A stretch of DNA of 64,000 nucleotides from Octopus sinensis (taxonomy: Eukaryota). The notes under the pieces are model-generated. The model did no database searches. It was not told the origin of the DNA and worked only from the letters and a program-made list of their open reading frames with translations. Below, in pieces: positions 1 through 64,000 of the stretch (the stretch's first letter is position 1; each line of letters starts with the position of its first letter). The DNA lies in NCBI RefSeq assembly GCF_006345805.1, contig NC_043009.1, forward strand, positions 61,504,001 to 61,568,000, written 5' to 3'. A program made the position numbers and the translations under genes.

Positions 1-305
1 TTTCATAAGTTTAATCTCTGATTGTCCTCAAGTGTTTTATTCACTGGTTCAGTGATAAAGATGCTATTACACTTACATTACGAATAAAATGTTCCTAGTT
101 TCAGCCTAGTCTGACACTTGATGTAAAACTCCAAAAATAGATTACATGATGATGATATGGAAACGAACTCTCATACTGCACGGTAGATGTAACTTATAGA
201 CTGGAAAATTGGCATTTTATACATTCAATACATTTGAACCTTTCGTACATAGATTGCGTCTACTGAACTCAAAAGATTATATAAACTGATTAGAGATTGT
301 GCAAG

Positions 306-745
306 TATCATTATCATCATCATCATATGACTAGCATTGGTTGGACAGTTTGACTGGAGCTAGTAAGTCCTGGTGCCATACCAGGCTCTAATTATCTGTT
401 TTGGCATGGGTTCTATTGCTAGATGCCCTTCCTAACACCAACCATTTTACAGAGTGTACTAAGTGCCTCTTACATCGCACCAGTGCTTTTTACATGGCAC
501 CAGTACCGGAGTCTCTTACATGGCACCAGCACTAGTGCCTCTTACATGGCACCAGCACTGGTGTCTCTTAAATGACACCAGTACCAGGGCTTCTTACATT
601 GCACCAACACCAGTGCTTTTTACGTGGTGCCAGAACCAGTGCTTTATATGTGGAACCAGCTTTATGCATGGCACCAGTACTGGTGAAAAACCTCACTGCA
701 TTGAGGAGTGGCTTTAGCCAGGAGTCAGTTCAGGCCTTGTGGGTG
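306..745 (-). mobile_element. SINE/retroposon family B ((GAT)n tail) with internal minisatellite expansion
   Basis: Family core catgggttggac...ctggatgcccttcctaacgccaaccac...gtgcttttac; recurs at ~11515, 14672, 20266, 20690, 42236, 45765, 49618, 51104, 56315, 57530, 62608. Confidence 0.85.
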
Positions 746-1515
746 GAATTGGATAGTTGGAAATGGTGAACCCTTCAGCACATTGATTCTCAACTGGGGT
801 CAGAATTTTATTAAAATTTTCTCAGCAATAAATTGCTTATACTAGAACAATGCACCAACTATTTTGCCCTTTTTTTTTTTTATATATACACAACTCCAAA
901 TGATATTTAATAAATATAATAGGATATTTAAAACTTTGAATGACTGCAAGTCCACCAACATAAAATACAAAAAAAAGAGGCTCATATGTAAAAAAATGGT
1001 TGGGAATCTGTTTAGCATTTAAACGATCCAAATTTGGCCCAAATATCCTATCTGTTTTATGTTCAAACCAGCCAGATCCATCCTCTCATGCCTACGGTAT
1101 AATGTAGGATTAATTAAAAATGATGTCAATAAATAAGTATTACATTTGTCTGGGTAAGCTTAATGCTAAAGACTTTTAATGGGTTACTCCTGTTACTCAG
1201 TTTCTTACTGATTCTGTCTGAAGTTCACAAGAAGAGCACAAATGTCTATAAAATTCTTCACATTTTACTATATAATTCAGTGGATGAGCAGTTCAGTCAT
1301 ATTACTAAAACACTCTTCAAAAATGACAAGACTTTTTTGGAATTATTTTTCTTTTTTAAGAAAAAAGGAATTTTTATTCACTAACATCACTTATTGTTTT
1401 CCATCTTTCCTGCTGTCATTAAATTAATCCAAAACAAACAGTGATGCACTGGTATTTTACCATATTTTCCAGCATGCAAGTCAGCACAGTATACAATGTA
1501 AAATATGTTCTCTAA

Positions 1516-1736
1516 CCCTTTAGCATTTAAACCGGCCATATCCGGCCAAAAGTATTCAGCCTGTTTTATGTTCAAACTGGCCAGATCTGGTCTCTCACAC
1601 CAACCCTACAATATCGTTTTAAAAATTAACAGCTACCTCATCAAAATCTCAAAGCTACAAGATAATGCATGATTAGTTCAAAACAATGTGGATAAAAAAG
1701 CATTAATTTTGGCAGAATAATGTGAACACTAAAGGG
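1516..1736. mobile_element. piggyBac-like MITE (family C)
   Basis: Ends CCCTTTAG...CTAAAGGG, 221 bp, flanked by CTAA on both sides; partial copy at ~1010-1115. Confidence 0.8.
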
Positions 1737-1824
1737 CTAAAGTTGTTCTGGTGTACTAGTCAACTTGTTTCTCTCTCTCTCTTTCTCTCTCTCTCTCTTT
1801 ATCTATCTATCTAAAATATGGTAA

Positions 1825-2005
1825 ATTACAGCATGTGTTGTAGGTGCCATTACATTGTTACATTCTGAGTTCAAATTCTGCTGAGGTCGGCTTTGCCTTT
1901 CATCCTTTCAGGATCAATTAAATAAGCACCAGTTATGCACTGGAGTTGATGTAATTGACTTAATCCCTCTACCTGTCCTTGTTTGTCTCCTCTGTAAAGA
2001 AATAA
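1825..2005 (+). mobile_element. tRNA-derived SINE family E (diverged)
   Basis: B-box-like gagttcaaattc followed by gaggtcggctttgcctttcatcctttc; partial copy ~2295-2410. Confidence 0.8.
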
Positions 2006-2588
2006 ATATCATGATAGTGAGTGGTTTGTTTGAATTGTTAATTCCTTCATGTATCTGACTTACTTCCCATGCATCTGCCCATGCAGCTGAATAAGCTGCT
2101 TACTTCCTGAAGAAGATAGCTATTCACCTCGGATAAACATTTCCTTGTGTTTGAACTTTATCAAGATTTCTCTCCAATTTAATAAATATTGTTTGCAATG
2201 CTTTTAAAAGGATTTCATCTACAATTATGATTTCTTTAATATAACATGAAATTTTTTAGCAAATTAACGTTTAAGTCTGTTTTTGTTATTTTGCTATTTA
2301 ACCCCTCAGGATCGATGAAATAAAGTATCAGTCAATACTGGGATTGATGATATTGACTAAACCACCCCTTTCCTATCAAAATTGCTGATCTTGTACCTAG
2401 ATTAGAAACCATTATTGTTACTAAAGTTACATACCAACTGCTTGATAGCTAAACATACATGGATAAAAGAAATTTTTACAAGATAAGTTGTCACAAAATG
2501 CCTTGGGGATAAGTTAGCTGGAATTTTTCTTTTATCAGGCTGCAACAACTTCTTAGTTGTCACAAGATATCTTGTGATCAGTGTTTAA

Positions 2589-2813
2589 CCCTTTAGCAAT
2601 TTAATCTGGCCATATCCAGCCTCAAATATTCCACCTGTTTTATTATGTTAAAACTGACTAGGTACAGCTTCTCACACCCTACTCTACAATGTTATTCTAA
2701 AAATATACAAACACATCATTGAAATTTTGAAGCTACAAAATCATGCCTGATTAATTCAAAGCAACGTGAATAAATAAGCAAGACATTTGACAACGAAATC
2801 TGGTTGCTAAAGG
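2589..2813. mobile_element. piggyBac-like MITE (family C)
   Basis: TTAA-CCCTTTAG start, internal similarity to 1516-1736, degenerate right end ctaaagg. Confidence 0.75.
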
Positions 2814-2975
2814 TTTTGTGGTTAAAGCGAATTAACAGATTGATGATAAATAATATAGCAAAACATCGCTAACATTGTAACATTGGTGTGAATCGAGGGG
2901 GTGACTGTGATTGTGTAGGTGTTTGAGTTTGTTGTAGGAGATACTCACAGCAATCCTAAACCAAGAAATAGTTGA

Positions 2976-3296
<321 letters not shown>

Positions 3297-3714
3297 TAAG
3301 TCTGTTGTAATTGCTTTTTATCATTATCCATCTGGTTTGACACTCTTTGTTAATCTTGTTGTGGTTGGCCTTACCAAAGAAGATGCAAAGATGCTTTGGC
3401 AATTTAGTTGTCTCTCCATCATCGCAGCTAAAATCAATTCTTCCAACAGGCTGCTTTATTTTCTGTTGTTATATTTTTCTGTCAAACACCCGTAGGCTAA
3501 TAATATATATCATATTGAGATCATCTGGACAGAAAAATTCCATCAGAGATTGGGATTTATCAGTAGTTCAATCCTTATGTTCCCCTAGCTGTGTGACTGC
3601 AAAACAGCTGACTTAGTCTGTGACGTGAGAGATTTTTAACAAATGGAGTGCTCTTTTCTCATCTTCATCTGGAGAAACAAGTTATTTATTCTTGTCTCTT
3701 TCTTCTTTCTACAG

Positions 3715-4234
3715 AGACTACATGGATAGATTCCTCGACCAAGACCAGGATAGCCCGTCTCCTGCAACAACAAGGGACCGGTCGTCTAGTCCGAATTTTA
3801 GCATGCTGATTTACGGAGATCAGAAACGTCACCAGCTGAAACCCACAATAGATGTTGACAACCTCACCAACTTCCAGTCTATAGGCAGCTTATCTGTATT
3901 GGATAACTCTAGCAGTACTAAAGTTTTAGACTCTGCTGTAGATCATCACAATGTCGACACAAACAGCAATGGACCAGGCAAGCAGGTCATTTCTCGGCTT
4001 GAAAGACATGACGACGTTTCCGACGACACGTTAGAGCCACCTAGTGCCAAAAAATGTAAACTTGACTTGAAAAGTGAAATAGAGATGAATTATTCAGCTA
4101 AACATTTCTTAGAGTCAAATCTCTTGAACCCGCTGACACTGACAGAAGTATCAAAGCTTTCAAACGATAACACACTGGCCTCTGGGGAGTCGCTACACTT
4201 CTCACAGCCAACAGCTGAGTCTGTCGCACAGTAA
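3715..4234 (+). CDS. MIER1: MIER-family protein, terminal coding exon
   Basis: Polypyrimidine acceptor tctttctacag|A; phase 2 joins AC+A=Thr then DYMDRFLDQDQDSPS (MIER TDYMDRLLD motif); open to TAA at 4232-4234; contains basic PPSAKKCK. Confidence 0.93.
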
Positions 4235-5250
4235 AAACAGTAAAAAACTGAAATTACGTAAAAGACAAAACAGAAACTCATAAAACAGACAGTAAATAAA
4301 TTTGAAATAAAAAAAAAAGAGAAAAAAAAATGTAAATGTGAAGTTAACAGTGCGACTGTTCAGATGAGGGGTGGGAGGGAGGGGATGGGTGGATGGGGGG
4401 GACACATTCCAGGAGAATACCAGACATTGTGCAATAAACTGGTTGCACACACACACACACACACACACATATACATACATACATACACACACACACTCAT
4501 GCACGTATGTACAAAGTGTATGGCTGACATGATGTATTGACTGTTATTGGGGGAGAAAATTGCCTACACTGTTGTACCATCTTGTCCTCTCATTCTTCTT
4601 TCATTCTGCCCCCTTTTCCAAGCTTCTTCTGTGTAATTTCTCTCCTGAAAAAGTTTCACAAAGGTCTCTTACTTTAAAAATGTATTGCTGGGAATCCCAG
4701 CCTCTCTCTCTCTCTTCTCTCTCTTTCTCCTCTCTCTCTCACTCTCTGACTAAAATAATTATAAAACACCAATTATTAAAATTAATTATTTTCTTTTTTT
4801 TTTTTTTTTCTTTTTTAAATTACAGTCGATTTTGGAAAAGGCAATTTAAAAAAAGAATAATGGTCAGAGTGATGATGGGGAGAGAATAGAGAGAAAAAAA
4901 AAGTAAATTTCGAGTACGTCAGGACACAATACCTACCCCCTGCTCCTCTCAGCAATACTCCTGTACCTCAAAAGTTCTTCGCTCTATTTCTGTTACCGGT
5001 GAAAGTAATCAAGTGTAGCCGGTCACCGTCAGTACTCGATCCTTTGTTAAATCTCTGCGTGTGCACACACGCAGCTGCTGGAGTTGAAAGTAGAAGAAAA
5101 AGTTGGCAACCCAAAGGTTTCTTGTATTTCACTGTTCCACATGTAAACGTTTCTTATCAACATAAGAAATTGCATATTGTTCCCAAAACTTGTGTACTAT
5201 CATTCTGTGAGAGGGGGACCCCCACCCCCCCTTTAATACATTGTCTCCCT
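4235..5250 (+). other. Probable MIER 3'UTR
   Basis: Follows the stop; AATAAA near 4295, 4305 and 4433, AATACA near 5236; repeat-free. True end unknown. Confidence 0.5.
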
Positions 5251-5444
5251 GTCGATGAAATGGTTTCATTGTCAACATAAGCAACACAACTTTCAACAAT
5301 AGGCAAAAGGAAATGGTGAAATTTTGAAAAACGCTCTCCTCCCGCCTTCCCCTTCAGTTTTTCTAACTTTCCACCTGCTACTGTAAAATAATGACTGACA
5401 TACATACATATATGCACGCCCCCCCTCCCCCCCCCCCAACACAC

Positions 5445-5471
5445 ACACACAGAAATGTATGTATATTTATT
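5445..5471 (-). terminator. Poly(A) signal and cleavage region of a - strand transcript
   Basis: On - strand: long U-rich tract (5500-5590), AATAAA at 5466-5471, then CA dinucleotides and a GU-rich element (tgtgtgtgtgttgggg). Confidence 0.55.
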
Positions 5472-6933
5472 GGTACTACACCGAAACACATCACATTGAA
5501 AAGAAGGTTGATGAGAAAAAATCTTTAAAATTGGAAAAACAAAATAATTAAAAAATTACAAAAAAAAAAACAAAAACAACAAATGACAGACATTTCTCCG
5601 AGCAACAGTTTTTGCTGGGAACTATTTATGGAAAGGACATCATAAATTATACACAATCTCTCTCTTTTCTTTTTTTTTTCCGGCTGATGTTCAGCTTACT
5701 AAAACAGCTGATTTTTAACAAAACATTTGAAGAAAAGCAAAATACAACTTGAATTCCAAACTGATCCCTCCAACCGAACCATTTTTTAAAAAAACTAATT
5801 CACAGGCCATAACTAGAAATCATCTAAACTAAATCTTATTCATTTGTCTTTTCCTTTACTCTTCTTCATTTTTGTTTGCCTTTTTTTTTTAATTGTCTTT
5901 TGTTTTCTTTGAGGGTTACATCTGGCCAGACAGACTGTTTCGCGTAATGTATGTGGGACTGCACTAAGCCCTGCTCCACCTAGTTTGTAAATAGGGTATC
6001 TTGGAGAGGTACGGTCCACTTCCGCTATATACATATATAACTGGTGACTGTTTTTGTTGCCATGCAGTACTGAGTTCAAAATCTTATTGTGGGCTTGGAA
6101 TGGGTCCAGGGAAAGTTTTCAGTGAGGTCCCAACTCCCGAGGTAGTTTTTCTGTCATCACTTAACTGTGTCTGCTTTTGTTTTTTTTCCCTCTAGTTTCT
6201 CATAATCGGTGTTCCTCCTTCATGTTTCTGCCTCTCTCCTGTTTTGGGTTGGGGTGTGGGACGGGGGACATAACATTAGTCCAATATTTCCTTCTTTCCA
6301 TACTTGACACATGAGCTAATCCATTCAATCTGCTGGCTGGCACACATTTTGACTTCTACATACTGGTAATCCTTATCATCACTTAGTGTTGTCTAAAAAT
6401 AATATATACATACATATATATATATATATATGTAGAATCACCTGTAGCCCCCACCCCCCTCGCCACACTACTTCAGTCTTTTCCTCCCCTCTGCCTTGAA
6501 TCACCCGACTTTGTTCTCAATGCTGAGGCCTTCTAACTCTCACCCACCAAACCCTCCTTGCTCTACATAAACTCTCAGTAGACAAACAGACAGACTACTT
6601 CGGATCATCTTGTGATACTTCTTTATTATTTTCTCCTTTAATTCCACACATTTTGACTCATTTTCTTTTTCAGTTTGTGTGTGTGTGTGTGTATGTATGT
6701 AAATATATGTGGTTACATTGTAGCAATTTAGAAACTTCAAGAGACATGGAAATAGTTTGCTTTTAACTGGAACTTGAAGCAGATAAAGCAATATGTACTA
6801 GCATATGCGTATTGGGTTTTAAAAAAGCCATTTGGATAGCCTTTAACTTTCTCTGTCCAAAGGAATTTTTTAATCCAACATTTACATTTTACTAAATATA
6901 TTTTTATCTGCTTTGAGTTCTCCAGTTAAAAGC

Positions 6934-6964
<31 letters not shown>

Positions 6965-9432
6965 CATATACATATATAACTATTTTACAAATACAATAAG
7001 TTTTTATTTCGGTGCAAAGTCTACCAAAGGGCTCTGTAGAAAAATTTTAAATTATGATTATATATAATGTAGTAGATATAAACACAGTGAAAGAACCAAT
7101 ATATACTTAAGATAAGTACATATTTTTTTGCCCTTCCCTTTCTAGTAGACTTAAATGATGTTTTTCTTCAACAGGCTGCAAATGCTACATGAAGTATTGA
7201 AATATGCATGTTTATATAGACTCAAAGCTTACATGAAGCAAGTTTATGTACATTAAGGATTATGCTGAACTGTTGCGGAACTCTGCACTGAAATACAGCG
7301 ATGTTGTATAGGAAAAAATATTTTTAGTTATATGGTTTCTGTTCTGTATTTTAGATACTGAATCCAGAATAAGTAGAGCGTTGATATTTGGATTCTATGG
7401 CTTTTCAGCTTTGTTCAGAACATACCTCAGTTTGCTGTATACATATGCGTAGTTCACACTGCATTTTTTTCAGTGGCCTGCAAAGTAACACCAACACACA
7501 CACATGTAAAAGGATACATTCACATAGACATACAGGCATATATACATACATATATATATGTATGTATATATTGTGTGTGTCATCCAGAAAGTGTTGCTCT
7601 GAAAAAATATATATTTTAATATGTATATACTTGGGTTGTTTTTTTTTCTCCATTCCCACTACCACATTATACTTTATAATATATTTATAAATATAAATGC
7701 ATGTGTGTGTGTGTATATGTTTATAGATATATGTGTATGATATAAAATATACGTACACACACACATGTATACATCTGCAGACACACATGTATGCATTTGT
7801 GCTTGAGGGTGTGAATGTGTGTATGTTTGGTTTATGTTTCAAATTCATTATCTTCTTATGTTTTCTTGTTTTTGAACAAAAAAATTATCTTTTGAAATAC
7901 TTCTTTCGTTGTATTGTAAATATATAATATAATGCAAATACACTTTTTTTTTTTTTTCCTTCCATCTCTGATTTTCTCTAAAAAAAAAAAAATTATTTAA
8001 TGGTATAATGCCTGGAATATATGTACCCATCACATCACCATCGTTGTTGCTGCTCGTTATGTACCCTATACATACTCAGTGTGTACATATATATAATTTA
8101 TATATATATATATATATATATTCATTCATGTGTATATGTACATGTACATATTTTCATCTATGTATGAATGTACATCATCACATATATTCAGATATGTATG
8201 GATGTCCATATATATGTATATATATATATATAAATGTGTGTGTATATATTATATGTAAATTTTTATGAGAACTGTTCCATGGTAAACCTCATTTTTGTTT
8301 TCTCACCTTGCATATAGATGTTGGTGTTGCATTCTAAAGGGGAGCACTACACCTCCCAACGATTCTGGGGTGGGTGCCTGCACTGCTCTTTAGTTTTGTC
8401 TCAACACCACCAACAACAACGACAATTGTGTTAATTTAAAAAAAACTCTGGACAAGGGCTCTCACTGCTGGTCTGTTGGCAGTAGCAGTGATGATACAAG
8501 CGCAGCAGACATCACATCATTACCATTTAAAAAACCTGTTCCTTGCCTTCTTTTTACCTGGCCCGCTCACTTATTTATATATAAAAAAAATAACGATCAT
8601 TTTTTTTTTTTTTTTTTTTTTTTTCTACCCTTTCACCTCTATCTTCTACTTACTCTACTATCATGTTACAGAAAAAGTTTGGCCTGGATTCTGAGAGTTG
8701 ACAGTGATCGTGAACAAGACAACAACAATTAAAAAAAAAAACAAAAAACAAAAAAAAAAGGTTGACAGTTGCTGTACATATCCACAGCCACTGGACATTG
8801 TAGGATATTTTTACACAAAATAAATTGTCTACTTGAATATCTCTGCATGTTTATATAAATAGCTTGCCACTAATTATATATCCCTATGCATTCACTTGAT
8901 ATCAGTTGATTACAAACTCTTGTCTCACCTTTTTATTTATTCATTTTTGCTTTTCATATATATATTTCAAGATGAGGAGTAATTTTAGCTCAACCTTCTA
9001 TGAGCTTCTGGATGGAAGCAGTCATCTAACTCTTTTAAGAAACTCTCTAAATTGTAAGCCAGGTTGAATTTCTCAACGTTTAACCTTGAAGTAGGATTGG
9101 TTATTATTTTATTATTTCAAAACAAGTTTAAGGATAACAACAGACCCATTACTAATGGTCTGACTCCATACTGAGACTCAAGTGACATCTGTGAAGATCA
9201 AGTTCACTTGGACATTACCATGTGTGTGTGTGTGTATGCTATTCACTCGACCATTTTATAATTTGAGTACAATGTTTGCACTTGCTATATACAGCTAATG
9301 TTTAATGTGAGTGTGTGTGTATATTATATAAGAAATACATTCTGTGTTTTACTTAGGTAATCACATGTTCGTGAATAGTAGTGTACACCTGTATACATGT
9401 GTTATATACCTGACAGTTATTGTCACTACTTC

Positions 9433-9467
<35 letters not shown>

Positions 9468-10754
9468 GAATGTACAAGTAAGGTATGGTTCTCCCACCTG
9501 TCTAAAAGGTCTGTAATTCCAGATAATAACTCATATTTGACATGAGAAAGTAACCAAAAGCGCATGAACAGTACATGGAATAAGGCACAGGAAAAAAGAT
9601 GTAAACATACCACTTTGTGTGGCTGCTGGAGATTTTAATTCATTCCTAGGTCTCATGCTGTTCACTTTCGTGTCAAGATGAATTGTTTCCATTGATAAAA
9701 ACAAAACTGTTTGTGGATATGACAGTAGGCGTTTGGTATTTGTGTGTTTTAGTGTTGGGTGAGGATTTTGTCTGAAAGTTTGTTCCTTTTGGAACAGGAA
9801 ATTCAGTTCTTAGCAAAATAGAGGTTTTACAAAAACATATTGGGTTAAATTCAAGTCTCCATGGGAGCAACAGACTTAAATAAAATATAGCTGCATAATG
9901 TGGCCATAAATATCTGGAAAGACTTTCTGATCATGGAGGTGGAAAGTGTTTCTAATTATCAGGTGGAAATAATGGCAGGAAAGATGAGCTACAGATCCAT
10001 TAGAAATGGTGCAGAGTGTGAAGGTGTGTAGTCTCGTGGTCAGGGTGGTGACCTCGCAATCATAACATTGCGGGTTCAATTCCTGAACAGAGGGGCACAC
10101 TGTGACTTAGAGTGGGTCACTTCATTTCTCTCTGCTCACCTCTATTGTGCCAATCTCACTCTCTCCCTTTAGTTGTTGTTACATTTTCAATACTCTGAGC
10201 CAAGGGCTGAAGAGCTCGGACATTGTCTCTGCTCACAACTACACAGGTATCCAAAGCATGGTACTTACTGCATGCAAAGTCACACTCACTTGTGAATGAC
10301 AGCTGTTCTTACCTGTCCTACTCTGCAGGTTAACATTAGAGAGAAGCTGCAGTGTAGTGCAATTAAAAGCAATGTGCTAAAAACAATTAATTACCGTTGA
10401 GTTAACTTGAACATTGTTTTCTGAAATAAATTACATTACAGATTTTATAAATAGTATAATAGTTGAATTACCATATACTAAATATGAATATAATCTGCTG
10501 GCTTCATTTGTATATAAACATATTTTTTATTAATATTTAGCAGAAGCAATGTGACTGAAGGGATGAGAGATTCGTGTGTTGGCACTTATCGAACTGAGTT
10601 GCTTCTGTTAAATATTAATAAAATACATATATATTCTCATGTTTTGAGTTCTATTTTTCCTGTTTACATCACGAAACCTGTAACCAAAACACTTGGATAC
10701 TGAAATTTAGCTTTTCATTAAACAAGCGAATGTCCAAATGGTAAATAGCCTCTG
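5472..10754 (-). other. Candidate long 3'UTR of an unidentified - strand gene
   Basis: 5.3 kb with only one short SINE head, many U-rich and microsatellite tracts, bounded by a candidate stop (10755) and the poly(A) site. Strand is inferred. Confidence 0.45.
10020..10105 (+). mobile_element. tRNA-like SINE head
   Basis: gtagtctcgtggtcagggtgg A-box-like and gggttcaattcctg B-box; no intact cloverleaf evident. Confidence 0.55.
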
Positions 10755-10790
10755 TTAAAAATGAGCATCTGTCCATCCTTGTGCAAAATC
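10755..10790 (-). CDS. Candidate terminal coding exon DFAQGWTDAHF*
   Basis: Acceptor catttattactacag|GAT, phase 0, 11 codons plus TAA; in phase with the 11057-11122 exon across a 266-nt GT-AG intron. Confidence 0.45.
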   Translation of the reverse strand, partial: DFAQGWTDAHF

Positions 10791-11056
10791 CTGTAGTAAT
10801 AAATGCATGGGTTGTACTTTTATTTTCAAATGTATAAATTGAATTTGGTTTATAGGATATGGCACTTGAATTTTTTTATATAAATATAAACTAATTTGAA
10901 TGGGAAGCATTTAAAATAAGATATGTGAATGAATGCAGTGTTCCAATATATACTGTCTATGCAGTGTCGTTCAAGAGTAATTAGGGTGAGGAGAATTTAT
11001 TAGTTCATTCATTACAACCTTTAGTCTTATACTGTCTCTTGAATCCTCTGTTTTAC

Positions 11057-11122
11057 CTCAAGAGGACCTTGGACTCTGGATTTTTTTGTGTATGCATTTT
11101 CCTGAGTAAGATCTGGATCTCC
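11057..11122 (-). CDS. Candidate internal coding exon GDPDLTQENAYTKKSRVQGPLE
   Basis: Acceptor ctttaccaaattccatag|GGA, donor GAG|gtaaaa, 66 nt, phase 0-0, open frame. No family recognised. Confidence 0.45.
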
Positions 11123-12169
11123 CTATGGAATTTGGTAAAGATTCGTTGCAAAATGGCATTTCATTACAAAAGTCAATGATTTGTGCATATGTATGTATAT
11201 AGTACATACACTGTCACATGTGCTAGCCAATAATCAGAACTACTGGACTTGATGCCTGCACTGTCCTATCGTTCCTGATTGAGCAGGCCTATGATAATAG
11301 CCATTCTGACCATGACCATCTTGGTCTACATTATCAAATGTGTCATCTTATCTGTTAAGAATAGTAGAGTGTAATTCTTCAGGTTAGACAACATATTTGA
11401 ATCCAGTGTAACTTAGCATAATTGTCTTGAACTTTCCAATCTGTACTTTTGGACACACTAATTTCCAGAACAAAGAACTGTAGTATAATAATCTCATATG
11501 TGAATTATATATATGTTAATGTTTGCCTTTCCATGCTGCCATGGGTTGAATGAATCATCACAGACAATCATTTGAAGTTAGTACCCTTCTGGATAGGTTG
11601 GGAACTGTCTATGGGTGGCAGCTCTTTCTATCACTAACCACTTTACAAAGCATATTGGGTGCACCAATCTTGTTCTAGCAATTAATTTGTCCCTGACAAG
11701 ACTAAAGATGTCATTTTTACTGTATGTTGCCTTAGTTGTTTCATCACCAGTAAATAGAAATGGTGAAAGACAGCTACATGACAATTGTGTAAGGAGGGCA
11801 ATTAATGTCAAGAATGAGTGACAGAAGAGAGATAGGGAAACAAGGTATGAGTGAGTGAAGGTAGTGACTACAAAGTATGATGGTAAGTAGGTGACAGAGA
11901 TGGACAGATCTGTGTGATGCCATACTTCATTTCTCAAGTATAGAGATAGTTATCAGAAAGTGGGGGATAATTAAAAGAGGAGAGTGATATATAGAAATTT
12001 ATTGTAGCATAATGGTTAGGAGAGACTTGAATGTAGACATCCCAGTTTGCATTGCAACTATTTTGCATCCATTTTTTTCCACTCTTGCATGGCTTAGATA
12101 AGTTCTCTAGTTCAGCACTTTGCCACTAGTTAGTCTTGTGTTCTACTCTTGAGATCAGACCGCACCACT

Positions 12170-12500
12170 CCATCCTATATTTTCCTTGGCTTCTTTCTTC
12201 CATTTATATATAATCCATATGGACTCCTCAGTACTTATACAACCAACATAGTCTATATATATTATATGTTCTACCAATGTAATCTCTCTTGCATGCTACA
12301 TCCTATTCTTATTCCACTTTCTCTCAACTCATTTGTGCTGCATCATTCACGCAAACCAACACAACTCCTCCACCGGTGCATACTTGCCTCATTTCATTTC
12401 AACCATTGCAAATTGTTTGCATTCAAAACCCAGTCTCACCTCCCTGTAACATTATATTTCCTACACAAGCATTGTAGACATTCTTTATTGCCAGCAGAGT
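12170..12500 (-). mobile_element. RTE-clade LINE 3' ORF fragment (decayed)
   Basis: - strand resembles YNACVRxxMLxGxETW...LxxNEASMxRW...QERxLxWxxH with stops and frameshifts. Confidence 0.75.
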
Positions 12501-13378
12501 TAATGACACCCTTGAATTTTTTTTTACATTTGTCTTACTCTAAAACCTAGCCCCTCTATTATTGATTTGTCACCTGGGTAACTAAGTTATCAGCCATTTC
12601 TATGGAGCCTTCTAGGCATTTCAAGTATGCCTCTGTCTGGGATGATAATGGCATACATGTCCTTACTATTAATGAACAGAAAATGACATAAAAGTGCTAT
12701 TATGAAAGGTTGAACAAAGAGAACACATAAATGAAAGGGAGTCTACCTTGTGCTCACCCAACAGAGGGACCAACAATTCATGTTGAAAGCATCATAGTAA
12801 ATAGAGCAATTAATAACATGAAAATGTGGTAAGTTGCTGGTCCATCTTGAATAGTTGTGGAGATGCTCAAAATATCCAAGGAAGTAGGATACATGCTTGT
12901 CACCCAAACAATTAACCAGGTAATGCTCAATGATTGACGAAGCAGGCAGGATCATTGTAAACTGCTGCAAAGGAAATAAACAAGAGAGAGGTATCAATTT
13001 TGGGATTAGGCTGTGAAGATCATAGCATAATTGATCACAAGCAGCATTAGACTAGATAATATTTTGGTTTTATGCCCAGAAGAGATACCACAGATGGCCG
13101 TTTTCTAGTGAGGCTACTGACAGAGCTGTACTTAGTTCAGAGCAGCTACTATACCCAGCTTTCATTGATTTTGGGGAAGGCCTTTAATAGGGTACTATGG
13201 TCTGTAATCTGGTGGCCACTAAGGAAACTAGGAGTTGAAAATACATTTTACCTGAAGATATGACCCATTAAGGCTCTGCTTTTAACCATTTCCTGTCCAG
13301 CATGGTCCTACGGGTCATCAGAGTGGAGCTTAAAATCGATTGTCTGTGGGATGCTGATGATCTAGTTCTTAATGGCTG

Positions 13379-13572
13379 TTGTTAAGCAACAAGACAGGTA
13401 AGGGTGATTAGGTAATGGTCTAGGGCTTAGGGACGGGAGACCCCAGACCTAGGAAAAAAAAGACTTTGGTTATCTTGTAGTCGAGGGCTCTTCAGTGACG
13501 CCCGACACCACTGGGGGGTGGCCCTCGAATTCACTGGTAATGGAGATCTCCAGGTCCAAATTCTTGAACGGC
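13379..13572. mobile_element. 194-bp GC-richer insertion with 14-bp target-site duplication
   Basis: GTTCTTAATGGCTG at 13365-13378 and 13573-13586; removing the insert restores RT motif DDLVLMAESL. Confidence 0.85.
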
Positions 13573-13861
13573 GTTCTTAATGGCTGAAAGTTTAGTTGAT
13601 TTAGAGAAGAAATTCCAAATGCTGAAGCAGAACCTAGAATTGAGAGGCCACAAGGTAAGTTTAGCAAAAGCTTAGCAGGAAATAAGAATGGCCCCTTATA
13701 CTGTCAGGGAAATGGCTGTGATGAATATACAAAAAGTAGTGGGTACAAACAACATATGCTGTACCTAGGGTAAGCTATGGACACACAAGTGCTGTAGTAG
13801 TGGAATCACAGGTTTAGCATGTAACATGCAATAAGCACTCACAGGAAGTAGCTTCTGTTAA

Positions 13862-14082
13862 CCCTTTTGTTACCATATTTCTGTTGAGATGTTTTGTGTT
13901 TCTTTCAATTACTTTAAATATAACAAAGAATTTAGTAAAATAACTTAGTTATCATTCAGCTAGTGTTAGGGACATAAATTGTGACTTAGGTTTGGTGGAA
14001 GATTTTAATTTAGAACTTCTGAAAACAAGACATTTGTACTACAGAGCCAGAAGCCGTTTCAGGCAGGTTGGTAATGAAAGGG
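13862..14082. mobile_element. piggyBac-like MITE (family D) nested in RTE
   Basis: TTAA 13858-13861, CCCTTTTG...TGAAAGGG, TTAA 14083-14086; related copies at 46324-46523 (inverted) and 63805-64000. Confidence 0.85.
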
Positions 14083-14671
14083 TTAAGTACCCAGAAAGCT
14101 CACTAGAAGTCAATGATGGTTTTTGTTACCTAGGTGACATAAATGGAGGCAGTTGCTTCAAAAGCAAGCTAGTCAAGGTAAAAATGAGTTGGAAAATTCA
14201 GGGTGCAGTTGCCCTTACTAGAAACAAAATGTTTTTCTCTCAAAGGGCAAATTGTATGATGCTTGTGTCAAATTAAAATGCTGCATGGGTAGTGAATTGT
14301 GGGTCTTTAATGCAGATGACAGAGAGGCTAAAAAGAAATGAAGCAAGCAGGTTTCTGTGGATGTGTAATGATACAAATGAGCCAAGTATAAGAGGAATCG
14401 AATGTACTGAGAAAGGAAAAAATGCAGGTATGGAGGATGGTTGTAGTATGAAGGAATGACAAGTACTCTTAAGTTTGTGGAACCTTTGGAAGAGAGAGAG
14501 AAACTGGGGAAGAGTAAGTGATGACTGACCTGAAAATGATGCATTTCATGGGAGAGATGACAAAGGGTCACATTGATTGGTAATACACAGTGCTGGTGTA
14601 AACTTGACCAATGGTCAAAGAATGGTGATGTATGTACATTGAAATTAGGGTAGGTGAATGTGTGTATATAT

Positions 14672-14825
14672 CATCATTGTCATTATTTAACGTCCATTTT
14701 CCATGCTGGCATGGGTTGGACAGTTTGACTAAGGACTGGTAGCCAGAAGGCTGCACCAGACTCCAATCTGATCTGGCAAAGTTTCTACAGCTGGATGCCC
14801 TTCCTAATGCGAACTACACCGAGAA
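14672..14825 (-). mobile_element. SINE family B 3' part
   Basis: catcattgtcattatttaacgtcc...ctggatgcccttcctaatgc. Confidence 0.8.
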
Positions 14826-14829
14826 ACGG

Positions 14830-15058
14830 GATGACACTGCATAGTGCCAAAGATCCCAGCAACGCCATCACGCTTCAGGACCAGTTACTGCAACAGCCTG
14901 AGTTTCAAGGGCTCACAGCTTTTTAATATTCTCCCAAAGAGTCTGAGGAACTTGCACAAAGTAGATGTAGGGGTTTTTAAATCAAAGTTGGACCTTTTCC
15001 TGTCAAGTGTACCAGATGAACCTAGCTCACGGCAAGAGGTGCAAATATGTCCACGGGT
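14830..15058 (+). mobile_element. CR1/L2-group LINE 3' end fragment
   Basis: HCIVPKIPATPSRFRTSYCNSLSFKGSQLFNILPKSLRNLHKVDVGVFKSKLDLFLSSVPDEP resembles the FNxLPxxxR...FKxxLDxFLxxVPDEP C-terminus of this group. Confidence 0.75.
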
Positions 15059-15292
15059 ACATACGTGTACACCACAGAAATCAGGCAACTAACCCCTATG
15101 AGTCTACAGGGCTTGAAAAGGGTGCTTCATTCTTTATCCTTATTAAATCTTCATAATCTAACACTAAGTATTGCAATCATTGCTTGTTTCTAAAATGATT
15201 TTATCAATTGTTGGTATGTAAACGGGGGCATTTCTAGGATTCTTGTAGAAAAGAAGCTGAGATTCTTCCACTGAATAGAGTTAATGTATATA

Positions 15293-15684
15293 TACTCTCT
15301 TTTACTCTTTTACATGTTTCAGTCATTTGACTGCGGCCATGCTGGAGCACCGCCTTTAGTCGAGCAAATCGACCCCGGGACTTATTCTTTGTAAGCCCAG
15401 TACTTATTCTATCGGTCTCTTTTGCCGAACCGCTAAGTGACGGGGACGTAAACACACCAGCATCGGTTGTCAAGCAATGCTAGGGGGACAAACATAGACA
15501 CACACACACATATATATATGTATACATATATATGACAGGCTTCTTTCAGTTTCCGTCTACCAAATCCACTCACAAGGCATTGGTCGGCCCGAAGCTATAG
15601 CAGAAGACACTTGCCTAAGATGCCACGCAGTGGGACTGAACCCGGAACCATGTGGTTGGTTACCAAGCTACTTACCACACAGCC
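15293..15684 (-). mobile_element. tRNA-derived SINE family A, full length
   Basis: Head ggctgtgtggtaagtagcttg...ggttcagtccc, central TA/TG microsatellite, tail ...gactgaaacatgtaaaagagtaaaagagagta. Probably related to described octopus OK/OR SINEs (not verified). Confidence 0.9.
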
Positions 15685-15744
15685 AGGGAAAAATGTCACA
15701 TAATGCTTTCAAGGTAGAGGTAAGTGGATAATAAAGGCTTACTC

Positions 15745-15830
15745 ACTTGGATGGCAACTCATTCAGTCTATCATCTGGGTTTTTCCTGATTGTAAAGCCA
15801 ATGTCACTCTCTCACTTTTCATCTTCCCCA
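15745..15830 (-). mobile_element. Decayed RTE endonuclease fragment (second copy ~16790-16860)
   Basis: - strand IGFTIRKNPDDRLNELPS and LGFTIRKNLDDTLDEFPS resemble APE GVGFAI(R/K)xxL...ELP. Confidence 0.5.
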
Positions 15831-15864
15831 GCCCCCTAAAAATCTCCAGCTACATCACATTACA

Positions 15865-16190
15865 ATTTGTTGACCTTCATCTGATGAAATTATGAAACAA
15901 CTGGAAAAAGGCATCTGAGATAAAGCCCATGCTGTAGCATCAGATTTTGAGATGGGAATCAATTCTACCATGGAAATGGGATCATGAGTTGAAAAAAAAA
16001 GGGTGCATGAAAATACCTGATACCAATCAGGTACAAATGACAGACACAAATGATTTCAAGAGGAGATCTATTTCACAAGATCTATGCTTTTATGTTTTGA
16101 CTGATAATGTCGTTACAGGATTAACTGTACGTTTTAATGCTGTTAAGTGAGTACTGAAAATTTTAATGTCTTGTGGCAACACTCCACCAT
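15865..16190 (+). mobile_element. hAT transposase fossil (C-terminal region)
   Basis: ...FKRRSISQDLCFYVLTDNVVTGLTVRFNAVK*V..NF..LW resembles hAT FYxxLDxxIxxLxxRFxxxxxIxxxFxFL. Confidence 0.55.
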
Positions 16191-16284
16191 GTAAAGAATG
16201 GGCTAGAAAAGAAAGATAAAAGGATTAGCACACTAATAGCCTGTTGACCTTAGAAATGGAAGTCTTGCAACTGGAATGCAACAT

Positions 16285-16523
16285 ATACCTATTTCTTTAC
16301 TACCCACAAAGGGCTACACACAGAGGGGACAAACAAGGACAGACAAACGGATTAAGTCGATTATATCGACCCCAGAGCGTAACTGGTACTTAATTTATCG
16401 ACCCCGAAAGGATGAAAGGCAAAGTCGACCTCAGCGGAATTTGAACTCAGAACGTAACGGCAGACAAAATACCGCTAAGCATTTCGCCTGGTATGCTAAC
16501 GTTTCTGCCAGCTTGCCGCCTTA
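16285..16523 (-). mobile_element. tRNA-derived SINE family E, near intact
   Basis: Head gagttcaaattccgctgaggtcgactttgcctttcatcctttcggggtcgataaattaagtacc; many CpGs retained, so probably young. Confidence 0.88.
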
Positions 16524-16863
16524 TACCATCGATATACGAAGCAAGTTTTGGAAAAGCAAGACTGAAAGTTTAGAAAACTAGAACTTTAAAATTCTACCAC
16601 AAAGTCCAGTCTTTGTTGTGGTGCAGGGACTGGTGTACTTCAGTAATTCTGGGAGCTGTCAGGAAAGTACAAGGTCCTTGTAGGGCCTCCCATGCTCAAC
16701 AGGTCAAAGGAAAAAGGTTCTTTTCAGAAGTGGAAATGCTTTCGAGATAGTGGCAAATGGGGTTTAATGGTTTAGTCAATTGAATTAGATGGAAACTCAT
16801 CAAGCGTATCATCTAGGTTTTTCCTGATTGTAAATCCCAGTATCACTTTTCCACTCTTCACCC

Positions 16864-17161
16864 GTGTGGAGGTACATGGCCTAGTGGTTAGAGCAGCAGA
16901 CTCGCGGTTGAGGGATCGCGGGCTTGAATCTCAGACTGGGCGATGTGTGTGTTTATGAGCGAAACACATAAGCTCCACGCAGCTCCAGCAGAAGGTAATG
17001 GCGAACTTCTGCTGACTCTTTCGCCACAACTTTCTCTCACTCTTTCCTCTTGCATCTAGCAGTTCACCTGCGACAGACCGGAGTCCATCCAGGTGGGGAA
17101 CATATACGCCAAGGAAACCAGGAAATCAGCCCTTATGGGCCAGGCATAGCTCGAGAAGGAG
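16864..17161 (+). mobile_element. tRNA-derived SINE family F
   Basis: tggcctagtggttagagcagcagactcgcgg A-box head and gggcttgaatctc B-box; unique body with CpGs. Confidence 0.8.
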
Positions 17162-17164
17162 CTC

Positions 17165-17345
17165 TTCCCCTGTGCAGAGCCAAGGCCCCCCCCCCATCTA
17201 GAAAAAAAGAAAAGTTTCAGAAACATCAATGGCAATTCAAAACCAACGAGGCCTGGGTGAGGAACACCTTAAGAGATCCCAGAGTCAAGAAGAGTGGAGA
17301 AAAATCATTGATGGCTTTTGCTCCATAAGGAGCAAAGGGCCCAAT
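17165..17345 (+). mobile_element. RTE LINE extreme 3' end
   Basis: ...SQEEWRKIIDGFCSIRSKGP resembles RTE AQDRxxWRxxVxGLCSxRx. Confidence 0.6.
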
Positions 17346-18224
17346 AAGATATAGAACTTTAGAATTACTAAATTTACTAACAACAAACTCTGTAGTACAT
17401 TTCCAAACATTGTTTTCGTTTAAGAAACATGATAAATATTCACAGGCAGGTGCACCTTATAGGTGCAAGCATTGATGTACAGTAAGAAGTTTGCTTCCCA
17501 ACCACATGGTTCTGGGTTCAGTCCCACAGCATGGCACTTTGGGCAAGTGTCTTCTGCTATAGCTCCAAGCTAACCAAAGCCATGTAAACAGATTTGGTTG
17601 ATGGAAACTGAACGAAGATCATTGTGTGTACACACACACATGCACATAAATATGATTTTATTATATGAATTCATAAGAATCAAGGCACATCAACTCGTAG
17701 GACACCAGAAATGGTTAGGTATGATAGCATAGAACTCACATTGAAATAAACAGCATTAAAAAAATGAAGTGCTGATAGGATATTGTAGATATGCAAGTAC
17801 CAAATCCAATTTAAATCATAGACCCGAATCAGGGGTGGGTCCTTGGTGTGGCAGAGGTATAAAAAGTAAACTCAAATGGCATTTAAAATTTATGACAGCA
17901 GTTTCAGCAGAATTTTATTTATTTAATGTTGTCGTAAAAGATTACATCATAATCTCTAATCAATCATCATCAGGTAAAATTTTAAACAGGTAAGATTTTA
18001 AACATCAACCTGGACATAACCAACATTTGTTGGACTAATGGCTCATCTAAGTTTCATGTTCAAATTTACTGGATAATCAGAAGATGTGGCTTAAAACAGG
18101 TAAACAAGAAAGAGAGAAATCATGTAGATATACAATCTAAATTCACTTGAATTTAGATGTAAAACTTAACTGAGTCACTAGTCTAAAGAATTTGGCTACA
18201 TTCAGGCCAATATTTTAAAATTTT

Positions 18225-18400
18225 AGCATTCAGGTTATTCTATCGAATGTAATGATTATTTATTCACATTGTTTTGAATTTGTCATGCCTTATCTCACAG
18301 CTTTAAGATGACATTGTTGGGTAGGTGTAAGAGGTTGGATCTGGCTAGTTTGAACATAAAATAGGTAGAATATTCAGGCCAGATTAAATGCTAGAGGGTT
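18225..18400. mobile_element. piggyBac-like MITE (family C), reverse orientation
   Basis: Reverse complement of family C body, ends ...atgctagagggTTAA. Confidence 0.7.
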
Positions 18401-18555
18401 AAAATCTTACTTGTTTAAAATTTTACAGGTGTTGGTGGAATATATATTATGATGTAATCATTTATGACTGCATTAAATAAATAACATTCTACCAAAGCAA
18501 CTGTTGTAAATTTTAAATGCCATTTGTGTTTACTTTTAATATATGCATAAATAGG

Positions 18556-18968
18556 TGTAGGAGAGGCTGTGTGGTGAGTAGCTTGCTTACGAACCACGTG
18601 GTTCCAGGTTCAGTCCTACTGCGTGGCACCTTGGGCAAGTATCTTCTACTATAGCCTCGGGCCGACCAAAGCCTTGTGAGTGGATTTGATAGATGGAAAA
18701 CTGAAAGAAGCCCGTCGTATATATGTATATATATATGTGTATGTGTGTGTGTATATGTTTGTATGTCTGTGTTTGTCCCGCCAACATCACTTGACAACCG
18801 ATGCTGGTGTGTTTATGTCCCCGTAACTTAGCAGTTCGGCAAAAGAGACCGATAGAATAAGTACTAGGCTTACAAAGAATAAGTCCTGGGGTCAATTTGC
18901 TTGACTAAAGGTGGTGCTCCAGCATGGCTACAGTCAAATGACTGAAACAAGTAAAAGAGTAAAGAGTA
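18556..18968 (+). mobile_element. SINE family A, full length
   Basis: Complete head, microsatellite linker and tail; further partial copies at ~17445-17640 and 18990-19210. Confidence 0.9.
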
Positions 18969-19289
18969 TATACACACATGCACATGAGTGTGTGTGTGTG
19001 TTTGTTTCCCACTAACGCTTGGCAACTGGTGTTCTTTTGTTTATGTCCTCATAACTTAGAGGTTCAGCGTTTGGCAAAAGAAACTGATGGAATAAGTACC
19101 AGGCTTAAAAAGAAATCTACTGTGATTGATTCGTTTGACTAAAACCCTTCAAGGTGGTGCCCCAGCATGGCTGTAGACTAGTGACTGAAGCATGTAAAAG
19201 ATAAAAGATACAAGATTAATTTAGATACTGATGTTACTTCTTTGTTTTTCAGTCAGTGATATGATTTATGACTTACCATAATCATATAT

Positions 19290-19545
19290 TAACTCCCCTT
19301 CTTCCTAGCTCTCCTGTCTGACCATCTCTGTCCAGCATTTGCCATGATTGATCGCTAGCCACTAAATCTTTTCTTTTATTTTTCTCTCTCTGTTTATTTC
19401 TGTGTTCCTTTCTGTTGAAGAGCAAAGGCTCAAAACATAAAAGACTTTCTCACTTCCTGAGTGTTAAACTAATACATCTGTTTGTTGTTTACACACCCTT
19501 CTTCGTCTTTTGTTTTGTTTGTTTTTTTGGTAAATTCCAACTATG
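19290..19545 (+). mobile_element. Penelope-like element terminal-repeat fragment (putative)
   Basis: T-rich body with ttcctttctgttgaagagcaaaggctcaaaacataaaagac, resembling the TGAAGAG...CTCGAAAC signature of Penelope pLTRs. Confidence 0.45.
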
Positions 19546-19679
19546 TATATAATATAGTTGCTATCAGGATTCTGTCATGAATTGTGGAAGGCTGAATAGA
19601 TTATACCTTATGAATCAGAGTTTACAGTTAGATAAGGAATGATGTGTCGGATGTAACAACAGACAGTATATAATTCTTT

Positions 19680-19860
19680 CTAAATTTGGCACAGGTCAGA
19701 TACAGACCTTCATCAGCAAATGTCAGAGATACATCCTCAAGATCTGGTAGCTGGACAAAATTACAAACAGAAGTCTGTGAGAAAGAACAAACTAAACTCC
19801 CATCAATCAGTTCTGAAAAGGAAATGGTTCAGTCCAGTTTGCCTCAACATCTGCAAACAT
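19680..19860 (+). mobile_element. Decayed RTE 3' ORF fragment
   Basis: QTFISKCQRYILKIW*LDKITNRSL resembles RTE QTFINKCLRxILxIxWPDKIxNxxLW. Confidence 0.65.
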
Positions 19861-20003
19861 AAGTTCTCCTCTCCCTATTTTATGTTTCAGTGATTGGTTG
19901 GAGCAAGGCCATTTATCAAGCTGTTAACTCTGTTGCTTCCATAATTAAAAGTTCTATATAAGTTAGCATGGGTAGACTTATTGAGAGAGGATATTTTGTA
20001 GTA

Positions 20004-20226
20004 CAGTAACCCCTCGACTATTACAAGTGTTACGTTCCAAAAGCTCCTGCGATAGGTGAAAATCTGCAAAGTAGAAACAGTACCGTACTGTATATTTTTA
20101 AAAATTATTTTTATAATTTGTATATATTTATTTTATCATAAATGCAAAACACCACCACAGAAAAATCAGTTTAAGCTTAAATAATAAACCATGATAGGTG
20201 AACTGCAATATGGCAAGGGATTACTG
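20004..20226. mobile_element. Tigger/pogo-like (Tc1-mariner) MITE
   Basis: TA TSDs at 20002-20003 and 20227-20228; TIRs CAGTAACCCCTCG and CAAGGGATTACTG; 223 bp. Confidence 0.85.
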
Positions 20227-20265
20227 TATAATTATTTTATGATATCTGTTCTTACTAGCAAGCAG

Positions 20266-20620
20266 ATCATCATCATCGTTTAACGTCCACTTTCCATGTT
20301 AACATGGGTTGGACAATTTGACCGAGGGCTGGCAAACCAGATGGCTGCACCAGGCTTCAATCTTGATCTGGCAGAGTTTCTACAGCTGGATGCCCTTCCT
20401 AATGCCAAACACTCTGAGAGTGTACTGGGTGCTTTTACATGCCACCAGCATGGATCCAGTCAGGCGGTACTGGCAACGACCTTGTTCAAATCTTTTACAC
20501 ATGCCACCAGCACAGGTGCCAGTACGGCATTGCTGGTAACAATCATGCTCGAATGGTGTCTTTTAAGTGCCACCGGCACGGAGGCCAGATAGCTGCTCTG
20601 GCAACGAGTATATTTTGGTA
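20266..20620 (-). mobile_element. SINE family B
   Basis: (CAT)n plus family core plus gccaccagcac repeats. Confidence 0.85.
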
Positions 20621-20689
20621 GCAATATTTGTCATGCTTAAAAAGTGAATTATTTATTAAATGTATTAAAATATTTAAAAAGAAGTGCCA

Positions 20690-21020
20690 GCACCATGTAA
20701 AAATCACCCATACTGGCACCACATAAAAAGCACCTGTGCCGGTACAATGTGAAAATTACCCATGTTGGCATCATGTGAAAAATACTTGTGCTAGCACCAC
20801 ATAAAACCCATCCATGCCAGTACCTGTGAAAAGCACCTATGGTGGTGCCATCAGTAAACATTGTAAAGTGGTTGGTGTCAGGAAGGACATCCAGCCATAG
20901 AAACCATGCCAAAACAGATGATTGGAGCCTGGCGTTACCTGCCTTTCTGACTTGTCAGCTCCTGCCAAACCATCCATCCATCCCATGCCATCATGGAAAA
21001 CAGATATTAAATAATGTTGA
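20690..21020 (+). mobile_element. SINE family B, opposite orientation
   Basis: gtcaggaaggacatccagccatagaaaccatgcc...ccatgccatcatggaaaacagatattaaa. Confidence 0.8.
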
Positions 21021-21389
21021 TTAAGTTAATCCTATATTCAGATGACCTAATTCTTCATCACAGAATCAACTTAAAAACACAGGGATGTGAAACATGCAAG
21101 ATTACAAGGCATTTGGTTGAATATTACATCTGGATTTAATGGATTAGTTAATGGTAGGAAGATCAGGAATATGTCCAAATTTAAGAAACTAAATAGGAAC
21201 TTGATAGTGTATCAGCCAATAAGCTGAAAATTTGGGGGCAGTTTCTTTTATGCCTGTTTGTAGGACAGTTCTAGAGCAGTGATTTCCAGCCTTTGCTATC
21301 CCCAGCACTACTAGGAAATGTTTTTGCACCTCTTTCAAAAATAATTTTTTAACTAACTGGCAACAATAAAGGGTTCCAGTTGATCTGAC

Positions 21390-21665
21390 CAATGGAAAAG
21401 CCTGCTCGTGAAATTAACATGCAAGAGGCTGAGCACTCCACAGTCGTACATACCCTTAACATAGTTTTCAGGCAGATTCAACATGACACAGAATGTGACA
21501 AAGCTGGCCCTTTGAAATACAAATACTACTCATTTTTGCCAGTTGAGTGAGCTGGAGCAACATAAAATAAAGTGTCATGTTCCAGGACACACCACACCAC
21601 TGGGAATCAAGCTTATCACCTTATAAGTACAGGAAGCTAAGTGCCCTAACCACCAAGCCATGCAC
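21390..21665 (-). mobile_element. Additional tRNA-derived SINE
   Basis: gagctggagcaacataaaataaagtgtcatgttccaggacac core with tRNA-like head at the right end; related element at ~46860-47125. Confidence 0.6.
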
Positions 21666-22099
21666 TTTCGCAAAAATAATACTATATTTAAAGATGGAAA
21701 AGTCAATTTACTAATAATGAAGTTATTCTGTTTTTTAGTTGAACCACATACATTACTGTGGAATAATAAAGTTCTTGTGCTTATTAGGACAAAGTTATGT
21801 TTAACCCATATATATCCCTGGTTGCATTTTTGCAACGCAAAACCTGCTCCTACTTGTTTGGACATGAACTTGCCAGGAAGCATCTGACTAAGCATACAAA
21901 ATGTTCAGTTGGTAGTCGGTACCTGTAGTTAACAGTTGCATACTGTCCTTCTCTTCCAGATTGTGAAAGCTTACCATAATATTTAATCTAAATACAGTGA
22001 AATTTTAAGACTTCATTTTTTAATGAGCATATATGGGTTAAGAGTAAGCCAAAAAGCTATTACAATAAAGTATATACTTTCTCTTTGCAACTCCACCCC

Positions 22100-22160
22100 C
22101 TCCTGAAATGCTATCTTGCACCCCTAGAGTGTATGGGCACTCCAGGTGGGGAACCCCTGT
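22100..22160. mobile_element. hAT-Charlie-like MITE terminus
   Basis: ...gcactccaggtggggaacccctg; a compatible opposite end cagtgatttccagcct lies at ~21278. Confidence 0.45.
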
Positions 22161-22487
22161 TGTTCGTGAACAAATAAATTTATATCCAAATAGCCCATTT
22201 TTGGCATTAAAGGATACGTTACCGTACCATATCTACAACACTAGATTTACTGAAATTAAGTCAACAAATGAGTTTCTATGTTGTTAGTCAACTGCTTGAT
22301 AGAGTAACTAAATCTCCCTCAGTAAGTGTTCAGTTGTCTTTAAAATGGGAATTAAGCATTTAGATATAAATGTTTAGATCTTTGGGAAAATATCAATTGT
22401 AAGGATGAAATAGCCACAACTAAGTCACCAGAAAATAACTGAAGTATTGAATATCTAAAAATATCCCTCTCATGCTATAGACTATTC

Positions 22488-22832
22488 TTCTTTATGGGTC
22501 AAAAACTTGGAGGGTTACCAAAGCCATAAAGAGTAAGCTACATGAAATGTCTGTGCTACATGCTCAGGATCTGGAAGTCAGACAAAATTTCAAACAGTGG
22601 GATAGAACGAACCAAAACTCTCAATAATCAAGAAATTTTGGAAAGGAAATGGGGCTGGATTGGTTACACTTTGAGGAGACCCCCAAGTAGCATTTCAAGA
22701 CAAGTGTTAAACTGGCAACTTGAAAGAAAGAGGAAAATTGGATGACCTAAGAAGACTTGGAGAGGATGTGTGGAGAATGAAACAAAAGCAATTGGTCTCC
22801 CTTGGTCTGAAATCAAAGAGGTAGCCCAATAT
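22488..22832 (+). mobile_element. RTE-clade LINE 3' ORF fragment
   Basis: LLYGSKTWRVTKAIKSKL..KCLCYMLRIW...RKWGWIGYTLRRPPSSISRQVLNWQLERKRKIG*PKKTWR. Confidence 0.85.
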
Positions 22833-22834
22833 TG

Positions 22835-23176
22835 GAGCACCGCCTTTAGTCGAGCAAATCGACCTCAGGACTTATTCTTTGTAAGCCTAGTACTTATTCT
22901 ATCAGTCTCTTTTGCCAAACTGCTAAGCTACGGGGACGTAAACACACCAGCATCAGTTGTCAAGTGATGTTGGGGGGGACAAACACAGACACACACACAC
23001 ATACATATACATATATACGACGGGCTTCTTTCAGTTCCCATCTACCAAATCCACTCACAAGGCTTTGGTTGGCCTGAGGCTATAGTAGAAGACACTTGCC
23101 CAAGGTGCCACGCAGTGGGACTGAATCCAGAACCATGTGGTTGGTAAGCAAGCTACTAACCACACAGCCTCTCCTA
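22835..23176 (-). mobile_element. SINE family A
   Basis: Reverse complement of family A, tail truncated. Confidence 0.9.
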
Positions 23177-23883
23177 CGTCGAGTTTATTTCAGATATTCT
23201 CACTATAAAAATCATCTCTTGCTAATCGTTGAGAGGACATTGGTGTTGTCTTGGTGGAGGTTTGCGCTCTCTGAGTGCCTTGTTTATTTTTAGAATGACA
23301 AGAATGTCCACTTTACAGAAGTTACTGGGTTCAACTATCATGGAATTTAAAGTTTTGATTATATTCTCCTCATTTGTCTGCTATTAATATTTGTATATTT
23401 GGCCAGACATTGAACCTGAGACTTTATTTTATCAAGTGGGTCTGATGTTCTAACCACTGGACTAAGATCCTTAAATGATAGACTGAAAAATTCTCTCCAT
23501 ATCTGTTAGTGTATTAGACTATGTTAATAATATCCAATACACTTTTTGATAAAATAAAGGATCTAGGTCCAATCTATATCCTAGTTCATGAATATCCCCT
23601 GAAAATAATGAAAGAAAATATGAATTAAAATTTTGTGTAGATAGTCAGGAAAACAGACATGTCTACAAACACATCTCAGAAAAAATATATTGACTGCACT
23701 GTAATCCACTCCTTGTATATCACCACCATATTACAATAATATAAACAGTACATTATACTATCAATATACCATTAAACTATTCATTCCTGGTCTATTCTGT
23801 TTCCAATGACCTGTACTTTCTGATTAGAACTATTCAACAACAACCCTAGTTATAACAGCAGGATTCACAAGAAAGATTATCTG

Positions 23884-24250
23884 AGTGGCTGTGTGGTAAG
23901 TAGCTTGCTTACCAACCACATGGTTCCAGGTTCAGTCCCACTGCGTGGCACCTTGAGCAAGTGTCTTCTACTATAGCCTCAGGCCGACCAAAGCCTTGTG
24001 AGTGGATTTGGAAGATGGAAACTGAAAGAAGCCTGTCGTATATATGTATATGTATATATATGTGTGTGTTTGTCCCCCACAACATCGCTTGACAACCGAT
24101 GTCCCCGTAACTTAGCAGTTCGGCAAAAGAGACGGATAGAATAAGTACTAGGCTCACAAAGAATAAGTCCTGGGGTTGATTTGCTCAACTAAAGGCGGTG
24201 CTCCAGCATGGCTGCAGTCAAATGACTGAAACAAGTAAAAGAGTAAAAGA
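23884..24250 (+). mobile_element. SINE family A, full length
   Basis: Complete head to gagtaaaagag tail. Confidence 0.9.
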
Positions 24251-24704
24251 GAGAGAGTAAGAGAGTGATCACTTGATCTGAAAAATCAGCAAATGTCTCT
24301 GTCTCTCAACAAACATCTGAAATCATAAACTCTATATTAAGTTCTAAATTTTAGAACATGTCCTACAATAAATATGGTTAGACCACTCATAAAACTTTCT
24401 AGTTTATTTTATGTGCTACTCCAGCTTTGCTATGCCTGTACATCAGGTTGATAATCCTGTTTGTTGAGTAATTTATCTTTGTCAGACTGATCTGTTCTAC
24501 CAGATTTGATCATTAGTATTTAACAATGTTATCAAGAGAAATTCCGAGAATAACCTAATTTCTATAATCATTCAGGCAATATTATCATTCTTTTAAAATC
24601 TCTTTTACAGCTTCTCAATGTTGGAATTTTTCTATTATTCAAAGAATATTTTGAGAATAATATGGTTGATGTATTCTTGTTAATATTATTTGAAAGTAAG
24701 GCAG

Positions 24705-24932
24705 CGAGCTGGCAGAAACATTAACACACCGGGCGAAATGCTTAGTGGTATTTTGTCTGTCTTTACGTTCTGAGTTCAAATTCTGCCGAGGTCGACTTTG
24801 CCTTTCATCCTTTTGGGGTCAATTAAATAAGTACCAGTTACGCACTGGGGTCGATGTAATCGACTTAATACCTATGTCTGTCCTTGTTTGTCCCCTCTAT
24901 GTTTAGCCCCTTGTGGGTAGTAAAGAAATAAG
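24705..24932 (+). mobile_element. SINE family E
   Basis: Matches 16285-16523 in reverse; partial tandem copy at ~24945-25080. Confidence 0.88.
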
Positions 24933-26439
24933 AACTACTAGCACAATGGACAAAATGCTTGGCAGCATTTTGTCTGTGTTCAAATACCACTGGGGTAAAT
25001 AAAATAAGTACCAGTTGCGTACTAGGGGCGATATAATCAACTAGCACCCTCCTCTGAAACTGCTGGCCTTGCGCCAAAATTTGGAACCAATATTATTTGA
25101 AAGTGACAGTTGGGTGTTTGAAATGTTAGAATATCTGACAAATTGCCATGACAATATTTAATTTTATGACCTCAAAGGTTGGTGTACAAGTTCCATAAGA
25201 AATCAATAGGTTTAGGAACAAGTGAGGAGAAAATATAACTGAGAAGATTGTCATGACATGGTTTCAGTCCAAAGTTGAATTCCTCACACATCTGTAAAAT
25301 GGTTAATGCCCTTGAGAAAAAAACAGGAATGCTATATAAAAATGTTGTGTGTTCTCTGAGACTAAATGTCTTGCATTATTCAGTTTTGTTTCTCTAGATT
25401 CTAGCTGCCAATCAAGATTAAACCTTGCCTTTCCTCCCTCAAGAATATAATAATAACCATAGAAAATAGAATCAATTCTTTCACAAAAACTGATACGGAA
25501 ATCAATGCTTTTCAGGGGAAATAAAAGTTGAGAAAATAACATTAAGGCTAAGAATTGTGAATTTCCATAACTTATTCTTTTTACCAAGTACATCTTTTCA
25601 ACAGCAGGGTTAAATGGATGTACTTGTTAAAGAAGTCAGGAGCAACAGTTTTTTTTTTTAGAAGTCATTGATTGAAATTCTTTCTTTATTTCTTTGCTTG
25701 CATCTTTGTTATATTTCAGTTCAGAATTGTTAAAAAAAGAAACTTTGATTCTTTTGAGTATTGCACTTTGTCTGAACTCTCTACAGTAAACACAATGTTA
25801 AGCTATTAATTCTTGACTTAAGAGCTTGTATAATATCACAATATCACAAGCATTTAATCTATACCTTTAGGCCAGTCACTCAACTACCACTTTCCTCAAA
25901 TTATCAGCCTCCAAAATAAAGATATTTATGGCAGGGAAAATGTGTGTGAGAGTGCTATGAAGGTAGTCTATAAATGTTGAAGCAATCATCTAAAAAGAGT
26001 TTTTGACTCCATGTTGAATCTAGAAGGCCTTATAGAAATAGCATTATTGCTGTGTAAATGTTAAATGAAATAATAATGATTCGGGGAAGAGAAAATAAAA
26101 TATGTTCGTTAAAAAATTCTTCCTAGTTGGCATTTTGGAGAGAAAATTTAATCAATTTATTCATTCTTGAAAAAAAATCCTTTTTACAACAGCCATCTTT
26201 TTTCCCCCCAACAACCGTCTGCTGAATATTTCAGTAACAAAGAAACATCTGGCAGAACAGCAAACATTGATCTGCATTTCATTTGCTAAAGACGTATATG
26301 TATTCGTTAGGTTTTCCTAATACCCGTTCTTGAGTTTTAATACCGAAATTGAAATTCAGAAGAGACGAATTAGAGAAGGGAAATAAATAATGGTTATTAA
26401 TCTTTTCCCCCAAACCTAAAAATAACAAATAGTCATTTG

Positions 26440-26490
26440 TCTAACAAGGGAGACAACTCTGAGCCTGTTAGATGGCGGCAAGTGGTGGTG
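26440..26490. promoter_or_regulatory. Putative promoter element (YY1-like AGATGGCGGC)
   Basis: AGATGGCGGC at 26470-26479 in a CpG-containing, repeat-free patch. Confidence 0.35.
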
Positions 26491-26932
26491 AAGCCATTTA
26501 TTATATACGTTCACCAGTCACTCCTATTAAAATATCGTTTTATTACACATTTTCGACTTTATTCGGTCGTTTTCCCTACTCTTTATTATTTTCAAAAAAT
26601 AAATCATTAATCTAAGTATACATATGAGAAAATAAAAGACAATTTAAGAACGATTTCAGTTGCTTTATGGTATTTGTATGTGTGTATGTTTTTTAGATTT
26701 TAGAAACTGTTTTTTAGAGGCTGACGACATGTGTTCTTATTACTCACACATTCTGACTGAATTTCTGATTAAGGCGGTTAGGTTAGAGGAGAATAGAGAT
26801 TGAAGTATGGAAGCTAGGAAACATTTTTTAAAAAATAAAATAATCGAAAACAGGTCATTTAATAATATTTTATATAAAATATTCAAGAATGAATACACAT
26901 TTTTTAAATATAATTATTTATACCAATATATG

Positions 26933-26990
<58 letters not shown>

Positions 26991-27869
26991 TGTTATATTG
27001 TTCATATGAAAAATTTCATTATAATTCTGAAGTCTGGTTATAAAACCTTGATGGAAAAATTTGACCATTATATTTTATTTCTACATATTTTCTCCCCATC
27101 TGCCTTGAACAAACAAGGAAACATATAAAGAAGGAAGTCTGTAGTTTAATATATGTCGATTAAAAAAAAGAAATATTTTCAGCAAATAGTCTTAAAATGT
27201 AAAGAAGTAATTTATGAAGGAATGGTTAAAGGGAACGAATTATTACAGGATTTTAAACAGATTTACGCAATTATAACGTGTCACTTTAGCTCTATTCTAG
27301 TCAATTCTTTTCTCCCCTTCCTTTTTTGTTCTCCATCTGGAGATTACCAGACTAAATTTACAGTTTGAGGCAAAAAATAAAACTAAATAGAGGAAGGAAG
27401 TAGCTTTATTCTTACTATTATCATTATTATAATTTTGAAATTAAGAGAGGATGAGTTAATTAATCACAAAGCACACAGACACACACACATATATATATAT
27501 ATATGTAAATTTATATATATATATATATGTTTGTGTGTGTGTGTGTGTGTATAAATGATTTCTGAATCCCCAATTTATTGACTGATTAATTCTAGTTTCG
27601 CTTGAGCCCCTTCAAAGTTTTGAGCTCTTGCTGACCGGCGACAAGCACAAAATATATGTATGTGTGTTTATCAATAAAAACGGTGTGTTTATGAATTTCG
27701 TGTCTTCACACTTATAGGCGTATGTGCTGTATGTGTATGTATATGTGTGCGTGTGTGTGTGTGTTTCAGCGGAGCCACATCGGCCCAGACACATACACAC
27801 ACACACACACGCATATACGCGCAAAGGCAGCAGATAGAAACACATGAGTTACACACTAACACACACACT

Positions 27870-27959
27870 AATTGACGCACATGCGCAATTTCATATCCTA
27901 TGCGATCATGGCGTCGATGGAATGACTTTCCTATTTCATTTTGAGGATATTTGGTAAGT
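27870..27959 (+). promoter_or_regulatory. Putative promoter and short first exon with 5' splice site
   Basis: NRF1-like GCACATGCGC at 27877-27886, CpG cluster, TTG|GTAAGT donor at 27954-27959. Confidence 0.45.
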
Positions 27960-28044
27960 AATGTTTGTTTCAAATCGATATACAGACTTAAGAAAAAACA
28001 AGTAGAAACATTGACAATTCAGCGGTGCCCGGTCTTATAAACTA

Positions 28045-29240
28045 TTGTCCAGTCTGACATTTTTTCCTTTTCAGTTTTTCTCTGCACATAAGACACTTGG
28101 AAAAAATTTTTTTTGTCTCCCTTCCTACCTCTGTCTCTTTCTCTCTCCTCTTTCTTATTTATCCTTATCTTCATTCCCCCTCTCTCTTATATATCCTTAT
28201 CTCTATTTTCCCCCTCTCTCTTATTCATCTATCTCTCTTTTCCCCCCTCACTATCACGCCCTTTTCTTCCTATCTCTCTCTATATTTTCTTTTTTCTCTA
28301 TTTCCGTTTCTTATCTTTGTCTCATTTCTCCCTTTTCTTTGTCTCATTTTTTCCTCTCATCTCCCTCAATATATCTCCACATCTATATATCTCTTCCTCT
28401 TTTTATCCTTTGTCATTCTCCCCTATCCCTTTCAGACCCCTTTACTCCTTTATTCTTTCCGGTGTTTTGCTGTTTCCCTCTCTCATACTTTCTTTTCCTC
28501 TCTTAACCATTATTAAAATCTATCCTCTCACTCCTCCCCGTCTTTCTCTCTCTCTCCCTTGTGTCTCTTCTCCAGCTTTGTCTCTACTTTCCTCCCTTCC
28601 TCTCTCTCACTCTTTCTTTGTTTCATCTCTCCGTCTATCCTTTCCTCCCTCTCTCTGTCTGTCTCTGTCTATCCTTTCCTCCCTCTCTGTCTGTCTCTGT
28701 CTATCCTTTCCTCCCTCTCTCTGTCTATCCTTTCCTCTCTCTCTCTGTCTGTTTCCGTCTATCCTTTCCTCCCTCTCTCTGTCTGTTTCTGTCTATCCTT
28801 TTCTCCCTCTCTCTGTCTCATTCTCTCCGTCTATCCTTTCCTCCCTCTCTCTGGTTCTTTGTCTCGGTCTATCCTTTCCTCTCTCTATGTCTCATTCTCT
28901 CCCTCTATCCTTTCCTTCCTCTCGCTGTCTTTCACCCTCCCCGTCTCTAACCTTCCCCCATGTCTCTTATTTACTTTCTCTTTCTTTCCTTTACTCTCTT
29001 CCTCACTCTCTTTCTGGTCATTACCTTTCTATCTCTTCCCTCCCCCACTAATTCTTTCATCTCTCACCTTTCTCTCCTCACTCTACTTGTCCTTCTCTTC
29101 CTCTTTCACTCTCACTCTCTCACTCATTACCCTTTTCTTTCTCTCTCTATCAATTCTCCATCCTCCCTTCTTCTCCCTCTCTCTCATTATTTATCATTAT
29201 ATTCGATCTAGCGCCTTCACATCTCTTCCGTTAAACCCAC
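28045..29240 (+). repeat. ~1.2 kb polypyrimidine (CT-rich) tract with internal minisatellite
   Basis: Near absence of G and low A; about 9 copies of a ~30-38 bp unit containing CTATCCTT at 28628-28920. Confidence 0.95.
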
Positions 29241-29458
29241 CCTTCCATCGTTCCATTCCAATCCACCTTAATCAAATACCCACCTCCTCTCCTACAGTAG
29301 CCCCACCAACTAACCGGCCGCGACTCCTTCAGATCGAACCTTTGCCGTTTCGATCTTCTTGACAACGGTCGTTACTCTTATCCCCCTCCCTATCTCCACT
29401 GTTGCTCTCTTGTGTGTGTATGTGTGTGGTATGTATGTATCTATGCATGTGTAATATA

Positions 29459-29501
<43 letters not shown>

Positions 29502-29827
29502 TACGTAAGACTCCAGTAATCATTTATAAAACGACTCCAGTCGAACATCATTACCACCAGCCACCAGGAGGGGACGACCAACGGACTCACTCCTACCTGG
29601 TACTTCACAAACGTGTTCTAATAGTTGCAGCAACTAAAGCTGGTTACTTTGTACTTTGTCACTTGTTATCTCTCACACCTCAGTCTTCTGGCTTTTGTTT
29701 TGATGACTGATTTTCTCTCTTATTCTATCTATCTATCTATCTATCTATCACATACAAATGTAATATGTATATATTTGCATATATATATATATATATATAT
29801 ATACATACATACATATATACATACATA

Positions 29828-29858
<31 letters not shown>

Positions 29859-30644
29859 CCGGAGTAAACACATAAATGTGAAACAAGGTGGAAAAAAGAG
29901 TACTCAAATATATATATATATATATTATTACATTATATAAAAGGGCTTAGTAAAATAAATTACTTTGCCACATACTGAACTCATTAGAAATAGTAGCTAA
30001 AAAAACTTTTTAAAAACTATATATATATATACGTGTGTATATATTTGTATAAATATACACGTGTATATACGTGTGTGCATATATGTGTGTGTATATACAT
30101 GTGTATCTGCGGTACACTACACACACACAAATATTCAAACAGCTCACATTAATCTCCGGATATATATATATATATAAGAAAGAGCGATATATCAAACTGA
30201 ATTTCTCATGACCAATATCTAAATTCAACATCAGTTATTCCCAATAAGTTTACAAGAATCCTGTGTGTGTGTCTCTATCTGGCTGGTCTCTGGGAAGTTA
30301 TCTGAAGTTAATCCGACTGTTAGCTAACCACAGCTGTCAATAATAATAGTTACACTATGACAATAATGTCAATTATAGCATAACGAAAACATCAGCTACC
30401 GACTTCCGCATACATCATCCAACGACCCCCACATCATACACTTCACTTCAACGTTATAAAATACCCCCTTATATCTTTTTGTACGGTATCGACTACCCCA
30501 CTACTGCTGCTGCTCATATATCTTACTTCTCATGAAGAATCCAACCCTTATTTTTTATTATTATTACTAAAACATCGCCTTACCCACACATCAGTACTAT
30601 GAAATCAACTAACCCCTCAGACATCTCTATCAATTCAATTTATA

Positions 30645-31031
30645 CAGTCATGGGGAAATTTGCGGCCCGTGGGACTGTCTAACATGCGGCTCGCTTTTCG
30701 TAACCTGAAATACTCCCTTTTCATACAACAGTAACTGGTACATTAAATATCCCTGCTCAAACATCACCTACACACCATACATAACTATTATAACATTAAC
30801 CACTTCCCCATACACCAACTCTTTATAATCACCTACTTAATTGCCATACATTTGTAGTATAACATCAACTGCCACCCATACATTATTACTTTAACATAAA
30901 CTAGTCTTAGTAAGGCAAACTGCAGCCCGCTGGACTTTCTGAATAAGCACGCCTAACGAAAAATTTACCTTGAATTTTTCGAGAGCCCTGTCTCAGGCAG
31001 CCCGCTTCTCGAAAAAGGTTGCCCATATCTG
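30645..31031. mobile_element. hAT-like MITE remnants (gcggcccg type)
   Basis: Left cagtcatggggaaatttgcggcccgtggg, right aaaaaggttgcccatatctg; no matching 8-bp TSD. Confidence 0.5.
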
Positions 31032-31570
31032 AGATAGACGATTCCTCTACTCATTAATTACCGTTAAAACAAACTACCCCTCACATCACGAACTCGTTTC
31101 CCCATACACATTTTATTATAACATCAATTACACCTCATACATGTCTACCACATTAACCATCAACTACCCTCTTCATACATTACTACTCTAACAATACTGG
31201 CCTATTCTCATTCATCACCATGGCAAATAACTCCCCTTCGTACCTCACCATTATAACAAACTATCCCCACATATATCACAACTGTACACACAAAAACTAT
31301 AGCATAAACTCTCCCATTCACTCACATTTACTGCTCCCCACACATCAGTACATCAACTATTCCCCTATCACTACAAATCAGCTATATGCTCACATATATA
31401 CATACACCACACATATCTCACTTCAAAATCAACTACCCCTCCCAACAAATATATTTACAACATTAACTATCTCCCAAACACATTACAACTACCTCACACG
31501 CACACTGTTACACCAACTACATCCCATATACACCACCCTATGTACCATACAACATCCCCTACCTACCTAC
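30760..31570 (+). repeat. Degenerate A/C-rich minisatellite (~30 bp unit like cattactataacatcaactaccccatac)
   Basis: Recurring aacatcaacta and ccccatac motifs; strongly G-depleted strand. Confidence 0.6.
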
Positions 31571-31619
31571 CTACTTAGGGGACATCTGAGGGTGCTCGTC
31601 CTATTAGAAATAACAACCA

Positions 31620-31780
31620 ACTATCCCCCCAAATAGCACCCTACTTTTTACACGGATAAAAGGAAGCATCGCATAATGTAGTCATGAACTTGGATGGGTT
31701 GGTCGCGGCTAGATCGCTTTTGCTCCTCACATGGCTACTCGGTCAGGGTATATTTAGGGCTAAGCACATTCTCTAACATC
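31620..31780 (+). mobile_element. Decayed SINE-tail family G
   Basis: aaatagcaccctac...aaggaagcatcgcataatgtagtc; related copies at ~11200, 39430, 40740, 43960, 50520, 60250, 60880, 61340. Confidence 0.55.
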
Positions 31781-32214
31781 AGTTTAGACTCTCCCGCAGG
31801 CTATCGTTACTTTCCTCACTGAAAATCCAGCCGAATAGTCGAGCTTCTCATAAATACATGTTGCTTCCCGTAATAAACGTATGTTTTATATAATATAATA
31901 TATAATAATATAATCTAAGGAATTGGGAATCGATCCCCAGCCAGCTAAGATTGCGGCCCGGTTTCCATTTCCAGTTAAATATATTTCACCCCAAGATCTC
32001 AGTCCTGTCCTTTAGATGCATGTATATGAATAAATTCCATTTCCCTGTGTACCTTTAAAATGTTGAGGTTTTGTGTGCCTGTAATAAAGGAAAGAGGTTT
32101 ACATATCGTAACCCTAACCTTTTTCGTTTCTGAACACAAAGGAAGCAGTAAAAAAAAACGAAAAAAACCTCTAGCTATTAGAAATAATCTATAAAATAAA
32201 TTGTTTGCTGAGAA

Positions 32215-32241
32215 TGTGTGTGTGTATATATATATATATGC

Positions 32242-32272
<31 letters not shown>

Positions 32273-32274
32273 GC

Positions 32275-32321
<47 letters not shown>

Positions 32322-32346
32322 TGTATATATGTATACATATATATGC

Positions 32347-32381
<35 letters not shown>

Positions 32382-32500
32382 TGTATATATGTATACATAT
32401 ATATGCGTATATATATATATATACATATATATGCGTGTATATATATAATGTATATATATATATATAGATATAATATATATATATATATATATATACATAC
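32215..32500. repeat. Compound (TA)n microsatellite with TGCGTG interruptions
   Basis: Directly visible; other long TA/TG arrays at 26933-26990, 29450-29500, 33230-33430, 48250-48640, 49000-49200. Confidence 0.97.
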
Positions 32501-32981
32501 ACGACGAAATCAGGCTTTGAACCCGTTTCAGCTCCCAATTAGAATGGCATTCATTTCCGCTTCTCATATTTTGGGGAAAGGCATAAACGTTACAACAGCC
32601 TGTTTTCTGTTAGAAAATATCTCAAGCTTTTCAGAGGATTTTTTTTAATTATCCATTTATCTTTTTTTTGCTTCCCTAAAATTCATATGGTTTATATATT
32701 TTTTAATTTTTGCTTCATATTAAAACATTCTTTATGATGTATAAATATATATATATATATATATCATATGAGGAAAAAATATCTTGAAAGTCTTTCTTGT
32801 TTTATTTATTAACTTATTAAATTGCGCGGGTAGAAGAAGACTTGTTTTCCTGCCTGCTATTTTTCTCTTCTGTCTTTCCCCTGCTTTGCCTTGGCTGTGT
32901 ATGAGTAAGTTTTGCGTGTGTGTCTGGTGGGAATGTGTTTTGAAAAGCCTTGCTCTACGTACTGAAATGAAAATGGGTCAT

Positions 32982-32997
32982 CACTGACTGAACTGAC
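32982..32997 (-). promoter_or_regulatory. Initiator-like cluster (TCAGTT/TCAGTC/TCAGTG)
   Basis: - strand GTCAGTTCAGTCAGTG, tandem TCAKTY-like motifs next to a GA-rich tract. Confidence 0.4.
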
Positions 32998-33268
32998 ATG
33001 AGTGAGAGCGTGATCCGAACCAAAGCTCTTTCTCTTTCTATCTCTCTCTCTCTTTCTATCCACTTCTCTGCTTCAACCACTGTTAACTACTACCACCATA
33101 CTATTTCCTGCTATTCCTACTCCTCTTTCTTCACCTTTTGTTCTTCGTACGTTCGCTCGATCGCACATTGTTTTTTCATTAAAACATTTACTAATTTATA
33201 CAAGTCATGTGTGTGTCTGTATATACACTGCATTATATATATAAATATATATATTTATATATACCTAC

Positions 33269-33309
<41 letters not shown>

Positions 33310-34399
33310 CGCACTCAAATGCATCATATATTATATACATATATTTTCTATATATATATATATGTATATTTTAAATAAATAAATATATATATACACACAT
33401 AAATATATACGTGTGTGTGTGTGTGTGTATATAAAATTTATAATGGAAAATATCCGAGAGAAGCCCGCCCGGGGTAAAACAATTTAGCGTGTGTGTGTGT
33501 GTCTGTGTGTTCTATACAACAGAAACCGACGAAAATGGGTCAGGCTGAGATATAACCAATCGGCACGTTTTTTTTTTCCTCCTATCCTGCTTTTGTGTTG
33601 GTTATATTTATTTATCACACACACACATACTACACAATTATATATATTATATTATATTTATATATATATAGGCGCAATAATAGGTAATATATATTTAATA
33701 GATATTTTGCTTCGTGAGATCTGAAGTGTGTTTCAATTAATTGAGGGAAAAATACTGTGCGACGGGGAACCCAAGTTACAGCAGAGAAAAACCCTTCACT
33801 TCTCTGCATATAGAGAATAATGTGGTGATAGTTAGTTATAAAGTAAAATGCACCCTAAAACATGTTAGAAAGTAGGGGTTGGTGGTGGTTTATTATTAAT
33901 AATTGTAATTATATTTAATAATAAAAAAACAAAAAGGCCCTTCCTCTACCCACTCTTAAAGTCAAAGTGAGTGCCGAGTCGCTTCCGTCGATTGATTTGT
34001 CTTTCTCAACCATGTGATATGGTGAAAGCTCTCTGTGTAATGTGTGTTTGTGTGTGTGTCGGTTTTTCAGAAATGTGGCCAATATGTTGGCTCTGGTTGC
34101 TGACTGTTTGATAAAGAGATAGCGACTGAGTGCGGTAGAGGCAGAGAAACAGCTCGATATATAGTGTAAAGTATGGTGGTGGTGGTGGAATGGACTGGGA
34201 GAAAGAAGAACCGATAAAGAGAAGAGAAAATAGCAAGATTTACAGGCACACACACATATATATATATATACACATATATATATATATATATACACATATA
34301 TATATGTATGTATGTGTGTTGGTTAAATGGAAAATAAAGATTGAGCGTTGTTGGAGTAGATTAGTAAACAGTGGTGATGGTGGTGGTGGGGGGAAAGTA

Positions 34400-35311
34400 G
34401 GTAGAGATAGAGTGAGAGTTTGTTTGTCGGCAGCGAGGGGGGGGAAGGAAGAGAGAGATGTGCTTGCCGATAGACAGAGAGGTAATAAGAGAGGATTGGT
34501 GGGAGAAGTAGCTAGATAGAGTGATGGTTAGTACGGAGTAGTGGGAGGAAATAGCTAGATAGATGTTATGCTTGGTTATATAGACAGCTAGATAAATAGG
34601 AAGGAGTAGTAGTGAGAGAAATAATAATAGCTAGAGGTAAATAGTGACGAATAGATGGTAAGTGTTGGTAACTGGAGATAGCGTGAGTGTAGTGTGTATG
34701 TATCTATGTAAATATTATATATATATATATATTTCGTATTACTCCTTAATACATATTTTACGAATTTAGTAAGGGTGATCGAAGAACAGTATGAGGGAGT
34801 AAAGTATGTAAGATTGTTAGGGAGGCGGTAATAGCTTGAATCATAGGTAATGAGTGAAATAGCTTGCTTATTGCCGAATTAGAGTGAGTGAGATATCGTC
34901 TGCAAACACTAGAAAATATGAGTGAGTGAGAGAAGGAAAGAGTATAATAACAGATTGTAGGTGAGATTTTATATGAGGGAGAGAGAGAGTAAAGCTAGAT
35001 AGATAAGGTAAGACGGTAGAGAAATATTCTGAGTGAAAGGGTTTTGAAGCAAGAAGGGAACGTAGAAATGTGCTGAGTGACAAGATAAAGAGAGCGGAAT
35101 GGAGACGTAGTATGGGTGAGAGAAAGAATAGTCTGAGTAGGGAATGTATGAGAGAGAGAGAGAGAGATTAAGAAATATGTTGCTGGGAATTGAATAAATA
35201 GTTGTTAGAGAGGAGGGTGTGTTCACATAGAATAAAAAATACTATAAAGTATCTTGAGTGAGAGTTGATTAGAGATAGTTAGAGAGGATTATCTACCTAT
35301 CTATCTATCTA

Positions 35312-35347
<36 letters not shown>

Positions 35348-36000
35348 CACGTACATATATATAATCTCACCCCTCTCTATCTCCAATGTGTATTGTGTGT
35401 GTGTGTGTATATATATAGATATATAGTGAGAAGCGAGAGAGAAATAACACTATATTATGATAGAGAGGTAGGATGATAGGATGAAAGAGACATCAATCAA
35501 ATAGAGTGATTAATGAAGCATTAGAAATGAGAAATATAAATAGAGACGAGGAGAGAGATAGCATTGCTTGTAGAACTGGTAAGAGATAAATGAGGGTGCC
35601 AAGGAAAAAGATTAAAAGTAGTGCTGAAAGGAGGGAGAGATAAAGAGAACATTAGCGAGAAAGAAGTGGAAAGTGAGAGATTACAAGGAACGCTAGAGAG
35701 AGAGGATATATAGAGTGAGGGATAGAGGAGGAGAAGAGAAACTCGATTGGGAGAGGAGGAAAGAGTGATAAAAGTACGGAGAGAGAAGGCGGATTACAGA
35801 GTATACAGAGAGAGAGAGCGAGTGGATGTTAGAGAGTATATAGAGAGTGAGAGCGAGTGGATATTACAGAGTATACAGAGAGAGAGAGAGAGAGAGAGAG
35901 AGTGTGTGAGTGGATGTTAGAGAGTATATAGAGAGAGTGAGTGAGTGGATATTAGAGAGTAACAGATGTATAGAGCGGGGGGGTTAAGGAGAGTGCAAGC
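34400..36000 (+). repeat. Purine-rich (GA) low-complexity tract with degenerate tandem repeats
   Basis: C-depleted; gagtggat(g/a)ttagagagtatatagag units at 35800-35960. Confidence 0.9.
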
Positions 36001-36073
36001 TAGAAGGAAGGGTGATTAAGTGAGTGAAGCTTGCCTGCTGCTTGGCTGGCACGTCGGGAACGTAGTACTAGTT

Positions 36074-36201
36074 TATAATAAAACACCAAGGTTGCCTTAG
36101 TCGACGACCAGACAAATGGTGGGTTGAGTGGAACAACACTTTATACTACTGTTACTGACGACGACGACGTTGCTTCTACCTTCTCGCTGTGGAAAGTAAG
36201 T
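36074..36201 (+). promoter_or_regulatory. Putative TATA promoter and non-coding first exon
   Basis: TATAATAAAA at 36074-36083, CpG-rich exon-like stretch with an in-frame upstream stop and no usable ATG, AAA|GTAAGT donor at 36196-36201. Confidence 0.45.
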
Positions 36202-37079
36202 TTGTGGCTTGCTTTGACTTTTTTCTATTTATTTATTTATTTTCTGTTCCATGTATCTCTCCTCTCCTCTCTTCTCTCATTCTGCTTTTCTTTATTGTCG
36301 CCCTTAATAATAAGAAGTGGAGGAGCAGAAGGCGGCGGCGGCTTGTTGCCGGCTTGTTTTAAACGGTGATCACAAGAGATCTGTGACAGAAAACGGTCAT
36401 TTATTATCATCGTCACCAACAAGTACCACCACTAGCACACGAACATCAACAACAGTACCACTAGCATTACCGACCACCACTACTACCAACTAGCACCAAC
36501 ACTACAATCTCCTATCTCATCTGTCCCAAATTGACCTCTCTCTCTCTCTCTCTCTCTCTGTTCCCTCCATGTTGGTCCTCCATGTGATGATGTGAGCTAC
36601 ATAACAATGTTGCATGTATACGTGCGTGTGTGTGTGTATATAGTGGGGTCTATCGAAACAGGAATATGTTTTAGCAAAAAAGTCTAAGTACGCAGATTGA
36701 TTTTATATTTTTTTACAAACAGTCTTGAGACAGAGAGAGAAAGAGAAAGAGAGAGAATGAGTGATGTAGGTAGCAAAAAGCAAGACTTAGATATATTTAA
36801 TATTTAAGGGGTTGAAAAGAAAGGACTGATTTCTTTTAAACGAAAGATGTTAATGAACAAGGGTGCCGGAGGGAAAAAGAAAGCATGTTTTTTTCTTCCT
36901 CTCTCTCTCTGTAGCGTGGTGGTTCTATGATTTAGTCGTTTTGATTATTTACAACGAATCTCTTTATATATATATATATATAATATCGCTTCTCTCGTCT
37001 TCCTCTCACTCAATCTTCTCACTCTATCGCTATTTCTCTCTCTTTCACTTCCTTTCCTCTCTCTCTCTCTCTCCGTTTC

Positions 37080-37215
37080 TTTTACATACTCCCATCCCTC
37101 TCTATCCTCCCACCCTCCGTCTCTGTCTTTACATACTCCCATCCCTCTCTATCCTCCCACCCTCGGTCTCTCTCTGTCTTTATATATTCTCATCCCTCTC
37201 TATCCTCCCACATTC
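37080..37215 (+). repeat. Three-copy ~47-51 bp minisatellite
   Basis: catactcccatccctctctatcctcccaccctc(c/g)gtctctgtcttta repeated. Confidence 0.9.
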
Positions 37216-37569
37216 TATCTCTCTTCCTGTCTTCCACCTCTACTATCTACCCTCTCCTCTCTCTCTCTATCTCAGAGAGAGACAAGTACTATGTATCTGT
37301 GTCTCTAAGTTCAACGAGTTCTTGTTTTGTTTATTTAAGATTTTCTTGAGTTTTTCTTTTTTAAAGTTTCGGGGGTCTGTTTTATTGTTACTCAACTCCT
37401 CACACATTCCGTACTTAAATATTGTGTGTCACATATTGGGAGCAGTGGGGGAGGAGACTATTAATTATTATTATAATAAAAGAAACCATTATTATCAATA
37501 TTCTCCAAGTATATTTTGTTAAAAAAGGTAGGTGAGGGTGGTGATCGCGACCCGAACGAATGGCCTTAC

Positions 37570-37705
37570 TTTTCAGCATGTGCCCTGCAAACCGAGGAAT
37601 ATACAGCTGAGAGAAAGCACTCTTCTTGGTAGTCATTGTGTTCCTGGATCTGTAGGGTTCCTTGATTGGCCCTAGACGACGGGCTCCTTTATGGGTTTTC
37701 ATCAT
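37570..37705 (-). CDS. Candidate first coding exon MMKTHKGARRLGPIKEPYRSRNTMTTKKSAFSQLYIPRFAGHMLK
   Basis: ATG to AAAA|GTAAGG donor (37564-37569), 45 codons plus 1 nt; complex sequence amid low-complexity DNA. No homology recognised. Confidence 0.35.
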
Positions 37706-38983
37706 ATATATATATCTACATTGTGTATTTTTTTTATTCCATTTCATTCGGGGTTTTTTATGTACCCTCCCTTAACTTTATTTTCTGTAACCTTTCCATA
37801 TAACAATAATACCTCCTTCTTCATTCGCCCAGTTTGTGGCAGAAATAAAGAAAATATTATCAGTTTTAAATTTGCAGACGGTATATGCAAATAATTGTCT
37901 TGATCGTGTGTATTTATGATGTCCCTAATATAATGTTGCCATTTGAGTCTTAAATCTGAACTAAATTCTCTCGCACCCCCCTCTCTCTCTCTACACACAC
38001 ACACTTATTATAATGGTTTTGAGTATAACTCTGAAGATCGATCTAGATAAATTCAATATACACATGTTAAAAGTGATCATATATATTTCACTGAGAATTA
38101 ACACAAGCACACACACATATACGCGTGTAAATGTGTGTGTGTGTATATATGAGTGTATGTATGTATATATAATATATATATATTATATATTTATTTTATA
38201 TACATACATATATATTACATATATATGTTGTATGTGTGTATATGTATGTACGTATGTAAGTTATATGTGTGTGAAAGTTAAAGGAGAGAGCAGCCATGCC
38301 AATGAAACAGTACAGTTAGATTTAACAAACCGCCTTCTTTCTTGCTTTTTAAAACAGCTCAAAATGAAAAACGTTGCTCATTTTCTACACTTCTCATCAC
38401 CCCAATGAATTACACAGTACATTATATATACTTATATATACACACTATATATATAGTGTGTGTGTGTTCACAGAGTTGTGAAGGTATGCAATAGGCAAGC
38501 TTTTCAATGAAAGCAATGCTTTGCTACTTTCACCAAAGAACGGTTTCTCTCTCTCACACACACACAGGCGCTCTTGACTTGGCTGCCTTGCTCTGTCTCT
38601 TGGCTTTTCTCGACGAAATATCTTTCCATCAACTCGACTTCTTAACTGAAAAATTAATTATTTTAAGCTATATATTTACAAGATTTTATCACATACACAC
38701 ACGCGCACAAGACTATGCTTGTATGTATGTATATATCTTTATATTTATATGTATATATATATATATTTATCGACTTATTGCCGTGCCTTTGCGTACAGTC
38801 ATTCATACACCGTGTTACGTATCATACATATATTGTTGCTGCTGCTCATTGTTGGTTCTGTTTGTTTTTATTATTTACCGCGATTAATATCGCTCACACA
38901 TTTCCATCAACAATCGCACACACGCATGCAATTATCAGAAGATACTCCCCTCCCACTTTAATTACAGTATGTAAATTAATTAC

Positions 38984-39190
38984 CAAAGCTTGGTAGAAAA
39001 CTGTATATGCGTGTACACGCACAAACGTATGTATGTGCGCACACACACGCACGCACTCGCGCGCGAAGTCGATGATTCATTCTTCTGAGCTACTCGGAGT
39101 TTCTCGCAATATGCTTGCTTGTTCGGGTTTTTTCTTTCTCTTATTGCGCAAAACTCCGAGTTGCCACAGAGTGAATCATCAACTTTTATA
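38984..39190 (-). promoter_or_regulatory. Putative TATA promoter and non-coding first exon
   Basis: TATAAAAG at 39183-39190 on -, CA about 28 nt downstream, CpG-rich body, TTG|GTAATT donor at 38978-38983. Confidence 0.45.
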
Positions 39191-40136
39191 CAAACATATA
39201 AACTCTGATTTTATTGTTAGAACCCTCTTATTTTTCTCGTTTTGTAACCCCCAAACGTGGTGCGTGTGTGTAATCACGCACTCACGTTCAGAATAAAACG
39301 TTCCATGATTTTAATAATAATTATTAAAAAAATTATTCCCCCAAAATATTTTTTTAATCTAAATTTTCTTTTCATAGGTTTTTTACCTATCTTGTTACTT
39401 GTAGGTAATGATCTAAGTTACAGCAATAATATCTAGCTTGTTTAGTTTCCCAGGTCAGCTATGTCTGAGCGAATCTACGATCAAAGGCATTCCAGAAATG
39501 ACAATCCCGTCCTCCTCTCGTGCTTTGTGTATCTAGGACTACATTCTCTAGTATGTGTTTGCCCTTTCGAGACACCTTAAAGTGTAATTTCGGTGCTATT
39601 TCAGGCAGGTTCAGCGACCACATAAAGCTCTCTCGTTGGCCAGTAATACATTATAATAATCAACCACACTAATTATACATGGTCATGGAGATGTTTAGCT
39701 TATATCATCATTATCAAGAATGACTTTGGCTGGACAACACAGTGTCTCTCGCCTCAGTCATTCATTATGTGATATACAATAGAGAACAGAACCCATCCGA
39801 AAGTTTGTTGTTTGTGCGTGGCATGGTGGCTTTTACAGTTGGACGCTTTTCCTCTCACCAACCATTTCCACTGAGATGTGCTTGGTGCATTTTATCATGT
39901 CACCGGCACTGGAGGAATTGTTTGCGATAGGAATATCAGTTTTTCTTCAGAAATACTGCTGTCCTTATCAATGTATACACGCACGCACAATTATACAGAC
40001 ATTTAATTGTGTTTAGAGTTCCATTTATTGTATAAAAAGGTTACTTTATTTTTCAGAGTTATTGGAATATTATGAAAATGAATCCTATTTCTGCCCACCC
40101 TTACACACGCCCCCTTTGGTCCCTTCGTATTAGCTG

Positions 40137-40508
40137 TGAGTGGCTGTGTGGTAAATAGCTTGCTTACCAACCACATGGTTCCGGGTTCATTCCCACTGCG
40201 TGGCACCTTGGGCGAGTGTCTTCTACTATAGCCTCGGGCCGACCAAAGCCTTGTGAGTGGATTTGGTAGACGGAAACTGAAATAAGCCCGTCGCATATGT
40301 GTGTGTGTGTGTCGGTTTGTCCCCACCCCCAACATCGCTTGACAACCGATGCTGGTGTGTTTACGTCACCATAACTTAGCAGTTCGGCAAGAGACCGATA
40401 GAATAAGTACTAGGCTTACAAAGAATCAGTCCTGGGGTCGATTTGGTCGACTAAAGGCGGTGCTCCAGCATGGCCACAGTCAAATGACTGTAACAAGTAA
40501 AAGAGTAA
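40137..40508 (+). mobile_element. SINE family A, full length
   Basis: Complete head to tail; more diverged copies at ~41195-41590, 45425-45585, 47528-47695. Confidence 0.9.
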
Positions 40509-42235
40509 GGAATTGGTTAATGTTTGGTTGTAGCCTTAAATATAAAATCAAGAAATGTGAGTACAAGACATTAGGATGTTGGCTTGGTATCACCATGGTT
40601 ACTAGATGATAAAAAATTTAATTTTTATCATATTTAAATAATCTTGTTTTGTCCCTTTGTGTTCTGAATTCAGTCCTTCCTCAGATCAATTTTTCTATCT
40701 TATCCTGTAGTTCATTGTCAATGAAGCAACAGCCAAGTACTTGTTTTGGTTAATGCTGTTGATGTCTCTGATGATGACTGTCGGAAGTCTTGTTGCTTAG
40801 CCCCAGGCTATGGTCACTGATCAAAGGCACACTAGCCATACCCACTCACTGATGTGTGCTTCCCTCTTTCAAGAAGGTAGTGTGATATGAGAGAGAGACT
40901 TGCTGTTATTTCTAGCTAGCTGTACAACCACAGAGAGGTTCATGTCAGACGTGTGTCAACCGTGTTCCCACACCTCATTCTAATAAACTGTTCTAAATAT
41001 GTTTTATCTGTTGTACATAATAATGGTCAAAACAATCACTGTTTAGGGGGTTCAAAGCTGTGCTCCTAAACAAATGATGCATTGATGTCTTCCTCCAGTA
41101 TTGATCAGCTTTGCAGGGTTCAGCTAAAACAATCCATTTTCTTTTCATGTTCAAAGTATTTTAAATAATTATTGTCATGTAGATTTAAGTGCAGACATGG
41201 CTGTGTAGTTAAAGAAACCTGCTTTGTTACCACATGGTTTCGGGTTTGGTTCCACTGTGTTGCCTGTTTGATAAGTGTCTCCTGCTACAGCCCTAACTGA
41301 CCAAGGTCTTGTGAGTGGATTTGGTTGATGGAAACTGTTTAAAAGCCCGTTGTGCACATGTGTGTGTGTGTGTGTCTTTGTGTTTATGCCCCCATGTCGC
41401 TTAACAACTGGAACCGGTTTGTTTACATTCCTATAACTTAGCAGTTCAGCAAAAGAGACTGATAGAGTAAGTATTAGACTTCAAAGAAGTACTGGGGGTG
41501 GGGGCAATCCATTCAACTGAAACCCTTTAAAGCAATGCCCCAGCATGGCCGCAGTCCAGTGATTGAAACAGTAAAAAAGTAAAAGAAAGCTGGATTGATT
41601 ATGTTTTGTAAGACTTCAAGTTTAGGCTAAGATCCTGCTTTTGTTGTATGGGTGGACAGATCGTAGGAAGTGATTTGATTGATTTACTTGTGTTAGGTAG
41701 AGAGCCGATATGTTGGAGTGGCTGGAATATTGGTTAGTGGCTCCTTCAGTAAGCTCAGAATGTAATGTAGAAGCTGAACTTCTATTAGTTCAGCTATGGT
41801 TAAGCTATCATACTCTGCTGGTTGATGAAGTACTGTGTTGACTGCGGTGTGTTAGCATCGAATGGTTAAAAACTGGGTTGTCATCTCATCACAGACAACA
41901 CCTCTGTGTTCATTGACAAGATTGATTAATATAATTACCTCAGTCTGCTTTACTGTAAAGAAAGAGTGGAAATTCTTCATTTGTTCCATTTTTTTAGTTT
42001 CTTTTTTTTATTGCTTAGACAGGAAGGAAAAATAGATGCTAATAAACCCAAGGTCTAGGAGACAGGTGAAAGGAAAGGTTGGCTGGAGGAGAAAACTTAT
42101 CCACAGACCAAAGACCTGGCTCAAATATTTGCAATGGAATTCCTCTAAAGACACTCATGGACAAAAGGGTAGTACCAAACGACAGATCAAGTCTGCTACC
42201 CAAGAACTGAGAAGGCAAAGAGTTGGAACAAATAT

Positions 42236-42496
42236 TGTCTGTGCCGGTGGCACGTAAAGAGCACCAACCGATCGTGGCTGTTGCCAGCCTCACCTGGCAC
42301 CTGTGCCAGTGGCACATAAAATGCACCCACTACACTCACGGAGTGGTTAGCATTAGGAAGGGCATCCAGCTATAGAAACACTGCCAGATCAGACTGGAGC
42401 CTGGTGCAGCCTCCTGGTTTCCCAGACCATGGTCGAACCGTCCAACCCATGCTAGCATGGAAAGCGGACGTTAAACGATGATGATGATGATGATGA
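42236..42496 (+). mobile_element. SINE family B with (GAT)n tail
   Basis: ...gaaagcggacgttaaacgatgatgatgatg. Confidence 0.88.
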
Positions 42497-43311
42497 TTGA
42501 ACTGCATTTATCCAAATTATCTAACAATTTCTTCAATCCCTCTCTTTGTTTTATTAATCTTGAAAGAACAAAAGGCAAAAGCGACTGTTTACAATGATTT
42601 CCAACAAATGGAATGCAATTGTTGTGAGGGTAGATTGCACAACTACAGATCACATTATCTGGAGTTCAAACCTTGTAGCTAATGAAGGTACTCTGCTTTT
42701 CTCAGCTCAGTTTGCCTAACTGACAGTAGAGATTAAGAAACTCTCTCATTTCATAATTGAATGGTAGGCATCCAGCTGTTTGGAAATATTTACTCTTCTG
42801 GCAATCCACACATGATGTTATGTTTTTGTTTGCCTCTGAATGGCTTACAACAGGTACCATTTCCATTTCAAGCTTTACACACAATTGCTTCCACCCTTTA
42901 GGGAAAATGATCAAATTTTGAAGAACAACCTTACTCATGTTAGATTCAAAAATGTCCACCATCTTGTACAAAGTGTCATGGTATGTTGGAGTTCGTCTAT
43001 ATTGAGACATCTGCCCTCCTGGGTGGGATGATAGTATATTATAAATTTTGTTCTTATGAACATTTTACTAATGAAATACCAGCTTACTATAGAGAATCTT
43101 TGTCTTTTCACAGTGGTGCATTGTGCCTCATCATGATGCTGCCTATTTTGTGGTTATTTGGGAGTTACCTGAGTAGACCAGCAGTATTTGTGGTTGATTG
43201 ATGACAATACTCTATTGGTTTGATCAGCTCTGACTCTATCACAGGAGAAGCTGGTTCTAAGAAGGCTACAAAGGAAATTCAAAATGAACATAGTGTTGAT
43301 ACTGATTTTAA

Positions 43312-43532
43312 CCCTTTAGTGTTTAAACCGGCCAAATCCAGCCCAATATATTCTACATGTTTTATATTCAAACTGGCAATATCCAGCCTCTCACTCCTAA
43401 CCTACAATGCCATTCTGAAAATTAACAATCACATCATTGAAACCTCAAAGCTATAAGATAATGCATGATTAATTCAAAACAATTTGAGTGAAAAATTATT
43501 ACATTTAACAGAGTAATCTGAACACTAAAGGG
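43312..43532. mobile_element. piggyBac-like MITE (family C)
   Basis: TTAA 43308-43311, CCCTTTAG...CTAAAGGG, TTAA 43533-43536; 221 bp. Confidence 0.88.
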
Positions 43533-44133
43533 TTAAACAACCCTTTTCATTCTAAAGGATTTTATTAATGATGTTTAAAGGTTTGACCTTTCTTTCCTTA
43601 GTCTGCAGGACTGACCTGGAAAGAAAACTGAGTCCTGGTTCAGTAGTTAGTGACCTCCTAGGGGAGATCTTGCTGTTAAATTAGTGCTTCTTTGCATTTG
43701 TGCCTGTGTTAGCAGTGACAACTTAGTATAACAGTATGAAGAGGAGTAGAAAAAAAAAGCTTGGTTCTTGTTTTGTTAGTCCTTGATATAAGAAGCTGGT
43801 GCTTTAGAGGGTGAGTTGTGATGATGTGATCTTTCCCAGTGGAATTAATAACCGTGTGTGTGCAGCTGTTCCAGCCAGGAACTAAAATCTGTTTATTGAC
43901 TCCACACAATGACACACCTCACTGCTCATCACAACTAGCAGCTTCCTTTGAAGGTGAGCCACTGAAATAGCCTTTTCACAGTTGGTCAATCTTCTAGGAA
44001 TAGCAATCAAATAAAGTCTTCCTGTCTTAAAAAAAATACATTGGATAATGTAGTCATGTCTGGATAAAAGATATGGGATGGTCATGAGTGAAAGGTCTTT
44101 GATTCTAGATTTGTTCAACCAGAGCTGATTTAA

Positions 44134-44353
44134 CCCTTAAGCATTTGAACCAGCTATTTCCAACCCAAATATTCTACCTTTTTATGTTCAAACCAGCCAC
44201 ATCTGGTTTCTCACACCTACTCTTACAATGTTACTTTAAAAATAAGCGATTAGATCTTTGAAATCTAAATGCTGCAAGATAATACATGATTAATTTTTTA
44301 AAATGCAAACAAATATGTATTACATTTGACAGAGTAATCTGAATGCTAAAGGG
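44134..44353. mobile_element. piggyBac-like MITE (family C)
   Basis: TTAA 44130-44133 and TTAA 44354-44357; 220 bp. Confidence 0.85.
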
Positions 44354-46323
44354 TTAATGGTAAATAATAACTCTTTTGTGAAAAGCACAAGATACCCCAT
44401 CCTTATTGAGAGAGAACAAGGGAGAATGTTATTGATTCAGTGTATTAATAGTACTTATTGACCATCATGTTATGGAAAACAACGTTAGTTCCCAGCATAC
44501 TTATTCTCTGTTGCTGGGTAAAAGTGAGACATGTAGACTAAACAGGACCTCTTGACAAAAGCTTGTTTTTTCAAACCATGAGAGTTGCTGGTCCTTCACT
44601 TCATCTGTTTGGCCTGTGTTATATTTACATATATATTTTTCTAGTGGTGTTCTCTTACGTGTCTGGACAGCCTGCAAGTCTACAGGTTGTTGTTTAAGGC
44701 CAGTCTTGAAGGAGAAAACTGTGTGACCAAATATATTCTGTCCATGAACATCTTGTCTTATTTCTGACATGTTTTATTTACACATTTAGGACAGTTGATA
44801 TAGACTTAGTTAACAACTCTCAGCAAATATGTCTCTTTTCCACTTGATACTTAGCATACAAATATAAAATTGTACATTGATTACCATATCCTAAAAATCA
44901 AGCTGTTTATTACAGTATTTTATGAGACATGTGGCTTAATAGGAATATATTTGCTTTGGTCCTTGTATATTACTGTGTGTGCTTAGTGGGAATACAATTT
45001 GAACCCCAACTTTTGCTTATCACTTGTGTTTTATTGCCTCTTTTGTAGCAATGTAGGTAATTTGAACTCAAGGTGGTTCTAAAATTGTCATCCAAATTTC
45101 ATTCCTAAGAATAAATAAAATATAAATAGATACAGGTTATTGGATTGTTTATAAACAAATTGTACAAGGTGAACTATCTGGTTGAGTGGTTTGGTGGTGG
45201 TGGTTGAAAGTAAAATATTAGGTGCTTTAGTAATGGTTGGTCACAAGTTCCCATCCCATGTCTCAGTTTACCCGGCTGCAGATTAGACACAAATTTATGT
45301 ATTATTCTCTTTAAACTGATAACCTATATATTTCAATGTAGCACACATAGGTGAAATAAATATTCAACACTGGGTTTCTTGTATTGTTGTGTTCTATTTG
45401 GCTGTTTTATATAATAAGTGGCTACAGGTATGGCTGTCTGGTTAACAAGTGTGCTTTGCAACTGCACAGTTTGGGCTTTAGTCTCACGGAGCGGTACCTT
45501 GAGCAAATGTCTTCAACCATAACAGCTTTGGTTCAACCAAAGCCTTCATTGAAAATTCTGTAGAAACTGTGTGGAAGCCCATCTGAAGGACCACTTCTGG
45601 TCTTTGTCCTTAGCTACCAAGTGTTAAGGTCTTTGGTCTAAGGATAATTTTGTCTCTCTTTCTCACCATTTACAAACATCTTCAGAAGTGTTGTGTTGCT
45701 CTTTTGTCTTAGAGTCAGTCTCTCTCTTTCTCTCTTCTCATGTATGTATATATGTGATAGCTGGTATTACGAAGGGCATCCAGCTGTAAAACTCCTGCCA
45801 AAACAGACAGTGAAGCCTGGTTCAGTTTTCTGCCTAGCCCCTGTCAAACTATCCAGTTCATGCCTGCATGGAAAACAAAATCATTATTTAGCATCCTTTA
45901 TCCGTGTGTGTGTGGTGTGTGTGTATATATATATTTATATATATATATACATACATACACACACACATACACGTATATATACATATGTATATATAAAGTA
46001 AAAGCCAACATTGGCTTGGCTGTTTGAAGCTTGCATCCAAGCATAGAGAATCTTCCATCTGACCCATGCAAGCATGGAAAATTGGATATTAAATGATGAA
46101 ATATTCAGTAATAGTCAACATTATCTTACTATTTATAATCATTATACCCATCAATGGATGTTTTCTTCCATTAAATTAAGTGGAATGGGAAATGTAATAT
46201 TCCTGTCATTTTCTAGATAATTATTAGCAATATATATAGGAATTAGCTGACTGAATACAATTTGTCATAAGTTGGGGCTGGATTTGAACATTCGATCATA
46301 AGGTTAGTAGGTTTTTAACTTAA

Positions 46324-46523
46324 CCATTTGATACCAACCTGCCTGAGACTGCCTGGTTCTTGTTTAAAACTGATCTACATTGAAATCTTCCATCAAAATT
46401 TCATGTTAAATTCTGTTCCAAATTCCAGTTCCACAGTGAGTTATTTTACTAAATTCTTTGTTATCTCCAAAATTAATTTAAACAACGACAGCATACTTCA
46501 ACCAAAATATGGGAACAGAAAAG
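46324..46523. mobile_element. piggyBac-like MITE (family D-related, inverted)
   Basis: TTAA on both sides; internal gttattttactaaattctttgttat is the reverse complement of the family D core. Confidence 0.7.
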
Positions 46524-47285
46524 TTAAGCTACATCTAATTTTTACAAATTATGATTTAAGATTCAGTTTGTTAAATTTTAGTTATTGTCTCTCTTCATCT
46601 CATCACCATTAAATTCAGTTTACATGTAATTTGGGGGGGGGGGTGTTAGAGAAATAAAAGAGGATATTGTAGTATTATATTTTGATCTACACTTTTGAGT
46701 TCAAATCCTGCTGAGACAACTATTGATATTTAGTGATCCCCACGAAATTAAATAGAAATTATTTTCACTGAGATCACTAAATATCAATAGTCAAATATTA
46801 ATTTGACTATTAATTTAATTTGCTTTACCTTTCTTTCTACACAATATACAATTATGTGCCAATATTGCTTATCATGGGACAGACCAGACTATCAGATGTT
46901 AGACATCACTGACCACAATACACTTTGCATCATTTTAGCCTTCAAATGATACCATCCTGCTGGCTAGGTGGTGAGCAGGCCAACATTTCCCCTCGGTCAG
47001 AAGGGGGACTGTAGCAATGTATAATAAAGTGTTTTACTCGAGAACACAACGCCACTGCTGGTCTAGGAATCGAACCCACGATCTAGCGAGTGTGAGTGCA
47101 ACAGCTTAACCACTGGACCACAGTAATAGAGAGATAAGATACCTGATATTTTATATTTTAGTATGATTCTTCTGAGTTCCTATTTGAGACAGACCCAGAC
47201 TTTGTATAGAAGATAAGTGTCATTTACATTTGTTTAGTGAGATCATTTCTTTGTTTACCTTTTATCAGTTCCTGTTGCATTTCAG

Positions 47286-47383
47286 CGGATGTGTCTTACA
47301 GTGGAGATTATTTATCAGAATGTTTGATTCCATCTGGTCATATCACTTTTGGTTATGAAGATGGAATGAAAAAAGAAAAAAAA
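47286..47383 (+). CDS. Candidate orphan internal exon (x)DVSYSGDYLSECLIPSGHITFGYEDGMKKEKK
   Basis: Strong acceptor ttcctgttgcatttcag|, 98 nt, open in phase 1 to 0, AAA|gtattg donor; no family recognised. Confidence 0.35.
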
Positions 47384-47739
47384 GTATTGTATTTCGTGTA
47401 CTGACAAACACAGTTTGAATGGCAGAGAAAATATGCATTGGAATTAACGAATATAATAAGCTGGTATGGTAATGGTCATACTGAGGGCCACCATCAGTTT
47501 ATTAAATAATTTAAAGAATAGGCACAAACGTGGCTGTGTGATAAGAAGCTTACTCCTCAACCACATGGTTGTGGGTTCAGTTCCACTGCCTGACACCTTG
47601 GGCAAGTGTCTCCTACAATTTCTACAATAGCCTCAGCAGACTAAAGCCTTGTGAGTGGATTTGGTAGACAGAAATTGAAAGAAGCCTGTCATATATATAT
47701 GTTGTTGCTATTATGTTAAACTGTTGTATGTCCAAATTT

Positions 47740-47945
47740 GGCCAGATGCATTTTTTTTTTCAATATTTATTTTTGCTTGCAATAGCCGGTTCTTTTGGTC
47801 AAACTATCGTATTTCAACCTTCTTCAGATGCTAAGATATCAAAAATTGTCAAAATGTAGCACAATGGTTTTGCTATGGAATGGGGAAACTATTTTTTCAT
47901 CTTCTGAAAAAAGCAACATTTTGGACTTATGACACTTTTGAATAA
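47740..47945. mobile_element. Mariner-like terminal fragment
   Basis: ttggacttatgacactttttgaataa resembles mariner TIR interior. Confidence 0.35.
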
Positions 47946-47957
47946 TAGCAGCGATAC

Positions 47958-48250
47958 ATCTATATATATAAAACTGAGAATGTCTGTCAGTCTGTCTGTA
48001 TATGTGCATCACTAAAACTCAAGAACTACCTAAATGATTTCATTCAAATTTTACACATGGCTTTACTTAGAGTCCATGGAGTGTCATGGGTCAAAAAAAA
48101 TTTTCAACTACTTGAGTAATACATGCCCAGAGCGATCTCTTACCTCTTACACTGTTTCGGTATTATGTGTCAAAAGTGAAACAATAACATCTCTATTGTA
48201 ATGTGATATAATACTTTTACTAATATATGATTTCAATTACTTTCACTATG
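47958..48250 (+). mobile_element. Helitron-like non-autonomous element, 5' part
   Basis: Starts TCTATATATATAAAA followed by (TGTC)n, a common Helitron-family 5' pattern; 3' hairpin and CTAG not identified. Confidence 0.4.
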
Positions 48251-48596
48251 TGTGTGTGTGTGTGTATATATACACACACACACACACACACACATATGTG
48301 TTTCAGTATGTATTTATTTACATTTGTATACGTGTGTATGTATATGTGTGTATATATGAGTATGTATGTATATGTATATATGTGTATGTATGTATATGTA
48401 TATGTGTATGTATGTATATGTATATATGTGTATGTATGTATATGTATATGTGTGTATATGTGTGTATATATATGTATATATGTGTGTATATATATGTATG
48501 TATATATATATATATTCATGTATGTATCTGTATTTATGTGTATATATATATGTATATATAAATGTGTATATATTTATGTTTGTATATATGTGTGAA

Positions 48597-48644
<48 letters not shown>

Positions 48645-48980
48645 CGGGTATAGCTGTGTGCAAAGAAGCTTGCTTGCCAACCACATGGTTCTGTGTTCAG
48701 TCCCACTGTGTGGCACCTTAGGCAAATGTCCTAGCTTGTTCCGACCAAAGCCATGCCAGTGGATTTGGTTGACAGAAACTGAAAGAAGTCTGTCGTATGT
48801 TTGTCTGTGTTTGTCCCCACCACCATTACTTAGAAACCAATGTTGGCGTATATACATCCCTCTAACTGCTGTTTGGCCTGAGGCTTACAAAGAATAAGTC
48901 CCAGGGGTTGATTTCTTCAACTAAAAGGCGGTGCTTCAGCATGGCCACACTCAAATGACTGAAACAAATAACAGAGTAAA
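48645..48980 (+). mobile_element. SINE family A (diverged)
   Basis: Head, linker and tail recognisable. Confidence 0.85.
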
Positions 48981-49018
48981 TATGTAATATTTATATATAT
49001 GTATATCATCATATATAT

Positions 49019-49069
<51 letters not shown>

Positions 49070-49199
49070 TACATATATATGTGTGTATATATATATTTAT
49101 ATACACACATATATGTGTGGATGTATATGCATATACATATTTGGATGTATGTGTGTGTGTATATGTATATATATATATGTGTGTATGTGTGTGTGGATA

Positions 49200-49612
49200 T
49201 ACTCTTACTCTTTACTTTCTTTTACTTGTTTCAGTCATTTGACTGTTGTGGCCATGCTGGAGCACCACCTTTAGTTGAGCAAATCGACCCCAGGAATTAT
49301 TCTTTGTAAGCCTAGTACTTATTCTATCGGTCTCTTTTGCTGAACCGCTAAGTTACCAGGGATGTAAACACACCAGCGTCGGTTGTCAAGCGATGTTGTG
49401 GGGACAAACACAGGCACACATACATGTATGTATATATATACATATACATATATATGACAGGCTTCTTTCAGTTTCCATCTACCAGATCCACTCACAAGGC
49501 TTTGGTCTGCCTGAGGCTATAGTAGAAGACACTTGCCCAAGGTGCCACATAGTGGGACTGAACACGGAACAATGTGGTTGGTAAGCAAGCTACTTACCAC
49601 ACAGCCACTCCT
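49200..49612 (-). mobile_element. SINE family A, full length
   Basis: Reverse complement of family A; further partial + copies at 49745-49965 and 50020-50210. Confidence 0.9.
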
Positions 49613-50653
49613 GCTCCTCAGTCAAACCATCCAACCCATGCCAGCATGGTAAGCGGACGTTAAATGATGATGATGATGTATATATATATATGTATAGATA
49701 GATAGATAGATAGATATGTGTGTGTGTGTGTATATTATAGTGTCAGGCGGACCAAAGCCTTGTGAGTGGATTTCGTACACAGAAAGTTAAAAGAAGACTG
49801 TTGTATATATGTGTATATTTGTGCGTGTTTGTTTTTGTACCCCACCATTGCTTGACAACCCATGTTGCTGTGTTTGTGTTCCCGTAACTTAGCGGTTCGG
49901 CAAAAGACACTGATAGAATAAGGTGGTGCTCCAGCATTGCTGCAGTTGCATGACTGAAACAATGCCATTTTAATCCCGAGCAAGGCCCGGTATCTCTGCT
50001 AGTAGATGTTCTGTGTGTTTGTGTCTGTGTTTATGTTCCTGTAACTTAGCAGTTTGGCAAAAGAGACTGATAGTGTACGTACCAGGCTTAATAAGGAAAT
50101 AAATACTGTGGTCAATACAATTCAATTTTTTTTTAAATCCTTCTAGGTGGTGCCCTAGTATGGCCACAGTCTAAGGAGTGAAACAAGTAAAAATAAAAGT
50201 AAAAGAAAGTAGAAAAGAATTTAAACACACACACACACACACACACACTTATTCGCGCGTGCACTTTGTTTGATGTGAGAATATCTTGATGTAAAACATA
50301 TTCTTGATTTCCACAAATTTTCGTCTGCTATGCAATGATTAAAACTACACATCTGTGTACAGTTTACTCTGGGGAATGTTGTGAAAAGATCAAGCTGTAC
50401 AGTTGTTGTGGATGGCTCCTGTGTGATTGATGTGAAGGGCAGTCAATCCCATTCAAATTGTTGCAAGAATTAAAAAAAAAACATGGGTGACAGGTTGACA
50501 ATGATGACTGGTGTTTTAAGAAGTGCTGTTGCTATTTGCTTTTCTTAGCCTTAGGTTTGCCCTAATCCAATAGACCTATGATTAAAGGCATTCTAGCTAG
50601 TGACCATCCCATCTTATATTCAGGCATAGTATAGTTTTAGATGCATTATTTAA

Positions 50654-51087
50654 AGTAATGGTTGTCAACCTGTTGTTTTTACACTTTCTTTCTTTCCCTG
50701 AATACCATTTTACAAATGCCCCGCCACCCCATCTTTTAAAGCCCTTCCCCTCAGGAAACTGCAAATCAAACAGGTTAATTTTGCACAGTAGCTTATTGTG
50801 CTTATGTTCTTAGGCTCTCCCATTCAGCATATTTGCATGGATTAGTGTCCCCTATGTTAAATTTTTATGGAAAATTTTTTTTAGAAATTTTTACTAAAGA
50901 AGATAAGGACTTGAATAATGAAACTATATTGGATCTTGGCACATTATATATGCCAATATATACAGTGTTTTACTCATTTTGTAATCCTGCCAAAGATTAA
51001 GAAAAAACATGTCCCTTCTGCCCCCTTCTAAGCTCACTCACATTGCTCCCCTCCAAGAGACTCTACAACCCAGGCTCAGAACCACTG
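50654..51087. mobile_element. hAT-Charlie-like MITE
   Basis: Left aagtaatggttgtcaacctg, right caggctcagaaccactg (CAGTGGTT type). Confidence 0.55.
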
Positions 51088-51540
51088 ATATAACATATCA
51101 TTCATCATCATCGTTTAACGTCCGTTTTCCATGCTAGCATGGGTTGGACGGTTTGACCGGGGATCTGGGAAGCCAGAAGGCTGCACCAGGCTCCAGTCTT
51201 ATCTGGCAATGTTTCTACAGCTGGATGCCCTTCCTAACGCCAACCACTCTGTGAGTGTAGTGGGTGCTTTTTACGTGCTACCCGCACAGGTGCCAGGTGA
51301 GGCTGGCAACGGCCACGGTTGGATTGGTGCATTTTACGTGCCACCTGCACGGAAATGAAACTACATTGGATCTTGGCACATCATATATGCTAATATATAC
51401 AGTGTTTTACTCATTTTCTGATCCTGCCAAAGATTAAGAAAAAACATGTCCCTTCTGCCCCCTTGTAAGCTCACTCACATTGCTCCCCTCCAAGAGACTC
51501 TACAACCCAAGCTCAGAACTACTGATATAACATATCATTC
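50917..51540. repeat. 187-bp direct duplication flanking a SINE family B insertion
   Basis: Copies 50917-51103 and 51354-51540 differ at 8 positions by hand alignment; SINE at 51104-51353. Confidence 0.92.
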
Positions 51541-52284
51541 CTGTTTTTAAATGGTAAGGTGCTATTTGGGGAGCATATGGTTGTTATTTCTAGCAGGAAA
51601 ATAAACCACAAAGAAAGAGGCTTTATTAAGTAGGTGTTTCTTAGTATCGTTGATTAGGTTAATTCTATGAAGAAATAGGTTTTGTGAAAACGTTACTTAT
51701 GACAGACTGATTGGTGTCCTGTCCATGAATAATTTCACAGGCAACTTATCTCGTTTTAATGTTATAGAATCTAGTTATAAAAACTGTCATTATGAGCTTC
51801 TATGACTTAATTCAAACACTGTTTTATCATTTGTATGTTAACACTAACGTTGGTGTCTTCAGATTAAACACAAAACCAATTTTTGTGGGGAACTATTTTT
51901 CCATTGTTGTTGCTACTCTCATAAAACTCCAAAGATGTGAAACAACCCCTCCTCCTCACCCCCATACACACACCACAAACCACTGCTAAATTTAAACTCA
52001 AAACCACAAGGGATGAAACCAACAATTAAAACTTATTCAGTTCACACTATTTCAACAATGTTAGTATGTTATAATTATAGTGTTATGCAAATATATTCTA
52101 TAGTAATTTTTAATTCTAATTTATCTGAATAATATTTTATACCCATATTTTTGTTTTCTTTTGAAACCAGCAATAAATGCCACTCATTTATGAAGTAGGA
52201 TTGGTGTATATTGTTAGCTAGGTAAACTGAGGCATGCAGGACCATGTATGTCTAACATAATAGCTGTAGAAAGATTTGATTTAA

Positions 52285-52510
52285 TTTTATTCAATTCAAT
52301 TTTTATTGGCTCAAAAAGCAAAAGCAAGGCCATGTAGGGGGACAGGCAGTTATGTACAGGGAGGGTGGTCATACAAAGAGTTCATGCCATTTTGGTCAAG
52401 AGAGACTGAACCGAGCAGTCGTCCGCATCTTCACCATCTCGTCCGGCAGCTTATGATCATCGGCCAAATACTTAGACCTTTGGTCAAATACTTAACCATT
52501 TGGTCTTTAA
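52285..52510 (-). mobile_element. Probable L1/Tx1-type LINE 3' end
   Basis: GC-richer block ending on - in gagccaataaaaattgaattgaataaaa (poly(A) signal plus A-rich tail); clade is inferred. Confidence 0.45.
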
Positions 52511-52699
52511 CTTGTGTACATGCACGCGCGTGCACACACACACACACACACTTCTTTAACACAATATTTAACTATCTGGTATTCATACACTCACACCATC
52601 ATTTTACTTCTAACTGTACGGAAACCCAAAATGAAATTCTGATAATCTGGAGATTTAATAAATAAGCCAGCTAGCAATTATGTAAACCAACAATTTAAG

Positions 52700-52865
52700 A
52701 TACAGTACCAATAACAGATTATACGATACCAATAGCAGACTATACAGTACCAGTAATAGATTATACAATACCATTAATTGTATATTCATCACTAGTATTA
52801 GTATACAGTACCATCAAACAATGTATGGTGCCCCTAATAACTGAGTGTACAATACCAATAATACA
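52700..52865 (+). repeat. Degenerate ~21-bp minisatellite (tatacagtaccaataacagat)
   Basis: Several visible degenerate units. Confidence 0.75.
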
Positions 52866-53695
52866 AATGACACATAATTTTAAGGAATTCGTACCCAACA
52901 AATGTTGCATTTCACACTTTAGAATTTGTTGACCACCAATGCTGTTTTTATCTGATATATGATGTGCTGTTGTTCTGCTGTGGGCCTAATATATATTCTA
53001 CGATATGCACGAGCACAGGACTCGTGGTTTCACATGATTTTAGTGTTAGTAATTAATGTAATAAATAGTATGTGACAATTATGGAATATCCAATACTACA
53101 TTCACCACACAACAAAGAAATCGCATTAGAAGAAATGTCAGATAGTTAGTAATTTGTGACTAAAACAAAACTCAGCAATTATCCATGCAAACTATAACAA
53201 AAAGCAGTCTTTTTTTTTCTTTCTAATTATTAGGACATGTACAATCATTCTAATAGGCTGGTGCTCTTTTTTTGCTCTATTAGAATTGTTTGTTGTAACT
53301 GTATTAGTTGAATTGATACATTCTCATCATCTCCTGTTTCCAAACTTATCTTCACTGCTGTTACCATTATTATTGTATGAACTGTTGTTTTTGCTTAAGT
53401 GAAGGTTTTGCAGTTTTCAGCAGTTATTTTAAGTTTCAAATTCAGGGTCTCGAGATAAATCGCTTGAGACTCTATCACAGCACCCTGTTGTATAGTGAGT
53501 TAGAACGGCAATAGGAGAGTCTTGCAATCACTGTAAGGCAATAATCTAAGGTTCATTAAAGCTAAGGTTCGTCTCATTGCTTTACTGTCTTGTTTTGTCT
53601 ATAATAAGCTGTAACGGAGGTAGTTTTTCCATCTCACTTCATTATATAGTTCATCTTGTCCATTTGATTATGAAAGGCAAAGAGTTATTCTGGTT

Positions 53696-54060
53696 ATATT
53701 CTCTTTTACTCTTTTACTAGTTCTGTGGCCATGCAGAAGCAAGTCGAGCAAATCGACCCCAGGACTTATTCTTTGTAAGCCTAGTACTTATTCTATTGGT
53801 CTCTTTTGCTGAGCCACTAAGTTGCGGGGACATATACACACCAGCATCGGTTGTCAAGCGATGTTGGGAGGACAAACAAAGGCACACACACACACGTATA
53901 CACGACAGGCTTCTTTCAGTTTCCGTCTACCAATTCCACTCACAAGGCTTTGGTCAGCCCGAGGCTATAGTAGAAGACACTTGCCCAAGGTGCCACGTTG
54001 TGGGACTGAACCTGGAACCATGTCGTTGGTAAGCAAGCTACTTACCACGCAGCCACTTCT
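53696..54060 (-). mobile_element. SINE family A
   Basis: Reverse complement of family A; further copies at 56480-56760 (+) and 63505-63790 (+, diverged). Confidence 0.88.
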
Positions 54061-54974
54061 ACGCTATATTATTTAAATACTTCTATTGACTTAAAAACTC
54101 CCAAATTTCAGAGCTTCAAATTGAATGCTGTGGTTACTATGAACAGAACTTGGAGTACTGCAGCTAGTGAATATTAAGGGAAGGCATTGAATGATAGCTT
54201 GAGAAGTTTTTCTTAAGGCAAATGCAGAACGATACTCATTGAATACTGTCAGAATGTGAGAGATGCCCATGCTAGTATTTGGTTTTGGAACTACAATATC
54301 AAGTCCTGATTTTAATGTAGAATCAGTCAATATTAGATATTTTGAAGGTTTGTTAAATATATTATATTATATTCAGATTTTCAGATTAACACATGCAACA
54401 GAAGCAATGATTGAAGCTTACCTTTAAATTTAATTTCAAATGATTTAAAATTATGATAATGTAAAGAATCCAAAGTTCCAGATATTCCATAGACAGCAAA
54501 AAATTCAATTACTGAGGAGCAATTGTTTGTTTATTTCTGTGTTTGTGGTTTTGGGGTTCTTTTTCTAATTTTGTTATGGTTGTTTTCATCCTGAAATGGT
54601 TTGGAATATGATTTGATACCAAGCATTTTTGATTTTGCTTATTTATTGCGTCAAAAGGAATTTCTACTTAGGTGTTTGACAAGATGATATTGCTAATACT
54701 GCTGGCTTTCAACAACCTTTATAAATGGTTTCCAACCTACCTTTGCAAAATGTCCTATCATCTTTCAATCAAGAAATCATTTATTCATAGCAGGATATTC
54801 TACGGTTGTGTAAAACAGGTTTTAATCTGAATAGAAGTAAATTTTTCAACACAAGGATTAATGTCATTCGAAGTAATGCTGTCAATAATAGCTCTAGTGA
54901 ACTCTTTTTGCCTGGACTATAAGAACAGCATCCTGCAAGAGACGAGGCAAAGCTACGGCAAACTGCCTTCAACT

Positions 54975-55705
54975 CTTTAACATTCAGATTTCTTTGTCAA
55001 ATCTATTGCTTATCTATTCACATTGTTTTGAATTAATCATTCGTTATTTCGTAGCTTTAAGATTTCAATGGTGTTTTTTTGTATATTTTTAGGATGACAT
55101 TGTAAGGTAGGTGTGAGAGATTGGATCTGGTCAGTTTTAACATAAAACAGGTAGAATATTTGAGCCAGATATGGCTGGATTAAATTAGTCCCCAAGTTTC
55201 ATTTTTGGCAAAAACTTATTTCTAAAAGGCCCTTCTGCTAAGGATATAGGAAATTTATGATTTAAAAAAAATATGTTTCCAAGGCAGCTCACTAGGTTGT
55301 TGTCCAAACTGTTGTTTCAGTGTAGTCTCATCCATTATCTTTGCTCTTTTAGTAAATTTAGATGCAATGGGTTTTTTTTTTTGCTCTTGAAAAGTAGTAA
55401 GGTCAGCTTCAGCCTCCTCCTTTTTTGTAATTTCAGGCCACTTTCTTTCATTCTATTAACTAGTTCCAGTATCTTCCAGATTTAGTCCTTCAGCATTCAG
55501 ATTACTTTGTCAAATGTAATTCTTATTAATTTCACATTTTGAACCAGTCCTGCATTGTCTTGTAGCTTTGAGGTTATGATGATGTGGTTGTTTATTTTTA
55601 TAATGATATTAAAAGGTAAGTGAGTGAGGCTGGATCTGGCCAGTTTGAACTTAAAACAAATAGAATATTTGGACCTGATATGGTCAGTTTGAATGCTACA
55701 GTATT
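54975..55705. mobile_element. Two decayed family C MITE copies (~54975-55185, ~55490-55705)
   Basis: ctttaacattcagatt...ggatctggtcagttttaacataaaacaggtagaatatttg. Confidence 0.7.
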
Positions 55706-57529
55706 AATGAAAATAAATCTAGTTTGTCATTCTCATTTGTTTTCTCTGGTTTAAGATATCTTTCAAACTTGGATAATAGATTTATCAAAGACTTCAGGAG
55801 AACTATCCTTTAACATAGGAGGGCTGATTCTTATTTGCAATATAGTTGAAATGTGTAAATTGTAATTGGTAATTTCAAGGAATCAGTACCCAACCACAGA
55901 TATATTTCACACTAAATGATGTTTTATCCACTTTTTGTAGTAGATAGCAAGCTGTTTAACTATATATAGTCCAGTATGCATGGGTATAGGCATCTCCTAA
56001 TCTCATGTAATTCTACTGTTAGTATATAATATAACAATATTATATGACAATTCTAATATATCCAAGGTTACAGGACCAATAACAGACTAACACACACAGG
56101 ACTAATATCATCAGTTTTGAGCTTTCTTCTGTGGACTTTTGTGAAATTATTATTAACAAATGATGGCGAAGATTTACAACTTTAATAATACACTAACAGC
56201 ACTAAGACAGACTCTAAGAAATACTTAGATCTTCGTATTGCTAAAGAAATAGAAGCACAGTTAGGTCAGAGCTGGCTAAGTCAAAATTCCATGCATTTAT
56301 GTGGCAGCAGCACAATCATCATCATCATCATCATTGTTTAATGTCTGCTTTCCATGCTAGCATGAGTTGAACAGTTCGACTGGGTCTGGGAAGCCAGGAG
56401 TCTGCACCAATGATTGAATGAAAAGATATCTGATGTCCTATGACAATTTTGTTGGATTTGAAAATTTAAAGTGTTCTGTTAGTGTGGCTGTGTGCTGAAG
56501 AAGCTCACATCCCAATTGTGTGATCTTAGGGTTTCTTTTATAGCCCCAGGCTATAACTGGATTTGATAGACAGAAACTGAAAGAAGCCTGTCGTGTGTGT
56601 CTTTGTGTTGGTTTATGTTCCCATAACTTAATAGTTCAGTGAAAGAGACTGATAGAAAAAGTACCAGGCTGAAAAAATAAGTACTGGTTGGTGATTTGTT
56701 TGACTAAAGCCATTGAAAGTGGTGCCCCAACATGGCCATAGATCAATGAATAAAACAAGTGGGGATAAAAAAAGTCTAAAGATTTATCATCTCAAACATC
56801 TTTAAATTCTTGGACCTAGAGCAAATATAAGAACCAGTTAATGATTTCCTACTAAGGGTCAAAACGCATATTTCTTCATATAAATTCTCTGCAATCAAAG
56901 AAGATCCAAAAGCAGGGTTTACAAAATTGGCTTTTATTTAATGAAATCAGACTTAGAACTTTGCCTAAAGTATCCATCTCCGATTTGGTGACTCTTGTTG
57001 TAGTATGTAGCTAGATCCAGTACTTGTTCTTGAATCAGTAATATAGACTTGTTCTAAATACAAAAGTATTTTACATTACTAGCAAGGACTATTCAAGAGA
57101 ATTTAGTTACTAAGTGAAGCTAGGTTCAAAATGGCAGCAGTTGTAGTAAACTGGGACATTTCAGTGAATTCCACTCTGTATTCCATTAAATATTGTCTGC
57201 AAAATAAATGTGAAGACTGTGCATCCTAATGAGTCTGATAATGGGGAAGTAATAATGAATATTAATTGTGCAATAAATGATAATTTACATGGGTTAATTG
57301 TAAGTTGATTAGACACTCATTTCAGATGCAATTGGCTACTGATGTTGCCTACTCCACCATTTGCCGTTTACAATTATCATTCATCATCTAACTAACTGAA
57401 AAATATTGAACTCCATATGATGATTCAAAGCCTGAGATGCCCCTATAACCCCAGATTAATAGGCACAGATATTCTGCAGTGTACATCATTACTATGTTTG
57501 TTTCAGAATATTTGCTACCAGTAGATAAC

Positions 57530-57872
57530 ATGCGAGTGGCATGTAAAAAGCATCTTTAGAGTGTTGGGCCTCACGGTGGCAATGACAAATGACCAAGATC
57601 TTTGGCAATATGCCGTGCTTGAGAAGACCCATCAAGCCAAGTGAAATTGTAGTCATGGCAGGTACTGGTGTCGTGCAATTGGCACCCATGCCGGTGGCAT
57701 GTAAAAGCACCCATTACACTCTTGGAGTGGTTGGTGTTAGGAAGGACATCAAACTATAGAAACCATGCCAAATCAGACTGGAGTCTGGTGCAGCCCCTCA
57801 GCTTATCATCCCTGGTCAAACCGTCCAACCCATGCCAGCATGGACTACAGACGTTAAATGATGATGATGATA
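57530..57872 (+). mobile_element. SINE family B with (GAT)n tail
   Basis: Family core, ends gacgttaaatgatgatgatgat. Confidence 0.85.
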
Positions 57873-58499
57873 AGTAGAAAGATTGTAAATACTAAGATTC
57901 GTCCAGCATTCCCAGTTTCAGTACACAAGAAGGGAGGTTGTAAATGAACTTCACAATCTTGAAGTAATGGGATTTATAACGACATGTATGAAGATGTCAA
58001 CAATGCATCTTCAATTGTTTCGGGTGGAGAAGAAAGCAGGTAATTTAAGGAACTGCACCACTTATAAAGAACATTTAAAGACAAGATTCAAACATTTCGT
58101 TGTCCAACCCTTTCTCAAAATATTGTAAACTGAGATGCAAGAGCAAACAACTATTTTCCCTCCATTGTCTTGCAGAATGCATTCTGGAAGATTGGTGTGG
58201 ACGAGGACACTGCCAATCTTGTTAAGGCAAGTTTTATGATATGGGATTGTATACAATAAGGCTTACAGGTTGTATGCAATGAATGCAGAAGAATGGTCAG
58301 TGTGAGCAACCTATAGCACATTGTAGAAGGCTCTGCAGTGGGTCTTGAAGACTTAATTTCTGTATATCCAAGGGGGAGGGAGTTTCCCAGAAGCTTTTAT
58401 ATTCAATAAGATCACTTTAATTTTAGACAGCAACTAGTTGCACACCACATGAAAGAGTCTTATTTCAACTCATACTACAAATGATTCTTTTAAATTTTG

Positions 58500-58680
58500 G
58501 TACAAGGCCAGCAATTTTGGTGGGGAGAGGCAAGTTGATTACACTGAGATTGGTACATGACTTTATCGATCCCAGAAGGATGAAAAATAAAATGTACCTA
58601 GGTGGTATTTGAACTCAGAACGTAAAGAACCAGAAGAAATGCCACTGAGTGTTTTTCTGATGTGCTGCCAATTCTGCCAG
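58500..58680 (-). mobile_element. SINE family E (diverged)
   Basis: atcgatcccagaaggatgaaa...gaactcagaacgtaaag. Confidence 0.7.
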
Positions 58681-58693
58681 CTCTCCTCTTTAA

Positions 58694-58901
58694 CCATTTA
58701 GCATTCGGATTATTCTATTAAATGCAATGCTTATTTATTCACATTGTTTTGAATTAATAACAAATTATTTTGTAGCTTCAAGAGTTTGATGATGTGGTAG
58801 TTTATTTTTATAATGACATTGTAGAGTAGGTGTGAGGGGCCAGAGTTGGCCAGGTTTGAACATAAAACAAATAGAATATAGCCTGTTTGAATGCTAAGGG
58901 G
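58694..58901. mobile_element. piggyBac-like MITE (family C)
   Basis: TTAA 58690-58693 and TTAA 58902-58905. Confidence 0.8.
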
Positions 58902-59321
58902 TTAATGCATACAACAAATAATGAAACTGAACCTCTTTGGATGCTGCCTGGTGGAAGCGGTTTCCTGAAGATATATGTTCACAAACTGAAAGGTGAATGC
59001 CAGTTCATATTAATCAGCTGTCAGGTTTAATGTAGGAGAATAAGATATTCTAAATTGCTGGCATCTTTCATCTTACTGTATTAAAAGTTATAAAAATGAA
59101 TAAAAAAAAATGTTATACAGTGTGAAAGAAATTTAATGAATGTACTCCTCATAATTTCTTTGAAGTCTGACATTGAGCCTCAACAGGACACACGAGTTCC
59201 GACTTCAGATGAGAATGTTTTATGTTGAAGCCAGCGTACGATGCATCCTTCTTTGCACTTGAATCTCTCAGATGCGAGAGGATGTTGCAAAATGTGAAGG
59301 TTTATCATGTATATGCACTGG

Positions 59322-59945
59322 TGTGGCTGTGTGGTTAAGCAGTTTGCTTCCTAACTGTGTGGTCTTCGGTTCAGTCCCATTGTGCTACACCTTGGGCAAG
59401 TGTTTTCTGCTTATAGCCCCCAGGCTGACCAAAGCCTTGTGAGTGGATCTGATAGACAGAAACTGAAAGAGGTCCATCATGTATGCTCCTCTCTCTCTTT
59501 ATATGTATGTGTGTGTGTGTGTGTGTGACTCTCACTACCTTGTCTTGTCTTGGGTAGAGCTGGCTTCATTCATCTTCAATGCTGCATCTCTCACAAATGC
59601 CGACCAGACCTGGCGATTTGAGGCTAACGACCGCATGATCTCCAATCACTCCTTATTCTAGCGGCGAACGCCGTAGATATGGGGGCCTAGGTTGGGTTCC
59701 AGATCCGCCTTGACTGTCATCAGCCAGGTTTTTCGTTGTCCACCACATCACTTTCGCCAACCCTCTCTCTACCACTTGACAACTGGTGTTAGTTTGTTTA
59801 TGTCCATATAAAGTTCAGCAAAAGAGAGACTGGCAGGATAAGTACCAGGCTTTAAGAATAAATACTGGAGTTGAATAGTTCAAATGAATCTATTAAGTTG
59901 ATGTCCCAGCATGGTTGCAATGGAATAGGTAAAACGAATAAAACA
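59322..59945 (+). mobile_element. SINE family A interrupted by an RTE fragment
   Basis: Head 59322-59480 and tail ~59770-59945 are separated by foreign sequence. Confidence 0.75.
59535..59765 (-). mobile_element. RTE LINE 3' ORF fragment
   Basis: WRK*CGGQRKTWLMTVKADLEPNLGPHIYGVRR*NKE*LEIMRSLASNRQVWSAFVRDA resembles RTE C-termini (GGQRKTW..TVKxDLE..GP..YGxRRW). Confidence 0.75.
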
Positions 59946-62607
59946 TAGAAGATACATATGATGTTTAAACTGTACAAACAAGCTCTGTGTGCTTGTGCTG
60001 GCTAAAATAGCCACCTATTTTTTTGTCTACATGACACTACACAATGCTAATAGCTGGCTATATAATACCTGACAGATTATGCAATATCAGTAACTCAATA
60101 CAAATAATTGACTGTACAATGCCACTAACATCCTAAACAACTAATGGCAATTCATTATGCAAGTAATGAGAAACTAAAATACACAGCATCAGGCAAAATC
60201 CAAATGAAGATATTTTGAACCATTCAAGAGGAATGTGTAGGCACTGAAATTGCTAGAAATAGCCCACTAAGCTCTTTTGGAAAAGGACATATTGGATAAT
60301 GTAGTTACAGATAGACTATGCCTGACATGGTGGGATGGTCATTGGGGGAATGGTTTTGATCATAAGTTTGCTTGACCAGGGCTGATCTGTGGCTAAGCAA
60401 TAACAATAAATGAAAATATTGAAGTGTTTCTATCCTTGTTGACAAATGGGACAATCTTGAAAAAATTTTTTTCTTAAATATTGGCCCCAAATTTCAATTG
60501 TGCAGCTTGAGGCTAAATGTGTTCAGATATTAAAATCAGATTATAAAACAACACCTAGCAAGGTTTGTCTTGTGTAGCAGAACATTGTGTGCATACAGTA
60601 TGTTTACTAACTCCATGGCAACTTAGAGGACAGTTAACTATGATGATGATACTGGCCAAATTAGTGAAATTAATTTTAATGAGGATGTAGTTTTCATGAA
60701 ACACTAATGACAAAGTTGTTGACATTTGTTTATCTCTAAACCATCGGTACTGTGTCAAAATAACATTTTTCTCCAAATTTCTTGGAGTTACTTGAGCCAC
60801 TTTACCTCTCGTTCTAGCATGGAATTGGTGATTTTATAAAATGAATGATTTACTTGGGGTGTGCTAACATGTTCTTTGGCCCAGTTCAGTCCTTCTAGAA
60901 CAAATCATTGCAGCTTTTTTGTCTATGACTATCCTGTCTCTCTGGCTTTGCAAACCTAGCATAACATCCAATATATCCATCCTTTTTCAACACTGCAAGG
61001 TGTGATTTGAGGGACATTTGGTTGCTATTTCTAGTAGGTTGAGCAGCTTATGTATGGGTCACCATTGGCTTCTTGTATGTTTTATTTGGCATCAGGCATG
61101 TATAGTAGACCTAATCTGTCACCATCTTAGTCGTGGGTGCCTTGTATTTATTTTTTCCTTTAGCAAATATTCTGATCAAAACTCTGGTTTGGGGAAAGAT
61201 GTGCTGCTTCCATTTGCAAGAACACAGGTGCTTTTCTTCTCCACTCTTTGAGGCCTGCAAAGTTTATGGATTGCTTCCTTCTTCTTTTAACTTAAAAAGT
61301 CGTTACCTATCATATTAAAAACCAATGAAAGACCCTCTAAGTAGTTGCTCATCCTGCTTGAAATAGTCAAATCTCACTCAACTCACACTCTACCATCTTA
61401 AAAAAGGAAGGAGGCATTGAATAATGTAGTCCCAGATATTAAAATAAGGATAATTGTGACTGGAACACCTTGATCAAAGGCCTGTTCATCCAGAGCTGAC
61501 CTAGCACGAGCAACAACAAACCAACCATGAAATAAGCAAAAATGAGCTTGTTACAAGTATAATGTATTAGTTGTTTGTGATGTGTATTTGACTTAAAAGC
61601 TAGTAGTGTAGCAACTATAATTAGTTTCTCATTTAGCTTTTTATCGTATCCCGGTTATATAGCTCCTACTTGTTCCACATCAACTAAATGTTCTGGTTTC
61701 ACTTTGTCATAGAAACTGAATTACTCTGGAATCACACCATTATTATTTAAACTGGTGTTCAACTTCTGAAGATTTGTTGTGCATCTCCTGTAGAGTCGTC
61801 ATGCAGCCTGTGTCAGTCTGTTGTGCTAAATATTTCCAACAGCTGAAGTGATTATAGGGAGCAATATGAAGGGCAAATTGCAAATGTTGAGGAAAATAAT
61901 GAATTTTAATTTTACAAATTCAGAGGTCTGTACCCAATCACATGGAGTAGCAGTAATTAAAATGTTAAAAGACATTAATTAACTAGCTTGAGCTTATAAT
62001 ATTTTAAATATAGTACTCTGGAATACCAAAACACCGAAAGTACTACGGGTGGTAGGCAAAGTTTTAAACCTTTACTAAAGTGAAAGTGTAGAATTATGCT
62101 TGTTAAATTACAAGGTTTAGATGCATTTTTTAAACTCACCTAGACATTTTTACCTAAGGTATCAGTCGAACCTTTGTCACGGCAAGCAATATAAATGAAA
62201 GTAGTGTTATCCAAAACCCTCACTCTCCAAAAACCTATCATAGAGAGAAGATTAGGCAAATAATATGAAAGTAATGTTAATGGCTATAATCCAACATGGT
62301 TACAGCCAATAAGCTGGAATGGAATAAGAGGCCTGTATTTGTCATAATCTGGACAGATTTTTTTACATCATATACAAGGCATATTTGTTTTGCATTAAAA
62401 TTAATATAGAAATTTTGTTTCTATATGTATATTAAAGAAAACTTATGATTTGACAAAACTAATGCAGCACTTTCACTAAACTCGGAAGTTTTCAGTTCAA
62501 AAGCTTTGACTTTTGTTAAGGATCGGAGTGGTTGAATTTCTGACTCCAATGTTTGGATAATGTATGTGGCTAGCAATATCAAGCAGAAGTGTAAGATTGC
62601 ATAACAA

Positions 62608-62905
62608 TCATCATCATCATCATCACCATTTAACGTCCTCCTTCCATGCTAGCATGGGTTGGACGATTTGACTGAGGTCTGGCGAACCAATCTTGATCTG
62701 GCAGAGTTTCTACAGCTGGATGCCCTTCCTAACGCCAACCACTCCAAGAGTGTAGTGGGTGCTTTTACGTGCCAGTTTGGTGTTAATCTGCAACAGCCAC
62801 GCCCAAATGGTGCTTTTTATGTGCCACCTGCACAGGAGCCAGTCCAGCGGCACTGGCAACGACCTCGCTCAAATGTTTCACGTGCCACCAGCACAAGTGC
62901 TAGTA
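62608..62905 (-). mobile_element. SINE family B
   Basis: (CAT)n plus family core. Confidence 0.88.
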
Positions 62906-62949
62906 AGACGACAGTGTTTGGTCCTAATTTAGTAACGGATACACCTTCA

Positions 62950-63300
62950 ACATTCACGAGGAAGCACTTAATCATGCACTCATTTCTTCACCAGTGAATG
63001 TAACATTGGTGCAAAAATCTTTCTGCAAAGTCCTTGAAAATTTTTGTGATTTCTCTCTTGTTCAATTCTTTTTTTTTTTTAATGAAATTAATGCATTTTG
63101 TCACCACTTTCATCATGTTGCTCATTCTTCGAGAATGTGCACGTAAATTTCAAACAAAGATGTACTATTATGCTCTTAGAATAGTGTTGATAGTTCCCCA
63201 ATTCTTTTTTGATCAAAACGCAAGTATTTTTCAGATCTTATATTGACATATCATAGATAACTATGCAAACTTTTTGATGCTGTTTCAAGAATTCTGTTTC
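62950..63300 (-). mobile_element. hAT (Charlie/GTF2IRD2-type) transposase fossil
   Basis: - strand MSNMMKVVTKCINFIKKK...FQGLCRK resembles MDHVMDVVVKTVNFIRARGLNHRQF. Confidence 0.55.
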
Positions 63301-63804
63301 AAGTATATTAAATATCATTAACCTTCCTCCAGGATAAACTAATGTTCTCAAAATATTTTTCTGGGGGTTAAAATTCTCACAAACACAGCTGTATATTCCT
63401 TACCAAACTTGCTTTCAGTGTTTAGTTTCACTTTCTTTGCAGTTAGCTTATACACTTCATAACTTGCTTTACAGAAGTTTTTTAATTAATACATTGGCAC
63501 AGATGTGGCTCTATGGTTAAGATTGCTTTCCAACCGCATGGTTTTGGGTTCGCTATTATTGTAGGCTGACCAAAGAAAAAGCCTTGTGAGTGAATTTGGT
63601 AGACTGAAACTTAAAAAAAAAATTTTTTTTAAACCCTGTTATGTGTATATGTGCGTGAGTGTTTCTTTGTTTTGACATCAAATAGTAGTTGTAAACAAGG
63701 ATCACCTTCAAACAAGCAGTGTTGTTCAGTTCCAGTCTTCCATAAAAAATGTTTGGCAATAGTAGAAACTCTAACTCATGCAAACATGGAAAAGTAGACA
63801 TTAA

Positions 63805-64000
63805 CCCTTTTGTTACCGTATTCCTGTTGAGATGCTCTGTGTTTCTTTCAGTTACTTTAAATATAACAAAGAATTTAGTGAAATAACTTAGTTATCATTA
63901 AGCTAGTGTTAGGAACATAAACTGTGACTAAGGTTTGGTGGAAGATTTTAATTCAAATCTTATGAAAACATAACATTTGTATTGCAGAGCCAAAGGTGGA
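63805..64000. mobile_element. piggyBac-like MITE (family D), cut by window edge
   Basis: TTAA 63801-63804 then CCCTTTTGTTACC; body matches 13862-14082. Confidence 0.85.

What the first reader, a model, noticed from the sequence alone, without database searches (positions are those of the whole stretch)
25100..39400. 14-kb SINE desert with many candidate promoters on both strands
Flanks carry a SINE or MITE about every kb, but here there is only one decayed SINE tail and hAT remnants. CpGs are visibly more frequent, and TATA/Inr motifs and strong donors cluster (27954+, 29585-, 32982-, 33966+, 36196+, 37564-, 38978-). This suggests a constrained multi-promoter hub feeding the - strand gene and a long + strand gene.
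Basis: partly seen in the sequence, partly recalled or inferred. Interest (0 to 1): 0.7.

Follow-up and report, generated by a model that had tools for sequence, protein, structure and literature searches.

The report
Unmethylated, transposon-free, simple-repeat-rich DNA domain
This is a 14.5-kb stretch that has escaped germline DNA methylation and transposon insertion and sits between two methylated, SINE-filled gene-body blocks, which is the ordinary mosaic pattern of an invertebrate (apparently octopus-like) genome and not a demonstrated cluster of promoters.

Summary
The compositional observation is real; the motif evidence offered for promoters is not. A two-state HMM places a CpG-preserved domain at 26,042-40,494 (CpG o/e 0.70, against 0.28 in the flanking blocks). 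The flanks show the matching TpG/CpA excess and the domain does not. SINE copies serve as internal clocks. Young flank copies (96-98% identical to consensus) have lost about 55% of their CpG sites to TG/CA, while the older copy at the domain edge keeps 79%. The repeat-free gap (24,931-40,136; 15.2 kb) never arose in 20,000 permutations, although an 11-kb gap also lies at 2.8-13.9 kb. The 'TATA' excess is (TA)n microsatellite and vanishes after masking. Donor, CCAAT and Inr motifs are at or below flank density. No ORF in the domain has credible homology. 28% of the domain is low-complexity sequence, with strand-biased CT-rich and GA-rich minisatellite blocks that explain a striking GC-skew flip. 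The best reading is an unmethylated intergenic or 5' domain between methylated gene bodies, as described for octopus (PMC9476566). Strand asymmetry in the flanks suggests transcription diverging from it, so one or two promoters are plausible (the best candidates end at 27,954+ and 36,196+). A constrained multi-promoter hub is not supported.

The parts
26042..40494 (.). Germline-hypomethylated (CpG-preserved) domain, 14.45 kb
   Evidence: Two-state HMM on CpG/(CpG+TpG+CpA): index 0.159 inside and 0.049-0.061 in the methylated blocks. Maximum-likelihood change points 26,273 and 40,475, log-likelihood gain 90.9. CpG o/e 0.70 inside and 0.28 in the blocks. The excess survives dust masking.
24931..40136 (.). 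Gap free of dispersed repeats (SINE/LINE-derived), 15.2 kb
   Evidence: Self-BLAST repeat map and permutation test, 0 of 20,000 placements; SINE copy list.
28000..29400 (+). Pyrimidine-rich block (purine fraction 0.13-0.27) built from a CT-rich minisatellite of about 34 nt
   Evidence: TRF arrays 28,134-28,249 and 28,626-28,930; composition; autocorrelation at lags 4 and 34, z 6-7.6.
30300..31650 (+). G-poor (8.7% G, 30% C), non-periodic, cryptically simple block
   Evidence: Composition and k-mers CATACA/ACATCA; no periodicity above controls; no Pfam or mitochondrial-code ORF signal.
32225..33409 (.). Large (TA)n/(TA)nGCGTG microsatellites (32,225-32,499 and 33,234-33,409) at the GC-skew switch; the source of most 'TATA' matches
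   Evidence: TRF; motif counts before and after masking.
34000..36000 (+). Purine-rich block (purine fraction 0.63-0.77; C 5-9%), including a 35-nt GA-rich minisatellite at 35,793-35,966 that is the inverted relative of the CT-rich family
36969..37274 (+). CT-rich minisatellite (47-51-nt unit), same family as the 28.5-29.2 kb block
   Evidence: TRF 37,081-37,211; 63-66% matches to 28.5-28.8 kb in direct orientation.
36051..36196 (+). Best candidate promoter plus non-coding first exon: CpG peak, TTTATAATAAAA at about 36,072, donor AAA|GTAAGT at 36,196 (inferred only)
   Evidence: Sequence read; site context; CpG peak 36,051-36,350 with 15 CpG, o/e 1.10.
27651..27954 (+). Second candidate first exon: CpG peak followed by donor TTG|GTAAGT at 27,954 (inferred only)
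37565..37700 (-). Candidate - strand first exon (CCAAT box, ATG, 22 codons, donor AAAAG|GTAAGG at 37,564); coding status unsupported
   Evidence: No Pfam hit. The only HMMER hit is a translated tandem repeat, and the match runs past the donor.
39001..39300 (.). CpG-densest 300 bp (22 CpG, o/e 1.61), containing an imperfect hairpin with a stem of about 46 bp at 39,065-39,187
   Evidence: Fold: dG -51.4 kcal/mol, z -6.5. Isolated, with no hairpin enrichment in the domain.
40137..40511 (+). tRNA-derived SINE copy at the right edge that keeps 15 of 19 consensus CpGs despite 93.4% non-CpG identity; it marks the methylation boundary
   Evidence: SINE CpG clock.
31599..31693 (.). Old decayed repeat fragment (72% identity to the flank repeat at 50,917-51,598)
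   Evidence: Sensitive BLAST of flank repeats against the domain.
39819..39912 (.). Old decayed fragment of a second repeat family (70-74% identity to four flank copies)
17171..26015 (-). Left CpG-depleted (germline-methylated) block; - strand transcription inferred from AT skew
   Evidence: HMM; SINE copies at 18.6, 22.8 and 23.9 kb keep only 44-47% of CpGs at 96.5-97.8% non-CpG identity; AT skew positive in 5 of 5 bins over 14-24 kb.
40514..63997 (+). Right CpG-depleted (germline-methylated) block; + strand transcription inferred from AT skew
   Evidence: HMM; SINE CpG loss; AT skew negative in 6 of 6 bins over 40.5-52.5 kb; SINE orientation 11+/2-.

Best explanation
The interval is one unmethylated compartment of a mosaic, gene-body-type invertebrate methylome.

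Shown:
- The DNA on both sides (17.2-26.0 kb and 40.5-64 kb) has been methylated in the germline, so its CpGs, including those of inserted SINEs, have decayed to TpG/CpA.
- The 14.45-kb domain at 26,042-40,494 has not been methylated and keeps CpG near the expected frequency.
- The domain is old DNA made largely of (TA)n and (TG)n microsatellites, CT/GA-rich minisatellites in both orientations, and cryptically simple sequence. These produce its GC-skew flip and its many 'TATA' strings.
- It has almost no SINE- or LINE-derived insertions.

Inferred:
- The domain is the intergenic and/or 5' region between two transcription units that run outward from it (- strand on the left, + strand on the right). 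[quoted passage not shown]
- It probably holds one or a few promoters. The best candidates are the + strand first exons ending at 36,196 and 27,954.
- The lack of transposons reflects insertion or retention bias, or selection on that 5' region.

It is not a demonstrated dense promoter hub.
For: - CpG o/e is 0.70 in the domain and 0.28 in the blocks, with sharp boundaries.
- TpG/CpA excess is present only in the flanks.
- SINE CpG clock: flank copies at 96-98% non-CpG identity keep 44-47% of 19 consensus CpGs, with nearly all losses to TG/CA. The edge copy at 93.4% keeps 79%.
- The same mosaic is seen in a distant relative: L001 has o/e 0.03-0.4 over the orthologous gene, rising to 0.5-0.9 about 7 kb past its last exon.
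- The published octopus methylome has 5mC confined to the bodies of about 14,000 broadly expressed genes. Promoters, intergenic DNA and TEs are unmethylated. [quoted passage not shown]
- The repeat gap is significant.
- Two 70-74% decayed repeat fragments inside show that the DNA is old.
- Low-complexity fraction is 28% inside and 6% in the flanks. The skewed blocks are periodic minisatellites related only at 60-66% identity, in both orientations.
- AT skew in the flanks, calibrated on the + strand gene, points outward from the domain.
- CpG peaks lie just upstream of the + strand donors at 27,954 and 36,196.
Against: - No exon of either putative flanking gene was found, so the flanks are assigned to gene bodies only from CpG decay and strand skew.
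- A small hypomethylated patch at 14.8-17.2 kb carries several repeats, and the SINE at 40.1-40.5 kb lies in unmethylated DNA. Lack of methylation alone therefore does not explain the absence of transposons.
- The organism call (octopus-like cephalopod) rests on my recollection of the SINE and on the mosaic pattern, not on a database match.
- The edge SINE could belong to a different subfamily, which would weaken its use as a clock.
- No methylation, TSS or chromatin data were available.
Confidence: 0.72

Rival explanations
1. One reading: a selectively constrained multi-promoter hub, with many alternative first exons on both strands feeding a - strand gene and a long + strand gene, and transposons excluded by purifying selection.
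For: - Hypomethylated state.
- Outward-pointing strand asymmetry in the flanks.
- Five of seven flagged sites carry consensus-like donors, and two follow CpG peaks.
- A significant transposon gap.
- Class MP3 genes with a long unmethylated 5' third exist in octopus (PMC9476566).
Against: - The TATA excess disappears after microsatellite masking (0.78/kb inside, 1.25-1.37/kb in the flanks).
- Donor, CCAAT and Inr densities are equal to or below those of the flanks.
- 28% of the domain is fast-evolving simple sequence.
- The only candidate coding first exon has no credible homolog.
- There is no evidence of conservation (uninformative because of distance).
Confidence: 0.1
2. A plain unmethylated intergenic spacer with no promoter at all (for example between tandem or convergent genes). 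Its lack of transposons would come only from insertion-site or chromatin bias, or from rapid turnover of microsatellite-rich DNA.
For: - No promoter-motif enrichment.
- No exons or homologs in the domain.
- Intergenic DNA is unmethylated by default in octopus (PMC9476566).
- Simple repeats of every class are enriched 3- to 7-fold.
Against: - AT skew in the flanks points away from the domain on both sides, which needs at least one start site within or near it.
- CpG peaks are paired with strong + strand donors at 27,954 and 36,196.
- Elsewhere, unmethylated DNA in this window does carry repeats (14.8-17.2 kb; 40.1-40.5 kb).
Confidence: 0.15
3. Recently arrived DNA, too young to have lost CpGs or gained SINEs: a large non-autonomous transposon, a segmental insertion, an organelle insert or an assembly contaminant.
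For: - CpG near the expected frequency and no young SINEs inside.
- Sharp boundaries.
- Strong strand skew, as in organelle DNA.
Against: - Two repeat fragments decayed to 70-74% identity lie inside.
- There are no terminal direct or inverted repeats at the borders. The only paired repeats are ordinary SINE copies, which also match a third copy.
- No tRNA or rRNA genes and no Rfam hit.
- No Pfam or mitochondrial-code ORFs.
- G+C (36%) and the microsatellite types are the same as in the rest of the window.
Confidence: 0.02

Closest known systems
Unmethylated compartments of mosaic (gene-body) invertebrate methylomes, as mapped in Octopus bimaculoides (Macchi et al. 2022, PMC9476566)
   Same: CpG-depleted blocks alternate with CpG-preserved blocks across sharp borders. 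Methylated blocks coincide with a recognisable broadly expressed type of gene (an ELM2-SANT co-repressor), and depletion continues past its last coding exon, as in class MP2. The unmethylated block is of the kind expected for promoters, intergenic DNA or the first third of MP3 genes.
   Different: Methylation is inferred here only from CpG decay, not measured. The paper reports TEs as generally unmethylated and CpG-dense, whereas in this window the SINEs lie mostly inside decayed (methylated) blocks and the unmethylated block is nearly free of TEs.
Transposon-free regions (at least 5-10 kb) of vertebrate genomes, associated with developmental regulator genes
   Same: A transposon-free gap of more than 10 kb, statistically unexpected within transposon-rich surroundings.
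   Different: No developmental gene, conserved non-coding element or cross-species retention could be shown. A quarter of the interval is unstable simple sequence, which is not what a densely constrained regulatory block looks like.
Vertebrate CpG islands and DNA-methylation valleys/canyons
   Same: A long hypomethylated interval with CpG o/e of 0.7-1.0 within CpG-depleted surroundings, and poor in TEs.
   Different: G+C is not raised (36%, the same as the flanks). In this type of genome, lack of methylation is the default state and not a protected exception. No gene lies inside.
GC-skew (R-loop-prone) bidirectional promoters (Ginno et al. 2012; recalled from memory)
   Same: GC skew changes sign near 33 kb, with the G-rich strand pointing outward on both sides.
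   Different: The skew comes from CT/GA minisatellites and cryptically simple sequence spread over 2-5 kb. No G-quadruplex motifs occur in the domain, and AT skew inside the domain does not follow the flank pattern. There is no TSS evidence at the switch.

Membership tests
Unmethylated domain of a mosaic gene-body methylome | CpG o/e near the unmethylated expectation inside and strongly depleted outside, with reciprocal TpG/CpA excess outside | tested here: met
   o/e 0.70 inside and 0.28 outside; TpG/CpA o/e about 1.05 inside and about 1.3 outside; GpC control 0.82-1.06.
Unmethylated domain of a mosaic gene-body methylome | CpG-specific decay (not general age) distinguishes the compartments | tested here: met
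   SINE clock: flank copies at 96-98% identity keep 44-47% of CpGs; the edge copy at 93% keeps 79% and the copy at 15.3 kb (95%) keeps 84%.
Unmethylated domain of a mosaic gene-body methylome | Depleted blocks coincide with transcribed gene bodies | tested here: inconclusive
   True for the ELM2-SANT (MIER-like) gene at 1-14.8 kb and its ortholog in L001. No exons were found in 17-26 kb or 40.5-64 kb; only strand skew is available.
Unmethylated domain of a mosaic gene-body methylome | Direct measurement of 5mC | not testable with these tools
   No bisulfite or nanopore data could be reached.
Promoter cluster / multi-TSS hub | Core-promoter and first-exon donor motifs enriched over background | tested here: not met
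   After masking, TATAWAWR is 0.78/kb inside and 1.25-1.37/kb in the flanks. GTRAGT is 1.19/kb inside and 1.16-1.18/kb in the flanks. Donors at 8/9 or better are 0.62/kb inside and 0.71/kb outside. CCAAT and Inr are lower inside.
Promoter cluster / multi-TSS hub | Mapped transcription start sites or open chromatin | not testable with these tools
   No CAGE, ATAC or RNA data.
Transposon-free region under constraint | A transposon-free interval longer than expected by chance | tested here: met
   15,206-bp gap, 0 of 20,000 permutations.
Transposon-free region under constraint | Sequence and TE-free state conserved across species | tested here: inconclusive
   The only relative available (L001) aligns in exons only, at 84% and 66%; no closer genome was reachable.
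CpG island / methylation valley (vertebrate sense) | Raised G+C together with raised CpG o/e | tested here: not met
   G+C is 0.361 inside and 0.36-0.37 in the flanks.
Organelle-derived insert (NUMT) | Recognisable mitochondrial rRNA, tRNA or protein genes | tested here: not met
   No Rfam hit, no tRNA, no Pfam hit, and no mitochondrial-code ORFs of note.

The most novel reading that the evidence does not exclude
The domain is an actively protected regulatory compartment, for example a Polycomb/GAGA-factor-type or insulator-like block. On this reading, kilobase-scale GA/CT-rich minisatellites in mirror orientation around about 33 kb, together with several alternative first exons, organise divergent transcription of the two flanking genes, and selection keeps retrotransposons out. 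It would be a cephalopod counterpart of vertebrate transposon-free, hypomethylated 'valleys'.
Probability: 0.08. Interest if true: 0.55.

Novelty: new member of a known kind. Interest (0 to 1): 0.22.

Why it matters
Mainly as a calibration case. In genomes with gene-body methylation, CpG-rich, TE-poor intervals are the unmethylated default between methylated transcription units, so they should not be read as vertebrate-style CpG-island promoter clusters. In microsatellite-rich genomes, TATA-box counts are meaningless without masking. Two points could be worth a genome-wide follow-up. The first is the very sharp (under 500 bp) methylation borders that can be read from SINE CpG decay alone. The second is the apparent concentration of SINEs in methylated gene bodies while a neighbouring 14-kb unmethylated block stays nearly empty. 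If general, that would say something about retrotransposon targeting or retention in cephalopods.

Tried and rejected
1. NUMT or organelle insert, suggested by the strong GC skew: rejected. No Rfam or tRNA hits, and no Pfam or mitochondrial-code ORFs.
2. Ancient inverted duplication around 33 kb: rejected. There are only 60-66% matches between CT-rich minisatellites, in both orientations.
3. Large transposon with terminal repeats: rejected. The direct repeats at 24.0-24.25 kb and 40.25-40.5 kb are ordinary SINE copies that also match a third copy at 41.4 kb, and there are no other border repeats.
4. Coding first exon 'MTTKKSAFSQLYIPRFAGHMLK' at 37.6 kb (- strand), which I thought resembled ciliary FAM166/CIMIP2 motifs: no Pfam hit. 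The only exhaustive-search hit, P0004, is a translated perfect tandem repeat whose E-value comes from four identical 16/38 matches that extend past the donor.
5. The G-poor block at 30.3-31.65 kb as a decayed minisatellite: not supported by autocorrelation.
6. Hairpin or miRNA cluster: no enrichment (0.14/kb inside, 0.12/kb outside).
7. G-quadruplex or R-loop motifs: none in the domain.
9. Exon hunting in the flanks, by non-repeat ORF listing, composition-based ranking (the MIER exon control ranked first), Pfam and a last homolog search on 55,258-55,452(-): nothing found.
10. PDB search to name the left-hand gene: only weak SANT helix-3 matches to RERE, RCOR1 and MTA.

Full report
**What the window is.**
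The sequence is AT-rich (36% G+C) and full of (TA)n/(TG)n microsatellites. It carries many copies of a tRNA-derived SINE of about 370-385 bp (reference copy 40,100-40,520; consensus). From memory this SINE and the general style of the sequence are those of octopod cephalopods. No tool could confirm the species, so I treat that as probable, not proven.

The only recognisable gene is on the + strand at the left end. One exon (about 3,162-3,301) encodes helix 3 of a SANT domain. Its PDB matches are weak but consistent: RERE, RCOR1 and MTA1/3. A terminal coding exon follows at about 3,685-4,233. Its closest relatives in the 5.8-billion-protein collection are three ORF-level calls at no more than 62% identity. 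One of them lies on a 74-kb ENA contig, from which I fetched L001. L001 aligns to the window only in the two exons (84% and 66%) and in one short 3' piece, so it is too distant for non-coding comparison.

**Checking the observation.**
- *Repeat desert.* Self-BLAST shows that dispersed repeats cover 2.5% of 25,100-39,400, against 20% of the left flank and 29% of the right. After merging, there are 43 non-low-complexity repeat intervals. The largest gap between them is 15,206 bp (24,931-40,136), and 0 of 20,000 random placements reached it. A second gap of 11 kb (2,817-13,857) covers the terminal exons and probable 3' UTR of the SANT gene, so such gaps are not unique here. A sensitive search finds only two old fragments (70-74% identity) inside the domain, at 31,599-31,693 and 39,819-39,912.
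- *CpG excess.* CpG o/e is 0.66 in the stated interval, against 0.32 and 0.31 in the flanks, and this is unchanged by low-complexity masking. TpG and CpA are over-represented (about 1.3) only in the flanks. A maximum-likelihood two-change-point fit gives 26,273 and 40,475 (log-likelihood gain 90.9). A two-state HMM gives 26,042-40,494, plus a 2.3-kb patch at 14,808-17,152 and the coding exons at 3,147-4,303. The transitions occur within about 500 bp.
- *Motif clustering.* This claim fails. TATAWAWR is 34/kb inside and 6-7/kb outside, but after masking microsatellites it is 0.78/kb inside and 1.25-1.37/kb outside. GTRAGT donors are 1.19/kb inside and 1.16-1.18/kb outside. CCAAT and Inr matches are rarer inside. 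Donors with at least 8 of 9 consensus matches are 0.62/kb inside and 0.71/kb outside. Five of the seven listed coordinates do carry a good donor; 32,982- and 38,978- do not.

**What the domain is made of.**
- 28% is flagged as low-complexity, against 6% in the flanks.
- GAGAG+CTCTC, TATATA and (TG)n/(CA)n motifs are enriched roughly 2- to 10-fold, depending on motif and flank block.
  - a pyrimidine-rich block at 28.0-29.4 kb, built on a minisatellite of about 34 nt;
  - a G-poor but complex block at 30.3-31.65 kb;
  - a purine-rich block at 34-36 kb, with a 35-nt GA-rich minisatellite;
  - a further CT-rich minisatellite at 37.0-37.3 kb.
- The CT-rich and GA-rich arrays are one loose family in both orientations (60-66% identity). 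This is not an inverted duplication.
- The G-poor block has no periodicity above controls, no Pfam or mitochondrial-code signal, and a CATACA/ACATCA k-mer spectrum. I read it as cryptically simple sequence, but its origin is not explained.
- There are no Rfam families or tRNAs in the window. No G-quadruplex motifs occur in the domain, and hairpins are not enriched there.
- No ORF looks coding.

**Why CpG differs: methylation, shown through an internal clock.**
I built a CpG-aware consensus from nine SINE copies (19 CpG sites) and compared CpG retention with divergence at other sites.

| SINE copy | Location | Non-CpG identity | CpG sites kept |
|---|---|---|---|
| 18.6, 22.8 and 23.9 kb | flank | 96.5-97.8% | 44-47% (nearly all losses to TG or CA) |
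| 49.2 kb | flank | 96.2% | 32% |
| 40,138-40,510 | right edge of the domain | 93.4% | 79% |
| 15.3 kb | small hypomethylated patch | 95.3% | 84% |

The difference is therefore a 10- to 20-fold CpG-specific decay in the flanks. That is the signature of germline 5mC, and it is not an effect of age or base composition. L001 shows the same mosaic around the orthologous gene: o/e is 0.03-0.4 over the gene, rising to 0.5-0.9 about 7 kb past its last exon.

This matches the published octopus methylome (PMC9476566):
- Methylation is concentrated in the bodies of about 14,000 broadly expressed genes.
- Promoters, intergenic DNA and TEs are unmethylated.
- Gene classes include MP2 (body and downstream of the termination site methylated, TSS and promoter not) and MP3 (first third unmethylated, 3' part methylated).

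**Are there promoters?**
I could not find exons in either flank, so gene assignment is indirect. The evidence that bears on promoters is as follows.
- The known + strand gene has T>A on its sense strand. In L001 the AT skew is -0.07 in introns and -0.15 in the 3' region, and in the window it is mostly negative over 1-12 kb.
- In unique sequence, AT skew is positive in 5 of 5 2-kb bins over 14-24 kb and negative in 6 of 6 bins over 40.5-52.5 kb.
- Local CpG peaks lie just upstream of the + strand donors at 27,954 and 36,196. The latter also has a TTTATAATAAAA element about 125 nt upstream of the donor. These two are the best candidate non-coding first exons.
- The attractive-looking - strand exon at 37.6 kb (CCAAT box, ATG, 22 codons, donor) has no support. 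Pfam finds nothing. The single hit of an exhaustive HMMER search is a translated perfect tandem repeat, whose score sums four identical 16/38 matches that run past the donor.
- My chimeric-ORF search of the whole domain returned nothing, but it also lost its positive control, so it is uninformative.

**Verdict.**
Shown:
- a sharply bounded, germline-hypomethylated, old domain, nearly free of transposons and rich in simple repeats, between two methylated blocks;
- the TATA and donor 'clusters' are artefacts of microsatellites or sit at background level.

Inferred:
- the domain is the intergenic or 5' region of two diverging transcription units and holds one or a few promoters.

Not supported:
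- many promoters;
- selective constraint.

Unexplained:
- Why transposons are missing. Lack of methylation alone does not exclude them, because the patch at 14.8-17.2 kb and the edge SINE both lie in unmethylated DNA.
- Where the strongly strand-biased blocks came from.

This is an ordinary instance of a known kind of genome compartment, so the interest is low. The most novel reading still open is a protected regulatory block organised by GA/CT repeats, to which I give about 8%.

Noticed in passing
window 2817-13857: A second repeat-free gap (11 kb). Unlike the finding, it is CpG-depleted. It holds the last exons (about 3,162-3,301 and 3,685-4,233, + strand) and the probable long 3' UTR of an ELM2-SANT (MIER-like) co-repressor gene. 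A 100-bp piece at 8,754-8,852 is 74% identical to L001 13,227-13,320.
   Followed up: partly
window 14808-17152: A small hypomethylated patch inside the left flank (CpG o/e 0.54). It carries several repeats and TE-like ORFs, and its SINE copy (15,302-15,685) keeps 16 of 19 consensus CpGs. It could be an internal promoter, a boundary between two gene bodies, or an unmethylated TE cluster.
   Followed up: partly
window 39065-39187: An isolated, very stable imperfect hairpin (stem of about 46 bp, dG -51.4 kcal/mol, z -6.5 against shuffles) within the CpG-densest 300 bp of the window (39,001-39,300, o/e 1.61), next to a (CG)n/(CA)n run. It has no Rfam match. It may be a foldback or MITE-like element, or a structured RNA.
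   Followed up: partly
window 30300-31650: A 1.35-kb block with 8.7% G and 30% C. It is not flagged as low-complexity, and it has no tandem periodicity and no protein or organelle signal. Its k-mers suggest decayed (CATA)n/(CA)n-type cryptic simplicity, but the origin of the skew is unexplained.
   Followed up: partly
window 28100-29200 (+), 35790-35970 (inverted), 36970-37275 (+): One loose family of CT-rich minisatellites (units of 34-51 nt, core like CTATCCTYYCCYCCCTCKCTCTCTCTGTCT) occurs three times in two orientations within the domain and nowhere else in the window.
   Followed up: partly
window 40100-64000: Pieces of the main SINE family in the right flank are 11 in + orientation and 2 in - orientation, against 4+/2- in the left flank. 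This may be an orientation bias relative to a + strand host gene.
   Followed up: no
window 477-659 and 20684-20797: Tandem arrays of a 26-nt unit (GCACCAGTGCCTCTTACATGGCACCA). They appear to be part of a second dispersed repeat family, other parts of which recur at 14.7, 20.3, 51.1 and 62.6 kb and translate to '...NLDLAEFLQLDALPNA...'. A decayed fragment of this family lies at 39,819-39,912.
   Followed up: no
window 13060-13260, 14835-15089, 22481-22742: ORF fragments that by eye resemble LINE reverse-transcriptase or C-terminal regions (for example '...LYGSKTW...', '...WGWIGYTLRR...'). Pfam gave no hit at E<=1.
   Followed up: partly
L001 17000-20528: In the distant relative, CpG o/e rises from below 0.3 to 0.5-0.9 about 7 kb downstream of the orthologous last exon. 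Gene-body-type CpG depletion with a sharp 3' border is therefore shared between the two species. Unlike the window's domain, that CpG-rich tail is not rich in low-complexity sequence.
   Followed up: partly
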